A stretch of 64,000 nucleotides of DNA from an uncultured Gammaproteobacteria bacterium. GTDB taxonomy: Bacteria; Patescibacteriota; Microgenomatia; Levybacterales; GWA1-39-11. Location of the stretch: positions 65,067-129,066 of the forward strand of contig CAYPEN010000002.1 in assembly GCA_964409875.1 (NCBI GenBank). Reading direction: 5' to 3'. The translations under genes and the position numbers were made by a program. The notes under the pieces are model-generated. The model ran no database searches, was not told the DNA's origin, and was given only the letters and a program-made list of their open reading frames with translations. This document shows positions 1 through 64,000 of the stretch, in pieces (the stretch's first letter is position 1; every line of letters starts with the position of its first letter).

Positions 1-213
1 TGACCGTAAGAATTTCAGGCACAAACCCATGCACCGTTACCATTACTGTTTCATAAGGAACAGGAGTTGGTGTGGGAGTGGACTTATTAGTGCGTGTTGC
101 TGATGTGCTTGGACCCGTATTCTTTTGACTTGAAAGCATAAAAATAATAAGACCTAAAAGAATAATAGTTGCAGCCGCAAAAAAAATAAAAAAAGTTTTT
201 CTGCTACCCTTCA
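1..213 (-). CDS. Partial CDS (5' end only; gene continues beyond window start): membrane-anchored Pro/Thr-rich protein
   Basis: Reverse-strand ATG at 213-211 reads MKGSRKTFFIFFAAATIILLGLIIFMLSSQKNTGPSTSATRTNKSTPTPTPVP... with N-terminal TM helix; open to window edge. Not in ORF track because truncated. Confidence 0.45.
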
Positions 214-301
214 TATATATTATATACTGCGTTCTTTATTTTGCGTTGTCAACCCTCAGTAAAATATTGACATTATAAATCAATTCCTGCTTAATCTAAT
301 T

Positions 302-1012
302 ATGGAGAACAAAAATTCAATTAATTTTTTTTATATTATAGGTGCAGGATTTGCACTTAGTATCATTGTAATTCTTACGCTTGCTCTATATATAAACTAT
401 CTTTCTGTTAAAAAACAGGCTCCAAAATCTAAAGTTATCGTCAAGGAGCAGCTACCCAATACAATTATACCTGTCAAAAAGGCTGCTATTGCACCAAATT
501 CCACATTACCATGCTCTAATTCTACAGTGTACACGGACCTATCCGAAGCATCAAAAAATCCTTCAGCAGTCTGTCACTTAATCTTAAATGACAAAAACCT
601 CAGTAGTATTCCTGACGATTTTTCAAAATTCACGCATCTTACTGAACTTTCCCTGAATCACAATCAATTATCCGAAATACCAACACAAATTCTAAAACTT
701 AAAAATCTTGTACGGCTTGATATTGCAGGAAATAAAATTTCATCTATTCCAAAAGAAATTTCATCCCTCTCAAACCTTCAGATATTAAATCTGACAAATA
801 ATAATCTAACCTCATTAGATGAGAAAATAACCGAATTGCGGTATCTTACGGTTTTACAGCTTGCCGGCAATAATATTACAAGTCTTCCACAAAATATAGA
901 AAATATGCCGTATCTTTCACTGCTTACTTTGCCAAAAAATAATTTTTACAACAAAGACAAAATAGATTACCTGAAGAAAACATTACCACATACAAAAATA
1001 TCTTTTTTCTAA
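302..1012 (+). CDS. Leucine-rich repeat (LRR) protein with N-terminal TM anchor
   Basis: Repeated LxxLxLxxNxLxxIP units (LTELSLNHNQLSEIP, LVRLDIAGNKISSIP, LQILNLTNNNLTSL, LTVLQLAGNNITSLP); hydrophobic N-terminus. Confidence 0.85.
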   Translation: MENKNSINFFYIIGAGFALSIIVILTLALYINYLSVKKQAPKSKVIVKEQLPNTIIPVKKAAIAPNSTLPCSNSTVYTDLSEASKNPSAVCHLILNDKNLSSIPDDFSKFTHLTELSLNHNQLSEIPTQILKLKNLVRLDIAGNKISSIPKEISSLSNLQILNLTNNNLTSLDEKITELRYLTVLQLAGNNITSLPQNIENMPYLSLLTLPKNNFYNKDKIDYLKKTLPHTKISFF

Positions 1013-1044
1013 CGACAAAAGTCATTTTCCATTAAAGATAAATA

Positions 1045-2667
1045 ATGCAAAAAGCTCCTACGATTTACCATCTCTCAAAGCTTAAAATATTTATCCTCCC
1101 ACATATATATGTAATTACTCTTTCTTTCATCTTAATAGCTCTCTTTTTTATAAGAGTTTACAAACTTACAGATATACCAGCTGGATTTTCTTTTGATGAA
1201 GCTTCAATTGGATATAATGCATACTCAATTCTTACTAACGGACATGATGAGTATGGAATATTTTTTCCTTCATATTTTAAGGCATTTGGAGAATATAAGA
1301 ACCCTGTCCAGATTTATAGCACAATTCCTTTCGTTGCAATCCTTGGTCTTAATGAACATTCTGTAAGGCTTGTATCCGTTGTCTATGGAATTGCTTCAGT
1401 TTATGCAATTTATCTATTAACAAAGCTTTTTGTGAATACAAAGAAAAGCATTGCCGGCATTATTGCAGCAATTGCGCTGGGAATTGTGCCATGGCATTTT
1501 CATCTAAGCAGGTTTTCTCTTGAAGCCATGATGCCCTACCTTCTTTTTGTCATCTTGGGGACTTATTTTTTCCTCAAAAAATTTTCTCAAAGAAATATCC
1601 TTCTTAGTGGTATTTTTTTTGTTTTGGCTGTTTATAGTTATTTTCCTTCCCGTATCTTTGTTCCCCTATTTGTGATATCTCTATCAATAATTTATAAATC
1701 AAAGCTGATAAGAAATTGGAAGCCTACTCTTTTGGCCCTTATTTTTTCATTAATGCTTCTGTCTCCTTTTTTTATCCATTCTTTCTCGCCGGAAGGCATG
1801 ACACGCTGGAACTCAGTAAGTATTTTCGTCAACGGACCTGATAATAAAAGCAAAATACTCCCTCTCATAGTAAATAACTACCTCAGTCATTTTTCGTATG
1901 ATTTTCTTTTCAAAAAGGGAGATATCGACATGCCAGGACAGTCTTTTACTATGTATTCTGTCAGAGGATTTGGTGAACTTTACAAATTTCAACTCCCTTT
2001 TGCACTCCTTGGCGGTCTCTATTTGATTTACCGGCGTAAATACCGGCTTTTTGCAGTTATTTCTTCCTGGCTTTTACTGTATCCGCTTGGAAGTTGTTTT
2101 ACAACTGCAATAAGCGCACAAGCAACACGCTCTATAATAGGCGTTGTACCTTTTCAGATTCTAACAGCTTTGGGAATAATGTGGGTTGCGTATTCTATAA
2201 GAAATATCAAAGCCAGAACAATTTTTATTGTAGTTCTTGCTTGTGTCGCACTTTTCTCATTTTTTAAATTTCTCAACTCTTTTTATACAAAGTATCCGCT
2301 CTATTCATCCGGCACATGGGGATGGCAATACGGAGCAAGAGAAATTTTGTCTTATTACAAAAACCATCAAAATGAATATGACCTCTTGCTCTTTCCGCCG
2401 GAATTTAACGCTGCTGACATATTTATCAAGTTTTATGCTCCTAACTGTGCTAAATGTAAAGTAGGTATTCCTGACTCATTTAGTATTACTGCAAATCAAC
2501 GCATACTATATGCTATGTCACCCATGAACCACATGATGTACCCAAATTTTAATCTAAAAGAAGTAAAAACCCTTTACTACCCTGATGGAAAAGTTGCATT
2601 TATTATTGGAGAGATACAAAAAGATATAAAACCAAGCTCGGTTAATGCTATCTCAAGACCATTTTAG
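1045..2667 (+). CDS. GT-C fold membrane glycosyltransferase (ArnT/PMT-like, GT39/GT83-type)
   Basis: Multi-pass membrane protein; N-terminal DEAS..YNAY..GHDEYG loop motif typical of dolichyl/undecaprenyl-phosphate-sugar dependent GT-C enzymes. Confidence 0.7.
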   Translation: MQKAPTIYHLSKLKIFILPHIYVITLSFILIALFFIRVYKLTDIPAGFSFDEASIGYNAYSILTNGHDEYGIFFPSYFKAFGEYKNPVQIYSTIPFVAILGLNEHSVRLVSVVYGIASVYAIYLLTKLFVNTKKSIAGIIAAIALGIVPWHFHLSRFSLEAMMPYLLFVILGTYFFLKKFSQRNILLSGIFFVLAVYSYFPSRIFVPLFVISLSIIYKSKLIRNWKPTLLALIFSLMLLSPFFIHSFSPEGMTRWNSVSIFVNGPDNKSKILPLIVNNYLSHFSYDFLFKKGDIDMPGQSFTMYSVRGFGELYKFQLPFALLGGLYLIYRRKYRLFAVISSWLLLYPLGSCFTTAISAQATRSIIGVVPFQILTALGIMWVAYSIRNIKARTIFIVVLACVALFSFFKFLNSFYTKYPLYSSGTWGWQYGAREILSYYKNHQNEYDLLLFPPEFNAADIFIKFYAPNCAKCKVGIPDSFSITANQRILYAMSPMNHMMYPNFNLKEVKTLYYPDGKVAFIIGEIQKDIKPSSVNAISRPF

Positions 2668-2673
2668 TAGAAA

Positions 2674-5600
2674 TTACTGGCACACAGCGGCATTAGGAGT
2701 ATTTAATTTACTTGAAACACCCGACCCCAATCCTTGATTCCCTAAGAGGCTACCCCAACACTTTATTGTCCCTGAACTTGTTCTCCCACAGATAAGATAC
2801 TCATTACTACTAAGACTTGTTATTCCATTTACCACACTTGTTGTAAGAAATGTAGTACTACTTGTCGGAGATGAACCCCACAAAGTACCAGAACCGGAAC
2901 ATTTTACACTCCCATCTCCTAAAACGGCGCAGATTGCATCTCTTAGACCAGCAAATCCTACTACATTTGTAAGGCCGGTTGGGACTACGGGTGAATTAGT
3001 AGAATAGGTAGAACCGTTTCCCAATTGGCCTGATGAATTAGCACCCCAACATTTAGCGGTAGAATCAGAAAGTACAGCACAAACATTAAAAGAGAACGAA
3101 TATACTTTCGTTGCTGTCGATATGCCTGAAACCTGAACAGGAACAGTCGTATCAGAGTTGGAGCCGTTACCTAATGCGCCGTCGGTTCCAGAACCCCAAC
3201 ACCATACGGTTCCATCACTTTTTACAGCGCAGGCAACATCTGTTCCGACTGACACATCAACTGCCGTAGTTATTCCCGAAACTTGAACAGGTATTGTAGT
3301 GTTTGTAGTGGAACCATTACCTAATTTTGAAGCCTGACCGCTTCCCCAAGGGTCAGCATATCCCCAACACCATATAGTATTATTATTCTTAAGTGCGCAG
3401 GCGGTTCCTCCTGACGTAGATACTTTGGTTATATTTGTAAGTCCTGAAATTTGATTTGGAGTACCTGACTCAGATGATAAACCATTTGCATATCTACTAC
3501 CCCAACATTTTACTGTGTTATCAGTAAGCAACGCACATCTGCCACCATAACCAACAGAGACTTTAGATGCATTAATTATACCAACAGAAACAGGCTCCCA
3601 TGAACCCACATCGTTTGTTACACCATTACCTAGCTGTCCACTACCATTTGTACCCCAACACTTAACTCTTCCATTACTGAGTGCAGCACAATTTCCATAA
3701 TCCCCTCCACCACCACTCATATAGTCTACCGCAGTAGTGATGCCATATACGGTTGATGCAGCATTGGTAGTATCAGTTCCTCCTCCAAATTGTGACAATA
3801 TACTTCTACCTCCCCAAAATCTAATTGTCCCATTGCTTAAGACTACTCCAGCTAAGTCTGCTGGTCCATACCCTGGTATAAGTGTTGAAGCAGTAGTTAT
3901 CCCACTAACCGTTCTTGGTTGATACAAGGGACTATTCGAATAATATGAAATAGGATCCCCACTACCTAACTGTCCGTAATCATTATATCCCCAACACATT
4001 ACGGTTCCATTCGATAAGAGTGCACATGGACCACCATCATGAGTTGAAACATCGATAGCGGTTGTTATCCCTGTAACTGATGTTCCCGGTGTACTTTGGC
4101 TCGAACTATTTCCGTTCCCTAACATTGAAGCATCTCCCCAGCATTTTATTGTGTTATCTGAAAGAAGTATACATGAACCTCGAAAGCCATCAGTAGCAAC
4201 CTTTGATGCAGTTGTAATTCCTGTAACAACAACCGGAGTTGAGCTCTGGGTATTAATACCGTCGCCCAAACCACCTGAGTTCATACCCCAACACTTTACT
4301 GTGCCGTCATTAAGTCTAGCGCATGATGAATACCATCCTGTACTAATTTGAGTTGCGGTAGAAATGCCTGTTACATCTACAGGGGTTGAAGAATTGCTAG
4401 TGCCGCCGTTTCCGAGTTGACTATAGGCACCCCAACCCCAACATTTAACACCCCCCGTACTGAGGAGTGCGCAGGTATGATCGCTCCCCAGGTTAACCAT
4501 AGTTGCATTTGATATACCTGTTACAGTTACAGGAGTTGAAGAGCTATAAGTGTTACCATTCCCGAGTTGGCCTGAGTAACCATTCCCCCAGCACTTTATC
4601 GTCTTATCAGAAAGAATTGCGCACGCGTGACTGCTGCCTACAGAGACCGAAGTTGCATTGCTTATTCCCGACACAGTCACCGGTACACTTGACTCTGTTG
4701 TAGTACCGTTTCCGAGTTGGCCATAATAGTTGTACCCCCAACATTTAACATTACCTGAAACGACCATGCAAACACTATTCCCCCCAATTGAAATTGAGGT
4801 TGGAGATGCTGCAAGTGGAGTGGACTTTGCAGCATTGGCATCACTGCAATCTTGTCCTGCAGTGACGCTATAACCACTGGGCAATGACGACCCTGTGCAA
4901 ACCGATGTAGAATTAAATGTGTATACACCATCTCCATCCAAATCCCTATATCCGGTTAGGTTTTGCCATTTGGCTGCATCAACATCATCACAATCACTAC
5001 CACTGGAGGTCAAAGTATAACCTGAAGGAACACTTACTCCTATGCACTGAGAAAAACCACTCCCCGTATACCCATCTCCGTCGAGGTCAGGGTATATAGT
5101 AGGATTACGGTACAATGATGCTGATGTATCGTCACAATCCGAGCTTCCTAAAGCAAGAGTTGTATTGGTAAGGATATATGAACCCGAAGAACTTTTGTAA
5201 TACGTTCTTGAGCCAACCACAGAAGTGTTCCCAACACAAGTCATTGCGCCGGAGCCTACATAATATCCATCCTGGTCGTTATCAACCGCTAGATTTGCTA
5301 CATTCTGAAATATATTAACATTTGCGTCATTACAGTCGGTAGATGCCGGGTTTGCGATATAATTTGATGGCAAACTATTCCCAGAGCAGATAGGTTGCGT
5401 AACAAGTGTTGCTGCATATCCATCTCCATCGCTGTCAGATGCCCCCGGCAAAAGTTGCCATTTTGTTCCATCATTTGGGGAACAGTCAATAAGTCCCGAT
5501 GTATTAAGATTCCGTCTCATGTATCCCGATTGGGGTGAGGTTGAAATTATTTGGGCAGTGTTATTAGCATTATCGGGCAGGCCATCACCATCTGTATCAG

Positions 5601-6837
5601 GTATCCATACTGCACCACGTACAATACTACCACCTGCAAATTTCACAATACTTGCACCCGGCATATAAAGAATTCCATACGCGATTCTTTGACCGCTATT
5701 AATAGTAAGCGTTTTTCCCTTATCTATAGTAAGTATTCCAGTATTGCTTTGCCCGCTTCCCCTATCTATCCCATCAACGGTTGAAGGAAATGAACAGCTT
5801 GATAAAATTGTATAATCATTGTCTGGATTATTTGACAGACATTTTGAACTTCCAGTCTGTGTAAAACTATTAACAGTTCCATATGTTATACCCATAGAAT
5901 TTACTGCAATCGGGCAATAATAATACGTATTACCCGGAATAAGACCGGTAACAGTCTTTGACAACGAGTTATTCGCCCCTACTCCATTAAATAAGGATGT
6001 ATCAGTTATATTCGGTAAATTTTGACAAGATGTATTTTGGGTTCCCCATAAAAAGTAGGCGGTTGTATTTGCATTATTATCTCCAACAGTTGCTGTTAGG
6101 CTTGTCGAAATAGCATCTACATTGCTATTCCCAATGGAGCTTATTGATGGAGCCGATTGCATTGTATATAAAGTTGCAGTGTCCGTCTTTGTGGGACTGT
6201 TTACTGCATTTATATCGGCAGTAGCTAATAACCCGGTGTCGTCCTCTACTCCTGCAGTCACTGTATTCCCGTTAGTAGAAGTTGTTCCACCATAATGTAT
6301 TTCAATGTTGTTAGTAGTCTCATATAACTTAATTTCAAAATTGACATCAGCAGAGTTGCCGCAACATCTCGGTATTCCACTGAATTGCACGATAAATCTC
6401 CTATTTGGTGCTGTACCAAGAGTTGTATATTGTATGGTCCCGTTTCCCGGCGGATAAAGATCTGTCCACCATCCGGCAATAATATTATTAATAGAAGCCC
6501 CAGGTAAAGTAGCTCCGCTGCAGCAACCACTACTACTTAAACTCGTGTTAAATGATATAAACCCATTACTTGAAACAATAAGTTGATTATAGGAATTACC
6601 ATAAAAACTGAAGTTAAAAGGCATAGTAATTATTGAAGATAGTGCATCATCACTGAGGGATAAGGTCGTTCCTGTAAATGTTTCCCAGTTGACAGAAATA
6701 GTCTGTGTTATATATGTACCAGTTCCAGCATAAATACTTGAAGGAGTAAAAAAGAAGAGAAAAAACAAAAAAACACCGGTAACAATTTTTAGCTTATACG
6801 ATCTAGGGAGCAAATTTATGAGCAGGTTTTTATTCAT
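2674..6837 (-). CDS. Giant secreted surface protein with RCC1-like (KCWG..GQLGNG) beta-propeller repeats and DxDGDG calcium-binding-like motifs
   Basis: 1387 aa, signal peptide/TM at N-terminus; >10 tandem repeats of ~50 aa with C-W-G-x-N-x-x-G-Q-L-G-N-G signature (RCC1/ATS1 family); several DxDGDGY motifs. Confidence 0.8.
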   Translation of the reverse strand: MNKNLLINLLPRSYKLKIVTGVFLFFLFFFTPSSIYAGTGTYITQTISVNWETFTGTTLSLSDDALSSIITMPFNFSFYGNSYNQLIVSSNGFISFNTSLSSSGCCSGATLPGASINNIIAGWWTDLYPPGNGTIQYTTLGTAPNRRFIVQFSGIPRCCGNSADVNFEIKLYETTNNIEIHYGGTTSTNGNTVTAGVEDDTGLLATADINAVNSPTKTDTATLYTMQSAPSISSIGNSNVDAISTSLTATVGDNNANTTAYFLWGTQNTSCQNLPNITDTSLFNGVGANNSLSKTVTGLIPGNTYYYCPIAVNSMGITYGTVNSFTQTGSSKCLSNNPDNDYTILSSCSFPSTVDGIDRGSGQSNTGILTIDKGKTLTINSGQRIAYGILYMPGASIVKFAGGSIVRGAVWIPDTDGDGLPDNANNTAQIISTSPQSGYMRRNLNTSGLIDCSPNDGTKWQLLPGASDSDGDGYAATLVTQPICSGNSLPSNYIANPASTDCNDANVNIFQNVANLAVDNDQDGYYVGSGAMTCVGNTSVVGSRTYYKSSSGSYILTNTTLALGSSDCDDTSASLYRNPTIYPDLDGDGYTGSGFSQCIGVSVPSGYTLTSSGSDCDDVDAAKWQNLTGYRDLDGDGVYTFNSTSVCTGSSLPSGYSVTAGQDCSDANAAKSTPLAASPTSISIGGNSVCMVVSGNVKCWGYNYYGQLGNGTTTESSVPVTVSGISNATSVSVGSSHACAILSDKTIKCWGNGYSGQLGNGNTYSSSTPVTVTGISNATMVNLGSDHTCALLSTGGVKCWGWGAYSQLGNGGTSNSSTPVDVTGISTATQISTGWYSSCARLNDGTVKCWGMNSGGLGDGINTQSSTPVVVTGITTASKVATDGFRGSCILLSDNTIKCWGDASMLGNGNSSSQSTPGTSVTGITTAIDVSTHDGGPCALLSNGTVMCWGYNDYGQLGSGDPISYYSNSPLYQPRTVSGITTASTLIPGYGPADLAGVVLSNGTIRFWGGRSILSQFGGGTDTTNAASTVYGITTAVDYMSGGGGDYGNCAALSNGRVKCWGTNGSGQLGNGVTNDVGSWEPVSVGIINASKVSVGYGGRCALLTDNTVKCWGSRYANGLSSESGTPNQISGLTNITKVSTSGGTACALKNNNTIWCWGYADPWGSGQASKLGNGSTTNTTIPVQVSGITTAVDVSVGTDVACAVKSDGTVWCWGSGTDGALGNGSNSDTTVPVQVSGISTATKVYSFSFNVCAVLSDSTAKCWGANSSGQLGNGSTYSTNSPVVPTGLTNVVGFAGLRDAICAVLGDGSVKCSGSGTLWGSSPTSSTTFLTTSVVNGITSLSSNEYLICGRTSSGTIKCWGSLLGNQGLGSGVSSKLNTPNAAVCQ

Positions 6838-7015
6838 ACAATATACCTACTTTTAGAATAATCAATTCAAAATAGGCTGTCAATCAAAAAAATTTCCTTG
6901 ACAGACCTTTTTAAAATTTGCTATTGTGAGTATATTCCCTATTTAATGGAGTCCGTAATATTTTTTAAGCTTTTTTTAAGGGGTTGAACCGTTTAATGGA
7001 TAGAGAGACATTATT

Positions 7016-9178
7016 ATGAATACAAAATCTGCCTCATCATTTTTGACAAGTATTGCGACTGTTGTCACAGCCAGCATCTTTTTCCTATTTCCACTTTTTT
7101 TCCTGACCATAACAACCGACTTTTTTACATTCCCAAAACAAATCCTTATCGTCTTCGGAAGCCTCTTGCTTCTTGTTTTGTGGGGTGTGAAGGTTGTCAT
7201 TGACAAGCGGATAACGCTTGTAACAAATCCCCTGAATGTACCTATCCTTCTTTTTGCTCTCGTCTTAATCCTCTCTACATTTTTTTCTGCATCTCTTCAG
7301 GATGCAATTCTCCAGTCAACGCCGGTTATACTTCTGTGCGTCTTCTTTTTTACAACTGTAAATTTCATACAGGAAAAATCATCGTACGCGATAGTGCTTA
7401 CTTCTCTTATAATAGGAAGCTCTCTTTCTGCAGTGCTCAGTGTGTTCGCACATTTTAATGTGTATCTGCTTCCATTCGAAGCGGTAAAATCCCAAACGTT
7501 CAATACTCATGGCTCTCCTATTCAATACGCGGCATTTCTGCTTCCCTTGCTTGCGCTTTGCCTCACTTCCTTAATTACCATCGTTAAAAAGGGCAAACTG
7601 AACGCCATATCAAAGGATTACACAAAATTACTTCAACTGGGGGCTACTGTTATATTCGCAGTCGGACTTGGGTTGGTGGTATATCAAATTGCATCTTCTC
7701 CGCAAAAACCTATTTTGCTTCCTTTCAATCATGGCTTCCAGGTTGCTTTTGCAGCTATCAGTCAGGATTCGCAGCGTCTCGCACAGTCACTACTCGTTGG
7801 CTCAGGATACGGTACGTTCTCAACGGACTTTACACGGTATATCACCCCTACATTTAATACGTATTCGTTCTGGAATCTTACTTTTGCATTTTCTTCTTCA
7901 TATGTGTTGGAGCTCTTGGCAACAACCGGAGTTTTGGGACTTTTTGCTTTTGCCTTTATCTTTGTCAATCTCTTGAGAAGTAAAAGCAAAATTAGCAATC
8001 CGGTGTTTTTGGCAACGTTGGTCGTTTTTGGCCTTTCACTTGTTATTCCGTTCTCTTATTCGATGGTATTTTTGCTTTTCGCGCTTTTAAGCCTATTCGT
8101 CTCACATAGAAGTATTGAGAATGCAAAAGGCTTTGACACTATCAGCCTTAATTTAGTTGCCCTCAAACAAGGCCTTATTTCATTGGGGGAGGAACATGAA
8201 AAAAAGAAAGAAAATCTCGCCTTGCCGGTCATCATACTCGCCCTTACTCTATTGGTTTCAGTTTTCGTACTTTTCTACCTCACAGGGTCCGGTGCCACTC
8301 CACGAAAGGGATATGTTGCGCTGGTGAATTCCGATATCCTTTTTGCAAAATCCTTTACGCAACAAGCGTTGCGCTCGGGAACTGAAACATATAATCTGGA
8401 AACCCAAGCCATCAACGAGTATCCATATCGCAGTGACTATTACAGACTCTTTTCACAAATAAACCTGGCACTTGCTGCAAACATTGTCAATGCACAGCAA
8501 GGCAAAAAACCAACAGATGAGGTACAAAACAATATTATTGCACTTCTTCAACAAAGCATTAACAGCGCGCGTCAAGCGGTTACTCTCTCCCCATTTGTAT
8601 CAATAAATTGGCAGAATTTGGGACAAATCTACCGCAATCTTATCGGTGTCGGCCAAAATGCAGAACAGTTCGCTGTAGCCTCCTATAATCAAGCAATAAC
8701 CCTCAACCCCTCAAATCCAGGCCTTAGAATTGAACTTGGTGGGGTGTATTATCAGCTCAAGCAATGGGATTTGGCTCAAAACCAGTTCACAATTGCTGCA
8801 CAGCTTAAAAATGATTACGCCAATGCCTATTACAATTTAGGTCATGTTCTTGAAGAAAAAGGTGACCTTCAAAACGCGCTTACCCAATACCAAACAGTTC
8901 AGCAATTGGTCGCAAATGACAAGGCCAACCTTGATAAAATAACCTCTGAAATAAAAGCAGTTCAAGATAAAATAGGAAAAGCGCAAGCAAATATCCAAAC
9001 CAAAACCCCGACCGAAGACACTACACCTCTTGGGGTAGCAAAGCCTCAAGCTGAATTCCCTCCAAAAGATCCGCGCGTCAAGATACCTGAGCCTCCAAAA
9101 GGCAAGGTATCCCCTACCCCCAGCCCATCGGTAAGCCCAACGGCAAGTCCCTCACCGAGCGCAGAACCTAACCAATAG
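7016..9178 (+). CDS. O-antigen ligase-like (Wzy_C) polytopic membrane protein with C-terminal TPR repeats and Pro/Ser-rich tail
   Basis: About 10 TM segments; Wzy_C-like loop (SYVLELLATTGVLGLFAF); C-terminal TPR-like repeats (AYYNLGHVLEEKGDLQNALTQY) and PSPSVSPTASPSPS tail. Confidence 0.7.
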   Translation: MNTKSASSFLTSIATVVTASIFFLFPLFFLTITTDFFTFPKQILIVFGSLLLLVLWGVKVVIDKRITLVTNPLNVPILLFALVLILSTFFSASLQDAILQSTPVILLCVFFFTTVNFIQEKSSYAIVLTSLIIGSSLSAVLSVFAHFNVYLLPFEAVKSQTFNTHGSPIQYAAFLLPLLALCLTSLITIVKKGKLNAISKDYTKLLQLGATVIFAVGLGLVVYQIASSPQKPILLPFNHGFQVAFAAISQDSQRLAQSLLVGSGYGTFSTDFTRYITPTFNTYSFWNLTFAFSSSYVLELLATTGVLGLFAFAFIFVNLLRSKSKISNPVFLATLVVFGLSLVIPFSYSMVFLLFALLSLFVSHRSIENAKGFDTISLNLVALKQGLISLGEEHEKKKENLALPVIILALTLLVSVFVLFYLTGSGATPRKGYVALVNSDILFAKSFTQQALRSGTETYNLETQAINEYPYRSDYYRLFSQINLALAANIVNAQQGKKPTDEVQNNIIALLQQSINSARQAVTLSPFVSINWQNLGQIYRNLIGVGQNAEQFAVASYNQAITLNPSNPGLRIELGGVYYQLKQWDLAQNQFTIAAQLKNDYANAYYNLGHVLEEKGDLQNALTQYQTVQQLVANDKANLDKITSEIKAVQDKIGKAQANIQTKTPTEDTTPLGVAKPQAEFPPKDPRVKIPEPPKGKVSPTPSPSVSPTASPSPSAEPNQ

Positions 9179-9220
9179 CTAATAGACAATAGCTGATAGT
9201 TGATAGTTAATAGCTAGTAG
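9177..9220. repeat. Stop-codon-dense palindromic low-complexity block (AGCTAATAG/GATAGTT motifs) upstream of four-helix-bundle gene
   Basis: agctaatagacaatagctgatagttgatagttaatagctagtag; TAG/TGA/TAA in all frames; shares agctaata, agctagta (direct) and agctgatagtt (inverted) with block at 9622-9653. Confidence 0.6.
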
Positions 9221-9234
9221 AGAATAATGAATTC

Positions 9235-9606
9235 ATGGCGAATATTTCCTCGTTTAGAGATTTACTTGTGTGGCAAGAAGGACATAAACTTGTAATTTCT
9301 ATCTATCAACTAACTCAAAATTTTCCAGCAAATGAGCAATTTGGGTTAACCAATCAGTTGCGTCGAGCTAAGGTTTCTATAACTAGTAATATTGCTGAAG
9401 GTTTCGTACGAAAGAATAAGAAGGAAAAAATACAATTCTATTTTATGTCTTTAGGTTCATTAGCTGAAGTTCAAAACCAAATACTTATTGCTCTTGATGT
9501 TAAATATATCAAAAGTCAAGATTATGAAAAAGTATTTGAGCAAACAGAAACCATAGGTAGATTGTTAAATAGCCTTATTAAGGCTACAAATAATCGATCT
9601 TTCTAA
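9235..9606 (+). CDS. Four-helix-bundle protein (the family often found in 23S rRNA intervening sequences)
   Basis: 123 aa; motifs NEQFGLTNQLRRA..SITSNIAEGF and SLGSLAEVQNQ characteristic of the four-helix-bundle/IVS-protein family. Confidence 0.8.
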   Translation: MANISSFRDLLVWQEGHKLVISIYQLTQNFPANEQFGLTNQLRRAKVSITSNIAEGFVRKNKKEKIQFYFMSLGSLAEVQNQILIALDVKYIKSQDYEKVFEQTETIGRLLNSLIKATNNRSF

Positions 9607-9621
9607 ACCCCTCCAATTTTA

Positions 9622-9653
9622 ACAGCTAATATCTACTAACTATCAGCTAGTAT
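9622..9653. repeat. Partner palindromic repeat block downstream of four-helix-bundle gene
   Basis: acagctaatatctactaactatcagctagtat; inverted match (agctgatagtt) and direct matches to 9177-9220 block. Confidence 0.55.
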
Positions 9654-9760
9654 TTCTTTTCCCCTAATGGAGAAAAGAAAGTGGGTCAGAAGCTCGACCC
9701 TTTACCCTAATATAGGAATGACAGAGGGTCGTTTCGCAACCCATTAAGCTAGATAACAAC

Positions 9761-10954
9761 CTAGTGAAGGAAGCTTAATGGGTCGTAGAAGTTGCCGCCG
9801 GAACGGACTTCGAAATGCAGATGAGGTCCGGTAGTTCTACCCGTCAGGCCCACCCAACCTACCACGGTTGAGCCTGCTGTTACTCTTTGTCCCGAGGACA
9901 CATTGAGCGAGCTCATGTGCGCGTAAAGGGTCTGATATCCGTTGTCTCCTGAAATTATGACATGGGTTCCATACCCATAATTCCAGCCTCCTGCAATAGC
10001 TTCACTGACCACTCCTGATTGAGCAGCCACCACGGGAGTTCCGAGAGGCGCACCAAGGTCAACCGCCTTGTGGTACCAGCTGAAGTACTGGTTCATAGTA
10101 CCCTGTACCGGCCATGAGAATCCGGCTCCGCTTACAGCCCTTGGGCTTGTCGTGGTTGGTCCACGTCGGGCGATATATACAGGAGCCGCTTGAGGCTGAA
10201 CCCCGTCAGGCACGATAATAGTCTGGCCTACCACCAATGAGAACGTTTGAGGGTCGGCAAAGTCGTTGAAAGGGAAATCGACTATCGCCTGCGGATTTGA
10301 ACTGTATTTTTTGGCAATGGTATAAATTGTGTCGCCTGAAGCTACTTTGTGTGCGATTCCGGTCACAGGAAGGATTTTAAGTGAATCCCCCACCGTAATA
10401 CTGTCATCGCTGAGGTCATTTTCCCACTTAATTGTGTCTTCTGAAATACCATATTTCTTGGCAATTCCAGACAATGTATCACCTTTTTGGACAGTGTAAC
10501 TGATAATTTCTGAGCGTGGTTTTTCAGACAGTTGCGTTTGAAATACATCCTGCGGTGCAATACTTTGCTTCTGGTCAGTAAGATCTTGGGCAAAAGAAAG
10601 GAGATTTTGGTTCTTGGAGAACGGATTTTGTTCCGTAATAAGAGGAGAGATGAGCACACCAAAGGACAATACGGCCATAGCCGAAACGTGCAGAAAGAAC
10701 CGGTTTCTCTTCCCTCGCTTGATAAGGATTGATTTAACAACGGTATTTTTATTCTTCTCAAAGATATTGGAGAAGAACATTACTTTATCTTTTGAATATG
10801 AGGATAAAAATAGCAGAAAACTTCCAAATTCACTCCTCAAATAATGCAATGTCTGAAAAATACCTTGAAGTTTTGAATGTTGGAAAAATCGAGGCAATCT
10901 ACCCATGGTAAACCCGTGCTTTACAGGACGCATATGAAGATTCAAGTGTACCAA
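9761..10954 (-). CDS. LysM-domain M23 family metallopeptidase (cell-wall endopeptidase)
   Basis: Two LysM motifs (GDTLSGIAKKYGIS, GDTIYTIAKKYSSN) and C-terminal M23 signature (GTHVIISGDNGYQTLYAHMSS...GPHLHFEVR). True start possibly internal (MFFSNIF...). Confidence 0.85.
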   Translation of the reverse strand: MVHLNLHMRPVKHGFTMGRLPRFFQHSKLQGIFQTLHYLRSEFGSFLLFLSSYSKDKVMFFSNIFEKNKNTVVKSILIKRGKRNRFFLHVSAMAVLSFGVLISPLITEQNPFSKNQNLLSFAQDLTDQKQSIAPQDVFQTQLSEKPRSEIISYTVQKGDTLSGIAKKYGISEDTIKWENDLSDDSITVGDSLKILPVTGIAHKVASGDTIYTIAKKYSSNPQAIVDFPFNDFADPQTFSLVVGQTIIVPDGVQPQAAPVYIARRGPTTTSPRAVSGAGFSWPVQGTMNQYFSWYHKAVDLGAPLGTPVVAAQSGVVSEAIAGGWNYGYGTHVIISGDNGYQTLYAHMSSLNVSSGQRVTAGSTVVGWVGLTGRTTGPHLHFEVRSGGNFYDPLSFLH

Positions 10955-11064
10955 ATGAGTAATAATTTAGCAAGAAATGAGGCACTGAGCGTAGACAAGA
11001 TTGACTACCCTGTTCTTTTCTTTTTCCGCAGGAAAATGAAAATCATCTACTAATGAAGTCTAGC

Positions 11065-12330
11065 TTACTCTTTCCCGAGGCCGTTGAGGAAGTCTTCGTT
11101 AGTATCGGTCTGTGAAAGGCGTTCGATAAGTATCTGGGTGCGCTCATCCGGACCCAAAACATCCATCATACGCCGCATAGTCGAAATCTTCTTATAATTC
11201 TTCTCGTCAAGCAAAAGCTCTTCTTTTCTCGTGCCAGACCGCTCAATATTAATAGACGGGAAGATACGTCTTTCGGCAAGTCTTCTATCCAAATGCAGCT
11301 CCATATTCCCTGTTCCTTTGAACTCTTCATATATAAGGTCGTCCATGCGGCTTCCCGTATCCACAAGCGCGGTACCGATAACTGTAAGCGACCCACCTTC
11401 TTCACAATTTCTGGCGGCTCCAAAGAAACGTTTTGCAGGCCAGAGAGCTGCAGGGTCAAATCCTCCGGTCAAAGTCCTTCCTGAAGGCTCAATTGAGAGA
11501 TTGTAGGCACGCGCAAGACGGGTAATTGAATCCAGAAGGATGACAACATCCTCTCCCTGTTCTACCAGTCTTTTTGCCCTATCCAATGCAATTTCGGCTG
11601 CGTTTGTTTGAGCCTCCGGCGGCTCGTCAAAATTTGAGGCTACGACCTCACCTTTAACAGAACGTGAAATGTCAGTTACCTCTTCAGGCCTCTCTCCGAT
11701 AAGACATGCCATAAGATGCACTTTAGGGAAGTTCTCGGCAATTCCTGCTGCAATATCTTTAAGGATGGTTGTTTTCCCGGCCTTAGGTGGAGAAACTATC
11801 ATACCTCTTTGCCCAAAACCGATAGGAGACACGATGTCTATAATGCGGGTCGAAAGAGGGTTCTTCTTTGTAGATAGAACGAGCTGTTTGTTGGGGTAAA
11901 TCGGGGTTAAGTCCTCGAAATAGACCCTCTTCACCCCTTCTCTTGCCTCTTTACCGTTGATTTTTTCTATCTTAAGTAGTCCGTAATACCGCTCGTTGTC
12001 TTTTGGCGGGCGGCCAAGACCTTCAACAAAATCTCCATTCCGAAGCCAAAAACGCCGTATTTGGGAAGAGGAGATGTAAATATCACGCTCTGATGGCCTA
12101 AATTTTGGGCGGAGGAACCCATGACCTTCAGGCTTAATATCAAGAATGCCTGCAACTACCTCAGTTGCCTGGTCGGGCGTCCGGGAGCGCATGTTCTGCT
12201 CATACTCCCTTCCCTCTTGCATAGGAGGGGCGTCTACGCTCTGTGGCGCATCTACTATTTCTACATCGGAAGTTTTCTTAGTTGGACTCATACAAAAAAT
12301 GAGGTTAAAAAGGTAATGGAAAAAAAGCAA
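11065..12330 (-). CDS. rho: Transcription termination factor Rho
   Basis: RNA-binding N-domain plus RecA-like ATPase with Walker A GQRGMIVSPPKAGKT and conserved Rho C-terminal motifs. Confidence 0.95.
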   Translation of the reverse strand: MLFFHYLFNLIFCMSPTKKTSDVEIVDAPQSVDAPPMQEGREYEQNMRSRTPDQATEVVAGILDIKPEGHGFLRPKFRPSERDIYISSSQIRRFWLRNGDFVEGLGRPPKDNERYYGLLKIEKINGKEAREGVKRVYFEDLTPIYPNKQLVLSTKKNPLSTRIIDIVSPIGFGQRGMIVSPPKAGKTTILKDIAAGIAENFPKVHLMACLIGERPEEVTDISRSVKGEVVASNFDEPPEAQTNAAEIALDRAKRLVEQGEDVVILLDSITRLARAYNLSIEPSGRTLTGGFDPAALWPAKRFFGAARNCEEGGSLTVIGTALVDTGSRMDDLIYEEFKGTGNMELHLDRRLAERRIFPSINIERSGTRKEELLLDEKNYKKISTMRRMMDVLGPDERTQILIERLSQTDTNEDFLNGLGKE

Positions 12331-12614
12331 AGCGCAAATACTAACTCTGTCTTTTCTGCGTTTGCCCTATTATTAAATCATGCACCCTCACAATTGTCAA
12401 CAAACAGTTTTTTCCCATTCAAGTCATTTAGGAGCGTTTTCTTACAATTCTCATATTTCCTTCATATAAATTGGGTCCAAACTAAGTTTGCCAGTTCAAA
12501 TTGGCATTATGACCTATAATATTAATTCTTACATAAAACTATAAGTCATATATGGAACGTGCAAGTTACATTAATTATGAACAGTTTGTGTCCTATAGCA
12601 CTTGACATCGGGAA

Positions 12615-13364
12615 ATGCTTTTGGTATACTCCCAAAATCAAATTGATTCCCGCAGGGAACAAAAGAAATTATTTATGAATTTTAAGAAAACTATAATTAC
12701 TGCACTCGTAACGGGGGCCTTCTTGGCAACTGCGGGAGTTGCAAATGCTTCAGGAAGCAATTGCCAAATCATCTACGGAGGAGGCGAAGTTTGCAACAAC
12801 AATATCCAATTCTCCATTAACAAAATGGTAGGTATTCCGAATACCTCAAATTTCACTGATAATCTTTCAATAAATGATTCGAAATACAGTGCAGGACAAA
12901 CAATTCCTTTTAAAATTATCGTTACCAATACCGGAAGCAATAAAATCGGACACATCAAAGTAACCGATACCCTTCCCCAATATCTTACCTGGATTTCAGG
13001 GGACGGTTCATGGAATGCAGATGCAAGAACTATCACCTTTGACATCAACAACCTTGATGCCTCCCGCGCACAACAATTTGTGATTAATGCGAAGGTCGTT
13101 GACAATAATCAATTACCAAATCAGTCAGCCGTCTGTGTAACCAACCAAGTTAATGCATTTGAAGATAGTGGGGTTACAGCTGCAGATTCATCACAAGTGT
13201 GTATTACCCGTGAGATTGTAAGCACTAACCCAACTCCTGAGGTTATCAATACTGTTCCCCCAAAGAAAATCCCAAATACCGGTCCTGAAATGCTTCCGCT
13301 CCTAGGTCTTATCCCGGCTGGAATTGCAGGGTTTACCTTGAGGAGAAAATCAAAACTCGGCTAA
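12615..13364 (+). CDS. Secreted DUF11-like repeat-domain protein with LPXTG-like (IPNTG) sorting signal
   Basis: Signal peptide; conserved-repeat-domain-like segment (IIVTNTGSNKIGHIKVTDTLP); C-terminal KIPNTG + hydrophobic stretch + RRKSKLG tail resembling sortase substrate. Confidence 0.65.
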   Translation: MLLVYSQNQIDSRREQKKLFMNFKKTIITALVTGAFLATAGVANASGSNCQIIYGGGEVCNNNIQFSINKMVGIPNTSNFTDNLSINDSKYSAGQTIPFKIIVTNTGSNKIGHIKVTDTLPQYLTWISGDGSWNADARTITFDINNLDASRAQQFVINAKVVDNNQLPNQSAVCVTNQVNAFEDSGVTAADSSQVCITREIVSTNPTPEVINTVPPKKIPNTGPEMLPLLGLIPAGIAGFTLRRKSKLG

Positions 13365-13706
13365 CACAGCTCTTTGAGGTTAGAGAAGGCAGCTTTTCTC
13401 ACAATACCACCCCCTCCCCACCCATTTCCTACATAAAAAGCTACTTTCCCTAATCTTAGAAATTAAGACTAGGCCCTTTTGCGGATGAATATGCCGTTTT
13501 GCTGGCATTGTAGTCCAAAAAGGATGTGTTCTTTGACAAGGTATACAGAAAAATTTTGCGTTTGTGAAAGGCATGTGCCGGGCACAGCGTACCATGAGTA
13601 ATAAGCTGCCATGGTGCGCGCTGTCCGGTACTTGCCAAATTTACAATCGCAGGAGGAAAAAAAGCGATTTTGGCAAATAGCTAATGTATCGGAGGAGGCA
13701 ACTCTC

Positions 13707-14141
13707 ATGGATTTGACCTGGCAACAGGTCAGTAAGTGGGCGTACAACACGACCGACTACGGCGAAACGTCACTTGCCGCTCTCGAGTGGCAACTGCCCG
13801 TTGTGGGCATGAACGGTGACCAAGTTCGTGAAGAGGTCCAGTTGCACGTCTCCAGGCAGTCTGTTGCATACGGCCTTCAAGCCGTGGCAGATGTGCCCCA
13901 GAACCTGAAGGAGGTCATCGAACCGTACTTCAGGCCGCAACCAAGGCCTCAGCAGGCCGTGCGGGCTGTTGCAGGCCCCAAGACCCAGGCGGCTCAAGCC
14001 GCCAACCAGGCCCCTGCAACCGCGGGTGGCAGGCCCAGCTTCTGGTCCAGCCCTTGGGGCTACCTGAAGTACATCCCGCCCCCCACGGACGGGAACGACC
14101 ATTCCAGCAGGTTCGTCCGCTGGTTCAAGGCAGACTTTTAG
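13707..14141 (+). CDS. Hypothetical protein encoded in high-GC island
   Basis: ATG at 13707 preceded by GGAGGAGG SD 8 nt upstream; GC3-rich codon usage unlike flanking genes; no recognisable domain. Confidence 0.5.
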   Translation: MDLTWQQVSKWAYNTTDYGETSLAALEWQLPVVGMNGDQVREEVQLHVSRQSVAYGLQAVADVPQNLKEVIEPYFRPQPRPQQAVRAVAGPKTQAAQAANQAPATAGGRPSFWSSPWGYLKYIPPPTDGNDHSSRFVRWFKADF

Positions 14142-14148
14142 GAAAACC

Positions 14149-15036
14149 ATGTTCAAATCCATCGTCATCGTCGTTCTCTCCATCTTCCTCGTTGTTGCCA
14201 TCTGGCGTAACGTCATTGGCAGCGACGACAACGCGAAGGCCCAAGGGGTTCCCCCGACGGCCACCGCAACCACCGATACCGGGAAGGCACCGGCTTACAC
14301 GCCGACACCTGTTCCCGCCCAGCCGACCGCGGCGCCGTCCCAGGCTACAGCAAGCGCTGCATGCCCCACAGACGGCCAGATGCAGGCCATGTTCGGGTTC
14401 GACAAGATGAACCCGCCCATCAAGCCCGTCTTCAGCGGCCAAAACGTCGCGTGGGAACCATGCAAATGGTCCCTGCAGTGGACCGGCCCGGGTACCCTTC
14501 CGCTCACGATGCTTGGTAACTGGCAATTCACCTCTACCATGGCCGACGATTCCGTCGTCGTCTGGTACGGTGATGCTCAGGTTCGAAACGTGAAGGGCGC
14601 AACCATCAGGTACACGCCAGCCTACGTCGGCAACGCCGGCAGCTGGGTAACCGACGGCTGCACGCTGTTGACCAAGGAGAACGATTTCGGCCACGGCCGG
14701 AATCCCTCCTACGACACCGTCAATGGGAACGTCTGTAACGGCGGCAAGAGCCAACCGGCTCTGATGTCGACGACGTCCTCCGGCACTCAGCCGGCCACAG
14801 CCAACCAGTGCCCCACAACTGCCGCTCAAGCAGCATCGCTTCTGAGCGGAGGCGTCGGCAACTGGACGGACCTGGGTTCCGATTCCGGGACCCACAAGTG
14901 GAAGTTCAACGTCGCCGGCCAGGCCGATGCGACGCTGCACTATCCGGGGTTCGGATCTTTCGACCACTGGTCGAAGGGCAATGGCTTCCGCGGGGACATC
15001 CCCGGAGCCACAGACGCGACGTTCAACTGCAGCTAG
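14149..15036 (+). CDS. Hypothetical membrane-anchored/secreted Pro-Thr-Ala-rich Cys-containing protein in high-GC island
   Basis: N-terminal TM/signal (IVIVVLSIFLVVAIW), PT-rich linker, Cys-containing C-domain; AGGA SD; the fully overlapping antisense ORF 14125-15057 is a high-GC artefact. Confidence 0.55.
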   Translation: MFKSIVIVVLSIFLVVAIWRNVIGSDDNAKAQGVPPTATATTDTGKAPAYTPTPVPAQPTAAPSQATASAACPTDGQMQAMFGFDKMNPPIKPVFSGQNVAWEPCKWSLQWTGPGTLPLTMLGNWQFTSTMADDSVVVWYGDAQVRNVKGATIRYTPAYVGNAGSWVTDGCTLLTKENDFGHGRNPSYDTVNGNVCNGGKSQPALMSTTSSGTQPATANQCPTTAAQAASLLSGGVGNWTDLGSDSGTHKWKFNVAGQADATLHYPGFGSFDHWSKGNGFRGDIPGATDATFNCS

Positions 15037-15085
15037 ACTCCCTGGAGGCAACTCCATGGAGAGATTGCTACGATCGCCACCTTTT

Positions 15086-15116
15086 GGAGGGGGTCCGGCT
15101 CCGCCGGAACCCCTCC
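15086..15116 (+). other. GC-rich hairpin at 3' boundary of the high-GC island
   Basis: ggagggggtccggc tcc gccggaacccctcc: ~14-bp stem with one mismatch; no U-tract. Confidence 0.4.
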
Positions 15117-15184
15117 TCCCCTACGGGGGAAAACTGTATACCTTGTCTTACCAAAAAAATTGCAAAAAAAGAATTGATTATTAT

Positions 15185-16450
15185 ATGAATAAACAAAAAG
15201 TTATTGTTATTTCGAGCTATCCTTCGAAAGAGCATATTCACGATAGCTACGTAGGAGGTGTGGCTTCGTATGCCAAAAATACACTTTTATCTATTAAAAA
15301 GATTAAGGAATCAACAAAGCTCGACATTACTGTTCTTGCCGACAGAGTAAATCAGCACACGGATTACATTCAAAAAAATATTAGAGTGAAAAGGATATGG
15401 AAAAAAAGCTCGCCCGTTACGTTTATTAGACTTGCGAAAGAAATCTTTTTTAAAGAGCACACTGCTAAATCCGTCATTATAGAATTTGAACATCAAATGT
15501 TCGGAGGGCCCCTTAATTTACTTCCGCTCCCCTTTTTTGTAATGGCGTTAAGACTATCAGGCAAGCGGGTCATTGTTGTTTGTCATCAAGTAATTCCTGA
15601 TATGAACGAAATTGGCCCGCATATTAATGTGCAAATTAAATCGTCAAAAGCGGTAATAATGAATATAATGTTAGGATTATTTTATCGGCTGCTTTTGATT
15701 TCATGCAGTAAGATAATTGTGTTTGAAGACAACCTAAAACAGCGGTTAGGAAAATACGGCAATAAGAAAAAAATAGTTACTATTGCCCATGGAGTCCAAC
15801 AATTTCCAGCAAAACCTACTATGTTTGAGGCTAGAAAAAATCTGGGAATTCTAGAGGATAAATTTGTAATCCTTTTGTTTGGATTCATAGGCTGGTATAA
15901 AGGTACCGATTGGGCAATTGACGCCATTAAAAAAATAAAAAATGAGAAGAAAAACAAAAATTTTGAACTTATTATTGCCGGCGGGCCAAATCCCAATCTT
16001 GAAGAAAAAAAACATTATGCCCAATATATTCAGAACATTAAAGACCACTGCCTCGAAAACGGCATCAGAATTACCGGATTTGTCGCAGAAAAAGATATTC
16101 CGCTTTATTATTCAGCGGCTGACCTTGTAGTCTTTCCTTACCGTTCATTTATGTCAGCAAGTGGTCCTCTTTCGCTTGCAATGTCATTTGGCAAACCCTT
16201 CCTTCTCTCTCCAAAATTAAAACCTGTTATTGGCATGAAAGATTTTCAGACAGAGATGAAAAAGCTGCGCATCAAAGAAGAAGACATGCATTTTACCGAT
16301 TTTAATGGTGACTTTTCAAAGAAGCTAAGCAGACTTGAAAAGAATATGCAATTAAGAGAGAGAATATCGATGTTGTCTACAAAAATACAAAAAAAGAGAA
16401 GCTGGGATATCATCGGAACCCAATACTACAATGAAATCGTCAATCAATAA
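15185..16450 (+). CDS. Glycosyltransferase family 4 (GT-B, GT1 clan)
   Basis: Real start MNKQKVIVISSYPS at ATG 15185 (the track ORF extends 5' into the GC island artefactually); C-terminal GT4 motifs (IITGFVAEKDIPLYYSAADLVVFPY...SFGKP). Confidence 0.85.
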   Translation: MNKQKVIVISSYPSKEHIHDSYVGGVASYAKNTLLSIKKIKESTKLDITVLADRVNQHTDYIQKNIRVKRIWKKSSPVTFIRLAKEIFFKEHTAKSVIIEFEHQMFGGPLNLLPLPFFVMALRLSGKRVIVVCHQVIPDMNEIGPHINVQIKSSKAVIMNIMLGLFYRLLLISCSKIIVFEDNLKQRLGKYGNKKKIVTIAHGVQQFPAKPTMFEARKNLGILEDKFVILLFGFIGWYKGTDWAIDAIKKIKNEKKNKNFELIIAGGPNPNLEEKKHYAQYIQNIKDHCLENGIRITGFVAEKDIPLYYSAADLVVFPYRSFMSASGPLSLAMSFGKPFLLSPKLKPVIGMKDFQTEMKKLRIKEEDMHFTDFNGDFSKKLSRLEKNMQLRERISMLSTKIQKKRSWDIIGTQYYNEIVNQ

Positions 16451-16452
16451 CC

Positions 16453-18153
16453 ATGAAAAAATTCTATCATTGGATAATTCTTGCAATTGCATTTCTTAGC
16501 ATATTTTACCTGATTTTCCGTGCCCCGGTTCTCAATTATGGTGGTGATATCGCAGAATATCACGGTATAACTGAAACAATTATCAAGAGTCGAAGCCTCG
16601 CATTGACACCGACAGCAGAATATAATTTAAGAACATACCTTCCTTCTGCTTATTTTGACAATCCGGGCTACTATAATACCGGGGTTGACGGAATGCGTTA
16701 CCCGGTGCATTTCATTCTTTATTCACTGCTCTCTATTCCAACCAGACTTGTTTTACATCTCTTTTCAATTAATGAGTTGCAAACACTCCGGCTTACAAAT
16801 GTTTTATTCTTGGGAATTACAATGTTCTTCCTTTTTAGATATGTTGTGTTTAACGACTTTAAAAGGCTTATTTTGCTCTTAACACTTCTCCTTTCCCCTT
16901 TTGTATTCTTTCTTTCCTGGCCAGGACCTGACGCATTTTATCTCCTCTTGTTGCTTACCGCTTGTCTTACTTTTCTGAAAAAACAGTACATTACAGCAGG
17001 AATTATTACTGCAATTGCCTCCCTCCAAAGCCAACCCCTCACCCTTCTTGCGCTTCTTATAGCCGGATACGCTATGTTCGTGCACCTTGTTAAGCCGAAA
17101 AGTGCTATATCTCTTAAAAAGCATGGAGAAACTATATTGAAAATCGGAATAATCCCTTTTATTTTGGCTATTCCCGTTGTTTATAACTTGCTATATTTTG
17201 GAGTAGTAAGTCCATGGACGAAGTTTCAAGACGGTTGGACTATCTTAAATGGATTCGGTTTACAAAATCTTTCACTCCAAAAACTATTCGAGCAATTCTT
17301 CGACCTCAATTATGGCCTCTCTTTTTATGCTCCCGTGCTTATTGTGACCGGGTTTTATTTTTTATGGAAATTCAAACGCAATAGAGATGTTGTTTTTCTA
17401 TTTTTGTCGTTTCTACTGACTGCTTTTTTCTATCAGACCAATCCTGCATGGCATTACGGCACAGCCGGTTATGGCCCTTCCAGACATGCTATATTTCTGC
17501 TTCCATTGTTTATCGTTTTTTTCGTATTTACCATTCAAAGATCGTGGAAGCACTATATTCTACTTGCCACCTTTGTATTACTACAAATTCCAATTCTTTA
17601 CATGAACGGATTTGTGAATCCTAATATCAATAACTCCCTGAAAAATAGCCCTATTGCCCAATTTGTTTTAGACCGATGGCCATATCTATATAATCCAACA
17701 CCTGAAATATTCGTAGACCGTACAAATCATACCGATCTGGATATTCCAACAAGCGCCGTATATAAAACCGGCAATTCTTGCAAAAAAGCGTATGTTTTAA
17801 TAACTGATATATCTGCTATTCAGGCTGAGTGTGGGAAGATTTCTTCTGCAAGTAAAGACCAGTTTGATGATGATTTTGCCAGAAAATCAAATGTCTACCG
17901 TACAACCAAAACAACTGTAGCAACGTTTTGGCCCGACCCCCAAAGCTGCGGAATCAATTACAAAGGTCCTTATATTTGCATGCGCAATACATCCGAATTC
18001 ACAAAACAAACAGGAGTTGCCATGTCTGAAAGAGTAAAAGATTTAGGAAACGGTGTTTGGAAAATTGATACAGGCACACCCGTAACCATTACCGTTCCGC
18101 CTGGCTACTTTATACAATATCATGCGCTCACAGGACATTACATCAATTTCTAA
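16453..18153 (+). CDS. Polytopic membrane protein, probable GT-C-type glycosyltransferase/polymerase
   Basis: About 12 TM helices; start overlaps upstream stop (operon); no soluble catalytic domain recognised. Confidence 0.5.
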   Translation: MKKFYHWIILAIAFLSIFYLIFRAPVLNYGGDIAEYHGITETIIKSRSLALTPTAEYNLRTYLPSAYFDNPGYYNTGVDGMRYPVHFILYSLLSIPTRLVLHLFSINELQTLRLTNVLFLGITMFFLFRYVVFNDFKRLILLLTLLLSPFVFFLSWPGPDAFYLLLLLTACLTFLKKQYITAGIITAIASLQSQPLTLLALLIAGYAMFVHLVKPKSAISLKKHGETILKIGIIPFILAIPVVYNLLYFGVVSPWTKFQDGWTILNGFGLQNLSLQKLFEQFFDLNYGLSFYAPVLIVTGFYFLWKFKRNRDVVFLFLSFLLTAFFYQTNPAWHYGTAGYGPSRHAIFLLPLFIVFFVFTIQRSWKHYILLATFVLLQIPILYMNGFVNPNINNSLKNSPIAQFVLDRWPYLYNPTPEIFVDRTNHTDLDIPTSAVYKTGNSCKKAYVLITDISAIQAECGKISSASKDQFDDDFARKSNVYRTTKTTVATFWPDPQSCGINYKGPYICMRNTSEFTKQTGVAMSERVKDLGNGVWKIDTGTPVTITVPPGYFIQYHALTGHYINF

Positions 18154-18154
18154 T

Positions 18155-21100
18155 ATGAAAAACTTCACAAAAAAACATATGTGGCTCTATTTCCTTAATT
18201 TCATTGTTATTGTGACAGCAATAATAAATTTTCCTGTTAACAAATATTTTATTGGATGGGATGCTTTGAACCCGGAATTTAATGTTCCCCTGAATGTTAT
18301 CCGCGCCATATTTCCTTTTTGGCAGAACAATTACGGCTTGGGAACGCTTACCGGCCACGGTTTTGCTGCAACATTACCTCATACATTAATAATTGGGCTA
18401 CTTTCCATTGTGCTACCTCAATGGTCTCTTCGCTCGTTTTTCACTTTCCTGTGTTTTTACTCTGGTGGAATCGGTATGTACTTTCTGGTTTCATACGTTC
18501 TAAGACGAATTGGAAGAGATATGGTATGGCTTTCTCAACTCATATCACCTATTGCTTTCATCAGTTCTCTTTTTTATCTGTTTAATCTTGGAACGATACA
18601 GGTATTCTATATTCAGCTTGAAGCCTTCATTGCTCAATTCGCAACACTCCCCTGGTTATTTTTGGCAGTATTTTTAGCTTTAGACAAAGGAAAGACAAAA
18701 CACTATTTATTGCTATTCCTAATAAGCCTATTTTCGAGCATTCAGGGATTTATCCCTTCGCTGTATATAGCGTATTTCACTATGCTTTTGATAACGCTTT
18801 GCGGATTTGCCTTTTCTCACAGAACAAAAGATTCGCTAGCAAGAACATTGAAGGTTTTATTTACAACGCTAGCTGCCAATCTCTATTGGCTCCTGCCGGT
18901 TGCTTATTTTCAACTGACACATGGTGCCGGTTTTTTGGAAGCATACAATAACCTTTCATCAACCCCTCACTTTATTGAGCTCAGCAAACAATATGGAAAT
19001 CTTGCTAATGTTGCTCTTTTAAAGAGCTATCTTTTTAGCTCATTTGAGCTCGGTGGATATATCCTTCAACCATACATAACACATCTTGCATCAAGCGTCG
19101 TACCAATTATCGGATACGGTATCTTTGCCTTAATTTGCTTTGGATTAGTTGCTTCGGTTATCAGATTTAAGAATTACTACACTCTTACTTTGGCCGCGTC
19201 GTTTCTCTATTTATTCTCAAGTCTTGCTATTGACACTTTCCCTTTTAACCTTCTAACAAAATTCCTACAAACCATTTCTCCAACTTACGAACAGGCATTT
19301 AGGACAACATTCACAAAATTCGGAATTGGTATGTCTTTTTTGTATTCTATCGAATTTGCTTTTGCCCTCTTTATGATTGCTTATTTTATCGGAAAAATAG
19401 GTAAAAAAATATCTTTTTATGCAATTTTTACCGTAATAGCTTTTGCTCTCATCTATTATTCCTGGCCATCCCTTTCCGGAAATCTTCTCTATAAAAAATT
19501 ACAAGTTAAAATCCCGCCTGCCTATTTTGATTTAATGGACCACATGAATTCAGACTCTGAAGGACGAATAGCTGACCTTCCCCAATATTGTACCAGTGGT
19601 TGGTATGCATATAATTGGGGCTATTTTGGCTCTGGATTTATGTGGTATGGAGTAAAACAACCGTTTCTTTCCCGTTCATTTGATGTCTGGAGCAATAATA
19701 ACGAAAACTATTATTGGGAATTATCACAGGATTTGAACTCAAAAAACTATAAGAAAGCTGCAGAAGTGTTGAATAAGTATCACGTTTCCTGGGTACTATA
19801 TGACCCTAATATCATAAGCTGCACATCGCCAAAAAATATATTAGTAAATAAAGATTTTGTTTCATATCTTACCTCAAGCAGCAACTTTTCGGTAGAAAAA
19901 ATATTCAGTAAGGGAGTCTATTCACCCATTCTCCTGCTGAGGAATAATGCAATGGCAGATACCAATTACTTTTCTTTAGAAAAAGACTTACCAAACATAG
20001 GTCCTTCTTCACAGTGGCTTGATTCTGATGAAGCAGCAGCTCCATACATTACAACATCGAAAGAAACCTATCAAACATATCTTCCCTTCCGCTCTCTGCT
20101 TACTAAAAGAGGTCCACAAAATGGTTCTAACCCTGCAATCTCCGTTCAGAATAATGAAGGGACGGTTACCACTGAATTACCTAAAATTGGGACATATCAA
20201 CTGCAAAGCAATAATTATGTATCTACTGAAAAAATGTTGCCTATTAAAATTTCACTACAAAAAAATGCAGATACAACAACAAATATCTTTCTCCAGCCGC
20301 TTTTTCCAATAGTAACCTTAAATGGTAAAGTACTCTCCTACCAAGCTCAAAAGTTATTAATTGGGATCATTTCAGCAGACGTGGAGCGGACACTGTCATT
20401 ATATGTAAATGGCCAAATTATAAAACCTACAAACAATAATTATTCCACAATGTTCTCAACTAATTCGGTCAATACTATTCAAATAACAAATGGTGAGAGC
20501 CTTCTTTACAGCTGGGAATCTTCAGATAATGTTTATCAAAATGAAATTAGTGCCTATGTCAAAGCTCAACCTTCAACAATTAATAATGGAGGGAGGCTAA
20601 CCGTAACTTTTCCTGTAATAACCGACAATGAATATTTTGGAATAAATCAAACTAATATTGCATCGATTGTTCCTGTACCGTGTAATGAAATCACACCGAC
20701 AAATAGAAATGTTTTTGAAGTTAATTCTGAGCCTGACAAACAATTTGTTCGGCTAATTTCACAAAATAGCTCTCAATGTATAAAGCTTTCCTCTCCTCAT
20801 ATATTTGATAACCAGGGCTATGTAATGAGTGTTTTGTCTGCTAATATTTCTGGAAATTTACCGCGCACCTCACTATACAACAATGGTAATCTCATATATT
20901 CAGACCTCACAACCGGAAAAAAAGGTTCGTTAACACAAACCGCGTATATCATCCCGCCATCTTCAGAGTCTGAAGTAGGATATGATTTTGAGTTTTTGAA
21001 TTCATCTCATACGAATGGCGTCAGTAAAAACGATTTTTATGGATTTTCGCTTTACCCTATTCCCTATAATTACCTCAAAAGTTTGAGGCTTATCCCTAAT

Positions 21101-21565
21101 GCGCCGGAATTCAAGCAACACCAAGCATATCCCGTTAATACAGAACAAATGTTGCCCAACCACTATAGTGTTTCTCCACAAGCTGGTGGCACTCTCACTT
21201 TTGCTCAAAGCTTTGACAAAGGATGGAAAGCATACTTACTTCCGCAAAAAAATCCGTCATGGATTCAAAGGATGCTGCCATTTATTTACGGAAAAGAATT
21301 AAAAAACCATGTTCTTTTGAACAATTGGGCGAACGGGTGGAATATTCAGGATAATCTGGCTTCAAATTCTAATGTTGTAGTTGTGTATGTTCCCCAATAT
21401 TTGGAGTTTGGAGGATTTTTATTGCTTATATTAGCTTTGCTTTCTTTTTTAACACATTCTTTTTGGATGAAAGTAAACACTGGAGTTTTAAAAGTTAATA
21501 ATTTTTTTGAGAATAAAGCACAATTCTTTAAAAGTCTTATTGAGCTACGGTTTTCAAAAACTTGA
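18155..21565 (+). CDS. Large membrane protein: N-terminal polytopic GT-C-like domain (AftD/arabinofuranosyltransferase-like architecture) plus ~700-aa extracytoplasmic domain
   Basis: Start MKNFTKKHMW at 18155 immediately after upstream stop; about 13 TM helices then a long hydrophilic domain and terminal TM; architecture reminiscent of DUF3367/AftD-type enzymes (inference). Confidence 0.55.
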   Translation: MKNFTKKHMWLYFLNFIVIVTAIINFPVNKYFIGWDALNPEFNVPLNVIRAIFPFWQNNYGLGTLTGHGFAATLPHTLIIGLLSIVLPQWSLRSFFTFLCFYSGGIGMYFLVSYVLRRIGRDMVWLSQLISPIAFISSLFYLFNLGTIQVFYIQLEAFIAQFATLPWLFLAVFLALDKGKTKHYLLLFLISLFSSIQGFIPSLYIAYFTMLLITLCGFAFSHRTKDSLARTLKVLFTTLAANLYWLLPVAYFQLTHGAGFLEAYNNLSSTPHFIELSKQYGNLANVALLKSYLFSSFELGGYILQPYITHLASSVVPIIGYGIFALICFGLVASVIRFKNYYTLTLAASFLYLFSSLAIDTFPFNLLTKFLQTISPTYEQAFRTTFTKFGIGMSFLYSIEFAFALFMIAYFIGKIGKKISFYAIFTVIAFALIYYSWPSLSGNLLYKKLQVKIPPAYFDLMDHMNSDSEGRIADLPQYCTSGWYAYNWGYFGSGFMWYGVKQPFLSRSFDVWSNNNENYYWELSQDLNSKNYKKAAEVLNKYHVSWVLYDPNIISCTSPKNILVNKDFVSYLTSSSNFSVEKIFSKGVYSPILLLRNNAMADTNYFSLEKDLPNIGPSSQWLDSDEAAAPYITTSKETYQTYLPFRSLLTKRGPQNGSNPAISVQNNEGTVTTELPKIGTYQLQSNNYVSTEKMLPIKISLQKNADTTTNIFLQPLFPIVTLNGKVLSYQAQKLLIGIISADVERTLSLYVNGQIIKPTNNNYSTMFSTNSVNTIQITNGESLLYSWESSDNVYQNEISAYVKAQPSTINNGGRLTVTFPVITDNEYFGINQTNIASIVPVPCNEITPTNRNVFEVNSEPDKQFVRLISQNSSQCIKLSSPHIFDNQGYVMSVLSANISGNLPRTSLYNNGNLIYSDLTTGKKGSLTQTAYIIPPSSESEVGYDFEFLNSSHTNGVSKNDFYGFSLYPIPYNYLKSLRLIPNAPEFKQHQAYPVNTEQMLPNHYSVSPQAGGTLTFAQSFDKGWKAYLLPQKNPSWIQRMLPFIYGKELKNHVLLNNWANGWNIQDNLASNSNVVVVYVPQYLEFGGFLLLILALLSFLTHSFWMKVNTGVLKVNNFFENKAQFFKSLIELRFSKT

Positions 21566-21931
21566 GATCCTAGGTGTAAAAAGTTTTCCAGAAGATATCC
21601 ACATTAATTTAGATATGTATATTTTTATTGATTTATCAATCTATTTTGTATTGGTACAAACTCTAGGCCTGCATCATAATATATCACTTTTGTTATAGGT
21701 TGAAGAGCTTGACAGGATATGCTATACTTTCAAAAGTATGAAACTATTTTCGTTTGCAACCAAAAATAAAAAGAGCGCGCGACGCAAGAGGATATTCTCA
21801 GATTACTATCAGGAATCGGTAAACACTTACGGAAGACAACAGCTTAAATCACTCATCGACAAAGGGCTTTCAGCTCAATGGTAATTGTTACCAAATTGGT
21901 GAGTTTGGTCTTTTAAAACGGGTAAAAAACA

Positions 21932-21983
21932 CGTTTCAAGCTTTGCTTAAAAGGGTATCAACCGTTTCAAGCTTTGCTTAAAA
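21932..21983. repeat. Tandem direct repeat (2 x ~30 bp) in a 780-bp non-coding region
   Basis: cgtttcaagctttgcttaaaa occurs twice 30 bp apart, each followed by gggta. Confidence 0.6.
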
Positions 21984-22021
21984 CGGGTACGCTAATAGTT
22001 GTATCTTTCTTCAAGAGAAAG

Positions 22022-22082
22022 AAAAAGAGCATCGCTTTCGCTACTCATAAATAAATCCAAGTACGAAAAGCAATGCTCTTTT
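22022..22082. terminator. Bidirectional Rho-independent terminator-like hairpin
   Basis: aaaaagagcatcgctttcg ...loop... cgaaaagcaatgctctttt: ~16-bp stem with flanking A-run/T-run giving U-tracts on both strands; downstream of pyk (minus) and of the 15.2-21.6 kb operon (plus). Confidence 0.5.
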
Positions 22083-22347
22083 AACTGTTAGCTTTTAGTC
22101 TTTAGGCAGGGTAAGACTATGCTAGAATTCAAAATAGCAAATTCTACACTTGCTTGTCAAGAAAAAATGCTGAAGCAAATTTTAACAGTTTAGATTGTTA
22201 AATGGATGCTTTTCACGCATGCTTAATGTTGATTGAATGAAGTGGAAGAGTTGGGCAGGCTTTTCCACTTCATTGAGTTAATATAGAGCAGCACCCTACT
22301 CCCGCAATAAAAAACAGAATCCACGCGTTAAAAAATTCCTGGAAAAA

Positions 22348-23814
22348 TTAATGAAGTTCTTTTGGAGAAATGACTTTCAAGGTTGAAACTTGACCTTCGA
22401 CCATCCAATTATCCCCATACAGAAGAATATAATACTTATTCTCATCAAACAAATTGTGTTTTTTGAGGTACTCAATCGCATTTTTCATGTCATCCAGTTT
22501 TACTTGCTGACCTTTCTTGAATATGGTCGGTTGAACGAAAGGAACAACGCCGAAATTAACCGTTAGACTATCTCTCACCTTCTCATTTGGTGCAAATACA
22601 AATATAGGCGCTTCTGCTCTATATCGGGAAAGCTTACGGGCCGTCCTACCTTTCTCTGTAAACACTACAAATCCCCCAAAATTGAAGTTTTTCTTTCGAA
22701 ACTGTAGGTAGAGGTTATATGCAGTATCGCAAAGCATTTCTTCAGCATCTACGCTTATAAAATCAAATGTGCTCCGTGTATCTTTCAGCATGACATTGCG
22801 CTCATTAAAGACAATGGTCTTTTTCATGTATCCAACTGCTTCAAGCGGGTACTGGCCCGCAGCAGATTCTTCAGACAGCATCACCATATCTGTAAGGTCA
22901 AAAACAGCATTTGCAATATCCGATATTTCAGCTCTGGTCGGATATGGGCGCTCTATCATGCTATGTATCATTTGAGTGGCCGTAATAACAGGAAAACCCC
23001 GCTCGAGACATTTCTTTATCATGATTTTCTGGTAATAAGGAACTTGCTCGATAGGAAGCTCTACTCCCAAATCCCCCCGGGCAACCATTATCCCTTCTGA
23101 TGCATCAATAACTTCATCAAGATTGTCGATAGCAAGCTTGGTTTCAATTTTTGAGATTACTCTTCCCTCAAAGCCTTCTTTGGACATGAATTTTTTGAGG
23201 TCATACACGTCTTGCGCTGTTCTGACAAAAGAAAGCGCAACAAAATCAACAGGAGAATCTGCAAATCCTCTTATTGCTTCTTTATCTCTTGAGGTTATTG
23301 CAGCAAGAGGGAAATATACGCCTGGGACATTCAGGGTTTTTCTGGTCTTAAGAATTCCATTTGAATGGGCGACAAGCGTGACAGCATCTTTTGAGGCTTT
23401 AATAACCTCAAACTGGAATTTTCCATCATCAACGACAATTTTCTGTCCTTTTTCCATATAGGACAACACAACATCGTCCGTAAGACAAAAAGTATCATTA
23501 TCTTTTTGTTTTTTGGTAATTTCAATTTCGCTTCCTTTTTTTATTGCTACTTCAGCCATTTGAGGGGTAATAAGCCTAATTTCAGGTCCCTGAAGATCAA
23601 TAAGAGTTCCTATTGCCCTATTCATTTTCTTTGCTATTTCTTTGACAAGCGCAATCTTCTCTTTGTGCCATGAAAGCTCGTTGTGTTTGAGGTTAAACCT
23701 GAATACGTCGACTCCTGTTTCGATAAGCTTTTGTATCATTTCAGGACTGTCTGATGACGGGCCAATTGTTGCTATAATCTTTGTAAATTCTCCTATATTT
23801 TTATTCATAATCAA
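22348..23814 (-). CDS. pyk: Pyruvate kinase
   Basis: Conserved PK motifs (MVARGDLGVELP, SEESAAGQYPLEAV). Confidence 0.95.
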   Translation of the reverse strand: MIMNKNIGEFTKIIATIGPSSDSPEMIQKLIETGVDVFRFNLKHNELSWHKEKIALVKEIAKKMNRAIGTLIDLQGPEIRLITPQMAEVAIKKGSEIEITKKQKDNDTFCLTDDVVLSYMEKGQKIVVDDGKFQFEVIKASKDAVTLVAHSNGILKTRKTLNVPGVYFPLAAITSRDKEAIRGFADSPVDFVALSFVRTAQDVYDLKKFMSKEGFEGRVISKIETKLAIDNLDEVIDASEGIMVARGDLGVELPIEQVPYYQKIMIKKCLERGFPVITATQMIHSMIERPYPTRAEISDIANAVFDLTDMVMLSEESAAGQYPLEAVGYMKKTIVFNERNVMLKDTRSTFDFISVDAEEMLCDTAYNLYLQFRKKNFNFGGFVVFTEKGRTARKLSRYRAEAPIFVFAPNEKVRDSLTVNFGVVPFVQPTIFKKGQQVKLDDMKNAIEYLKKHNLFDENKYYILLYGDNWMVEGQVSTLKVISPKELH

Positions 23815-23907
23815 AAAATTAACAAAGATACCGAGAGTCTCCGACGTGCGTTAGCGAGTCGAAAGAGTTGACGGTAACTTTGTAAATTCTCCTATATTTT
23901 TATTCAT
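23779..23907 (-). repeat. Perfect 30-bp direct duplication of the pyk 5' end (copies 23779-23808 and 23878-23907) flanking a 69-bp GC-richer spacer
   Basis: ctttgtaaattctcctatatttttattcat twice; on the coding strand the upstream copy initiates an 18-codon mini-ORF MNKNIGEFTKLPSTLSTR*. Confidence 0.7.
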
Positions 23908-23918
23908 GCTTGTTTCAG

Positions 23919-23947
23919 TAAAAAAGCGGCATACAATTGATACCGCC
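23919..23947 (-). terminator. Putative Rho-independent terminator for the PIN/TRAM gene
   Basis: Minus-sense GGCGGUAUCAAUUGUAUGCCGC followed by UUUUUU; 50 nt downstream of the 23997 stop. Confidence 0.4.
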
Positions 23948-23996
23948 AAAGAAGTATTCTAATACAAAAACCCTAATTTGTGAAGGGGTTATATGT

Positions 23997-24788
23997 TTAA
24001 ATCACAATTTTTCCGAAGAAAATCCTCCCAACGTCTGTCTGGATAACTCTCGAGATCAAAACTTTCACCGTCTGATCTATCAAATCTTCCCCTTCTTCAA
24101 CGACAACCATTGTTCCGTCAGGCAGATACCCTACTCCTTGCTTTTCTCCCTTTCCTTTCTGAACCACCTTGATGAAAAACGCCTCACCCGGAAGCGCTGT
24201 TGTCTTCAAAACATTTGCCATTTCATACATATCAATTGCAGTGACACTTGATATTTGTGCTTTTTTTGAAAGGTTGAAATCGCAGGTAATTATTTTCCCT
24301 TTATTCTTCTTTGCAGCCTCAATAATGCGCTCATCTACCGCTTTTTTAATACTTGAGTCGTCATATATCTCAAATTTAATATTCTTTTCCTTTCTCAGTT
24401 TTTCAAGTAGGGTCAAACCTCTTCTCCCCCGCTCTTTTTTCACCTCGTCTTTTGAATCTGCAATATGTTTCAACTCATCCAACACACCCTCAATCACAAC
24501 AAAGGTACCGGTAAAAACCCCGAGGCGAATCAAATCAAAAACACGGGCGTCAATAATTGCTGATGTATCAAGAAACAATGGGTTATCTAATTTTTTTTCA
24601 GTCTTGTTTTCACCCCTTTTTAGTTGCTTCGCAACGATATTACCGACCTCTTCGGCTATTTGGGAAACGACCCTTTGAGGCAAAAGTATGCCGTCAAGCA
24701 GCCGGTTGGCTTCATGATTCGTTGGTGAAGTCTTGGACTTTTTTGGTTCTTTTTTTATTGTTTTTACTGTTTGTTTTTTTGCTGGCAT
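23997..24788 (-). CDS. PIN/TRAM domain protein (YacL-like)
   Basis: PIN-like core (LDTSAIID...VIEGVLDELKH...IITCD) and C-terminal TRAM-like beta domain. Confidence 0.75.
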   Translation of the reverse strand: MPAKKQTVKTIKKEPKKSKTSPTNHEANRLLDGILLPQRVVSQIAEEVGNIVAKQLKRGENKTEKKLDNPLFLDTSAIIDARVFDLIRLGVFTGTFVVIEGVLDELKHIADSKDEVKKERGRRGLTLLEKLRKEKNIKFEIYDDSSIKKAVDERIIEAAKKNKGKIITCDFNLSKKAQISSVTAIDMYEMANVLKTTALPGEAFFIKVVQKGKGEKQGVGYLPDGTMVVVEEGEDLIDQTVKVLISRVIQTDVGRIFFGKIVI

Positions 24789-24830
24789 AGTTTATTTTCT
24801 TATTTTGTGTTTAAAATAGGCTGAATTATT

Positions 24831-26189
24831 CTACTTTTTACCACCCACTATTTTTAAAGCATCTTTCAAATATGGTGCTTCTTTGTACGTAACTAGATTT
24901 TTGTATCCGAACTTTTTTGCCTCTTTTACTCTTTTTTCTAGACTTATAACCCCCTTTGTCTCACCCAAAAGCCCGACTTCGGCTATTGCAACTGTTTGAG
25001 AAAGGGCGACACTTTTAATGCTTGAGGCTATCGCAAGGCAAATTGCTAAGTCTGAGGCGGTTTCTGTTATCTTTAGCCCACCCACAACATTGACAAAAAC
25101 GTCGTACTTATCAGCATTTATTGTACCATGACGCTGAAGAACAGCCAAGAGAAGCTCTAACCTCCTGTCTGAAATGCCTTGCGCAACTCGTCGGGGGAAG
25201 GCAAGATTTGAAGGAACGGTCAGGGCCTGCACTTCGATAAGAAGTGGTCTTGAACCTTCCATGATAATTGTGATACATGAACCTGGCACATTTTTGTCAG
25301 AAGCTCCCAAGAAAAAATCTTTCACATTTGAAATTTCAACTAATCCTCTTTCTTCCATAATGAAAATCCCTACTTCGCTCGTATCCCCGAAGCGGTTCTT
25401 CAGTGACCTAAGGATTCGTGTTCCTGTAAGAGCTTCACCCTCAAGATATAAAACGCAATCGACCATATGCGCGAGTAATTGTGGTCCTGCAATAGTACCC
25501 TCTTTCGTAACATGGCCTATAAAAAAGACTGGAGTATGCGTACTTTTCGCAAAATTAACAAGTTTTAACGTAGCGTAGCGTAATTGTGGAAGGGAACCGG
25601 GAAATCCGGTAGCCTGCTCGGATGCCACCGTTTGGATAGAATCGATTATTAAAATGTCTACTTTATGCTTTTCTGCTGTTGCAACAGCTTGGTCAATATC
25701 TGTACTCGAAAGTAGATATAAATCCTCATTTTGTATTCCGTTATTGCCTGCAATTCTTTCAGCTCTTATCTTTATTTGTGATTCACTTTCCTCTCCTGAA
25801 ACGTACAGTATTTTCTTTTTCCCTTTTGCCACTGCCAAGGCTATTTGCAACATTATTGTTGATTTGCCAATTCCCGGATCTCCCGATAACAGGATAACTT
25901 CTCCGGGAACAATCCCCTGTTTGAATCCTGAGCTTGTCGAAGGACCGCCCAATACTCTGTCAAATTCTGAAATGGTAGTTGAGATACGGGAGAGTTCGCT
26001 GCTTTTGACCTGGCTTACTTTTTGAATATGTTCAACGGGTTCTGCGCCTCTACTCCCAAACCCTTTTTTAGGCTTATCGGGAAGACTCATTTCCTGAAAT
26101 GTATTCCAAGACGAACATGAAGGACAAAGACCTAACCATTTGGAACTTTCATAACCGCAGTTGTTGCATACAAATATTTTCTTTGTCAT
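24831..26189 (-). CDS. radA: DNA repair protein RadA/Sms
   Basis: N-terminal C4 zinc finger (CNNCGYESSKWLGLCPSC), Walker A GDPGIGKST, KNRFG motif, Lon-like C-domain. Confidence 0.95.
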   Translation of the reverse strand: MTKKIFVCNNCGYESSKWLGLCPSCSSWNTFQEMSLPDKPKKGFGSRGAEPVEHIQKVSQVKSSELSRISTTISEFDRVLGGPSTSSGFKQGIVPGEVILLSGDPGIGKSTIMLQIALAVAKGKKKILYVSGEESESQIKIRAERIAGNNGIQNEDLYLLSSTDIDQAVATAEKHKVDILIIDSIQTVASEQATGFPGSLPQLRYATLKLVNFAKSTHTPVFFIGHVTKEGTIAGPQLLAHMVDCVLYLEGEALTGTRILRSLKNRFGDTSEVGIFIMEERGLVEISNVKDFFLGASDKNVPGSCITIIMEGSRPLLIEVQALTVPSNLAFPRRVAQGISDRRLELLLAVLQRHGTINADKYDVFVNVVGGLKITETASDLAICLAIASSIKSVALSQTVAIAEVGLLGETKGVISLEKRVKEAKKFGYKNLVTYKEAPYLKDALKIVGGKK

Positions 26190-26329
26190 GATAAATCCCC
26201 TGTAGCCAAATTAGCTTACAATTGCATGATATATATGTAGTTTAAGAATAGCAAAAGAAATTAGTTAAAACCAGGCTCGAATGTTGAGGCAGGAGATTGG
26301 TTTTTAGCACCAAACTTCGTTAAAAGGTA

Positions 26330-27403
26330 CTATCGATACGTAATAACTTTTGTCTTCAGTACCGGGGAAACAAGAACAAGCCTTTTCTTGTCGTCAAATC
26401 CAGTAACCTCGACCTCTATTGATTCATCCACTTTATACTCGGTACCTGTTGGTATTTTGCTTGAAGATATAAAACCATTGACACCTTTCTCAAGAGACAA
26501 AGTAATGCCTTTCGACTTCACATCTATGACCGTTCCTTTAACAGTCTCTTCCAATTTATACTTCTTCTTTACTTCCTCAAAGGCATCTTTCTCAAGTCTC
26601 TTAAGAGATAAATTGACTCTTTTGTTCTCGACATCGATACCGATTACTTGAGTTTCCAGTGTTTCTCCTATCTTAAACTTTGATTCCAAGCCTTCAACTC
26701 TTTGATGTGAGACTTCTGAAATATGTATAAATCCTTCAATCAATATGCCTTCTTTAGGCGATATTTCCAAATAAATTCCATATGAAGTAACAAGCGTTAC
26801 CACTCCTTTTATAACAGTATCCCGCTTCAAATATTTCTCTATCTCGGAAACATTCATAAGATAGTGAGTAGCTTTCTGTGATACAATTACTCTCTTCTTC
26901 TCTCTATCAAATTCTATAACCTTTACCTCAACATCATCGCCTTGATTGAGCCTTCCCTCCAAAAGTTGGGAATTCGGCAAAAATCCTTTGATTCCCCCAT
27001 CCGTTTCGATAAAATAGCCACCTCGTGTCACTTCAAGAATATGCGCAGTAAGCGTCGTATCTGCCCGAAAAACACTTTCTAACGCTCCATACACCTTCTC
27101 CTCAAGCATTCTTCGAAGGGATAATACCGGAAAACCTTCTTCAGATTCAGGTGAAATAACGCTTGCTGTCACTTTATCACCCACCTTCAAAAGACTTAAA
27201 AGGTTCTCAAGATTTTGCTTGTCATACTCGATAACAAGCGCATCGGATTTATAACCGATATCAAGAAGAATTTCTTTTGGGGTAAGTTTTTTGACTGTTC
27301 CGGTCACAATATCTCCTCTTTTAAGAGCATTAAACGAAGAAGATTGGCGGGACATTAATTCCGCCATTGAAGTTGCTTTAGTAGTAGATGTCGAATTTGC
27401 CAC
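26330..27403 (-). CDS. rpsA: 30S ribosomal protein S1 (short, 4 S1 domains)
   Basis: Four tandem S1 OB-fold units (GDIVTGTVKKL..., VIKGVVTLVTSYGIYLEI..., etc.). Confidence 0.75.
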   Translation of the reverse strand: MANSTSTTKATSMAELMSRQSSSFNALKRGDIVTGTVKKLTPKEILLDIGYKSDALVIEYDKQNLENLLSLLKVGDKVTASVISPESEEGFPVLSLRRMLEEKVYGALESVFRADTTLTAHILEVTRGGYFIETDGGIKGFLPNSQLLEGRLNQGDDVEVKVIEFDREKKRVIVSQKATHYLMNVSEIEKYLKRDTVIKGVVTLVTSYGIYLEISPKEGILIEGFIHISEVSHQRVEGLESKFKIGETLETQVIGIDVENKRVNLSLKRLEKDAFEEVKKKYKLEETVKGTVIDVKSKGITLSLEKGVNGFISSSKIPTGTEYKVDESIEVEVTGFDDKKRLVLVSPVLKTKVITYR

Positions 27404-27517
27404 TCAAATTATTTCCTTTCATTTTCAGAATAAGCTATTTTATCATAAAGAACAGGCAAACACAAAACTATTTTTTCCATTGATTGAACTCGTGACCGCT
27501 GGTATACTAGCAAGAAG

Positions 27518-28948
27518 GTGGCAGCTGAAGTTTTTTCATTCGCTCAAGTCTTGGGGGTGGAACTGCTAAGAGTTCCTGACTCTCCTGCGGCCGATTTTCA
27601 AGATTCTCCAGCTAACGTACTACCTTTTCCTTCAGAATTGGATCCAAAAGAATATCGGCAATTTACCCTTCCAACCGGTGAAACACTTCCTCTTAGCGGA
27701 CTTAAGGCGCTTTACATGCAAGCATTAATTTCGACAAGTCGAGAGAATCCACTTCTTGATAGTGATGCCAGAAATGCGTTGAGAAAACCTGGTGAGGACA
27801 TCACACCCAAAAAACTTCAAAGAAGATTGTTGCAAACAAGATGGCAACTGAATGAATGGTTCCAGGCATATGGTATACGATATGCAGTTGCTGAATGCTT
27901 TCATGAGGTTTCACCTAGTCAACTGCAAAGAGCACACTATCTGAGACCATTTGAACGCATTGAACCGGACGAAATGAAAGAACTTGCCGACCCTGCTACT
28001 CATCTGACAAATGAGACTGACCATGGTGTTCCTCCCGCAATTCCCGAGACACCTACTGTACCATCCCCACCAAAAACTCCTTCTATCCAGGCCCAATTGC
28101 GTGGCCTCATTGAGGAAGGGAAATATACCTACCTTCAAATTACTGCCCTTCTCTACCCGGGAATTCCTCTTGCCACCGCGAAAAATCGATTAAGTCCTCA
28201 GCTTAATCGATTGCGCGGCACTCTTTTGAACGAAGGTCTTTTTATTCCTGACGGGAGGAAAAATCTAGGCGGAGTTGTTACAGTGAAAAAAATAGGCGAA
28301 GAAGATGCTCTTCAGACACCGGAACAGGTGAAAGAGAAATCAGTAATGGAACATGCCGTAGAAAATGAAAACACTCCAATAACTCCACCTACCACAACAG
28401 ATAACCCAGATACGGTACCACAAGAGGCAGAAGATTTCTCTGACGAAGATGAACCGGCTCAAATAATCAACAGGGCACAGAAACGGGCTGAAGCCAAAAC
28501 CTCACCCAAATCAAAGCTCACAATTACACAAAATCCTGATTTTCCGGGAAAAGTTGAGGCTCGAATTGAAATACCGGGCAAAGGAAAAACACCTGGCCTT
28601 CAACTTAGCAGGGATGAAGCGCTCCTTTTTGAAACTATTTTTACGTCTCCCCAGTCATACACACATCCGGATTTGGAATTAAAAATGGTAGATATTGCAC
28701 GAAGTGCGGTGTTTGATAGTAGAGGTGGATTTGAAAGAGTATTTAACTCACTTAATAAAAAGCTGACAAAATGGCATATCAACATTTCTTTTAATGACAA
28801 AGAACAACTGGTTCTTTCGAATGCCACAGACAACCCGCTTACGCTTACTCCCGTTTTTCGCGACTATGAAAGTGACTTTGAAGAGAGACTCCAGGGACAG
28901 GAAAGACAAAGGCGGCGCCAACCCTCTCATGGCAAACTCCGACTCTAA
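27518..28948 (+). CDS. Hypothetical protein (acidic, Pro-rich central region)
   Basis: Long ORF with no recognisable domain; start uncertain. Confidence 0.45.
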   Translation: MAAEVFSFAQVLGVELLRVPDSPAADFQDSPANVLPFPSELDPKEYRQFTLPTGETLPLSGLKALYMQALISTSRENPLLDSDARNALRKPGEDITPKKLQRRLLQTRWQLNEWFQAYGIRYAVAECFHEVSPSQLQRAHYLRPFERIEPDEMKELADPATHLTNETDHGVPPAIPETPTVPSPPKTPSIQAQLRGLIEEGKYTYLQITALLYPGIPLATAKNRLSPQLNRLRGTLLNEGLFIPDGRKNLGGVVTVKKIGEEDALQTPEQVKEKSVMEHAVENENTPITPPTTTDNPDTVPQEAEDFSDEDEPAQIINRAQKRAEAKTSPKSKLTITQNPDFPGKVEARIEIPGKGKTPGLQLSRDEALLFETIFTSPQSYTHPDLELKMVDIARSAVFDSRGGFERVFNSLNKKLTKWHINISFNDKEQLVLSNATDNPLTLTPVFRDYESDFEERLQGQERQRRRQPSHGKLRL

Positions 28949-28968
28949 AACATGGTATGATATAGGTT

Positions 28969-29571
28969 ATGGAAGCTTTCCTGATTGGCATTATTATCAT
29001 CGTTTTTTCGGCTATTTTGCATGAAATTGCGCATGGATTTGTAGCCGACAAATTGGGTGACCCGACAGCACGAATTGCCGGGCGTCTCACACTTAACCCC
29101 CTCCCCCATTTAGACCCTATTATGAGTATCATTGTTCCATTTCTTTTGATTGCTTCAGGCTCACCTATAATTTTTGGTGGTGCAAAACCGGTACCTGTTA
29201 ACCCTCTTATGCTTCGTGAGGGAAGAAAAGATATTGCGCTTGTTGCACTTTCTGGGCCTATGACCAACCTTGCCATTGCAGTTATAGCAGCGCTCTTAGC
29301 CCATCTCACCTATTCTTCTCCCGATATTTACAGTATCCTTCGCCTCGTTGTGCGGTTCAATCTTATTTTGGGGTTTCTAAACCTTATTCCAATTCCTCCC
29401 CTTGACGGCTCAAAGTTTTTCTCCATTTTATTCCCTGAGAAAACTGCCCAACAATATCTTTCCCTTGCACCTTTTGGTATCTTTATTCTCTTCTTATTGC
29501 TTTTAGCAACGCCTTTAGGCGACATTTTAAGTCAGCTTATTCTTACTTCTATGCATCTTTTGGGAATGTAA
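28969..29571 (+). CDS. Site-2 protease family (M50) zinc metalloprotease
   Basis: HEIAHGFVADKLGD HExxH motif within TM helix; polytopic; ~200 aa SpoIVFB-like. Confidence 0.75.
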   Translation: MEAFLIGIIIIVFSAILHEIAHGFVADKLGDPTARIAGRLTLNPLPHLDPIMSIIVPFLLIASGSPIIFGGAKPVPVNPLMLREGRKDIALVALSGPMTNLAIAVIAALLAHLTYSSPDIYSILRLVVRFNLILGFLNLIPIPPLDGSKFFSILFPEKTAQQYLSLAPFGIFILFLLLLATPLGDILSQLILTSMHLLGM

Positions 29572-29617
29572 ATTGATATTGAATTTTTAATTTCAAACCC
29601 GTAGAATAACTTCTGGC

Positions 29618-30859
29618 ATGAAAATAACAGACATTCAATCACTCGAAATCCTTGATTCAAGAGGCAATCCCACTGTCAGAACTTTTGTAACTCTTGAGGA
29701 TGGCTCCGTACATGCTTCTTCCGTACCGTCAGGTGCCTCAACAGGCTCACATGAAGCAGTAGAACTCCGTGACGAAGATAAAAACCGATATATGGGTAAG
29801 GGCGTTCAAAAAGCGGTTGAGAATGTAAACACGGTCATCAAAGAGACAATTGTCGGCATGGAAGCAGACCCCAACTCGATAGATGACAAGATGCTTGCAA
29901 CAGACGGTACTTCCAACAAGGCAAAACTCGGTGCCAATGCTATTCTTTCAGTCTCTCAAGCCGTAGTTAAAGCAGCAGCTCATGCATCCGGTCAACCGTT
30001 ATGGAAATTTATGAACTCTTACTACTTCAATTCAAAACCTGTTGGGTTTCCTCAACTTTTGGTAAACATCGTAAATGGCGGCAAGCACGCCTCTTGGAAC
30101 TTTGACATCCAGGAGTTTATGGTTGTTCCTAACTCAAATACACCCTCAGAGTCGGTGAGAATTGCTGCCGAAATATTCCATTCCCTCGGGAAGGTTTTGA
30201 AAGAAAAAAAACTATCAACGCTTCTTGGGGATGAGGGTGGGTACTCTCCTCTGCTTTCTTCAAACGAAGAGGTATTGGAAACAATTGTTACAGCTGCATC
30301 AAACGCAGGATACGAGAATGTTACGGATTACCGGCTATCTCTTGATGTTGCCTCAACCGAATTCTACAAAGACGGCAAATACGAGCTCAAGAAACAAAAC
30401 AAATGGCTAACACCCGAAGAACTGACCGAATACTACTCCAAGATTGGCCAAGAATACAAAATTCTCTCTTTTGAGGATGCGTTTGCCGAAGACGACTGGG
30501 AAGCCTGGACAAAATTCACAACAATGGCTGAGAAGTTTCAATTCATAACCATCGGAGACGACCTTTTAGTCACTAATCCCGAAAGGATTAAGCGGGCAAT
30601 CGACGAAAAAGCAGCAAATGCGGTGCTGGTCAAAGTAAACCAAATCGGCTCAATTAAAGAGACTGCCGAGGCCATAAATATGAGTCACGCTGCAGGGTGG
30701 AAAACCGCAATCTCCCACCGCTCAGGCGAAACCGAAGACTCATTTATCGCAGACTTGGCCTTCGCTTGCGCTTCTGAATTTATAAAAACAGGCTCAATGT
30801 CCCGCTCGGAAAGACTCTCAAAATACAATAGATTGCTCGAAATCGAACAGGGTTTATAA
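29618..30859 (+). CDS. eno: Enolase
   Basis: N-terminus MKITDIQSLEILDSRGNPTV and C-terminal SHRSGETED motif. Confidence 0.97.
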   Translation: MKITDIQSLEILDSRGNPTVRTFVTLEDGSVHASSVPSGASTGSHEAVELRDEDKNRYMGKGVQKAVENVNTVIKETIVGMEADPNSIDDKMLATDGTSNKAKLGANAILSVSQAVVKAAAHASGQPLWKFMNSYYFNSKPVGFPQLLVNIVNGGKHASWNFDIQEFMVVPNSNTPSESVRIAAEIFHSLGKVLKEKKLSTLLGDEGGYSPLLSSNEEVLETIVTAASNAGYENVTDYRLSLDVASTEFYKDGKYELKKQNKWLTPEELTEYYSKIGQEYKILSFEDAFAEDDWEAWTKFTTMAEKFQFITIGDDLLVTNPERIKRAIDEKAANAVLVKVNQIGSIKETAEAINMSHAAGWKTAISHRSGETEDSFIADLAFACASEFIKTGSMSRSERLSKYNRLLEIEQGL

Positions 30860-30897
30860 TTGACTAAACCCTAAACGCTGTACATTAAACCTTATCT

Positions 30898-31527
30898 ATG
30901 GCTACGCTTGTTCTTGTCAGACATGGTAAAAGTGAATGGAATGAAAAAGGTCTTTGGACCGGCTGGCGCGATATTCCGCTTGCGCCTGTGGGCCATGATG
31001 AGGCAAGACGGACAGGTGAAGCGTTAACCGACATCAATTTTGATTATGCATATACATCAGCTCTTACACGCGCTCAGCAAACCCTCGATGACATTTTAAA
31101 GACAATCCATCAAACGCCTCCTATCACCAGAAATGAAGCCCTTAATGAACGAGACTATGGCGAGTACACCGAAAAAAACAAATGGGATATACAAAAAGAA
31201 GTCGGTGAGGAAGAATTTCAGAAAATCAGAAGAAGTTGGGATTACCCTCCTCCCAATGGCGAGTCATTAAAAATGGTATACGAGCGAGTACTCCCCTACT
31301 ACCTGTCTGAAATTGAACCAAAACTGAAAGAAGGAAAGAACGTTATCATTGCAGCTCACGGTAATTCTCTTCGCGCGTTAGTTAAGCACTTAGAGAATAT
31401 TTCCGATGAAGAAATTGCAAACCTAGAAATCGGGACCGGCGAGGCCTATATATACCATATCGATGAAAACGGCAAGGTTGTACATAAAGAAATTCGTGGA
31501 GAAAATGTAAATAAAGGAAAAGTCTAA
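30898..31527 (+). CDS. gpmA: 2,3-bisphosphoglycerate-dependent phosphoglycerate mutase
   Basis: LVRHGKSEWN catalytic-His motif, second His in IAAHGNSLRAL. Confidence 0.9.
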   Translation: MATLVLVRHGKSEWNEKGLWTGWRDIPLAPVGHDEARRTGEALTDINFDYAYTSALTRAQQTLDDILKTIHQTPPITRNEALNERDYGEYTEKNKWDIQKEVGEEEFQKIRRSWDYPPPNGESLKMVYERVLPYYLSEIEPKLKEGKNVIIAAHGNSLRALVKHLENISDEEIANLEIGTGEAYIYHIDENGKVVHKEIRGENVNKGKV

Positions 31528-31599
31528 TTTTCCAAAAAATTGCTTCAATTGTGATGAAAATCACGAATATTTTTCATACTCCTGTTGTATAATATTTAT

Positions 31600-32211
31600 A
31601 TGAAAATCATTGTGGGGCTTGGAAATCCGGGTGAAAAATACATCGGTACCAGACATAATATTGGATTTGAAACGCTTGATCACCTTCTTAAAAAATACGA
31701 ACCACTCAAAGAAAGCAGCTGGGAAAATAGCAAAAAGACAAAGTCACAAGTAAAAAAACTTACCATCAATAACATCCCTACTCTTCTAGCGCAGCCTCAA
31801 ACCTATATGAATAACAGTGGCATGGCTGTCAGCCTTTTACTTGATTACTACAAAGTCAAGCCTCAGGACCTTATTGTTATCCATGACGAACTCGATTTAC
31901 CGCTCGGAAAACTCCAAATACGCTTCGGGGGAGGTTCTGCCGGTCACAATGGAATTGAATCGATTATTGGCGCGCTTAAGACTGACAAATTCTTAAGAAT
32001 CAGGATGGGAATAGGAAAGCCAACTCGTATTGATAGTTCAAAATTTGAAGCAAAAAATCCTCATTCGGTTGATCAATATGTACTTCAACCTTTCCAAAAT
32101 GGGGAACGTCAAGAAGTAAGGACAATGATAAAACACGTACAGAAAAATCTTGAATTACTTCTCTCTCATGGAATTGAATCATTTATGAGCAAGTATAATG
32201 TGAAAGCGTAA
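31600..32211 (+). CDS. pth: Peptidyl-tRNA hydrolase
   Basis: MKIIVGLGNPGEKYIGTRHNIGF; ATG at 31600 chosen over the TTG-initiated track ORF; TATAAT hexamer at 31588-31593. Confidence 0.9.
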   Translation: MKIIVGLGNPGEKYIGTRHNIGFETLDHLLKKYEPLKESSWENSKKTKSQVKKLTINNIPTLLAQPQTYMNNSGMAVSLLLDYYKVKPQDLIVIHDELDLPLGKLQIRFGGGSAGHNGIESIIGALKTDKFLRIRMGIGKPTRIDSSKFEAKNPHSVDQYVLQPFQNGERQEVRTMIKHVQKNLELLLSHGIESFMSKYNVKA

Positions 32212-32247
32212 CGTTAAAATTCACCGCTTATCACTCTAAACACCAGG

Positions 32248-34197
32248 CTATGGATTCACTTCCTGCCATTTGGTGTATGAGGTCTTGTAAAAGTCTGTCA
32301 GCTGAGTAATAAAGTCGGGCCGTGAGGCAACAAAAAGCGACGGATAGGTTGTGCTGTTTGCACAGACACTTCTCTTGTTCTGTATTGTCCCCGTACCGAT
32401 AGTAGAAAACGGCTTGAGAGAATTAGATATCAATGCCCCTCCTACATTTAGCCGAAGGTCAGGTGTGGTACCGTCGGGACAGGTATCACCGTCAAGTATA
32501 ATGCTTCCTTGCGCCGTATAGTATCCGTCCAGACTATGAGTATTTGCCGTACCAAGCACATAATCTGTGTTGTAGGCAACTCCAACAGCTTTTGCTACCG
32601 TAATATTTCCTTTTGCAGCTAAAATAAATACTCCCTGATTTTGCGCAATTACAATAGGAGTATTAATTGTCACATTCCCATCAACCAATAGAACGACTCT
32701 CCTACCGTTGACGTGGTTGTAGAGATTGATTGTTAAGTCACCGGCAGCCTCATACACCCCACTCCCGGTGATTTGAGTCTGATCGAATGTGCCGGTTGCA
32801 ATTTGAGTAACCGTGGTTCCAAGCTGGCTTGCCTTGGACTTGTAGAAGTCGTACGACATGCCTCCATTACGGTTTTCCGTATCTGCATTATATGAATATT
32901 CGTTGTTAATAACCCAATTTTTTTGTGACGCAGTCCCAAATCCCAAATTTGCATTGCTATTGGAAGAGTAATAAATACCCGGATATGTTGTATCTATTGA
33001 TCCTAATTTGCCGGTAGGAACGGGATTGGTAAGGTTCAAAAATCTTACATCCCCCTTATCCGTCTGGAACCAGGGATTAATAGGGGCAATACAAAAAGTA
33101 GCGGTTGCATTTGCCGACAATGGGCTGAAGCTTATCGGGTTATTTCCAGGAATGGATTGAACCCCATTCAGCGCAGTACCTGTAAGAGTATAACCGGAAG
33201 GAACAGAGACTGTAAGTTGATAATTTCCACCCGATATACAGGTAAATGAAGCCTGACCGCTTGCAGGGTTTGTAGTTTGATTTTGATTCACTGACCCTCC
33301 GTTGAGATTGAGCCTTGCGCCATTTCCAACCCCATCGTTGTATGCCGTTCCATCTGTAGGAGCACACGAGCTAGTAGTCGTCACGGAACGGACATTAGTC
33401 GTTATTGTATAGGTAGCAGGAACGGTAATGTTGGCACTATAGTTCGTTGAACCTCCAGGACCGGCTACGGTTACCTGTGGAGCATATGTTTTTTGAGCGT
33501 CAGGACAGTTGGGAGCTGTCCATGTAACTGTCGAGCTGGTGGGGGTATCTGTTTGCCCAGAAACTGTAGGTGGCGGATTATTTCCATTGGTGTCCGGATT
33601 CCATACCGGCCCCGGAGGCGGAAGATTGATATCAGTACATGATGTGACTGATAAAGTCGCAGTACCTCCCGGTTGGACATTTAAAGAAGTGGAACTCATT
33701 CCTCCCGTACATGCAGGTGGAGGAACGAGTTGGATTCCAAAATTCACAACCGAATTAGGGCCAATAGTAACTGAACGTGGATTTGCCGTGGTTGCCTGAT
33801 ATCCGCTCGGGACTGTGAGAGTAACGCTGTATGTTCCCGCCACCATTGATGCTCTGGAATAATTACCGGCAGCATTTGTAAACGTATCTACTCCTCCCAC
33901 ATTAACAGTTGCATTATTGTAGCCGCTTTCCCCTACATCTTTAAATCCGTTTCCGTTTGTATCCACATAAACATTTCCAGAGATTGTATATGTCGGATTA
34001 CAAAGGCCAGTCCCGTTATTGCATCCACCTGCGCAAGGCAAACAAGAGGTTCCAGAACAAGTATTTCCCGAGCAAGACTGGCCACCCGAACAAAAAGGGG
34101 CAATAGGAAAGCAGTATTGAGCCTCTATTTTTACTGGTAGTGCCAACAGAAGCCAAACTGTGCCTATATAAAGAAGTACTATTACTCCTCTTTTCAT
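32248..34197 (-). CDS. Secreted protein with N-terminal Cys-rich module and SdrD-B/Cna-B-like beta domain
   Basis: Signal peptide; cluster of ~14 Cys in first 70 mature residues; TISGNVYVDTNGNGFKD segment resembling SdrD B-type domain. Confidence 0.55.
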   Translation of the reverse strand: MKRGVIVLLYIGTVWLLLALPVKIEAQYCFPIAPFCSGGQSCSGNTCSGTSCLPCAGGCNNGTGLCNPTYTISGNVYVDTNGNGFKDVGESGYNNATVNVGGVDTFTNAAGNYSRASMVAGTYSVTLTVPSGYQATTANPRSVTIGPNSVVNFGIQLVPPPACTGGMSSTSLNVQPGGTATLSVTSCTDINLPPPGPVWNPDTNGNNPPPTVSGQTDTPTSSTVTWTAPNCPDAQKTYAPQVTVAGPGGSTNYSANITVPATYTITTNVRSVTTTSSCAPTDGTAYNDGVGNGARLNLNGGSVNQNQTTNPASGQASFTCISGGNYQLTVSVPSGYTLTGTALNGVQSIPGNNPISFSPLSANATATFCIAPINPWFQTDKGDVRFLNLTNPVPTGKLGSIDTTYPGIYYSSNSNANLGFGTASQKNWVINNEYSYNADTENRNGGMSYDFYKSKASQLGTTVTQIATGTFDQTQITGSGVYEAAGDLTINLYNHVNGRRVVLLVDGNVTINTPIVIAQNQGVFILAAKGNITVAKAVGVAYNTDYVLGTANTHSLDGYYTAQGSIILDGDTCPDGTTPDLRLNVGGALISNSLKPFSTIGTGTIQNKRSVCANSTTYPSLFVASRPDFITQLTDFYKTSYTKWQEVNP

Positions 34198-34305
34198 ATC
34201 AATTTACTTATCCTTCCCACTAAATTAATAGTAGGCAACTTAATAAGCCTTGTCAATGAACTTAATTGACATTATCAAGCTACCAACGTATTATGTGAAC
34301 ATAAT

Positions 34306-35112
34306 ATGAAAAAAGGCGGCAGGAATTATTTTTCGTTTGTCAAAAAGCTGCGGTTTGTTGATTACCTACTAATTATTATTTTTCTTCTGATGCTTGTGTT
34401 GTTCTATAGATTTATACGGCGCGAGCAAGTTTGGGTCAATGCAACTGCTCTATCTTACTCAAATATTTTCCAGACAAGCGTCATTCATAAAGGTGATTTT
34501 GAAACAGATTCATCAGGAAAGAAAATCGCTGTCGTTGAAGATGTGGAATCAGTTGACACCCCACCACTTAATGGCAACCAGTTCCAAAATAAAATTTTAA
34601 TTCTTCGAGTCAAAATGCTTGCAGATCAAAGCAAAAGAACAAGTCAAATCCAATATAAAAATCAACCGCTAGGTGTAAGCTCTCAGGTTCAATTTAATTT
34701 CAATTCATCTATCGTTCAAGGTTATATTTCTGAAATAGAAGGAAGCGAAACCTCAAGAAAATATGAAACTAAATTGTTAACTGTAATACTTTACAACCAA
34801 TGGCCTTGGTTTGCTGATGCAATTAAAGTTGGCTCTACTGCGACAGATTCAAATGGGGAAAAAATTGTGGAGGTTCTTTCTAAAGATAGCTCGCCAACTC
34901 AGGTAGTAAATACAACCGCCACCGGAGAAGTTATGGAACTTATCGGTTCATCAAAGGTAGACATTACGCTTCATATCAGAACAAAGCTTCAAAAAACCAA
35001 CGAAGGATATATTTTCTTAGGATACAATAACGTCCTCGTAGGCAAACCCATCTCATTTGCATTGGATAATGTACAAATAAGTAACGCCGTTGTAACTACA
35101 ATAGAAAAATAG
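34306..35112 (+). CDS. Hypothetical membrane-anchored protein
   Basis: Single N-terminal TM; stop abuts start of next gene (operon). Confidence 0.45.
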   Translation: MKKGGRNYFSFVKKLRFVDYLLIIIFLLMLVLFYRFIRREQVWVNATALSYSNIFQTSVIHKGDFETDSSGKKIAVVEDVESVDTPPLNGNQFQNKILILRVKMLADQSKRTSQIQYKNQPLGVSSQVQFNFNSSIVQGYISEIEGSETSRKYETKLLTVILYNQWPWFADAIKVGSTATDSNGEKIVEVLSKDSSPTQVVNTTATGEVMELIGSSKVDITLHIRTKLQKTNEGYIFLGYNNVLVGKPISFALDNVQISNAVVTTIEK

Positions 35113-35114
35113 CT

Positions 35115-36659
35115 ATGCTCCAAAGCTATCTATTCTCAAACATTAAGAATGCTCTATCAAAAAGCTATTTCCTAAATTTTTTGATTAATCAGGTTGATGT
35201 TAAAGAAGAATTAAAATATGAAAGTGTAATTATAGACTCGTTTTATAAGCCAATAGTACATATAAATTCACTCCTCGACAGGATTGCAAATCATACTTAT
35301 ATAAAAGCTTTATCCAGACGAATTGACCTCAAATCAGTAGTCATTTTTGTTTTTATCGTAAGCCAAGTCCTCTTCCCCGGCTATGGGACTGAAAACACCG
35401 GTACCGCTCTTCTTCCTGGAAGCCCAGTGGGTAGTGTTGCTAACAGGTCAGGTTTTGTACTAAATTTACTTGTTTTTTTTATCACCCTTTCATCTCTTGG
35501 TATAATCTTTTTGAAAGATATAACAAAAAATTCAAAAGCTTTCAGGTTATCTAAATTTGATGTTCTGATATTAATTTTTATTTTAAGTATTGCTGTCTCA
35601 TCTATTTTTAGCGTTTACCCCAATATTACATTTACCTGGTTCCTTAAAGTTCTACGAGGAATTTCAATGTATTTTATTTTCTCAAGGCTAATCATCAAAA
35701 AAGGTCATACCCTTACTATCTGCCTTGCATTTCTTTCTATAATCTATATTGAATCCTTTCTTGCCATTTTCCAATATATACATGGTGGTTTTGTCGGCCT
35801 TCCAATTGAAACAGCACAGAATGCAGCCAGCCCAAATCAACTTTATGCTTTTATTGATTTTCCGGTTTTTCGACCCACTGGAACTTTATCACAAGCAAAT
35901 ATATTAACCTTCATATTGGCTTTGGCAGCACCATTTTCTGTATTCTTCATAATCTCTGATAAGTTTATTTACAAAATTTTAGGAATTGTGGCGCTCTTAC
36001 TAAGTGTTTGCATATCTATTATCTCATTATCGAGATGGGGATTTCTAACTTTAATATTTAGTTTGTTCTTATCTTTGTCGTTTTTATTCTTTAGAAAAAT
36101 CATTAGGTCGAAAATAAATTGGGGCATAAGGATTTTATCTGTCTTAACCATCGCAATCATTACTTTATTTTCTTTCCAGTACCTATTTGTATCGAGATTT
36201 GCTTATTTTTCTTTTGTAGATTCAAGCTTCACCGCAAGAATGCAGCTCATAACTCAAGCTTTGTATGTATTTAGTCATAACGTTCTATTTGGAATAGGTG
36301 GCAAAAATTTCTCAACATACCTAATAAGTCATGACTTTACACCACTACATATTTCTTCTACTTTTCCTGCGCCTGTTCACAACCTATATTTTCTCTTGCT
36401 CTCTGAAAATGGACTTCTAACAACTATTCTTTTTATTATTTCATCTATATATCTAGTAACCACTATTTTTAATACTGTAGGAAAGGTCAAGATAATCACT
36501 AACTTACCTGCAATATTCATACTTACACTATTAGCCTCCATCGTTACTTATCTGTTTAATGGCTTATGGGAGTTAAGATTTCTCGATGAACATTTGATTA
36601 TTATATACTGGATGATGATAGGAATATGCTTTAATCGTTCTCCCCTACTCAACAACTGA
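35115..36659 (+). CDS. O-antigen ligase/polymerase family (Wzy_C) membrane protein
   Basis: Polytopic; Wzy_C-like loop (ISLSRWGFLTLIFSLFLS). Confidence 0.7.
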   Translation: MLQSYLFSNIKNALSKSYFLNFLINQVDVKEELKYESVIIDSFYKPIVHINSLLDRIANHTYIKALSRRIDLKSVVIFVFIVSQVLFPGYGTENTGTALLPGSPVGSVANRSGFVLNLLVFFITLSSLGIIFLKDITKNSKAFRLSKFDVLILIFILSIAVSSIFSVYPNITFTWFLKVLRGISMYFIFSRLIIKKGHTLTICLAFLSIIYIESFLAIFQYIHGGFVGLPIETAQNAASPNQLYAFIDFPVFRPTGTLSQANILTFILALAAPFSVFFIISDKFIYKILGIVALLLSVCISIISLSRWGFLTLIFSLFLSLSFLFFRKIIRSKINWGIRILSVLTIAIITLFSFQYLFVSRFAYFSFVDSSFTARMQLITQALYVFSHNVLFGIGGKNFSTYLISHDFTPLHISSTFPAPVHNLYFLLLSENGLLTTILFIISSIYLVTTIFNTVGKVKIITNLPAIFILTLLASIVTYLFNGLWELRFLDEHLIIIYWMMIGICFNRSPLLNN

Positions 36660-37562
36660 TGCATACATTTTCCCCATAAAATATACAACTTCTTGAAGGA
36701 AATAGAGAAAGCTTAGTTTTAAAACATTTATATAACTATTCTCTTTTGAAGCGTATAAGAAAAAGCTATCTACTCTACTTGTCCACCATAACGATTTTCT
36801 TTGAGGAAAATAACTTTTGGACCATAATTTTTGAGTCTTCTTAGTTTCAATACCCGAAAAAAATTTCTGTTTCATAAATGCCCAAATCGTTTCTCTTTCC
36901 CAGTGATAAACTTTTATAAAAGAACAAAAACCTATTATTTTATTTCTGGATAATATTTGTTTTGAAAATTCAAGATCCTCTGCATGCTTGAAGCTGGTAT
37001 TAAAAGTAAGACCAATTTTTTTTAATTCTTTAAAATTAAAAGATACATTTCTAGTATCAAGAAACAAAGAATAAAAATATTTGTTATTTTTATTTATTAA
37101 GTCTGCATGAGAGATTCCATTCTCTCCATAATAAATATTATCCCTATAAACTTGCTCTCTTATATTTGTAACGACTATGCTAATTGGCGAATTTCGAGGG
37201 CGACTCACTACCCAGCCTTGGATTGCTAGAAATTGTGGAAACTGTCTGTGTGATTTCTTAATATTTTCTGTCCACGTAGAAAAAGCCTCACAGTCATCAT
37301 CAATAAAAGCCAAAATTGAACATTTTGCGACCTTTAAAACTCTATTTCTTGCATTGGCTCGTCCCACTTGATGCTCAACTAAAAAATCAATTTCCAGTCT
37401 ATTTTTAAATGAATCTATAATTTCCTGAGTTTCATCAGTTGAATTATTGTCAACTATTAAAACATTAAAAGTATTGTCTATTTGTCGGGTTAACGACTCC
37501 AAACACCTTCTTAATTTGTATGCCCTATTTCTAGTTATTATCGCGATTGTTAAATCATTCAT
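36645..37562 (-). CDS. Glycosyltransferase family 2
   Basis: IAIITRNR...VDNNSTDET...FIDDDCEA: GT-A fold DxD signature. Confidence 0.8.
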   Translation of the reverse strand: MNDLTIAIITRNRAYKLRRCLESLTRQIDNTFNVLIVDNNSTDETQEIIDSFKNRLEIDFLVEHQVGRANARNRVLKVAKCSILAFIDDDCEAFSTWTENIKKSHRQFPQFLAIQGWVVSRPRNSPISIVVTNIREQVYRDNIYYGENGISHADLINKNNKYFYSLFLDTRNVSFNFKELKKIGLTFNTSFKHAEDLEFSKQILSRNKIIGFCSFIKVYHWERETIWAFMKQKFFSGIETKKTQKLWSKSYFPQRKSLWWTSRVDSFFLYASKENSYINVLKLSFLYFLQEVVYFMGKMYASVVE

Positions 37563-38999
37563 TTAATATCCAACTGATCGTAGATTTTCCAGCACTATAT
37601 CTCTATCTTCTTTAATTTCTGCCATATTACCCTTTAATTTCTCTTTTTTTGATTTTTTATAAAAGTCTAACCTTTTATCATTTAAACGTGAAATAATTAC
37701 ATCTAATTCTCTCTTTAAATCTTCTGCAAGACCACTCTTTTTAATTACTAGATTATCTTTCTCATCTGGATCTTTTCCCAAATCAAACATCTCATAATTA
37801 CAATTTAAACGACCTCTATTAGGCATTAATGAATAGAGATATTTTCTATTTCCACTTAAAGTTTCGATAAATTTATAATTACCTTTTCTTATTCCTCTTC
37901 TACGAGTATTTGCTGGAAAGTTAATTTTTCGATAGGTTAAATCTTCAAAAAAGGATGTTTCCCTCAATGGCTTATCTTTTATTAATAAAGGGATTAAGGA
38001 TTTGCCATCGATCTTTTTAGTATCATAACCTATCCCACAAAAATCTAATATAGTCGGGTAATTATCTATTAGTTGTACCTGAGACTTTATCTTTTTTGGA
38101 TTTAGAGTCTTGCTCATGAATATCAACGGAACTCTTAATACATCTTCATAAAGATTTTCATGATTAAACGGTATATCATGTTCATGCAGATTTTCTCCAT
38201 GATCTGCCATAAATATAATTAACGAATTATCATAACTGTTTGTCTCTTTCAGAAAACGTATAAATCTACCCATCTCTTTATCAATAAAATTAACTTCAGC
38301 ATTATACGTTGCTTCAATATTATCTTTAAGATATGACTTCAAACCTCTTGGTTTTGTATGTGGAGAATGAGCATCCCACAAATGCATATATAAAAAGAGC
38401 TTATTTTTTTTATTTTTTTTGAGTATTTTAATTGCCTCATCAATTATTAAATTTGCTGAATCGTATGGAATTTGTGGATTAGGGAAAAATGCATAATAAA
38501 AACGAATAAAAATTTCTCTTTTCAAAAATTTAACAGCTATCTTATCCAGTATTCGTAAAATTAGAGGAAAAGGAAGTTTATCAAATATGGGATATGTCTT
38601 TCCTTTACCCGTCTTAAGCCTTCCCGAATAATAATCAAACCCTCTTTTATGCCATCTGCCCAACCAGTCAATTGCGGCTGTCCTATATCCGTTTTTTTGA
38701 AAAATTTCAGATAAAAAAATAGCATTATCTAATGCTTTTTCTTCCTCTGATGATATATGAAACCCATGGTTTATCAACCCAAGTCTTAGCGGATACAAAC
38801 CACTCATTGTCGAGCTAATTGAAGGATCCGTTGCTGTAATAGTAGTATATGCATTAAGAAAAACTACACCCTCGCTACCAAACTTATCGATATTTGGTGT
38901 TGGTGATGGTTTTGCTCCATATAATCCAACGTTTTTCGCCCTTAATGTATCGGCTATTACGAGAATAACTTTATCGAATTTATACTTTTTCCTACTCAT
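37563..38999 (-). CDS. Sulfatase-like alkaline-phosphatase-superfamily enzyme
   Basis: N-terminal ILVIADTLRAKNVGLYG...PNIDKF metal-binding region typical of sulfatase/phosphotransferase fold; canonical CxPxR not evident. Confidence 0.7.
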   Translation of the reverse strand: MSRKKYKFDKVILVIADTLRAKNVGLYGAKPSPTPNIDKFGSEGVVFLNAYTTITATDPSISSTMSGLYPLRLGLINHGFHISSEEEKALDNAIFLSEIFQKNGYRTAAIDWLGRWHKRGFDYYSGRLKTGKGKTYPIFDKLPFPLILRILDKIAVKFLKREIFIRFYYAFFPNPQIPYDSANLIIDEAIKILKKNKKNKLFLYMHLWDAHSPHTKPRGLKSYLKDNIEATYNAEVNFIDKEMGRFIRFLKETNSYDNSLIIFMADHGENLHEHDIPFNHENLYEDVLRVPLIFMSKTLNPKKIKSQVQLIDNYPTILDFCGIGYDTKKIDGKSLIPLLIKDKPLRETSFFEDLTYRKINFPANTRRRGIRKGNYKFIETLSGNRKYLYSLMPNRGRLNCNYEMFDLGKDPDEKDNLVIKKSGLAEDLKRELDVIISRLNDKRLDFYKKSKKEKLKGNMAEIKEDRDIVLENLRSVGY

Positions 39000-39014
39000 T
39001 TTGAGGTAATTCTA

Positions 39015-39758
39015 TCATAGTTGTTTTAATAGATGGAGCGGTATTCTAACCAAAAAGATGGTATTTCCTAATAAATACCGTTTCCACATACGTCTTGGTT
39101 CTTTATAAAATCTATAAAGCCATTCGAGCCCATTTGATGTCATTATTTTAGGTGCCCTAGGGACAACACCGGCAATTATATCTATTGAGCCACCTATACC
39201 AAAAAATGCATTAGCTTCAATTTTATTTTTATATTTCTCTATCCATACTTCTTGCATTGGTGTCCCCATCGCAACAAAAAGAATTTTGGGTTTTATTTTG
39301 TTGATGTCAGCTATAATTTGCTTTGTCTCATTTTTAGAAAAATATCCATGATGGCCATAAATTTTTAGGCTAGGAAACGTAGTTTTTAAATTTCTTAGAG
39401 CTTTTTCGGATACCTCTTCTCTACCTCCCAACAAGTATATTCTCCATTTTTTCTTCTCACATGTCTTAAAAACATTGAAAATAAAATCCATTAAAGTTGT
39501 TTTTCCTTTTAAAGGATTTCCTAGTATTCTGGAAGTTAAAACAGTAGCTATCCCCTCTGGATAGACGAAAGTTGCATTATTTAGCGCTTGTCGATAAGTA
39601 GGGTCTTTATAATAAAAGTTAATTGAATGAGAATTGGCACCATATACTGTTACTTTTTTATCGAGGCTTATGAGTCCAAAAATTATTGGAACTACATTCA
39701 TGAGGGTTACATTTGCAACGTCTACACCTAAAATATTTTTTGTGTCATATCTCAACAT
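39015..39758 (-). CDS. WecB/TagA/CpsF family glycosyltransferase (GT26)
   Basis: ILFVAMGTPMQEVWI...FGIGGSIDIIAGVVPRAP...WLYRFYKEPRRMWKRY: family-specific C-terminal motifs. Confidence 0.85.
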   Translation of the reverse strand: MLRYDTKNILGVDVANVTLMNVVPIIFGLISLDKKVTVYGANSHSINFYYKDPTYRQALNNATFVYPEGIATVLTSRILGNPLKGKTTLMDFIFNVFKTCEKKKWRIYLLGGREEVSEKALRNLKTTFPSLKIYGHHGYFSKNETKQIIADINKIKPKILFVAMGTPMQEVWIEKYKNKIEANAFFGIGGSIDIIAGVVPRAPKIMTSNGLEWLYRFYKEPRRMWKRYLLGNTIFLVRIPLHLLKQL

Positions 39759-39844
39759 ATGATCTGATTTGCTATAAATTTACAATCTTACAGAATTTTA
39801 AACTTAATACTTTATACTAGAATCTTATACTTTCCATTTTATAC

Positions 39845-40849
39845 TTATTGATTGCATGGCACCAATTTGGTCTTAATTAAATACTGGAAAAGATCATCAA
39901 CTATTACCTTGTACCCATCGGCTGTTGGATGATTATCATTTAAAAAATATTTGTGGTTGTTATATATGTTCGGGATTTTATCATAAATGTAAATCGACCG
40001 TCTGGATTTGGAAAATGAGTTTAAAACTTCAAAATACTGACTTTTTAATGTTGGGAATGAAAAGACGACTAAATTTCCTTCATAATATTTATTAAGAAGA
40101 TTAAAATTGCTTTTTTGGATATTCAATATTGCATGTTCACCACCAAGCTCTTGTAAAATAGAATCAATTGACCTTCTCCAGGGTATATGCATGATAGTAT
40201 TTCCTATTATGTCTTGTTGCCTGTTTAATTCCTTTTCCTTCTTAATTTCTTTACTCAATCTTGGAACCAACATTTCATTTATTCTTAAAAAATCGTTATC
40301 AATTACAAACCATAGAACCAAATCTGGATGATATTTTAAGCCTTTAATTTTATACCTTTCTACCACATATCTTATATCGTATCCTCCAACCCCCAAATTT
40401 ATAACTTGGTAATCTTTTAGTTGGTTGTTTTTGCAAGTTGTATTTAACTGTGCCTCGAGCTGAGACGGATAATTATCGGTGGTATTTATATTTTGCCCAT
40501 AGGTAAAAGAGTCACCTATTGTTAATATTCTAAATGTTTGATTGGGCTTTTCTTCTGTATAATCACTTAATTGATTTAATCCATCCTTGTTTATATAATT
40601 CTCAATTTTCTCTCCTTGACGGTATCCTAATTGCTTTAAAAAATTTGAATCAATCGATAATTTTCCTGGTTTAGGCTCATAGAAATATTTCAGTCCATCA
40701 TTCGGATTAAAAATATAATCTTTTGATTCCAAGGGTGAGATCGTAATGCTACTCGAAGTGATTTTCCTATAAATAAATATTATTAATATAATAAATATAG
40801 ATAACAAGAAAACATAAAAATAAAATATTATTCTCCGTTTCACTTTCAA
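39845..40849 (-). CDS. SGNH/GDSL hydrolase family protein (membrane anchored)
   Basis: GDSFTYG block I, GVGGY block II, DNHPTADGY block V (DxxH). Confidence 0.65.
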   Translation of the reverse strand: MKVKRRIIFYFYVFLLSIFIILIIFIYRKITSSSITISPLESKDYIFNPNDGLKYFYEPKPGKLSIDSNFLKQLGYRQGEKIENYINKDGLNQLSDYTEEKPNQTFRILTIGDSFTYGQNINTTDNYPSQLEAQLNTTCKNNQLKDYQVINLGVGGYDIRYVVERYKIKGLKYHPDLVLWFVIDNDFLRINEMLVPRLSKEIKKEKELNRQQDIIGNTIMHIPWRRSIDSILQELGGEHAILNIQKSNFNLLNKYYEGNLVVFSFPTLKSQYFEVLNSFSKSRRSIYIYDKIPNIYNNHKYFLNDNHPTADGYKVIVDDLFQYLIKTKLVPCNQ

Positions 40850-40886
40850 AAAAGAATAACACAGACGAAAAATATCTACAAGAAAC

Positions 40887-42203
40887 TTAGGCAGCTTTTG
40901 GAGGAAGGGATTTTACTACATCCAAAACGGCAAAATAAGCCGGTTTTGGGTTTAAATCGTCATCGTACATGGTGGGATCCGCATTAGGTGAATAAGAGGG
41001 AGTTCTTTTATCAGTTTCGTCGGAAGAGTATTTATCACCTATGGTAAAGAATGTTATACTTTTGCAGACACCGGAGTCGAGAGCTGCTTTACAAATACTT
41101 CTATAAATTTCTGCTTGTTTAGCAAACCTCTCCTCTTGAGATCCAACCACATCTTTTAAATTAACACTCATTTCTGTGATTTCAACCGGTACACCATAAT
41201 TCCTCATCTGGGCAGCTACATTTTCACTTTTTAAAGGTTTTGCTCCATCAATCCTCATCTGCATACCAATTCTGTCAATTAGTCCCTTAGCTTTAAGCCT
41301 ATCAACTATGGATTTTGTCAATGGCGTATTTGGGCCCCCAGGGGTCTCATTACCATAGTCATCATAACTGAGTATCAATGGCGTATCCCAATCTTTTGAA
41401 GCATCCCTAGCAGCCTGAAAAGCAATATCAACATATTCGTTTCCTATCACATCAAGAAATACATCTTTTGGTGCAATCGCTGGGTGTGCATGCGCCTCAT
41501 TCACTATTGACCATCTATTGATTTTCCCCTTAAAGTGTGTAACTGTATCGGTTACATGGTTTTTTAATATATCTATTAATTCTTCTCTCGAGAAATTGCC
41601 ATTTTTAAGCCAGTCTGGATAAGTATCTACATATATAAGTGAATGTCCTTCGGGCGAAACCTTTCTCGATAGTAATACGTCAACCATTTTGTCCATATTT
41701 GAATAATCTACGGCCCCTCTTCTTTTCTCCAAATTTTTCCAGCTCAAATCATATGCCAAAGAAGCGGAATTAAACTCAAGAGTCTTAAGATCTTTAAATC
41801 TTGGCTGTGTGGCGATGTTTTCAGTGCTTATGCTTGTGCCAATCTCGATACCCGCCCTATCTGCTGCTAGCCTTAATTCTCCAAATGGAGGAATAACTTC
41901 AGGGGTTTTTGTTGCTTCTGGAGTCGCGGTTGGACTGGCGGTTGGGTCGGTATCAGGTGTAACTGTCGGATCATTATCGGGTGTTGGTGTCCCATTCCCA
42001 CCGGAAAGATGCTGTGTATCCGGATTCGGGTTTGCACCCTCTCCGTCACTCGAAATCATCGGAATGGCAATTCCTCCTACCGCGGCAAGACCTGCAGCTG
42101 CGCCGACACCGGCAGCAATTTTCAAAAATCCCCTTCTGCTAACCGGTCTTTTAGGTAATTCTCCTGGAAGCTTACCCGGAACTGGTGGATGTTCAAGAGT
42201 CAT
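40887..42203 (-). CDS. Twin-arginine-signal secreted glycoside hydrolase, clan GH-A, GH10-like
   Basis: SRRGFLKIAAGVGAAAGLAA TAT motif; PT-rich linker; WSIVNEAH (acid/base) and ITEMSV (nucleophile) blocks. Confidence 0.65.
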   Translation of the reverse strand: MTLEHPPVPGKLPGELPKRPVSRRGFLKIAAGVGAAAGLAAVGGIAIPMISSDGEGANPNPDTQHLSGGNGTPTPDNDPTVTPDTDPTASPTATPEATKTPEVIPPFGELRLAADRAGIEIGTSISTENIATQPRFKDLKTLEFNSASLAYDLSWKNLEKRRGAVDYSNMDKMVDVLLSRKVSPEGHSLIYVDTYPDWLKNGNFSREELIDILKNHVTDTVTHFKGKINRWSIVNEAHAHPAIAPKDVFLDVIGNEYVDIAFQAARDASKDWDTPLILSYDDYGNETPGGPNTPLTKSIVDRLKAKGLIDRIGMQMRIDGAKPLKSENVAAQMRNYGVPVEITEMSVNLKDVVGSQEERFAKQAEIYRSICKAALDSGVCKSITFFTIGDKYSSDETDKRTPSYSPNADPTMYDDDLNPKPAYFAVLDVVKSLPPKAA

Positions 42204-42290
42204 ATTGTATGATTAAAACTCATAATTACTATGAGCCTTAAATTCATTTTATCACTTATTTTCTACCAGTCAATATAAAAAACAATTTTC

Positions 42291-43268
42291 TTACGAAAGA
42301 AGAGTTATCCATACAGTCATTGCAGTAGATAATTTCCGCCAATACCCTCTTTTTTTACCTAATTCTTTCGCAATTTCTAAATAACACCCTTCAATAGTAT
42401 TGGAGGTTAAGCGTATATCTTCAACTTCTCTCCACAACCATTCATTGACCGGTATACCGGTCTTCTCTTTCTCTATATTTACATCTGTATTTGATGCCCT
42501 ACTGTGCTTTACGGATGGAGCACCGGAAGTAATTGCATAACCCAAATGGTCGCAAATTTTCTTGATAAATAATCCTGCCCAGATGTCATCAAATCGGTCA
42601 TAAGGCCATTTATTTTCGTTCTTATCCTTACCCATCAGCAAAAAATACATTGCAGGCAAAATTTCCCGTCTGAAAGCCAAATTCATAGAACACATCGGAA
42701 AGTACTTCCCATACGGCACTTTTTCTACCTTTTTGAACGGTTTTGTCCTCAACTCCGGGTATTTTTTTTGTGTAATTCCATCAAGATCGGGAATATTTGA
42801 CCAAAGACCGTGATGGACCATGGTCGGCTGCCTTTTATCCCTAAACTCATATGGATATCCCCGTGGATAGATTTGATTTTCAAGCGTGTTCCACCAATAA
42901 TCACTCTGCCATTCTTTTTTTAAGCTCGTGAGAATATCTTTCATAAAACCGTTTTTGTATTGTTTCTCAGGCAAACAATCATCATCTAACGTCAGTATGT
43001 ACGTGCTCCCTTTTTGCCAAGCTTTTATGAAACCATACGATCTTACGGCTGCCGACCTGCGAGGTATAATCCAAGAATTTTTTCCTAGCTCACTTTCTAT
43101 ATCTTCCCAACTGTAATGCTGTATCCATTGAGGTAGTTTGAAGCTTTTTTGGGGGTTATCTTCAACTACAATAATTTCAAGTCCGGAAAACTCCTTTTCC
43201 CAAGCTGTTAAGAACGAATTAATTGATTGCTCACGGATGGTAGGTACAATAATTGCAATATCTTTCAT
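42291..43268 (-). CDS. Reversibly-glycosylated-polypeptide (RGP)/UDP-arabinopyranose mutase-like protein (GT75-like)
   Basis: Blocks LTLDDDCLP, HGLWSNIPDLDG, FPMCSMNLAFRREILPAMYF, RFDDIWAGLFIKKICDHLGYAITSGAPSVKHSRASN closely parallel conserved plant RGP/UAM motifs (from memory of the family). Confidence 0.6.
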   Translation of the reverse strand: MKDIAIIVPTIREQSINSFLTAWEKEFSGLEIIVVEDNPQKSFKLPQWIQHYSWEDIESELGKNSWIIPRRSAAVRSYGFIKAWQKGSTYILTLDDDCLPEKQYKNGFMKDILTSLKKEWQSDYWWNTLENQIYPRGYPYEFRDKRQPTMVHHGLWSNIPDLDGITQKKYPELRTKPFKKVEKVPYGKYFPMCSMNLAFRREILPAMYFLLMGKDKNENKWPYDRFDDIWAGLFIKKICDHLGYAITSGAPSVKHSRASNTDVNIEKEKTGIPVNEWLWREVEDIRLTSNTIEGCYLEIAKELGKKRGYWRKLSTAMTVWITLLS

Positions 43269-43357
43269 TTAGTTTCCTATCTTACTCAATTTTTGCTTGG
43301 TTTAAAAGCTTCTTTTTGAATTTGTCAAAAGTCTGCAGACGATGGTACACTTCACAC

Positions 43358-43939
43358 ATGCCAAGACTTATTGCCATTATTCTATTCATCGTCTTACTTC
43401 CCCTTTTTCCATTAATGTTTGTGCTAATAACAATTACCTCTGATGGTCCTTTTATTTTCAAACAAAAAAGAATGGGGAAAGGAAAAAAGGTATTCACAAT
43501 TTATAAACTGCGAACGATGGTGAAAGATGCTGAAAAACTAAAATCTAAATACTTACATCTGAATGAGACTGATGGTCCAGTCTTTAAAATCCGTAACGAT
43601 CCCAGATATACAAGTATTGGGAGATTTCTTGCAAGAACAGCACTTGATGAACTGCCCCAGCTCATAAATATAATTAAGGGCGAAATGGCTTTTGTGGGGC
43701 CTCGCCCCCTTCCTGTTGAAGAAGCAAGAAATGTACCTAAAAAATATGACGCCCGTTTTTCTATCCTCCCCGGGCTTACATCAACTTGGGTTATAAAAGG
43801 GTCTCACCAGCTCAAATTTGAACAATGGATGGAACTTGATTTGAAATACGTAAAGAATAAGACTTTATGGGGTGACTTTGAAATTATTCTTAAAACTTTT
43901 TTTCTCATATTTAAATCTTTAATAAATATAAGAAGGTAG
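43358..43939 (+). CDS. Polyprenyl-phosphate sugar phosphotransferase (bacterial sugar transferase, WbaP/PglC-like small form)
   Basis: Start MPRLIAI at 43358; PVFKIRNDPRYTSIGRFLARTALDELPQLINIIKGEMAFVGPRP signature. Confidence 0.85.
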   Translation: MPRLIAIILFIVLLPLFPLMFVLITITSDGPFIFKQKRMGKGKKVFTIYKLRTMVKDAEKLKSKYLHLNETDGPVFKIRNDPRYTSIGRFLARTALDELPQLINIIKGEMAFVGPRPLPVEEARNVPKKYDARFSILPGLTSTWVIKGSHQLKFEQWMELDLKYVKNKTLWGDFEIILKTFFLIFKSLINIRR

Positions 43940-43974
43940 CCCAAAAAACGTTTCCGAATATGCTACCATAAATC

Positions 43975-45153
43975 ATGATCCGGTTGCTGCCTTATTTCCT
44001 CTTTTTCCTACTAGCGCTTGAGGGACTCGGAATTCCTAACGGCCGGGAACTGGCATATGCAATTCTCGTACTGGGTTCTCCAATATTTTTTATCCACACT
44101 TTTTTTCAAAAAAAAGCATTTAAAATACCCAGAACGATAACAATACTTTTCATATTATTAATTGTTTCTGCTTTTATATCTTCATTTATGGGTTTAAAAC
44201 CGCAAAATTCTCTTCAATATTCTTTTCTGTTACTGTCAATCTTTTTCCTTTTTCTCGTTGCATATAACAATCAAAAAGAACTCACAAAACCAATCATAGT
44301 AGTAATTTTTCTTTCCTCTGCGCTCTTTACTCTTTATTCAGCTCTTCTTTCCTTTCATATTAATTTCCCCCTGCCTGCAAATGGTTACCAGTTCGTATTT
44401 TCGAAATTCGGCTCGCACAACCACCTCGGCGACTTTCTGGTTCTTCCTTCAATAATTTGCCTATATTACTTATATAACCGCAAGTATGTATTACTAGCTA
44501 TTAGCTATCAGTTATTTGCTATTATTTTCATTTTTTTCTCCTACTCCCGATCTGCATACCTTTCATTAGCATTAACAACAATTTTGCTGCATTTAATGTA
44601 TTTAAAATCTAAAAACTCTTTACACACCATACTTCTATCAAGGCTTTTAATGCTCATATTAGTTCTTTCATCAGCTTTTTTTATTGTCGCAACAACCCGC
44701 CAGGCAATAACCCAACCCTTATCAAAAGAAGTAAATGAAACGCTCGTTAAAAAAGGAGGTTTAAAGCATAAAGAATTATTGGGCAATAGGCTTGAGTATA
44801 TAAGGCAATCTCTCCTCTCAGTACAAAAAAACTCAATTTTTGGCATTGGTCCTAACAATTTTTTGTTAGTTTCCAAAACGTATGCACCCAAAAAATCTTT
44901 AATTACTGAAGCTACTCACAACATTTTTCTTGAAATACTCGTAGGACAGGGAATTTTAGGGCTTTTGCCTTTTATCACTATTAACATCCTTATATTGATA
45001 AAATCCAAAAAAAATGCCCTTTATTTCGGGTTGGTGGCATTGCTTATCAATTTCCAAACAGATTATACGTACCAAATTTATTCGTTTCTTCTTCTATTTT
45101 TTGTCCTAAGTGGCGTGATTTTAGAACAACCTAACCATAATCCTAACTCGTGA
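43975..45153 (+). CDS. O-antigen ligase-like (Wzy_C) membrane protein
   Basis: Polytopic; FSYSRSAYLSLALTTILL loop typical of Wzy_C. Confidence 0.6.
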   Translation: MIRLLPYFLFFLLALEGLGIPNGRELAYAILVLGSPIFFIHTFFQKKAFKIPRTITILFILLIVSAFISSFMGLKPQNSLQYSFLLLSIFFLFLVAYNNQKELTKPIIVVIFLSSALFTLYSALLSFHINFPLPANGYQFVFSKFGSHNHLGDFLVLPSIICLYYLYNRKYVLLAISYQLFAIIFIFFSYSRSAYLSLALTTILLHLMYLKSKNSLHTILLSRLLMLILVLSSAFFIVATTRQAITQPLSKEVNETLVKKGGLKHKELLGNRLEYIRQSLLSVQKNSIFGIGPNNFLLVSKTYAPKKSLITEATHNIFLEILVGQGILGLLPFITINILILIKSKKNALYFGLVALLINFQTDYTYQIYSFLLLFFVLSGVILEQPNHNPNS

Positions 45154-45182
45154 ATCTTTATTTGCTATGGTAGAATAGCTGC

Positions 45183-45470
45183 ATGATGACCAAAAATTCT
45201 CCTAAAATTAAAATTATTAAAGGTTTTGTTACTCAAAGAAATGGAAAAACCGTTACTATCTTTGATGCAGAGAAGTCAATGCTCTACACTTTTAATCCGT
45301 CGGCAACTTTTATTTTCGAAAGGTTGAAAAAGGGACTGGATGCCAATAAAATTGCTTCTTTAATGATGAAAGAATTCAACATACAAGAGAAGAAAGCAAT
45401 TGATGACATCAACGATTTCATTAATACTCTGCTCGCAAAAGGACTCGCAAAAAAGGAAAAGATTGCATAA
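45183..45470 (+). CDS. PqqD-family protein (RiPP recognition element-like peptide chaperone)
   Basis: 95 aa; SMLYTFNPSATFIFERLKKGLDANKIASLMMKEFNI...AIDDINDFINTLLAKGL matches the PqqD/RRE pattern (beta-strands + LNxTA..IW..LDG..ei.....dv..fl..L...GL). Confidence 0.75.
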   Translation: MMTKNSPKIKIIKGFVTQRNGKTVTIFDAEKSMLYTFNPSATFIFERLKKGLDANKIASLMMKEFNIQEKKAIDDINDFINTLLAKGLAKKEKIA

Positions 45471-46683
45471 TAAACCTTTTTGTCTTTCTATTAATAACCC
45501 AAAGTAATGAGTACAAAATTGTACCATTAAGAAACACAAATATTTTAATCCACAATGGGTTTGGAGAAAGAGAAAATAGCACTCTAAAAAAATTACCCTC
45601 TCCTAGAATTTCTTTTTCATCAAAAATATTTGTTTTGCCAAACTTTCTTTCTACTAAATTCGCATTGCTTATTTTTCTAAGACCCTTATAAAACGGGCTT
45701 TTAATACGCTTTCTATCGTAATACTTTACATAAAGAAACAAAGCGGAATAGATGAAATTCCATAATTTATACTCCTTAATAGTGTTTAAAATTTGATAGT
45801 AATTTATTTTTTTCTTAAAGACTTCTCTCATAAATTGATATCGATACCCACCCTCAAAATTGTGATGGTAAATATGAAGAAGCAGATAGATGATTAAATT
45901 TTCAATCTTTAAAACAGGAAATTTTACCCTTTCAATCTCAATATATTCCTTTTCATATATAAACTTTTGAGATAACTTGTCTACAAGTTGTTGGGGATAC
46001 AATTTTTCCACTTTACCAATACTGGTCATTAAAAAAACTATTTCAAGATGGATATCAAATGTGACAATCAGTCCGTTGACGTTTTTGTAGAACGAAATTT
46101 CAGCCTTATCAAGCATTGTTTTTCCCGTTAGAGAAGTCGGTGTAACCATTTTGTAGCTATTATCAAAAAGGAGTTTCTTAACCTTTTTGAACTGTTTCTT
46201 ATGAATAAGAATATCGCAATCTGCATAAATTCGACTTGGATACTTTCCTTCGTATAAAAGATGCAAAGGTAGACCTTTCAGAATAACAAAGTCAATTTTA
46301 TGCTCCATAAATAAGCCTGCAATCCTTCTTATCTCATCGAAATACAAACTGGACTGCATAAGATACAGGTCCTCAACTTTATACTTATGACTTCCTCGTT
46401 GGATAGAATCGACTAAACCGATTATCCTCTCTGGTCTTATTTTCCCATCAGATAAACGGTTATTATCCCCTTTTGTTATGAGATATTTATTCGTTTTGTA
46501 CAACACCCTATGAGTAATCAAATGGCTATTTTTTTTAAAACAAACAATATCGTTAGTTTTAATTCTGTTAAAGCTAATTTTCTTAATATGAACTGTATCT
46601 TGGTCTCGAAGGATAGGGAACATAGAATTCCCAAAAGTTTTTATCTTTCCTCTCTTTACTACCTGGTTGACTAAATCTTGCAT
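45421..46683 (-). CDS. Fusion protein: N-terminal S24/S26-type serine peptidase domain + C-terminal uncharacterised nucleotidyltransferase (NTP_transf_5-like) domain
   Basis: N-term GNSMFPIL...ITKGDNN (Ser nucleophile SM motif of LexA/signal-peptidase fold); C-term FVILKGLPLHLLYEGKYPSRIYADCDILIHK matching KG..LY....R...D.D.L nucleotidyltransferase motif. Confidence 0.55.
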   Translation of the reverse strand: MQDLVNQVVKRGKIKTFGNSMFPILRDQDTVHIKKISFNRIKTNDIVCFKKNSHLITHRVLYKTNKYLITKGDNNRLSDGKIRPERIIGLVDSIQRGSHKYKVEDLYLMQSSLYFDEIRRIAGLFMEHKIDFVILKGLPLHLLYEGKYPSRIYADCDILIHKKQFKKVKKLLFDNSYKMVTPTSLTGKTMLDKAEISFYKNVNGLIVTFDIHLEIVFLMTSIGKVEKLYPQQLVDKLSQKFIYEKEYIEIERVKFPVLKIENLIIYLLLHIYHHNFEGGYRYQFMREVFKKKINYYQILNTIKEYKLWNFIYSALFLYVKYYDRKRIKSPFYKGLRKISNANLVERKFGKTNIFDEKEILGEGNFFRVLFSLSPNPLWIKIFVFLNGTILYSLLWVINRKTKRFIMQSFPFLRVLLRAEY

Positions 46684-46703
46684 CCGAGTTACTTAATAGT
46701 TAT

Positions 46704-48179
46704 TTAATATTGAAGTGATTTTAATTTTGCCTTTATATCATCGTTAAAATTTGAATCATTTTCTTCGAAGCCGTTATTTTGTTGCTCTGATATTATGAAG
46801 GGTGAAGGCAAATTATAAGGTGCTAGATGTTCATATAAAACTTGCTTTAACCTACCTGCAATTCGAGGAAGCTTATCTATCAAATTATTACTCTCATATT
46901 TATCTTTCTCAACGTTATATAACTCTTCATAATTATTCTCATGTATGCAAGACCCGGGAAGCGAATAGATATATTTATATTCGCCATCGCTTACGGAAAA
47001 CTTCGAAAGGTTGTTATTTTCTGAAAACGAATATTTCCTCCGGTTAGCTGGGAATGGATTAATAAATAAACTCCGGTTAAATAGGTAAGCAAAGCTCTGC
47101 CCGTCGAAAGCAGAATTATCTTTAATACTCATCAAATCGAGCAGTGTCGGAAGAATATCAGTGTTTTGCAACATAACATTTGAGGTCATTTTATGATCAG
47201 ATAATGGATCGTAGATTATAAGCGGAATCTTTATGGCAGAATCGTATAGAACAGTTCTGTGGTCAAAATAATAATTGTGGTCAAATCCTTCTCCATGATC
47301 CCCATAGATAACAACTATTGTGTTCTTTAAGACCCCGATTTTTTTAAGAGTATTTAATATTTCTCCTGTTATCCGGTCAGCCGAAGCAACTCCACCATCG
47401 TAGAGATTTTCCATAAGCCCAATCCTTTCTTTGGGCACCGTTCTATTTTGACATTTTTGATACTCACCACGTAATCGTTCCAGGTCTTCCAAGCTTTTTC
47501 CGCTGATTTGTGAGCAATATTTAGAGTTAAACTTACAACGTAAATCATCAGGAGGATAATAAGGTGCATGTACATCCATTAAATGAATCCAGGTAAAGAA
47601 TTTAGTATTATGGTTTTTTTCCAACCAGCCTGAAGCTTGTCTTATAAAAGACTCATAGTCTGCCCTACTACTTTGCCTGAATTGTTCATTCCCACTTTTA
47701 TCGAATTGAAAATACTTGAATATGTGAAAATGAAAATCATCAATCCCCTGGTCAAGAGGCTCACCTGTGATAAATGCAGCTGTCTTATATCCGGCTGTTT
47801 TTAACTCCGTTGCCAGTGTCTTAGTATTCCAACTTATACCAGAAAAGCTATTATTCAAAATTCTGGTCTTTAAAGGATCGTAACCTGTCATAAGAGAAAT
47901 AAATGAAGGGTGTGTCATGGGAACTGTAGTTGAAACGTTAGTGAATACTTTTGCGTTATTCGAAAAATTATCTATGTTTGGGGTTGTTTTTTTTTCGTAT
48001 CCATAGACCCCCATATGATCAGGTCTTAATGTGTCAATCGATATTATGACAAGATTGAGGTCTTTTGCCCGTTTGACAATATAAATCTGTCTTCCAAATT
48101 CGAAGGCGGTATAGGATAGAATCAGAATTATTATTACAAGAAAAAGTTTTTTTGATATTAATTTTTTTAATTTCTTCAT
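46704..48179 (-). CDS. Sulfatase-like alkaline-phosphatase-superfamily enzyme (membrane anchored)
   Basis: LVIISIDTLRPDHMGVYGY...PNIDNFS...TTVPMTHPS core; start codon overlaps upstream stop (translational coupling). Confidence 0.7.
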   Translation of the reverse strand: MKKLKKLISKKLFLVIIILILSYTAFEFGRQIYIVKRAKDLNLVIISIDTLRPDHMGVYGYEKKTTPNIDNFSNNAKVFTNVSTTVPMTHPSFISLMTGYDPLKTRILNNSFSGISWNTKTLATELKTAGYKTAAFITGEPLDQGIDDFHFHIFKYFQFDKSGNEQFRQSSRADYESFIRQASGWLEKNHNTKFFTWIHLMDVHAPYYPPDDLRCKFNSKYCSQISGKSLEDLERLRGEYQKCQNRTVPKERIGLMENLYDGGVASADRITGEILNTLKKIGVLKNTIVVIYGDHGEGFDHNYYFDHRTVLYDSAIKIPLIIYDPLSDHKMTSNVMLQNTDILPTLLDLMSIKDNSAFDGQSFAYLFNRSLFINPFPANRRKYSFSENNNLSKFSVSDGEYKYIYSLPGSCIHENNYEELYNVEKDKYESNNLIDKLPRIAGRLKQVLYEHLAPYNLPSPFIISEQQNNGFEENDSNFNDDIKAKLKSLQY

Positions 48180-48652
48180 AATGACTTAATAATAAGGTAA
48201 TTAGCTGCTGCATTTTTCTCATAAAGGTTTGCAGTTTCTTTTATTGTCACATTGTCATTTTTTGTAAGTGACCCAAATGGGATATTATTCCCAAAATTGT
48301 CTATAACGCTTACTTCATGACTGTTATCGGGTGTCAGTAAAAACTGTTTCCTATTGCCATTTTTCTCGATTGTTATCCTTTTTGTTTTTGTATCCATATT
48401 TTCAGTAATATTAAAAATAGAACCTTCATAAACATTTATCAATGTAGATGTAGTCAAAGTACTTTTAGAGGAATAGAAAAAATTAAATAAGACAGACGAA
48501 CTGTAAGGAAGGTAAAATGTTTTGACCTCTCGAGGATTTTTCAACATAAAAGAATTGATATGTGGTTTTTCGTGGATAAAAATAAAAAATTCCAGAATAC
48601 AAAATGCAGTCAAAAAAAACGCAAGATAGGAGAGATTAATCTTATTTTTCAT
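48176..48652 (-). CDS. Small membrane-anchored hypothetical protein, translationally coupled between SagB-like and sulfatase-like genes
   Basis: N-terminal TM; 1-nt overlap with SagB-like stop and 4-nt overlap with sulfatase-like start. Confidence 0.4.
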   Translation of the reverse strand: MKNKINLSYLAFFLTAFCILEFFIFIHEKPHINSFMLKNPREVKTFYLPYSSSVLFNFFYSSKSTLTTSTLINVYEGSIFNITENMDTKTKRITIEKNGNRKQFLLTPDNSHEVSVIDNFGNNIPFGSLTKNDNVTIKETANLYEKNAAANYLIIKSL

Positions 48653-49428
48653 TATCCTAGAGCTACCACTTCAAGAACAGTCTCGGAAAACCCATCTATA
48701 TCAAGATAGTTATTCAGTTTATCATCTACATAGCCTCCGATAGCACAGCATGCTATATTTTGTGAGGCGGATATTAAATAAATATTCTGCAGCATGCAAC
48801 CTGCCTCGGTAAGCACATGTCTATATCCCCTATTTCCATATTTCGTAGTATTTCTGATAAAAACGCCGGTTATAATTAATAATGCGGATGCTTTATATAC
48901 CCACTCCTGGCCTTTGAAAGATTCTACCACAACATCACTATTAAACTCCCCGACAAGCTCAAGCGAGTTATTCTTGACATAATAATGATAAAGGCCTTGA
49001 GGAATTTCCGAATTCATACTGATGAAATAGACCTCCAACGGATATCTTGCTCCTGCAGAGGGATAAAATCTTGCACCTGTTCGGTTATCTTTAATACCGG
49101 CAGAAAAATAAAGCAGATTGCTTATCCGTTCGGTTGTTAGTACTTGACTAAATTCCCTTCGGGATTCTCTTTTTTCCAAAAATTCAGAAAGAACTTTCTG
49201 TTCAAGTACGGGCTTTGGAAGTATAGTTTCGGGCAAACGAGCATAGCCTTTATAGAAAATCTTGATCCATTCAGTTGGCCATTCGCTTCTATTGATTTCT
49301 TTCTTATATTTTTTTATCTTTGTCAGGTTATGGAATTTTTCGAAAGGCTGCATCGGTTCTTTCAAAAGTTCATTCACATCGATATCGTCTTTTTTTAATA
49401 CCTTTGAGTCTGGACGTGTACTCACCAT
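48652..49428 (-). CDS. SagB-type (McbC-like) FMN-dependent dehydrogenase of azoline-forming RiPP pathways
   Basis: Nitroreductase-fold motifs RESRREF, YPSAGARYP, RGYRHVLTEAGCMLQNIYL, ACCAIGGY. Confidence 0.85.
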   Translation of the reverse strand: MVSTRPDSKVLKKDDIDVNELLKEPMQPFEKFHNLTKIKKYKKEINRSEWPTEWIKIFYKGYARLPETILPKPVLEQKVLSEFLEKRESRREFSQVLTTERISNLLYFSAGIKDNRTGARFYPSAGARYPLEVYFISMNSEIPQGLYHYYVKNNSLELVGEFNSDVVVESFKGQEWVYKASALLIITGVFIRNTTKYGNRGYRHVLTEAGCMLQNIYLISASQNIACCAIGGYVDDKLNNYLDIDGFSETVLEVVALG

Positions 49429-49466
49429 GATGTTAAAATATAGCAGATTCCAAGGGATTGTAAAGA

Positions 49467-50261
49467 ATGGATGAATTTTATGTGTCTATTGCGGGTTTTT
49501 TAATCAGGTTGCTTTTTAAGAAAGATGATCGGAAAAATAACCAACAGGAAATTATTATCTACAAACTCCAAACTGAGATTCTCCATACTCTAGCAGGGTT
49601 TGTGTCTGTTGTTACTAGAAATCCTGACTTTACAATTACCATCTCAGAGACCAAGGATGTTGAACGCATCAAGAGGAAGTCGGATCAACATAATTTTATC
49701 TACCAGTATCACAGAATTGATGACAGAAGAGCTTGTGGAAATTACCAAATGAGCATCTGGCATTTTCAATCGATGCTTGCAGACATTTTATATTTTCTGC
49801 TTTCTGAAAACGATGGATTTGGCATACACTGTTCCTCGGTCTATTCTGGAAATAAAGCATATCTATTCTTGGGAAATTCTGGTGCCGGAAAATCTACTAT
49901 AGCAAATCTTCTGAATGGTTATTTCCAGCACTTTACGGACGACATCGCATTTGTTAGAAAGATTGATAAGAAGTATTATCTCTATCAATCACCCTTTCTT
50001 GAGAAGGAAAACAATATTAAATTTCCCTATGGATATGAGATCTCACAAGTCTTCTTCCTGCATAAAAGCAACACGACATGCATCAAAAGGTTAAAGCAAA
50101 ACAAGATTGTAACAAGATTGACAAGACAAGTGCTATCAGACGGTAACTTACCCAAAAATATCCGTAAGACAGTGGAACAATTCGCTTCGCAGGATGTTTT
50201 CAGTGAACTTTACTTTGAAAAAGACCCACAAAAATTGAATGATGTATTGAGGAGGATTTAG
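49467..50261 (+). CDS. HPr-kinase C-terminal-domain-like P-loop protein (HprK-related kinase)
   Basis: GIHCSSVYSGNKAYLFLGNSGAGKSTIANLLNGYFQHFTDD parallels HprK hGVlv...G.GvLi.G.SG.GKSE.AleL...G..liaDD. Confidence 0.65.
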   Translation: MDEFYVSIAGFLIRLLFKKDDRKNNQQEIIIYKLQTEILHTLAGFVSVVTRNPDFTITISETKDVERIKRKSDQHNFIYQYHRIDDRRACGNYQMSIWHFQSMLADILYFLLSENDGFGIHCSSVYSGNKAYLFLGNSGAGKSTIANLLNGYFQHFTDDIAFVRKIDKKYYLYQSPFLEKENNIKFPYGYEISQVFFLHKSNTTCIKRLKQNKIVTRLTRQVLSDGNLPKNIRKTVEQFASQDVFSELYFEKDPQKLNDVLRRI

Positions 50262-50271
50262 TTGAAATATT

Positions 50272-50469
50272 CTAATGGCACATTGCACCGCATGGTCCTG
50301 TAGGAAAGCACATAGCACCCGAGGTTCCAGAACAAGATCCGTAAGTAATAGCGTATACATTCGGGATGATTGAATTGTATGAGTCATTAAACCTGCCGTT
50401 TGCCATGAATTGATTGATTTTAATCTTCTTAATCTTTATTGAAGGTTTTATGTATTTTTTTGAACCCAT
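50272..50469 (-). CDS. RiPP precursor peptide (TOMM/LAP-like): Lys-rich leader + C-terminal core SCSGTSGAMCFPTGPCGAMCH
   Basis: 65 aa (or 44 aa from internal Met); core contains 4 Cys, 3 Ser, 2 Thr, 5 Gly in 21 residues; lies 63 bp downstream of YcaO on same strand; TATAAT 8 nt upstream of ATG. Confidence 0.7.
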   Translation of the reverse strand: MGSKKYIKPSIKIKKIKINQFMANGRFNDSYNSIIPNVYAITYGSCSGTSGAMCFPTGPCGAMCH

Positions 50470-50532
50470 ATGTTGTTAAAGCATTATACCCATAATACAG
50501 AATCTTCACCCGGTGGTCAAATTGAGTATCCC

Positions 50533-51801
50533 CTATAAGAAGGGATGAGGGATTTGATTTATTTTCACATTTTCAGCTCTAAAGAAATCAGCAACCTGCT
50601 TAAGCCTTTTCCTGTTAACAAATTTCTTTTGTTTTTCAAACAGGTATAGAGGTTGTAAGTTAGGAATTAAAATTTTATATGTTACATAATTAATTTTTTT
50701 TAACTGTCTGGCACTTATATCAGCACAAAATATTTCATACCCTTTTTGGCTCAATATTTTTACAACATGCTCTAATTCTTCTTTTTCCGATCCCTGAAAT
50801 TTTGTCATTCTTTTTTTCGATGGTTTTTGTGAAAATAGAAAATCAAGCTTGTCAATCGCCTCAACCGGCCACCAGTAAAATCCACGTTCATGCAGCTCCT
50901 TCATGAACTTGCCCTCGTTTTTAACTTTTTCGCCATTTAATGACGATAGTTTTGCAGCTCTCATGATACTTCTTACCATAAAAGATTCATCAATACTTCC
51001 TTTTATCGCATTTATGCAATTGAAACCCGCTTTCGCCCCTACCGATACAGCGGGGCCAAGTCCAGTCCTGTCAACCAGTATCGATATGAACGATGGGATG
51101 CCCAAATCATTGGTGGCATCAAATATAGATAGCTCCAAATTATACCGTTTAATCGACTTTAAAACAGACAAAAGATCTTTATCTTTTTGTTCATTAATAT
51201 CAATCATAGGTAGCCGTATGGAATTTAAATACGCACAAACAAAAGCGTCTCTCTCAATTACTTCGTAAATACCTCTTAATACTGATGACTCGAAGTTAAA
51301 GCCTCCAGCTGCACCTGTACTTACGAGAGGATATCTATAATCTATTTCCTTTCTGGACGATTTATAATTTAGATAGACAAGCTTTGCAGGAATAACGGTA
51401 GTATTTTTTTTCATAAGATTAATCCCCTCGATATAGCTGACTAATCCATTTTCTCTTATTACCGGAGAAAAAGCTGACAATGGAAATTTGCGATGAAGCC
51501 AGTTGTCGGCTTTTATGTGTTTGACCTTTTTTTCCTTGTAAGATGACAGAGAATAGCGTTCTATAGTCTCACCTAAACATTTCAGAAGAGCGATTTCTCG
51601 GTTGGAAAGCGACACGCCACTTGCACCTAATTCTTTATCGAGATAACCGTCAGTGTGTTTTTGGCTAAGTGCTAGCTTTGCGAAGTAATAATAGAACCTC
51701 GGATCATCATTGAAATATTTTGCTTCACCTATTGACTCCAAAATCCCTAGATCCAATAAACTATCGAGCATTTTTTCCATAGTATTTCTCATATTATTCA
51801 T
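50533..51801 (-). CDS. YcaO-domain cyclodehydratase (SagD-like)
   Basis: CLGETIERYS, STGAAGG (ATP-binding), EVIERDA, and C-terminal proline-rich PHPFL terminus typical of azoline-forming YcaOs. Confidence 0.9.
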   Translation of the reverse strand: MNNMRNTMEKMLDSLLDLGILESIGEAKYFNDDPRFYYYFAKLALSQKHTDGYLDKELGASGVSLSNREIALLKCLGETIERYSLSSYKEKKVKHIKADNWLHRKFPLSAFSPVIRENGLVSYIEGINLMKKNTTVIPAKLVYLNYKSSRKEIDYRYPLVSTGAAGGFNFESSVLRGIYEVIERDAFVCAYLNSIRLPMIDINEQKDKDLLSVLKSIKRYNLELSIFDATNDLGIPSFISILVDRTGLGPAVSVGAKAGFNCINAIKGSIDESFMVRSIMRAAKLSSLNGEKVKNEGKFMKELHERGFYWWPVEAIDKLDFLFSQKPSKKRMTKFQGSEKEELEHVVKILSQKGYEIFCADISARQLKKINYVTYKILIPNLQPLYLFEKQKKFVNRKRLKQVADFFRAENVKINQIPHPFL

Positions 51802-51863
51802 CCTTATTAGACTAGAAAAACATATTAGGAGAATATGTATCTTTATGCAAGGGTCAAGAGGGG

Positions 51864-52451
51864 TTAAATTCGAGTTATAGTCAATTCATTTAAAAAGTCC
51901 GGGTATCTTTTCATTAATGATGTGTTAATTTTTATTATTACTTTATCTCCGGGTTTCAAGTCATTAACTTTAATAGGTATATCATTTCCGGCCTTTTTTT
52001 CAAAAACGTGCACTCTATTCATGTATTTACCTCCCACATAATATGGAACTTTATAAGAATCCTTTAAGGATGGGTCATCATAATTTAAAGTAATGGAAAA
52101 TGCATATGGTGCATTTAATCTGGGAGCAATTCCACCCTTCACATCAACGTCTCCAATATAACCCTCATATTCGAGCACCGAATAAGCTTGGTGTAATTTT
52201 TTAAAATCGGATAGTTTTTGTAAAAGAGTTGTCCGCGAAGAATAGATTTTTAATTGTTGATCGTAACTTGTCCCATTATTATCTTGGGTCTGGTGCCATG
52301 GTAAATATGAAGCTATATGAATGACCCCAAATCGGTCCAATACAAAAATTGCAATTGCAATCACACTTAATATCACTAAAACTTCATATATCAAGGCCCT
52401 TACCCCTACCGCTCTTTTCCTGGTTTCGCTTTGCATACTAAAGTTTTCCAT
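51864..52451 (-). CDS. Membrane-anchored hypothetical protein (paralog B of tandem pair)
   Basis: N-terminal TM; C-terminal DLKPGDKVIIKINTSLMKRYPDFLNELTITRI shared with neighbour. Confidence 0.5.
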   Translation of the reverse strand: MENFSMQSETRKRAVGVRALIYEVLVILSVIAIAIFVLDRFGVIHIASYLPWHQTQDNNGTSYDQQLKIYSSRTTLLQKLSDFKKLHQAYSVLEYEGYIGDVDVKGGIAPRLNAPYAFSITLNYDDPSLKDSYKVPYYVGGKYMNRVHVFEKKAGNDIPIKVNDLKPGDKVIIKINTSLMKRYPDFLNELTITRI

Positions 52452-52452
52452 A

Positions 52453-53046
52453 TTATTGTTTGGTAATTAAAACTTGGTTGATATTATTGGGATAGGCACG
52501 AAGAGTTCCTGTATTCGTCCTAACTGTTACTTTATCACCGACCCTCAGATCTTTCAAACTTATCACCTTTTTCAAAGAATCTACAACCTTTATCTTATCC
52601 ATTGCTAATGTAGGATAAAGAAGTGTTGCACTTTCTGAACCCTTACCTACTCCTACTACTAACTTTGCACTTATAGAAGCTTTCGTTGCGGTATCCACTT
52701 CAGGGTTCAAATCTATTGTTATTATTTTCCCTTCAAATTCACTGATATTTTGAGCCATATGTAAAGCTTTATTTCTAGAAACAATATTTAAGTCTGGCTG
52801 GGCTGGATTTAGCTTGATATAATTTTGTTTCTGACTTAGCCTCTGATTGTCGAATGAATTAGGCTTTATTTTTGCATTTTGACTAGGTTGGAAATTAGGT
52901 TTTCGTGCAAAAAGAGCATATATATCTATGATCTTCAAAAAATTGAGCATAAAAATAACAATGCTTGTCAAAATAAGGATTATTGCAATCTCAATTATTG
53001 CAGCTTTCAAAATCCCGAAAGTTGTTGTCGAAGTATTATTTTCCAC
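52453..53046 (-). CDS. Membrane-anchored hypothetical protein (paralog A of tandem pair)
   Basis: N-terminal TM; C-terminal LKDLRVGDKVTVRTNTGTLRAYPNNINQVLITKQ; stop abuts start of paralog B. Confidence 0.5.
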   Translation of the reverse strand: MENNTSTTTFGILKAAIIEIAIILILTSIVIFMLNFLKIIDIYALFARKPNFQPSQNAKIKPNSFDNQRLSQKQNYIKLNPAQPDLNIVSRNKALHMAQNISEFEGKIITIDLNPEVDTATKASISAKLVVGVGKGSESATLLYPTLAMDKIKVVDSLKKVISLKDLRVGDKVTVRTNTGTLRAYPNNINQVLITKQ

Positions 53047-53119
53047 TTTATCTCATTTTAAGTATTAAAATAAGCAAAAGTCAATCGAATTTGAATTCAT
53101 TGACGCTGCATACTTTTTT

Positions 53120-53554
53120 GTGTTAGGCTGGAATATAATGAAACGCAAACAACAAGCAATGCTTATCCGCATTTTCTTTAGCATAGTTATATTATCAGTC
53201 CTCGCTATATTAGTTATTCCCAAAAATAATTCCACACAACCCCCTCAGCAAAAAAGCTTGATGCTATCCAAAAAAACAATAGTTGTACATTCCATTACTC
53301 TTACCTCAAGAGGTTTTGAGCCCTCAAAAATTACTATCAAAAAAGGGGAAATTGTAAGATGGACCAATCATAGCGGTAAGACGGGAAGTGTCAATTCTGC
53401 CGAACACCCTACTCATATGCTTTATCCGTTTTTAAATTTAGGACAATTTGATAATAATTCAAGTGTTCAAGCAACAATTTATCGGACTGGTGAACTTCGC
53501 TACGTCAACCATTATATCCCTTCCCAAAGGGGAACAATTATCGTAACCGAATAA
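53120..53554 (+). CDS. Membrane-anchored small beta-domain protein, possibly cupredoxin-like fold without Cys ligand
   Basis: N-terminal TM; ITIKKGEIVRWTNHSG...H...H pattern but no cysteine. Confidence 0.35.
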   Translation: MLGWNIMKRKQQAMLIRIFFSIVILSVLAILVIPKNNSTQPPQQKSLMLSKKTIVVHSITLTSRGFEPSKITIKKGEIVRWTNHSGKTGSVNSAEHPTHMLYPFLNLGQFDNNSSVQATIYRTGELRYVNHYIPSQRGTIIVTE

Positions 53555-53557
53555 AAA

Positions 53558-55606
53558 CTACCGCAGAACTCCTACTAACTTTAGCACGTAAGGCATGACT
53601 TGGGTTATTTGAGGCTTTTTAAAACCCAATTTTCTATTTGAGAGCAATACGCCGGGTACTTCGGTCGGGTCAAAAAGGTGATCCCCGCTCCATTTATAAG
53701 TTCTCTTTGTTATCACATCAGGAGTTGTCGCCCCTATCGCGCTGTCCCAGGATGAGCGCGTTCCTTTATAAAAACCTAAAATCAGATCAGGTGCGTAGTT
53801 ATCATCGGGTGAAACACCCATCTCTTCTCTTGTATAAACGTGCTTCATTATCTTATCTCCCGTTTGAGGATTTATCTCATCCATTAATTTTTGAATGATC
53901 TCTTTTTGTAACTCTCGTATATCTTTAGGATGAACTGATCCTTCTTCTTCGCGTCCTGAAATATTGAAAAACACACTGTTGTATCCTGCAGCATACGCTT
54001 TCGTCTTGCTCCAATCGACAGAATCATATAATGGTCCGGATTCATTTGCTCCCTCTCTTAATACCAAATAACCATTCTTGACCAAGAAAGTATTAACGTT
54101 CATTTCGTAATCAAATGAATAAAACCCATGATCGGAAAGTATCAGGAAAGTCGTATCCTTATCCATTTTTGCAATGGTCTGCCCTACTATCTCATCCATT
54201 TTTTCATAATACTGGTTTATCGTGTCATGATATGGACTGTTTTGATCTTTTAAAAATCGCCAGAACATATGAGAAATTGTATCCGGCATGCCAAAATAGG
54301 CAAAAAGGATTCCGTTGTTGTAAGAGGCAAGCTTTGAGTAATAAATTTTCTTTCTTTCGGCAAGAATTGAATCTGCTTGCTTAAGGAAAGCCTTTTCATC
54401 AAACACGTTCTCTTCCAAAGCCCAGGTGTCATGCGGAAGACCCAAAGTTGAGTACAACCCAAGCTCCTTTGAGAGTTTTGCAGAAAATCCTTTCGGTGCA
54501 GAAATAGGTTTTAAAGGTGTTTCAGGGTCAAAATTAATGGGTGACATATACAACTCAATGTCGGGAGATACACTTTTGAGGTAAAACTTGGCTATCCCTT
54601 TAACTTTTGTAAAGAAGTCTATGCCAAATTCCAAACGTTTCCAATCGGAAAACTCCCCTTTAGCAATTTTGAAAGTTTGCTTTTGAACGCTAATTTCAAC
54701 AGAAGAATCCTTAATAACCTTAATGGTAAGCGGAACTGTTGCTACTTTTGTATCGTTACCGCCATTATATTTTGGTCCCTCTATATTTGTATCTATTGTC
54801 TTTTTATATGAAACGGGAATTACTTTTCCCCTCCAGGTATAATCATTGGTCGGATACTTTCTTGTAGTAAAAAGCGTAAATGTTCCCTGAGTTCCAAGGA
54901 CATCGGGTACCCCCATTCCTGCAATCATCTCGCCAGTCAGTGATTTTGGCGGCTCGAAAGTATCGGGCAAAAATAAAACGGTAACTGGAACTTTGTTTGC
55001 GGTTGTCTTTTCCCAAAAAGGAGTTGCATGAAGTGTCGTTGTATTTTTGTCGTTGCCTGAAAAGACTAAATTTAGGCCGTAATTTGCAGGATCCCGCTCA
55101 ATAAAGTCATATACTCCGTGCTGTGAAGGATTCTCCCCAGTTATAAAACTCGCCCATGCAACTGGGGACTGAGGCGGAACAACCGTTGCAAGAGGAGAGA
55201 AATAGCCCGTATCTTTAAGTTTTTTTAAATTTTTAAACCTTCCATTTTTCCACCCTTCTTCAAGAATATTTGGGTCCATTCCGTCAAAACCCAATATGAT
55301 TACTTTTTTTGTTTGCTTGGTGCCCAACAGAGACATACCCCCAATTATACCAGCGAATAAAACAAGCAAAATAAGAACAACAATAACGCTCTTTTTTCTG
55401 AAAAACGGGAATATTTTATATCTTAAATAGAATAAGCTCGAACCCAAAGCTCCCAGTATAACAGCAAGAAAAATTGGAATATTTGAACCCAATACGTATC
55501 CTGACCCAGGGTCTATATAGTTTAAAATCAATTGTGGATTTGAAAGAAGGGTTGCTGTGTACTGCAATTGCACCTCGCTTGCTGCTATTTGACAAAGAGC
55601 GCACAT
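53558..55606 (-). CDS. Type I phosphodiesterase/nucleotide pyrophosphatase family (alkaline phosphatase superfamily) membrane-anchored protein
   Basis: VIILGFDGMDPNILEE...ATVVPPQSPVAWASFITG motif block; N-terminal TMs. Confidence 0.75.
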   Translation of the reverse strand: MCALCQIAASEVQLQYTATLLSNPQLILNYIDPGSGYVLGSNIPIFLAVILGALGSSLFYLRYKIFPFFRKKSVIVVLILLVLFAGIIGGMSLLGTKQTKKVIILGFDGMDPNILEEGWKNGRFKNLKKLKDTGYFSPLATVVPPQSPVAWASFITGENPSQHGVYDFIERDPANYGLNLVFSGNDKNTTTLHATPFWEKTTANKVPVTVLFLPDTFEPPKSLTGEMIAGMGVPDVLGTQGTFTLFTTRKYPTNDYTWRGKVIPVSYKKTIDTNIEGPKYNGGNDTKVATVPLTIKVIKDSSVEISVQKQTFKIAKGEFSDWKRLEFGIDFFTKVKGIAKFYLKSVSPDIELYMSPINFDPETPLKPISAPKGFSAKLSKELGLYSTLGLPHDTWALEENVFDEKAFLKQADSILAERKKIYYSKLASYNNGILFAYFGMPDTISHMFWRFLKDQNSPYHDTINQYYEKMDEIVGQTIAKMDKDTTFLILSDHGFYSFDYEMNVNTFLVKNGYLVLREGANESGPLYDSVDWSKTKAYAAGYNSVFFNISGREEEGSVHPKDIRELQKEIIQKLMDEINPQTGDKIMKHVYTREEMGVSPDDNYAPDLILGFYKGTRSSWDSAIGATTPDVITKRTYKWSGDHLFDPTEVPGVLLSNRKLGFKKPQITQVMPYVLKLVGVLR

Positions 55607-55632
55607 AGACCTACATTATATACTACAAAAAT

Positions 55633-56301
55633 ATGACCCTTCAGGATAAAATTGCCAAAACCAAGCAGATTTTAAAACAGGCTGAGAAGAAGTATGGCTT
55701 CAAAGATATTGCCCTTGCCTGGAAAGGTGGAAAAGACACAACAACCCTTATGCATATCATCCTGACTCTATATAATGGCGTTATTCCGTACAAGGTTATG
55801 TTCAATGACACGACAATAGAATTTCCGCAAATGTATAAATTCATTGAAAAAGTTGCCCACCAATGGAATTTGAATTTAATAATAGAGAAACATTCAGATA
55901 GTGACCTTGCAAACTACAAAAAAGCCCGCGGAATGGCCTTAAAGGAAGAAATCTCACGGCTCGCAAAAATCAATTCACTCAACAGAGCGTTGGAAAAGTA
56001 TAAATTAAAAGGTTATATGCTGGGAATACGCCGTGACGAAAACCCAGCAAGGAAAAATGAAAAATACTTCTCTCCTCGTCCAAACCACATAAGAATTCAC
56101 CCGTTACTTGAATTTACCGAGGAAGACGTGTGGGCATATATCCGTCTTTTCAACGTCCCTTACTCACCACTCTATGATAAAGGCTACCGCTCAATAGGCG
56201 AAAAACCTTTTACAAAAAAATCCTCGGGTGATGAGCGTTCCGGACGGGAACAAAATAAGGAAAAAATGATGGAAAAATTACGACAAATGGGATATTGGTG
56301 A
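55633..56301 (+). CDS. PAPS-reductase-family PP-loop protein lacking C-terminal catalytic Cys
   Basis: ALAWKGGKDTTTLMHI PP-loop; LGIRRDENPAR; C-terminal YRSIGEKPFT has no Cys in place of the CysH Cys motif. Confidence 0.7.
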   Translation: MTLQDKIAKTKQILKQAEKKYGFKDIALAWKGGKDTTTLMHIILTLYNGVIPYKVMFNDTTIEFPQMYKFIEKVAHQWNLNLIIEKHSDSDLANYKKARGMALKEEISRLAKINSLNRALEKYKLKGYMLGIRRDENPARKNEKYFSPRPNHIRIHPLLEFTEEDVWAYIRLFNVPYSPLYDKGYRSIGEKPFTKKSSGDERSGREQNKEKMMEKLRQMGYW

Positions 56302-56302
56302 A

Positions 56303-57949
56303 TTACTTAATAAGTTTTTCCACCTTCAAAAACTTTAAAATTTCTCCCACACATACTTTAACGCTATGGTTTGTGGTATCAAGTATAATTTCAGGTGCAA
56401 GAGGCTTTTCGTAAGGGTCGTCTATTCCTGTTAAATTCTTAATCAAACCCATCTCAGCCTTTTTATACAGTCCTTTCGTATCCCTTTTTTTACATACGGA
56501 AAGTGGCGTTGAAACATATGCTTCGGCAAAAGTCCCAACCTGGGAAACAATTTCTCTCACCTCATCCCGCACCTTTCTATACGGCGCAATCGCCGCAACG
56601 ATTACTACCCCCTGGTGTTTTACGATTTCACCTGCAACAAACCCAATACGCCGAATGTTCTCGTCCCTATCATCCCTTGAAAACCCGAGGCCTTTTGTCA
56701 AATGTTTTCTAATAATATCCCCGTCAAGAAGCGTAACCGGCTTGTTGTACCTATCCATAAGCACTAACGATAGACTTTTTGCAACTGTTGATTTGCCTGC
56801 ACCTGAAAGACCGGTCAGAAAGACACAAAAACCCTTTTGCCTTTTAACTCTTCTCTTGAGGATTTTAATAACAGGTGGAAAAGAAAACCATTCCGGAACT
56901 TTTTCGTCTTCTCTTAACATCTTTCGAAATTGCGTCCCGGAAATCCGCTTGATGGCTTTCGCATCTTTGTTTTTGGCTGAAACTTCAACATATTGCTTGT
57001 TCTTTTCATCGTAAGCCATCTCGTTAAATTCAATAATTTTTATTCCAATCTCTCTGGCGTATTTTTGCGCAAGCTTTTGGGCATCGTAAGGCTCATAGAA
57101 AAGATTACCGTGACTATCTGTTCCGGGATCTGCATGGGACCGTCCGACAATAAAATGTGTACAACCATAGTTTTTACGGATAATTGCGTGCAGGATAGCC
57201 TCTCTTGGTCCTGCCATTCGCATCGCTAATGGCAATAGGCTAAGGGTAGAAAAATCCTTGGCGTATTTTCTTTGAATGATTTTGTAGCATTTAACTCTAG
57301 TTATATAGTCGATATCTCCGTCTTTCGTCTCCCCCACCGAAGGATGGATAAGAGCGTGTGCTTTTTCTTTTTCTGCAGCCTTCTTTATCATCCAGAAGTG
57401 AGCCTGATGAATAGGATTTCTTGTTTGAAATCCAATTACTTTCTTCCATCCTCTTTTCTTAAAATATTTCTTTAACTGCTGGGGTGTCTTTCTTAAATTC
57501 TTATAATCGTAGTGCTCAATAGAGCCCAATTTTTCAACTTTTCCACCAAGATAGTACTCATTTGTCCTTTCAAACAGATATTTGACTCCAAAATGTTCTT
57601 TTGAATCGGTTCCATACACCATTTGTGCTTCCTTTTTCTTGTCCGGCTTGTAGATAGACTCAACATGAAGTGTTGCAACCGGCTTTTCGGAAAGGTCGCA
57701 AAGTAGTACTTTTTGTCCAACATTAAAACCAGCTAATCCCTCTACATCCAAAACGATAGGAATTGGCCATAGAATGCCGTTTGAAAGGCGCATTTGGCTT
57801 ACAACAGAGCGGTAGTCGTCTTCGTTAAGAAATCCTGTCAAGGGGGCAAATCCGCCGTTTAGAATCAATTCTAAATCACAAAGCTGGCGGGTAGACAGAA
57901 AGATTTTAGAAAGAAAAGCCTCTGATGCTTCTTTCTGTAACATATTCAT
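56303..57949 (-). CDS. sat/cysC: Bifunctional sulfate adenylyltransferase (ATP sulfurylase)/adenylylsulfate kinase
   Basis: N-domain QTRNPIHQAHF and GRSHADPG motifs; C-domain Walker A LTGLSGAGKSTVAKSL of APS kinase. Confidence 0.9.
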   Translation of the reverse strand: MNMLQKEASEAFLSKIFLSTRQLCDLELILNGGFAPLTGFLNEDDYRSVVSQMRLSNGILWPIPIVLDVEGLAGFNVGQKVLLCDLSEKPVATLHVESIYKPDKKKEAQMVYGTDSKEHFGVKYLFERTNEYYLGGKVEKLGSIEHYDYKNLRKTPQQLKKYFKKRGWKKVIGFQTRNPIHQAHFWMIKKAAEKEKAHALIHPSVGETKDGDIDYITRVKCYKIIQRKYAKDFSTLSLLPLAMRMAGPREAILHAIIRKNYGCTHFIVGRSHADPGTDSHGNLFYEPYDAQKLAQKYAREIGIKIIEFNEMAYDEKNKQYVEVSAKNKDAKAIKRISGTQFRKMLREDEKVPEWFSFPPVIKILKRRVKRQKGFCVFLTGLSGAGKSTVAKSLSLVLMDRYNKPVTLLDGDIIRKHLTKGLGFSRDDRDENIRRIGFVAGEIVKHQGVVIVAAIAPYRKVRDEVREIVSQVGTFAEAYVSTPLSVCKKRDTKGLYKKAEMGLIKNLTGIDDPYEKPLAPEIILDTTNHSVKVCVGEILKFLKVEKLIK

Positions 57950-57982
57950 TGCATAATACCATAAAAAAATCGTGATGCAGAA

Positions 57983-59137
57983 CTAATAACTCTCTCCCGC
58001 ATTTGTAACGAAAACATCGTGAGGATGGGATTCCTGAAGGGACGCCTGCGTAATCTGATAGAACCGTGCTTTCTGATGCAATTCCGAAATGGTTTTTGCC
58101 CCTACATAATACATCCCCGACTTAATACCGCCTATTGCCTGTTCCATGACTTTTTGTACACTTCCTTTCACAGGCACCATGGCCTCTACTCCTTCGGCCA
58201 CAAGCACGCGCTCTTTGTAATAACTTTTTCCGTGAAATTCCGCTCCCGACTTGATTTTTGCCCCTAATTTCATCGCGGCAACGCTTCCCATCCCCCGGTA
58301 TTCCTTGAATAAATAGGTAGTATTGTGATTGAGAATGCTCTTAAAACGGGCTGGAACTTCATTTTTCGTAAGCCGTACCATCTTCCCCGGGGACTCCTCA
58401 CAGGCTGCGAAAAATGAGCCCATCATACATGCCGATGCGCCTAAAGCCAACGCTTTTACCATATCTCCTGAGTATCTCAGTCCTCCATCAGCAATCACTG
58501 GTATACCAGCCTGTTTTGCCGCTCTTACCGCCTCAGAAACAGCCGTTGCCTGCGGAACTCCCATTCCAGAAACAATTCTGGTAGTACAAATTGCGCCTGG
58601 TCCCATTCCTACCCGAAGGCAATCGACACCTGCTTTTATCATAGCCTTTGCCCCTTCATATGTTGCAATATTTCCACTCATGACAGGAAGTTGGGTGTAC
58701 GTTTTTTTAAGATACACGATAGCATCGATAATGCTACTTGTATATCCATGGGCTGTGTCCGTCACAATGATATCAACCCCTGCTTTGACTAACGCCTTTG
58801 TACGGTCAATCAAATCTCCATTTCCGGCAATAGCCGCTCCAACTACTAACGGTGAGCTTGCCGAACCCGCCTTTTTCACTTTTGCAACTTCAGCCGCCTG
58901 CTTTTGAATTGAAAGATTGCGGTGAATTATCCCAATTCCTCCCATTTTAGCAAGAGCAATGGCTAGTCTAGACTCAGTAACTGTATCCATTGGCGAGGAA
59001 ATAAAGGGTACGTCTAAAGAGATTTTTTTTGTAAGAGAAGTCTTGAGAGTTATGTCTGTTCTGGTGAAATCTGAGAAGCCGGGGATAAGTAAAATGTCGT
59101 CAAAAGTGTACGCTTTCGGGAACTTGTCGCTTTCCAT
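57983..59137 (-). CDS. guaB: IMP dehydrogenase/GMP reductase family (no CBS pair)
   Basis: TIM-barrel IMPDH motifs (GIGIIHRN, GMGPGAICTTRIVSGMGVPQATAV, catalytic Cys loop). Confidence 0.8.
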   Translation of the reverse strand: MESDKFPKAYTFDDILLIPGFSDFTRTDITLKTSLTKKISLDVPFISSPMDTVTESRLAIALAKMGGIGIIHRNLSIQKQAAEVAKVKKAGSASSPLVVGAAIAGNGDLIDRTKALVKAGVDIIVTDTAHGYTSSIIDAIVYLKKTYTQLPVMSGNIATYEGAKAMIKAGVDCLRVGMGPGAICTTRIVSGMGVPQATAVSEAVRAAKQAGIPVIADGGLRYSGDMVKALALGASACMMGSFFAACEESPGKMVRLTKNEVPARFKSILNHNTTYLFKEYRGMGSVAAMKLGAKIKSGAEFHGKSYYKERVLVAEGVEAMVPVKGSVQKVMEQAIGGIKSGMYYVGAKTISELHQKARFYQITQASLQESHPHDVFVTNAGESY

Positions 59138-59208
59138 AATTCATAGTAAAGAATTAAAAAAGCCTTGTCAAGAATGAATTTTAACTAAAAATTTGAAGCT
59201 AAATGCGG

Positions 59209-59574
59209 TTATCTTTTGTATCGTTTCAAGATTGTCTGCATTGCTGTTCGAAGGGTTAAAACCTCATTACCGTTCTTTGATGTTTTTGGCAAAATCCAAA
59301 AATGGATATGGGGATTGGAAAGGCCCAATGACATTGCAAGAACTCGCTGTGCCTTTGCAATATCATAACTTTTCAAAGAATACTTCTGAATGAGTTGGCC
59401 AATTTCGCTACTTTCTTCTACAGTCAGTTCGGCCAACGATTCGCAATGACGTTTCAAACGGATAAAGAAAAGGCCAGGGAATTTAAAATCACGAGGTTCA
59501 TCGACCAACCAACTTGTTCCTTCTTCAATGAATTGTTTTGATATATTCATTGCGCATAGAACACATTCAGCCAT
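59209..59574 (-). CDS. HIT-family (histidine triad) protein
   Basis: Start MAECVLCAM (CxxC near N-term as in HIT proteins) and C-terminal NPHIHFWILPK histidine triad; TATAAT 9 nt upstream of this ATG; the longer track ORF would abut the 5S gene. Confidence 0.55.
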   Translation of the reverse strand: MAECVLCAMNISKQFIEEGTSWLVDEPRDFKFPGLFFIRLKRHCESLAELTVEESSEIGQLIQKYSLKSYDIAKAQRVLAMSLGLSNPHIHFWILPKTSKNGNEVLTLRTAMQTILKRYKR

Positions 59575-59663
59575 AGTAGTTACATTATAATTGTTTTCAC
59601 CACAAAAAAACCTAGCGATTAAGCTAGGTTTCCTTGTCGAATACAATAGTTTTTGATCTCTTT

Positions 59664-59800
59664 TTGCCCGAGAGTCCCCCGGCCTTGACCTATTTTCCCC
59701 AAATTATGAGTATCGTAGGCGCTGGCGCGTTTCACTTCTCTGTTCGGAAAGGGAAGAGGTGGTTCCACACCGCTCCAAAGACCGAAAGGCTTTCGGGCAA
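59664..59800 (-). rRNA. rrf: 5S ribosomal RNA
   Basis: Reverse complement contains CCGAACAGAGAAGTGAAACGCGCCAGCGCC (conserved loop B/helix III region) with terminal helix GCCCGAAAG / CTCTCGGGC. Confidence 0.75.
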
Positions 59801-59857
59801 AAAAACTTGGGATACAAGACCTAGTAAAAACTAGGCACTCACATGATTTAAAAGAAC

Positions 59858-63125
<3,268 letters not shown>

Positions 63126-63392
63126 ACAGATTCTTGAAAATCATGTGCGGTGTTCTCTTAACTTTAAAATTAAAATTGCTGTGTATCCGCCCTTAGGCGG
63201 AATACGGCCTAGTTATTTACTGACTTTAACGTCGCTGATGTGACGCTAAAGTGCTTGTATCCCAATTGTTAAAGAACATATTTCTACTGTATTCGAGGAA
63301 GGCCAGCTGTAGCGCTGCGCCTTTCTCCAACACAGTAGGTTGTCGAATTCAGTGGGTCAGCTAAGCTGACCATCACCCAGCTAAGCTGGGTG

Positions 63393-63413
63393 GACCCTAG
63401 GAGATTCGTTACG
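63393..63413 (-). repeat. Duplicated tRNA-Ala 3' fragment between tRNA-Ala and 23S
   Basis: tggaccctaggagattcg identical to the 3' part of tRNA-Ala 80 nt away; adjacent ccagctaagctgg also resembles the tRNA D-arm region. Confidence 0.6.
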
Positions 63414-63473
63414 AAGTGTCTGACTCTGACCTCTCCGTCGATTTTCCTTGAGCCACTCTCAAAGAGCGAACTG

Positions 63474-63546
63474 TGGACCCTAGGAGATTCGAACTCCTGA
63501 CCTCATCATTGCAAATGATGCGCTCTACCAGCTAAGCTAAGGGCCC
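63474..63546 (-). tRNA. tRNA-Ala (anticodon UGC)
   Basis: Reverse complement GGGCCCTTAGCTTAGCTGGTAGAGCGCATCATTTGCAATGATGAGGTCAGGAGTTCGAATCTCCTAGGGTCCA folds as cloverleaf with G3:U70, anticodon TGC; CCA not encoded. Confidence 0.85.
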
Positions 63547-64000
63547 AAAATTTTCAATTTTGGGCACTCAACGTTCTGAAGCTGAAAGCTTCATGGTTGT
63601 TAAGGGCCCGAACCATAAAGGTCTAAATATTTAATGTGCTTGTTAAGAACTTTCTTGAACTTTGTTCAAGACTTCGCCCCGAAGGGAAGTTCTTTAACAG
63701 CTTCAATTCATCCGTCTTTTCAAGAAAAGAACGGTATTCTTGAAGCTTTATATAAACCCGTTGAGAAAAATCGATCCGCGAGGAAGTCAAGAAGACACTA
63801 TGTTAGCCAAAAATATTTGGCGTTAAGCGTAAACTTTTAAAAACTTTATCATGCGATATTCGATTTAGATTATCCATTTCAATTTGTTTATACAAACCAG
63901 GGATGGATACACCTCAAAAGGTGAAACTATTCTACTAATTTAGGACTGCTATGTCAAGGGATAAAAGTAATTAAAAAACTATCAAATGAAACCCTCAGAA

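Follow-up and report, generated by a model that had tools for sequence, protein, structure and literature searches.

The window, that is, the whole stretch of 64,000 nucleotides that was analysed, carries a compact group of genes between positions 43253 and 53046. The group begins with a plus-strand run encoding a Bac_transf phosphoglycosyl transferase (43253-43939; PF02397, 191 bits), a Wzy_C O-antigen-ligase-like membrane protein (43975-45153; PF04932, 67.5 bits), and, as its final gene, a PqqD-family protein of 95 aa (45183-45470; PF05402). Next, on the minus strand, lie genes for a 420-aa peptidase-NTP_transf_5 fusion protein (45421-46683), a membrane-anchored 'sulfatase'-family enzyme of the alkaline-phosphatase superfamily (46704-48179; PF00884, 159 bits), a single-pass membrane protein with an all-beta C-terminal domain (48176-48652), and a SagB-type FMN dehydrogenase (48652-49428; PF00881 and TIGR03605). 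A P-loop protein of the HPr-kinase/PEPCK fold (264 aa) is encoded on the plus strand at 49467-50261. It is followed, again on the minus strand, by a precursor peptide gene (50272-50469, 65 aa), a gene for a SagD-type YcaO cyclodehydratase of 422 aa (50533-51801; PF02624) ending in PHPFL, and genes for two further membrane proteins of 195 and 197 aa (51864-52451 and 52453-53046). The trio formed by the PqqD-type protein, the HPr-kinase/PEPCK-fold protein, and the fusion is confirmed as real: the three open reading frames lie at the coordinates given by the initial annotation, and Pfam/NCBIfam profile classification, hhalign, BLASTP, and Foldseek bear out their families. That annotation had covered neither the precursor gene nor the membrane paralogs, nor the close tie to polysaccharide genes. 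The proteins scanned comprised the ORFs of at least 130 aa in 1-34.3 kb of the window and the larger ORFs of 34.3-55.6 kb; the interval 55.6-59.8 kb was judged from the annotations of a syntenic relative only. Among these scanned proteins, Pfam detected no Asn-synthetase-like cyclase (C) and no transglutaminase-like B2, and neither an E1/ThiF-like partner nor an ABC exporter, MsbA-like ones included, was found. For these parts of the window, the earlier statement that a lasso cyclase and B2 are missing is thus borne out.

The closest characterized relatives of the trio belong to the lasso-derived LPP (linear polyphosphorylated peptide) family, which combines this gene set with an SpI-like leader peptidase, lacks a cyclase, and was described in May 2026 from the gene cluster lppA-K-B-S-D-N of Paenibacillus alginolyticus DSM5050 and stated to be restricted to Bacillota (Popov et al., Nat Commun 2026, PMC13381572). 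The likeness to lasso-peptide neighbourhoods from which the initial annotation had started was therefore well chosen. The PqqD-type protein, which scores 44.8 bits against PF05402 (cut-off 23.4), is a discrete RiPP recognition element (RRE) of the LppB/lasso-B1-like type. Its family profile matches TbiB1 (2.9e-10), TfuB1 (1.6e-9), PbaB1 (9x90; 2.5e-8), and LppB (9x8z; 9.3e-8), with true PqqD reaching 0.013, and hhalign pairs it with the RREs of Bacillota LPP clusters (98%, E 2.7e-13). Residues N38, D75, and F79 align with N33, D70, and F74 of LppB, in which N33 and D70 fix the Pro and Tyr of the leader motif YxxP (PMC13381572). With N38 and D75 conserved as the equivalents of this pair, the residues fixing Tyr and Pro are kept, and binding of a leader is predicted.

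The P-loop protein is LppK-like and a predicted Ser/Thr kinase of the precursor. BLASTP against LppK, with the sequence taken from Supplementary Fig. 23 of Popov et al. (2026, PMC13381572), yields an E value of 5e-14 at 25% identity over 225 aa and spans residues 48-253 of 264, whereas the alignment with the lasso kinase PbaK is limited to the 62-aa catalytic core. Both the protein and LppK show the same Pfam pattern, and precomputed Pfam data place the former in PF27840 ('ScmC'). An AF2 model (pLDDT 89.4) was compared with the PDB by Foldseek, and the best 50 matches listed were all ATP-PEPCK (E 2.7e-8) and HPrK/P (E 3.5e-5). In the family alignment, H121, S123, the P-loop GxSGAGKST (136-144), and D159 are invariant. 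A true HPr kinase/phosphorylase was considered and rejected: the N domain is lacking, neither PF07475 (Hpr_kinase_C) nor PF02603 from the local Pfam library matches, and the similarity, at E 3.5e-5, is at the level of the fold only. As for the substrate, LppK polyphosphorylates Ser3 of the core and rejected an S3T variant (PMC13381572).

The fusion protein combines two parts. The N-terminal part (residues 1-106; 46366-46683) is a soluble ER/archaeal-type (SipW/Sec11-like) signal-peptidase domain and a predicted leader peptidase. Its S24/S26-like residues ~13-94 score 49.9 bits against TIGR02228, just below the cut-off of 51.85, and the domain reaches 20.8 bits against PF00717, also under the cut-off (23.3). 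The family profile of this domain matches human SEC11C/SEC11A (E 6e-5), and hhalign pairs residues 11-106 with the LppS family (10 Bacillota proteins) at 99.1%, E 5.5e-19, and 30% identity. The motifs GxSMxP, THR, and KGDNN..D are conserved among 30 homologs; within them, S20 is nearly invariant (at least 90%), and H58 and D79 fully so. This triad corresponds to S29/H68/D93 of LppS, whose mutation abolishes cleavage (PMC13381572). A housekeeping signal peptidase I was rejected, as the domain begins at about residue 10 without a hydrophobic segment or N-terminal membrane anchor and is fused to a cytoplasmic-type nucleotidyltransferase. Neither of the two identities against which the initial annotation had wanted its proteins checked, a true HPr kinase with its N-domain and an ordinary signal peptidase, is supported.

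The C-terminal part (residues 109-420 and the stop codon; 45421-46359) consists of an LppN/PsmN-like NTP_transf_5 domain and a hydrophobic tail. Residues 109-322 score 74.5 bits against PF14907 (cut-off 31.2), and LppN scores 91.6 bits; pairwise comparison of the domain with LppN by BLAST and hhalign was not significant, so the two are linked through the Pfam model only. A KG motif, Y153-x-D155-C-D157, D210, and H212 are conserved among 30 homologs, and the pair D155/D157 corresponds to D134/D136 of PsmN, a protein required for adding a hexose to phosphoSer and losing its hexosylation activity upon mutation of this pair (PMC6993621). The fusion had been called unusual at first. This holds by comparison with Bacillota, whose LppS and LppN are two proteins, and not for Microgenomates, where 457 homologs were found, the best 120 of which each match 88-100% of the query; from these sequences, the fused form is the norm in this group. 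The physical union of the nucleotidyltransferase with the leader peptidase is a strong hint of coupling between both steps.

The precursor gene was recognized as an ORF with a match to a leader HMM, and it is the only leader-bearing ORF in the window. Its leader extends from M1 to A40 and contains Y6-x-x-P9-x-I11, and the predicted core of 25 residues, I41-H65 (ITYGSCSGTSGAMCFPTGPCGAMCH), holds 4 Cys, 3 Ser, and 3 Thr. The HMM detected this leader family in 48 of 91 sequences (90 loci and the window), many of them next to the trio genes; the leader is conserved and the core hypervariable. Among the 48 unique precursors, the junction residue is Ala in 44 and Ser/Thr in 4, preceded mostly by L/Y/F at P2 and L/V at P3. 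Compared with the LPP motif YxxPxVLxHQxIxFETxxS, the YxxPx[ILV] half is present here (Y6, P9, I11), whereas the FETxxS half is replaced by about 20 extra residues and [LV][LYF]A. No core position carries an invariant Ser/Thr among the 48 unique precursors; in the precursor of the window, core position 2 is Thr. That neither the FETxxS motif nor a fixed Ser3 acceptor is conserved here counts against the LPP-type reading.

The azole module consists of the YcaO protein (136.7 bits against PF02624; 177.7 bits against TIGR03604, under the cut-off of 219) and the SagB-type enzyme, assigned to the oxidation of azolines to azoles (TIGR03605, 125.3 bits, cut-off 78.4). The latter accompanies YcaO in 15 of 17 genome loci. 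Azoline-forming YcaOs normally depend on a partner protein, E1-like or ThiF-like. None, whether fused to the YcaO or encoded nearby, turned up among the scanned proteins of the window, and the discrete PqqD alone is available. To our knowledge, a discrete 95-aa RRE serving a YcaO is unprecedented, and the lack of a partner counts against azoline formation by way of such an RRE. One conceivable way out is that the ScmC/LppK-like protein is not primarily a kinase but the missing partner itself, an ATP-binding scaffold that stands in for the E1-like C protein. The absence of C and F proteins from the scanned set would fit, as would the position of its gene: in every YcaO locus inspected, it stands next to the genes for the precursor, SagB, and YcaO. 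We nevertheless regard this as very unlikely: the gene occurs near the fusion in 23 of 36 unbiased loci, just 9 of which have YcaO, Ser kinase activity has been demonstrated for its homolog LppK, and the His, P-loop, and Asp of the HPrK type do not vary.

These counts come from a comparison of 36 unbiased related Microgenomates loci, in which genes were counted within 5 kb of the fusion gene. PqqD was found in 30 of them, the kinase in 23, and the full trio in 22, with YcaO in 12 and SagB in 11; an MsbA-like exporter was present in 5. Gene order is kept at 37-63% kinase identity, and the conservation of the neighbourhood, which the initial annotation had left to be examined in relatives, is far beyond chance. 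That annotation had also placed the trio inside a YcaO locus, a picture that has to be inverted: with the trio in 22 loci and YcaO in 12, the trio is the conserved core and YcaO/SagB an add-on. Some relatives also contain Hint-domain-fused precursors and QueC-PqqD fusions.

Such a distribution invites the alternative that two independent systems lie side by side, an LPP-like module (PqqD, kinase, and fusion) acting on the envelope or polysaccharide and a separate LAP module (YcaO, SagB, and precursor) yielding an azole bacteriocin that the kinase and nucleotidyltransferase never touch. Beyond the sparse occurrence of YcaO/SagB, the loci L001-L003 of a Levybacteria relative point this way, having a YcaO/SagB/kinase/precursor block without a nearby PqqD or intact fusion gene, as does the earlier description of CPR LAP clusters as YcaO, nitroreductase, and peptidase only (PMC7298704). 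Against it stands the sole leader-bearing ORF of the window, whose YxxPxI leader belongs to a family also present in loci lacking YcaO; without this ORF, the LPP enzymes would lack a substrate in this locus. Moreover, the window and the loci L004-L012 have the kinase gene placed between those of SagB and the precursor, the YcaO, SagB, and kinase genes are contiguous on one strand in locus L023, and the YcaO has no partner of its own. Two separate systems therefore seem unlikely. The preferred reading is a single hybrid cassette, as first suggested, in which phosphorylation/nucleotidylation would be combined with azole formation; it is the best supported one, the single precursor having both an LPP-type leader and an azole-type core.

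The three membrane proteins are paralogs, as seen from BLAST clustering and alignments, and belong to a family of 64 members in 43 loci that in relatives stands directly upstream of the precursor gene ('hypTM then precursor'). The one encoded at 48176-48652 has no Pfam or NCBIfam match, and its AF2 model is poor (pLDDT 57). The 'sulfatase'-family enzyme displays T-H-P-S in place of the C/S-x-P-x-R of true sulfatases, and T-x-P-S recurs in 14 of 17 members inspected; an extracytoplasmic role as a phospho-ester hydrolase or transferase is predicted for it. Its gene occurs in 7 of 17 YcaO-bearing genome loci, and YcaO in 7 of the 11 genome loci that bear it.

The Bac_transf and Wzy_C genes are directly upstream of, and co-directional with, PqqD. 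A Bac_transf gene lies within 100 bp of ScmC or PqqD on the same strand in 20 genome loci, and Wzy_C does so in 7 loci, window included. The trio might have no peptide substrate at all and serve surface-glycan biosynthesis. Sugars or lipid carriers would then be the substrates of the kinase and nucleotidyltransferase, with the S26 domain being an ordinary signal peptidase. Tight and conserved linkage to Bac_transf and Wzy_C and the great frequency of the fusion family in Microgenomates would suit this idea, which is nonetheless the least probable of those considered: the peptidase domain, besides having no membrane anchor, shares homology with a RiPP leader peptidase of proven function, the RRE retains its leader-binding residues, and the leader-HMM matches often lie beside cassette genes. 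The Bac_transf-(kinase)-PqqD operon order and the embedding of the Bacilli clusters in capsule loci lead instead to the speculation, which we consider improbable, that the phosphorylated peptide, rather than being a free bacteriocin, acts as acceptor or primer for a surface glycopolymer, in other words a glycoconjugate anchored to a ribosomal peptide; equally speculative, as a separate matter, is that the YcaO would be the first azoline-forming one served by a stand-alone 95-aa lasso-type RRE. Were the glycopolymer idea true, the fused peptidase-nucleotidyltransferase would make the phospho-sugar linkage, and the extracytoplasmic alkaline-phosphatase-superfamily enzyme and the membrane paralogs would complete assembly.

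Returning to the hybrid cassette, it is probably an LPP-type RiPP system of a Microgenomates (Levybacteria-like) bacterium with a recruited azole module, and we infer every chemical step of its pathway from homology. The RRE would bind the 65-aa precursor through Y6xxP9xI11. In this RRE-held state, the LppK-like kinase would phosphorylate, possibly poly-phosphorylate, Ser/Thr of the core, and YcaO with SagB would turn core Cys (possibly Ser/Thr) into thiazoles/oxazoles, using the same RRE as a substitute for the missing E1-like partner. The SipW/Sec11-type domain may then remove the leader in an RRE-dependent manner, most likely after Ala40, and the tethered NTP_transf_5 domain could add a hexose or nucleotidyl group to the phosphate, like PsmN. 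This last step is the weakest, because LppN had no activity in the published LPP system (PMC13381572). Outside the cell, the product would probably be handled by the membrane-anchored alkaline-phosphatase-superfamily enzyme and the single-pass membrane paralogs.

Several known systems share parts of this cassette. The SynChlorMet (SCM) cassette (TIGR04248-04251) shares labels with two of its proteins: ScmC (TIGR04249) is the best NCBIfam match of the kinase and ScmD (TIGR04248) the second-best label of the PqqD-type protein. Membership was rejected, with 29.2 bits against a cut-off of 125 and 32.6 against 100, respectively, and no ScmE/ScmF radical SAM gene in the locus. LAP/TOMM clusters likewise have a SagD-type YcaO, a SagB dehydrogenase, and a Cys/Ser/Thr/Gly-rich core beside YcaO, and among the CPR LAP clusters, the Microgenomates one was noted to have a 'peptidase' (Sharrar et al. 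2020, PMC7298704); the present locus differs in lacking an E1-like C or ThiF-like F protein, in having a discrete lasso-type RRE instead, and in integrating a kinase and a nucleotidyltransferase. Lasso clusters of the paeninodin/pseudomycoidin type (PadeK/PsmK, PsmN, and B1) share the RRE, the HprK-like kinase, and the PF14907 nucleotidyltransferase, and follow a logic of phosphorylation and then hexosylation (PMC6993621). By contrast, the cassette has neither their macrolactam synthetase (C) nor their B2 cysteine protease, and its leader carries Tyr rather than Trp.

The LPP gene cluster is the closest parallel. Common to both are a discrete RRE of the YxxP-binding type, a kinase like LppK, a leader peptidase of the SipW/archaeal type with Ser-His-Asp, a PF14907 NTP transferase, the lack of a lasso cyclase and B2, and precursors in which a hypervariable core follows a conserved YxxPx[VIL] leader; in Bacilli, LPP clusters also lie in a surface-polysaccharide locus, as does the cassette (PMC13381572). 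The differences are the host, which belongs to Patescibacteria/Microgenomates and not Bacillota, the single 420-aa protein in place of LppS and LppN, a longer leader (~40 aa) ending in [LV][LYF]A instead of FET, the absence of a fixed Ser3 and, among the window proteins scanned, of an MsbA-like exporter, and the addition of YcaO/SagB, the alkaline-phosphatase-superfamily enzyme, and the three membrane paralogs. From this locus, LPP machinery is seen to be widespread in the ultra-small, BGC-poor Microgenomates as well, as a module that joins other RiPP chemistries, such as YcaO/SagB here and Hint-fused precursors or QueC-PqqD fusions in relatives. Because its association with polysaccharide genes extends over two phyla, comparative genomics can be used to test the 'biofilm/capsule' hypothesis put forward by the LPP authors, and the locus offers a natural test case for whether a discrete RRE can recruit a YcaO that has no E1-like partner.

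Linear polyphosphorylated peptides (LPPs) were described in Bacillota by Popov et al. (Nat Commun 2026; PMC13381572), in clusters that lie within capsular-polysaccharide loci and have no lasso cyclase. The LPP precursor carries the motif YxxPxVLxHQxIxFETxxS, and Ser3 of its core is polyphosphorylated by LppK. The leader is cut off by LppS (S29/H68/D93) only upon presentation by LppB, and LppN showed no activity in the authors' system (PMC13381572). The supplement of that paper supplied the LPP protein sequences compared here. The initial annotation had raised a combination of peptide phosphorylation and azole formation. Given the homology to LPP enzymes and the presence of two standard azole enzymes, YcaO (50533-51801, minus strand) and the SagB dehydrogenase (48652-49428, minus strand), the best-supported reading of the cassette is indeed that it would merge an LPP-type pathway with an azole peptide (LAP) module, the chemistry itself being predicted.

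The PqqD-family protein of the cassette (45183-45470, plus strand; 95 aa) scores 44.8 bits with PF05402, for which the gathering score is 23.4, and its best NCBIfam match is a lasso PqqD chaperone. Its family aligns with the LPP RREs (hhalign 98%, E 2.7e-13) and, in the PDB, with LppB (9x8z, E 9.3e-8) and PbaB1 (9x90, E 2.5e-8). Residues N38, D75 and F79 align with N33, D70 and F74 of LppB, which in the LPP system hold the Pro kink in place and form hydrogen bonds to the leader Tyr. The PqqD gene converges with that of the peptidase-nucleotidyltransferase fusion, their 3' ends overlapping by 50 nt (45421-45470). This convergent overlap is conserved in 29 related genome loci, at 14-85 nt, and could couple the expression of both genes.

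The 264-aa P-loop protein (49467-50261, plus strand) has a single specific match, to ScmC (TIGR04249), at 29 bits and far under the cut-off. In precomputed Pfam annotation it is assigned, like its homologs, to PF27840 'ScmC'. A word-indexed search returned just 16 homologs. Since a PDB profile search with the family was swamped by ABC P-loops (24-residue matches, HPrK appearing at no better than E 0.028), structure prediction and Foldseek were used. The leading PDB matches of the AF2 model (pLDDT 89.4), among those listed, are ATP-PEPCK (E 2.7e-8) and HPrK/P (E 3.5e-5). H121, S123, G-x-S-G-A-G-K-S-T and D159 are invariant in the family, a set matching the catalytic His, P-loop and Asp that characterise HPrK. 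The protein aligns with LppK over 225 residues (BLASTP E 5e-14), and with the lasso kinase PbaK over a core limited to 62 residues.

The third member of the trio is a 420-aa protein (45421-46683, minus strand) in which an N-terminal S24/S26-like peptidase segment precedes an NTP_transf_5 domain. The peptidase segment scores slightly under curated cut-offs (TIGR02228, 49.9 versus 51.85). A profile of this domain from 30 homologs matches human SEC11C/A (E 6e-5); the motifs SM..P, THR and KGDNN..D are conserved in them, with H58 and D79 invariant and S20 nearly so. The same domain aligns with the LppS family (hhalign 99.1%, E 5.5e-19, 30% identity). The link between the C-terminal domain and LppN rests on PF14907, common to the fusion (74.5 bits, residues 109-322) and LppN (91.6 bits), because direct BLASTP and hhalign comparisons of the two were not significant. 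Insertion of the nucleotidyltransferase within an LppS-like protein, the C-terminal tail of the fusion corresponding to the LppS C-terminal helix, was considered and rejected (hhalign probability 0.1%). PsmN, a homolog from the pseudomycoidin cluster, is needed to add hexose(s) onto phosphoserine and is inactivated by mutation of its D-x-D pair (PMC6993621); the counterpart of this pair in the fusion, D155/D157, is invariant among homologs. The standalone PqqD, the HPr-kinase-like protein and the fusion proposed in the initial annotation are thus all borne out. The fusion had also been called unusual, which does not hold for this lineage, where it is the norm: 457 homologs were found at E <= 1e-3, and the 120 of them listed, from Levy-, Roizman-, Gottesman- and Beckwithbacteria, measure 387-459 aa and each match 88-100% of the query.

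A 65-codon precursor ORF (50272-50469, minus strand; MGSKKYIKPSIKIKKIKINQFMANGRFNDSYNSIIPNVYA|ITYGSCSGTSGAMCFPTGPCGAMCH), absent from the features first reported, separates the kinase gene from YcaO. Of 91 sequences searched with a leader HMM, namely the window and 90 loci, 48 contain precursors. These share the leader K-K-Y-x-K-P-x-[ILV]-x-x-K-K-[IV]-K-x-N-x-F, followed by about 15-20 variable residues and [LV]-[LYF]-A. Their cores are hypervariable, and may be Cys-rich, Gly-rich and microcin-B17-like, made of GGYYGQ repeats, reduced to 4-6 residues (e.g. LLVYS), or short and followed by a Hint/intein-like domain. The leader/core junction is Ala in 44 of the 48 unique precursors and Ser/Thr in the other 4. 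As these residues fit the signal-peptidase -1/-3 rule as well as the Thr at -1 of LppA, cleavage after them is favoured, and the leader of the window precursor is predicted to be cut after Ala40. Cleavage N-terminal to Ala, as in LppA (FET|AQS), is less likely; P1 would then be Tyr, Phe or Leu.

That two independent modules, one LPP-like and one LAP, merely share the locus is unlikely, since a single precursor carries the family leader and the kinase gene sits inside the YcaO/SagB/precursor block. Two observations weigh against a merged pathway: no Ser occupies a fixed core position among the precursors, and one Levybacteria relative keeps the kinase and YcaO while PqqD and an intact fusion gene are gone from the locus.

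In six related loci, the leader and a short Cys-rich core are followed by a C-terminal Hint/intein-like domain (C[FL]LxDT ... HN): L010:1563-2210(-), L019:1731-2327(+), L023:3456-4037(+), L052:6713-7270(-), L066:2088-2654(-) and L074:599-1153(+). Pfam matches are Intein_splicing (48.6 bits, L052) and PT-HINT (38.2 bits, L052; 45.7 bits, L074). A Hint domain straight after a RiPP core would yield a C-terminal thioester on that core; we know of no RiPP precursor of leader-core-Hint design. In another related locus, two precursors bearing the same leader are encoded in tandem (L044:134-508(+) and 530-922(+)); their Cys-free GGYYGQ-repeat cores of about 90 residues look more like low-complexity structural or adhesive sequence than a typical bacteriocin.

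Contigs carrying kinase homologs (37-63% identity) keep the gene order of the window: Wzy_C, PqqD, fusion, sulfatase-like, membrane protein, SagB, kinase, precursor, YcaO, membrane protein. It is by its closest relatives that the window is placed in the Levybacteria/Microgenomates. The fusion protein served to collect 79 genome loci, whose ORFs were labelled by jackhmmer and BLAST clustering. Co-occurrence was counted on the BLAST clusters; jackhmmer labels drifted for two true PEPCK proteins (in loci L032 and L053). Among the 36 loci with flanks of at least 5 kb, the 5 kb on either side of the fusion gene include PqqD in 30, the kinase in 23 and both, hence the full trio, in 22. A DUF4330 protein is as frequent (22/36, median distance about 1 kb), followed by Wzy_C (20/36), Bac_transf (16/36), the membrane-protein family (15/36), YcaO (12/36), SagB (11/36) and an ABC exporter (5/36). 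These counts make the trio, initially described as embedded in the YcaO locus, the conserved core, with YcaO and SagB accessory in about a third of loci. They also make it most improbable that the P-loop protein, a homolog of a proven kinase, acts as a YcaO partner instead: just 9 of the 23 loci with the kinase near the fusion gene also have YcaO. In the common layout, Bac_transf, the kinase and PqqD follow in this order and converge on the fusion gene, and in 20 genome loci Bac_transf shares the strand of the kinase or PqqD gene and is no more than 100 bp from it.

Related cassettes also encode a QueC-like PP-loop ATPase of about 415 aa fused to a C-terminal PqqD/RRE (L028:5767-7023(+) and L064:6919-8154(+)), which suggests a further RRE-guided enzyme type. 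The YcaO of another locus (L058:1976-4090(-)) has 704 aa, compared with 422 aa for the stand-alone window protein; its unassigned N-terminal extension of about 375 residues may represent a partner domain fused to it.

Three paralogous single-pass membrane proteins are encoded on the minus strand at 48176-48652, 51864-52451 and 52453-53046, with the C-terminal motifs yEG.I and DLk.GD.v.i in common. Their family has 64 members in 43 loci, often encoded immediately upstream of, and overlapping, the precursor gene. Pfam and NCBIfam gave no match for the family, a homolog search with the 158-aa protein (48176-48652) returned the query alone, and modelling the three paralogs with AF2 gave a poor result (pLDDT 56.7). 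A membrane-anchored 'sulfatase'-family (PF00884) protein (46704-48179, minus strand), present in 7 of 17 YcaO-bearing genome loci, has T-H-P-S in place of C/S-x-P-x-R, which points to a Thr-nucleophile enzyme of the alkaline-phosphatase (AP) superfamily rather than a sulfatase. In a second PF00884 protein (37563-38999, minus strand) T-x-P-S replaces this formylglycine motif, as in most related copies. Judging from these motifs, both are likely phosphotransferases or phosphatases.

Upstream of PqqD, plus-strand Bac_transf and Wzy_C genes lead straight into it, and the wider region encodes GT2, WecG, RGP, GDSL, GH10, a second Wzy_C and a DUF4330 protein; the cassette thus lies in a surface-polysaccharide locus. 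A purely glycan-biosynthetic role with no peptide substrate is nevertheless the least probable alternative, as the peptidase domain lacks an anchor, the RRE is intact and the precursors are conserved. The Pfam scans took in ORFs from 130 aa upwards in 1-34.3 kb and, in 34.3-55.6 kb, the larger ORFs; for 55.6-59.8 kb the assessment relies solely on how a syntenic relative is annotated. The scanned ORFs (1-55.6 kb) encode housekeeping and surface proteins, and among them there is, as first noted, no lasso cyclase or B2 protease, nor an E1/ThiF-like YcaO partner or an ABC exporter, the last two being weak points of the merged reading. A promoter/terminator scan of 45-53.2 kb gave 30 sites against 33.4 in shuffles, hence no excess.

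Several other features of the window can be noted. Just beyond the cassette (53558-57949) lie genes for a type I phosphodiesterase-family membrane protein, a PAPS-reductase-family protein and a fused ATP-sulfurylase/APS-kinase, syntenic in related loci L004-L006; PAPS-reductase-like genes also occur near the trio in L037, L057 and L086. The DUF4330 membrane protein (34306-35112, plus strand) is encoded 10 kb from the fusion gene, adjoining the second Wzy_C gene. The 23S rRNA (59859-63126, minus strand) is flanked by 5S rRNA (59677-59786) and tRNA-Ala (63473-63546); its match of 3268 nt, against a 2925-nt model, implies about 340 nt of insertion(s). Eukaryote-like repeat proteins are also encoded in this CPR genome, namely a 1387-aa RCC1-repeat protein (2674-6837, minus strand) and an LRR protein (302-1012, plus strand).

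The genes present, their homologies, the conservation of catalytic and binding residues, the family of precursors and the conserved neighbourhood lead us to infer a series of chemical steps, their order, the phospho-acceptor and the cleavage site. The RRE would bind the leader at Y6xxP9xI11, the LppK-like kinase would phosphorylate a core Ser/Thr, and YcaO and SagB would put azoles on the same leader-bearing substrate. The S26 domain would then cut after Ala40 in an RRE-dependent manner, the phosphate would be modified by the tethered NTP_transf_5 domain, and extracytoplasmic steps may use the AP-superfamily enzyme and the membrane paralogs.

LPPs, known since May 2026, are restricted to Bacillota according to their authors, whose SpI dataset includes, unanalysed, a single Microgenomates singleton that is built differently, as an ABC-ATPase-SpI fusion (PMC13381572). 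LAP clusters of CPR bacteria had been noted as YcaO, nitroreductase and peptidase (PMC7298704), and a full-text literature search found no paper joining YcaO with the PqqD/kinase/fusion trio. The kind of system is already known, but in Bacillota only. New are the CPR distribution of LPP-type machinery, the LppS-LppN fusion as the usual form in the lineage, the longer leader with its Ala junction, the YcaO/SagB hybrid lacking an E1-like partner, the associated single-pass membrane-protein family, and the conserved association, in an operon, with a phosphoglycosyl transferase (Bac_transf).

Follow-up and report, generated by a model that had tools for sequence, protein, structure and literature searches.

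The locus raises the question of whether a small open reading frame lying next to a YcaO-type cyclodehydratase gene encodes the precursor of a modified peptide and, if so, where its leader ends and which of the neighboring enzymes act on it. In the window, that is, the whole stretch of 64,000 nucleotides that was analysed, this frame is located at 50272..50469 on the reverse strand, starts with ATG and encodes 65 amino acids followed by a stop codon; the open reading frame list and the translation returned a peptide identical to that of the original prediction. As stated there, it lies downstream of the YcaO gene (50533..51801, reverse strand) on the same strand, with a gap of 63 nt. Neither public collections nor the source record list the frame as a gene, and its exact sequence had no match in a collection of 15 billion proteins. 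The sole close homolog (P0001, 71% identity) occupies the same position in syntenic metagenome loci, whose habitats include activated sludge (L001–L006).

Codon comparison of the window with locus L001, two genomes between which synonymous sites are saturated, revealed that 12 of the 41 leader codons were identical, 21 differed only synonymously and 8 were replacements, while in the core 10 replacements, 4 synonymous-only changes and 1 indel were counted. Because the changes in the leader are mostly synonymous and those in the core mainly replacements, the pattern indicates that the precursor frame is under purifying selection, and the small frame is, on sequence evidence well beyond chance, a true coding gene; its protein-level homologs can still be traced at identities as low as approximately 35–45%, with E-values down to 1e-13. 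An internal start at Met22, offered earlier as an alternative, does give the 44-aa product proposed, but it was rejected: the conserved Y6-x-x-P9-x-I11 motif lies upstream of Met22 and is kept in all 47 unique family members, and Met1 is therefore taken as the start. The absence of a Shine-Dalgarno sequence, correctly noted before, is uninformative since such sequences are nearly absent in general, being present at just 3 of the 45 window ORFs (and in 1 of 21 family members). The spacer between the YcaO gene and the precursor holds a promoter-like TTGACC-17-TATTAT sequence (50492..50520, reverse strand) that matches the consensus at 10 of 12 positions and is the joint-best match in 49300–52000, tied with one other site. 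A second −10-like box, TATAAT, is present at 50483–50488 on the reverse strand as the original prediction had it, although it ends 13 nt and not 8 nt before the ATG. Both boxes are kept in L001 despite the saturated synonymous sites, but the total of promoter-like sites in 49300–52000 was not above that of shuffled sequence, and the site upstream of the precursor is suggestive only.

The window peptide had no match in Pfam and NCBIfam at E ≤ 1, and no Rfam family matched at the precursor ORF. An HMM of the leader found one or two ORFs in each of the related loci L010–L017, L020, L022, L030, L039, L047, and L058, with E-values from 1e-28 to 1e-4 among 31,247 ORFs, and of the 1.84 billion protein representatives searched with a two-sequence leader profile, 28 reached E ≤ 1e-3. 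The family has at least 47 unique members. Comparison of 29 members with Pfam and NCBIfam matched no leader model, the matches being solely the Hint domains of six long members. Precursor copies are duplicated in some loci. In a scan of species genomes, a single YcaO query gave no confirmed relative, whereas an alignment query succeeded; look-ups begun from precursors alone led to the same cluster type. The leader family adjoins every YcaO of one exclusive subclade (17 of 17 loci): in a tree of 81 YcaO sequences, those from the 17 loci with precursor and ScmC-family protein group together to the exclusion of all others, and no other small ORF was found as a conserved partner of this subclade. 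Conservation beside its YcaO and the lack of a competing small ORF at the locus, the two points on which the original prediction had staked its reading, were thus both observed. The precursor occurred in 11–12 of the 12 species-representative loci that carry ScmC vs 3 of the 68 that do not (Fisher p = 4e-10). The three precursor loci without ScmC are on contigs that end no more than about 1–2 kb from the precursor, two of them being contigs of 3–5 kb.

The split between a conserved leader and a hypervariable core, seen in 47 unique homologs, supports the earlier assignment of the frame as a precursor peptide. The leader (residues 1–40, MGSKKYIKPSIKIKKIKINQFMANGRFNDSYNSIIPNVYA; 50350..50469, reverse strand) is conserved and Lys-rich (pI 10.2) and, like all 21 leaders tabulated, free of Cys. 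Near its N-terminus it carries a YxxPx(L/I) motif, Y6-I-K-P9-S-I11 (50437..50454, reverse strand), which is a proposed contact for a PqqD-type recognition protein and which recurs as YxxPx[ILVF] in 47 of 47 unique members. The proposed core (residues 41–65, ITYGSCSGTSGAMCFPTGPCGAMCH; 50272..50349 including the stop codon, reverse strand) has 25 residues, of which 4 are Cys, 3 Ser, 3 Thr (10/25 Cys/Ser/Thr), and 5 Gly; it contains neither Asp nor Glu and terminates in His. Its computed monoisotopic mass is 2437.93 Da, or 2357.82 Da with four thiazoles. For the shorter, 21-residue core first proposed, a recount gave four Gly instead of five. Across the family, cores are hypervariable, rich in Cys/Ser/Thr/Gly and 13–128 aa long; most are extremely Cys-rich, and three (L009, L016, and L039a) lack Cys altogether. 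Core position +2 is Ser or Thr in 30 of 44 members and Thr42 in the window peptide.

Our best guess for the leader/core boundary, drawn from the family alignment, is after V-Y-A40, which would yield a core reading ITYGSC...MCH. With a permissive pattern search, a hydrophobic-hydrophobic-Ala boundary motif could be placed in 44 of the 47 unique members, a V/L/A-x-A site before the core is kept in the family, and V38-Y39-A40 fits the −3/−1 rule of signal peptidase I. Cleavage after Gly44, near AITYG/S as originally guessed, was given up in favor of Ala40 on the same alignment.

The YcaO cyclodehydratase (422 aa) matched PF02624 with E = 1.5e-39 and has no fused partner domain. Against TIGR03604 (SagD family) it scored 177.7 bits, below the cut-off of 219.25, with 5–376 of the 377 model positions aligned. 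Matches of the family profile to MusD, TruD, and LynD had E-values from 1e-27 to 1e-23 and brought the ExxER and EviERD motifs into register, and the YcaO family alignment contains invariant residues. The C-terminal 51 residues had no match in a PDB sequence search; the protein ends in ...IPHPFL, and this PHPFL terminus may correspond to the PxPxP motif of azoline-forming YcaOs. A SagB-type FMN dehydrogenase (48652..49428, reverse strand; PF00881), an enzyme type that converts azolines to azoles, scored 125.3 bits against TIGR03605 (cut-off 78.4), and SagB adjoins YcaO in nearly all of 90 loci. No E1-like (SagC/McbB-type) or Ocin-ThiF-like partner was found among the cluster proteins with Pfam and NCBIfam, and the cluster points to YcaO enzymes that work without a canonical E1-like partner. 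Neither this missing partner nor the PqqD protein and the ScmC protein on the opposite strand had been mentioned in the original prediction. Thioamide (TfuA-type) chemistry was also considered and rejected, as Pfam and NCBIfam found no TfuA domain in the cluster and SagB is present.

The discrete PqqD-type recognition protein (RRE) of 95 aa is encoded at 45183..45470 on the forward strand (PF05402, E = 1.6e-11). In a PDB sequence search it came closest to TfuB1, a lasso B1 protein, though the E-value of 0.18 is not significant, and the HMM of the cluster PqqD family aligned end to end with BsfB1 (37.6 bits). The ScmC-family P-loop protein of the HPr-kinase/PEPCK fold (49467..50261, forward strand), whose gene is convergent with the precursor, is a candidate peptide kinase. 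It matched TIGR04249 with E = 5.6e-7 but only 29 bits, far under the cut-off of 125, and PF27840 is precomputed on its homologs. Its AlphaFold model (pLDDT 90) had PEPCK and HPr kinase as best PDB folds, with low TM-scores of 0.3–0.5, and a PDB sequence search returned P-loop matches only. The ScmC family HMM aligned with the validated lasso kinase BsfK at 41.8 bits across H..GxSGAGKST..DD, and H121, G141, K142, S143, and D159 are invariant. Phosphorylation takes place at a C-terminal Ser in PadeK-type systems and at core Ser3 in BsfK. The PadeK/paeninodin-type site is absent from the window precursor, which ends in His and not in Ser; Ser/Thr at core +2, here Thr42, is a candidate phosphorylation site judging from the family alignment. 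The ScmC and PqqD genes are adjacent, and in some cases overlapping, in L009, L016, L017, L039, and L058. A sister CPR clade operates without a PqqD gene, and the PqqD protein may therefore serve the kinase alone.

A further protein (45421..46683, reverse strand) fuses an ER/SipW-type signal-peptidase-like domain at its N-terminus (residues about 13–95) to an NTP_transf_5 nucleotidyltransferase (PF14907, E = 1.3e-20; PF00717, E = 3e-4) and is a candidate leader peptidase and tailoring enzyme. The peptidase domain scored 49.9 bits against TIGR02228, just short of the cut-off of 51.85, and contains the boxes GNSMFP, THRV, and KGDNN. Since the catalytic Ser/His/Asp motifs GxSMxP, (T/G)HR, and KGD(N/H)N (GEN in one) are kept in 13 of 13 homologs, the S24/S26-like domain is a credible leader peptidase, as had been suggested; it was, however, described as adjacent to the precursor, and lies about 3.6 kb away within the same conserved cluster. 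It has no N-terminal membrane helix and no hydrophobic segment before the catalytic Ser, and the S24-nucleotidyltransferase fusion had no match in a PDB sequence search. A sulfatase/alkaline-phosphatase-superfamily protein with an N-terminal membrane helix follows (46704..48179, reverse strand; PF00884, E = 1.9e-46), and its gene is also embedded in the rearranged clusters L009, L012, L017, and L047. Three paralogs of a cluster-specific, membrane-anchored family were recognized with jackhmmer on the reverse strand, two in tandem (195 and 197 aa; 51864..53046) and the third, of 158 aa and without a Pfam match, at 48176..48652; in L014, L020, L030, L039, L047, and L066, genes of this family also lie immediately upstream of that for the precursor. 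The AlphaFold model of this family was poor (pLDDT 61, from a 3-sequence alignment), and the fold search gave no significant match. No gene of the window cluster was recognized as a transporter gene. The conserved cluster contains YcaO, SagB, the discrete PqqD, ScmC, the peptidase-nucleotidyltransferase fusion and the membrane protein family.

Compared with known systems, the cluster resembles LAP/TOMM loci in having a small precursor, made up of an N-terminal leader and a Cys/Ser/Thr/Gly-rich core, beside genes for a YcaO cyclodehydratase and for a SagB-type FMN dehydrogenase. It differs from them in having a discrete PqqD instead of an E1-like (C) or Ocin-ThiF-like (F) partner, a YcaO under the curated SagD cut-off, a leader family outside the catalogued TOMM precursor families, and an additional kinase-like protein, nucleotidyltransferase and signal-peptidase-like domain. 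The leader motif, in turn, is the same as the lasso leader motif YxxPxL (PMC10368454), which in BsfA reads IYKKPQL, and the phosphorylated or phosphoglycosylated lasso systems (paeninodin, pseudomycoidin, Bradymonas bsf) likewise combine it with a discrete B1/PqqD protein. They also share an HPr-kinase-like peptide kinase with an H..GxSGAGKS..DD core, a nucleotidyltransferase that in some cases forms one protein with the leader peptidase, and neighboring genes for sulfur transfer. In the lasso case, a core Ser is the target of an RRE-dependent kinase, and the key residues of BsfK are given in PMC10368454; a kinase and nucleotidyltransferase pair performs phosphoglycosylation, and lasso clusters are known in which the nucleotidyltransferase is fused to the peptidase (PMC8498205). 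The kinases PadeK, ThcoK, and BsfK have in common with ScmC the PEPCK/HPrK-type fold, the catalytic His, the P-loop and the Asp motif.

The locus nevertheless departs from lasso biosynthesis in several respects: no Asn-synthetase-like cyclase or B2 transglutaminase-type peptidase was found in the window cluster or related loci, the motif lies about 35 residues before the core vs 17, and position −2 is Tyr39 and not Thr (or Ile/Val). In addition, ring closure between Gly/Ala/Ser/Cys1 and Asp/Glu7–9 does not apply to a core without Asp and Glu, and in the window cluster the core chemistry would be provided by YcaO and SagB. The SynChlorMet cassette (TIGR04249) shares the pairing of a ScmC-family protein with a PqqD-family gene, but its two radical SAM/SPASM enzymes are absent here and the model gave 29 vs 125 bits. 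With the ER/SipW-type signal peptidases I (S26), the fused domain shares the GxSMxP, HR, and GDN boxes, and the V/L/A-x-A site fits their cleavage rule; it differs in its fusion to a nucleotidyltransferase and in having no membrane anchor, and is presumably cytoplasmic.

Taken as a whole, these results make it likely that the ORF encodes the precursor of a linear azole peptide whose leader is read by a lasso-type recognition and kinase module and cut off after Ala40. In the pathway proposed, translation and the leader/core steps are drawn from sequence evidence, and the later steps from enzyme families and published precedents. Translation would begin at Met1 on a short mRNA devoid of a Shine-Dalgarno sequence, probably transcribed from its own promoter, and would give the 40-residue basic, Cys-free leader joined to the 25-residue core. 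The discrete PqqD-type protein would bind the N-terminal Y6-x-x-P9-x-I11 motif and present the peptide at least to ScmC, in the way that the kinase BsfK receives its substrate from lasso B1; a core Ser/Thr, a candidate being that at +2 (Thr42 here), may then be phosphorylated by ScmC, and the NTP_transf_5 domain may extend that phosphate. YcaO, using ATP, would turn the four Cys, and perhaps some of the Ser/Thr residues, into azolines by cyclodehydration, and the SagB flavoprotein would oxidise these to azoles with a loss of 20 Da per ring. The signal-peptidase-like domain of the fusion would finally cut the leader off after V38-Y39-A40, and immunity may perhaps be a function of the membrane-protein family.

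Other explanations were weighed against this proposal. The frame could be open by chance, or could be a conserved non-coding element of the spacer that separates YcaO from the convergent ScmC gene. This would agree with the lack of a Shine-Dalgarno sequence and with the gene finders having skipped the ORF in the source record; it deserves next to no credence, being refuted by the 21 of 41 leader codons that changed only synonymously at saturated sites and by the homologs at protein level, while the Shine-Dalgarno absence is genome-wide and Rfam gave no match. A coding gene might still specify a small basic protein that belongs to the cluster by position only and acts, for instance, in regulation, in a structural role or in binding nucleic acids, and the strongly conserved, Lys-rich N-terminal half and the lack of any known family match would suit such a role. 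We regard it as very improbable, because a conserved N-terminus followed by a hypervariable, length-variable C-terminus rich in Cys/Ser/Thr/Gly marks a precursor and not a folded protein, copies are duplicated in some loci, and the lasso-type recognition motif occurs together with its cognate PqqD protein.

More weight, though still a low probability, goes to a genuine precursor for which azole formation is not decisive. The lasso-like module, possibly aided by the sulfatase-family, sugar-transferase and PAPS genes, would make a peptide that carries phosphate, sugar or sulfate and that might be attached to the cell envelope or act on it; YcaO and SagB would then be secondary or carry out other amide chemistry. 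The leader family does track ScmC, PqqD, and NTP_transf_5 and not YcaO/SagB generally, Cys is missing from three cores, and the Bac_transf, sulfatase-family and PAPS genes remain linked even in rearranged clusters; the left flank of the window is a surface-glycan locus, and in lasso clusters a kinase, a nucleotidyltransferase and a sulfotransferase occur together. Against this, wherever the contig is long enough, the family locus also contains YcaO and SagB, the YcaOs form one clade co-evolving with the leader, the extreme Cys content of most cores is typical of azole substrates, and SagB scores above its curated cut-off. The two readings can also both hold.

The azole-precursor reading extends, tentatively and with somewhat less than even confidence, to a RiPP class not described before and restricted to CPR Microgenomatia, in which a lasso-type leader code (YxxPxL, B1-like PqqD, HPr-kinase-like enzyme, and nucleotidyltransferase) would have been recombined with a partner-less YcaO/SagB pair and a cytoplasmic signal-peptidase-like protease, the azole peptide being also phosphorylated or phosphoglycosylated. 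Lasso-type recognition and tailoring parts in an azole pathway would represent modular exchange between RiPP classes. Some relatives carry a self-cleaving-type Hint domain after the core, which, if the reading is true, would free the modified peptide as a C-terminal thioester, a new finishing route for RiPPs. With their tiny genomes, CPR bacteria live attached to other microbes; to our knowledge almost nothing is known of the molecules they secrete. What had been a vague call of a LAP-like cluster becomes testable here through a precursor family, a proposed cleavage site and recognition motif, a full candidate enzyme set and predicted masses.

The precursor family, which belongs to uncultured CPR (Microgenomatia) bacteria, and the hybrid architecture appear to be newly described, as they were absent from Pfam, NCBIfam and the literature searched, in which nothing relevant was found on YcaO with HPr kinase and PqqD, on ScmC/SynChlorMet, or on Hint domains with RiPP precursors. 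LAP clusters had already been predicted for CPR bacteria by Sharrar et al. (2020, mBio), who described in silico 110 such clusters in 93 CPR genomes, those of Microgenomates comprising YcaO, a nitroreductase and a peptidase with a small precursor beside YcaO (PMC7298704). This leader family, the PqqD/ScmC/nucleotidyltransferase module and the cleavage motif are not described there (PMC7298704). The example shown by Sharrar et al. may represent the sister type found in L021, where a 72-aa Pro/Cys-rich precursor lies upstream of YcaO, SagB, and an M16-like peptidase.

The candidate precursor gene was located at 50272-50469 on the minus strand, where the ORF listing gave the ATG start and 65 codons (MGSKKYIKPSIKIKKIKINQFMANGRFNDSYNSIIPNVYAITYGSCSGTSGAMCFPTGPCGAMCH) of the original prediction. 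The YcaO gene (50533-51801, same strand, 422 aa; PF02624, E = 1.5e-39) has its stop 63 nt before the precursor start, and at the other end a gap of 10 nt separates the precursor from the stop of a convergent gene (49467-50261, plus strand). Three details of the prediction required correction: the 21-residue C-terminal segment contains four Gly, not five, TATAAT precedes the ATG by 13 nt, not 8, and the S24/S26-like domain described as adjacent is ~3.6 kb away. The exact peptide was absent from a collection of 15 billion proteins and has therefore never been called as a gene. A single homolog, protein P0001 (66 aa), shares 71% identity and is found at the corresponding place of fully syntenic contigs, several of which come from activated-sludge metagenomes. 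Codon-by-codon comparison with locus L001 of a relative revealed, in the first 41 codons, 12 identical codons, 21 with synonymous change only, 8 replacements and no indel (synonymous sites saturated, dN 0.14), while the last 25 codons comprised 10 identical, 4 synonymous only, 10 replacements and one indel. These data show that, in this frame, the N-terminal part of the protein is under strong purifying selection and that change in the C-terminal part is relaxed or diversifying; this combination is the signature expected of a leader/core precursor. A chance ORF or an RNA element was excluded by the substitution pattern, and no Rfam family matched at the ORF. At the level of sequence comparison, the gene was thus shown to be coding.

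The lack of a Shine-Dalgarno motif was confirmed; of the 45 ORFs in the window only 3 have the motif, as does 1 of 21 family members, and its absence is therefore no argument against translation. In many of the 45 larger ORFs a TAnnnT box lies no more than ~20 nt from the start codon, which suggests, from sequence, that genes of this genome commonly have a very short 5' leader or none. The YcaO-precursor spacer contains TTGACC-17-TATTAT (50520-50492, minus strand), a sigma-70-like site scoring 10/12, joint best in the region with one other; this site and the TATAAT after it are both kept in L001. The total number of such sites in the region was not above that of shuffled sequence, and the site consequently lends weak support.

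The same leader was found in uncalled small ORFs beside YcaOs 40-50% identical to that of the window (loci L007, L008, L009). A search of every stop-to-stop ORF in 90 records (31,247 in total) with a leader HMM matched exactly one ORF in the window and one or two each in L010-L017, L020, L022, L030, L039, L047 and L058 (E 5e-13 to 7e-4), and a two-sequence profile gave 28 matches at E<=1e-3 among 1.84 billion representative proteins. Y-x-x-P-x-[I/L/V/F] is present near the N-terminus of all 47 unique family sequences, F21 and D29 of an NxFF...RFxDS block are kept in at least 90% of 29 aligned members, and a permissive pattern search found hydrophobic-(Y/F/L)-Ala at the leader end in 44 of 47, usually followed by Gln/Ser/Ala and then Ser/Thr (30/44). 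Cys occurs in none of the 21 tabulated leaders and in 18 of the 21 cores, which across the family range from 13 to 128 residues and are mutually unrelated in sequence. These alignments show the precursor to have a leader/core architecture, with no model in Pfam or NCBIfam covering this leader.

Two relatives carry giant cores (L058, 9847-10359, and L015, 4445-4810, both plus strand), one of 128 residues with 26 Cys in Gly/Cys/Ser repeats, the other in a 121-aa precursor with long (Ser-Cys)n runs. In other members (L039 12521-13078, plus; L047 12700-13302, plus; L066 12723-13304, minus; L094 3364-3972, plus; proteins P0140, P0142, P0152, P0153, P0154, P0156) the same leader and a 6-14-residue Cys-rich core are joined directly to a C-terminal Hint/bacterial-intein-like domain, which starts with C-[F/L]-[L/V]-x-x-[G/T]-T (e.g., CFLAGT) and ends with VHN plus 0-10 residues (PT-HINT, E 1e-11 to 2e-15). 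With such a domain, the modified peptide could be set free as a C-terminal thioester; the literature search returned no paper joining a RiPP precursor with a Hint domain.

Genomic context analyses revealed a conserved set of YcaO, SagB dehydrogenase (TIGR03605, 125 bits; cut-off 78), precursor, ScmC-family protein (HPr-kinase-like, P-loop), PqqD (45183-45470; PF05402, E = 1.6e-11) and a signal-peptidase-like/NTP_transf_5 fusion, often joined by a sulfatase-family protein and by a small sugar-phosphate transferase. Of 80 species-representative loci, 11-12 of the 12 with ScmC carry the precursor, against 3 of the 68 without (Fisher p = 4e-10); in these three the contig ends within ~1-2 kb of the precursor gene, and two of the contigs are only 3-5 kb long. 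A neighbour-joining tree of 81 YcaOs placed the 17 precursor/ScmC loci in an exclusive clade, and look-ups begun from precursors instead of YcaO led back to this cluster in L092 and L094 and to fragments of it in L090 and L095. By the linkage count, the clade and these look-ups, neither loss of the precursor where the YcaO is retained nor a different conserved partner ORF, the outcomes named beforehand as contrary, was found, and the distribution shows that the precursor co-evolves with the YcaO/SagB/ScmC/PqqD/fusion enzyme set. Named relatives are CPR Microgenomatia (Levybacteria, Roizmanbacteria, Daviesbacteria, Gottesmanbacteria, Woesebacteria and 'Patescibacteria group' MAGs). Many MAG records with Microgenomatia-type clusters (L013, L014, L016, L018, L019 and others) are titled 'uncultured Gammaproteobacteria bacterium', and these titles look like placeholder or wrong labels. 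Locus L014 carries two precursors (1393-1647, 6056-6250), two ScmC and two peptidase-nucleotidyltransferase genes (1653-2483, 6252-7106, 2584-3960, 10159-11517) around one YcaO-SagB pair.

The cluster also holds one to three members of an uncharacterised membrane-anchored family, the gene for which elsewhere overlaps the precursor 5' end. In each of the three window paralogs (48176-48652, 51864-52451, 52453-53046, all minus) an N-terminal membrane helix is followed by a C-terminal domain rich in beta structure; in more distant clusters such a gene lies immediately upstream of the precursor, often overlapping it (e.g., L020 11936-12541, L039 11921-12520, L047 12056-12724). The family had no Pfam match and no significant fold match, and could be an immunity or export factor.

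The YcaO family profile matched the azoline-forming heterocyclases MusD, TruD and LynD (E 2e-27 to 7e-23), and in these alignments the nucleotide/metal motifs ExxER and EviERD coincide. The boxes of ER/SipW-type signal peptidase I (GxSMxP, (T/G)HR and KGD(N/H)N, with GEN in one homolog) are kept by the fused N-terminal peptidase domain in 13 of 13 homologs, with no N-terminal membrane helix in the protein, and the conserved V/L/A/I-x-Ala boundary of the family fits the -3/-1 rule, the established cleavage preference of signal peptidase I. The ScmC homolog model (pLDDT 90) had ATP-PEPCK and HPr kinase/phosphatase as best PDB folds. In small local databases, where bit scores and not E-values are meaningful, the ScmC family HMM scored 41.8 bits on BsfK of the Bradymonas lasso system over LHxSAV..FLxGxSGAGKST..ADD, and the PqqD family aligned end to end with BsfB1 at 37.6 bits; the BsfA leader has IYKKPQL, compared with KYIKPSI in the window precursor. 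BsfK has been validated by experiment as a kinase of a lasso precursor; it depends on its B1 recognition protein, and the residue phosphorylated is a core Ser (PMC10368454). Lasso clusters pair the kinase with a nucleotidyltransferase adding hexose to the phosphate, sometimes fused to the leader peptidase, and some carry a sulfotransferase (PMC8498205).

In the pathway proposed from these homologies, PqqD would bind the YxxPxI motif and hand the peptide to ScmC, perhaps also to other enzymes; ScmC would phosphorylate a core Ser/Thr, Thr42 being the equivalent of the conserved +2 Ser, and the nucleotidyltransferase may extend the phosphate. Conversion of Cys46, Cys54, Cys60, Cys64 and possibly some Ser/Thr to azoles would fall to YcaO and SagB, and cleavage after Ala40 to the signal-peptidase-like domain. 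For the predicted core ITYGSCSGTSGAMCFPTGPCGAMCH, the computed monoisotopic mass is 2437.93 Da, falling to 2357.82 Da if four thiazoles are formed.

The cluster would work like the azole-peptide class (LAP/TOMM), yet Pfam and NCBIfam scans found no E1-like or Ocin-ThiF-like partner encoded in it, and the window YcaO scored under the curated SagD cut-off. It resembles the tailoring half of kinase-type lasso clusters, but lasso cyclase, B2 peptidase and ring-forming residues are absent here. Judged by gene content, it is a full member of neither class. Azole-peptide clusters were predicted in CPR Microgenomates (110 clusters, 93 genomes; Sharrar et al., 2020, PMC7298704), and the general kind is therefore already known. 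No description of this leader family or of the YcaO, PqqD and HPr-kinase-like combination was found in the literature searched, and relative to it both would be new. The sister CPR clade lacks PqqD and ScmC; its locus L021 has a 72-aa Pro/Cys-rich precursor (9742-9960, plus strand; ..QPCKPPGPPVPCRPPTCAPQPCKCTSPCVCSTPRC..) upstream of YcaO, SagB and a 435-aa M16-like peptidase with an HFLEH motif (9989-13379), and probably represents the cluster type that the 2020 CPR paper illustrates.

Despite rearranged order, the cluster keeps beside or within it genes for a Bac_transf small sugar-phosphate transferase, sulfatase-family proteins, a phosphodiesterase-family membrane protein (680 aa), PAPS synthesis and a PAPS-reductase-like protein (window 43253-43939, plus; 46704-48179, minus; 53558-55606, minus; 55633-56301, plus; 56303-57949, minus). 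These types also occur in L012, L017, L020, L066 and L092, and L007 has an arylsulfotransferase (4781-6070) instead. The left flank (34306-45153) is a cell-surface glycan locus with two Wzy_C genes, a family-2 glycosyltransferase, a second sulfatase-family gene (37563-38999), a WecG/TagA transferase, a GDSL esterase, a TAT-signal GH10 xylanase-like protein and an RGP-family protein. At 3268 nt, the 23S rRNA gene (59859-63126, minus) is longer than the 2925-nt model, implying ~340 nt of predicted insertions; with 5S rRNA (59677-59786, minus) and tRNA-Ala(TGC) (63473-63546, minus) beside it, the cluster lies only a few genes from the rRNA operon. GC content reaches 0.50 in 14001-16000 and is 0.30-0.45 elsewhere in the window.
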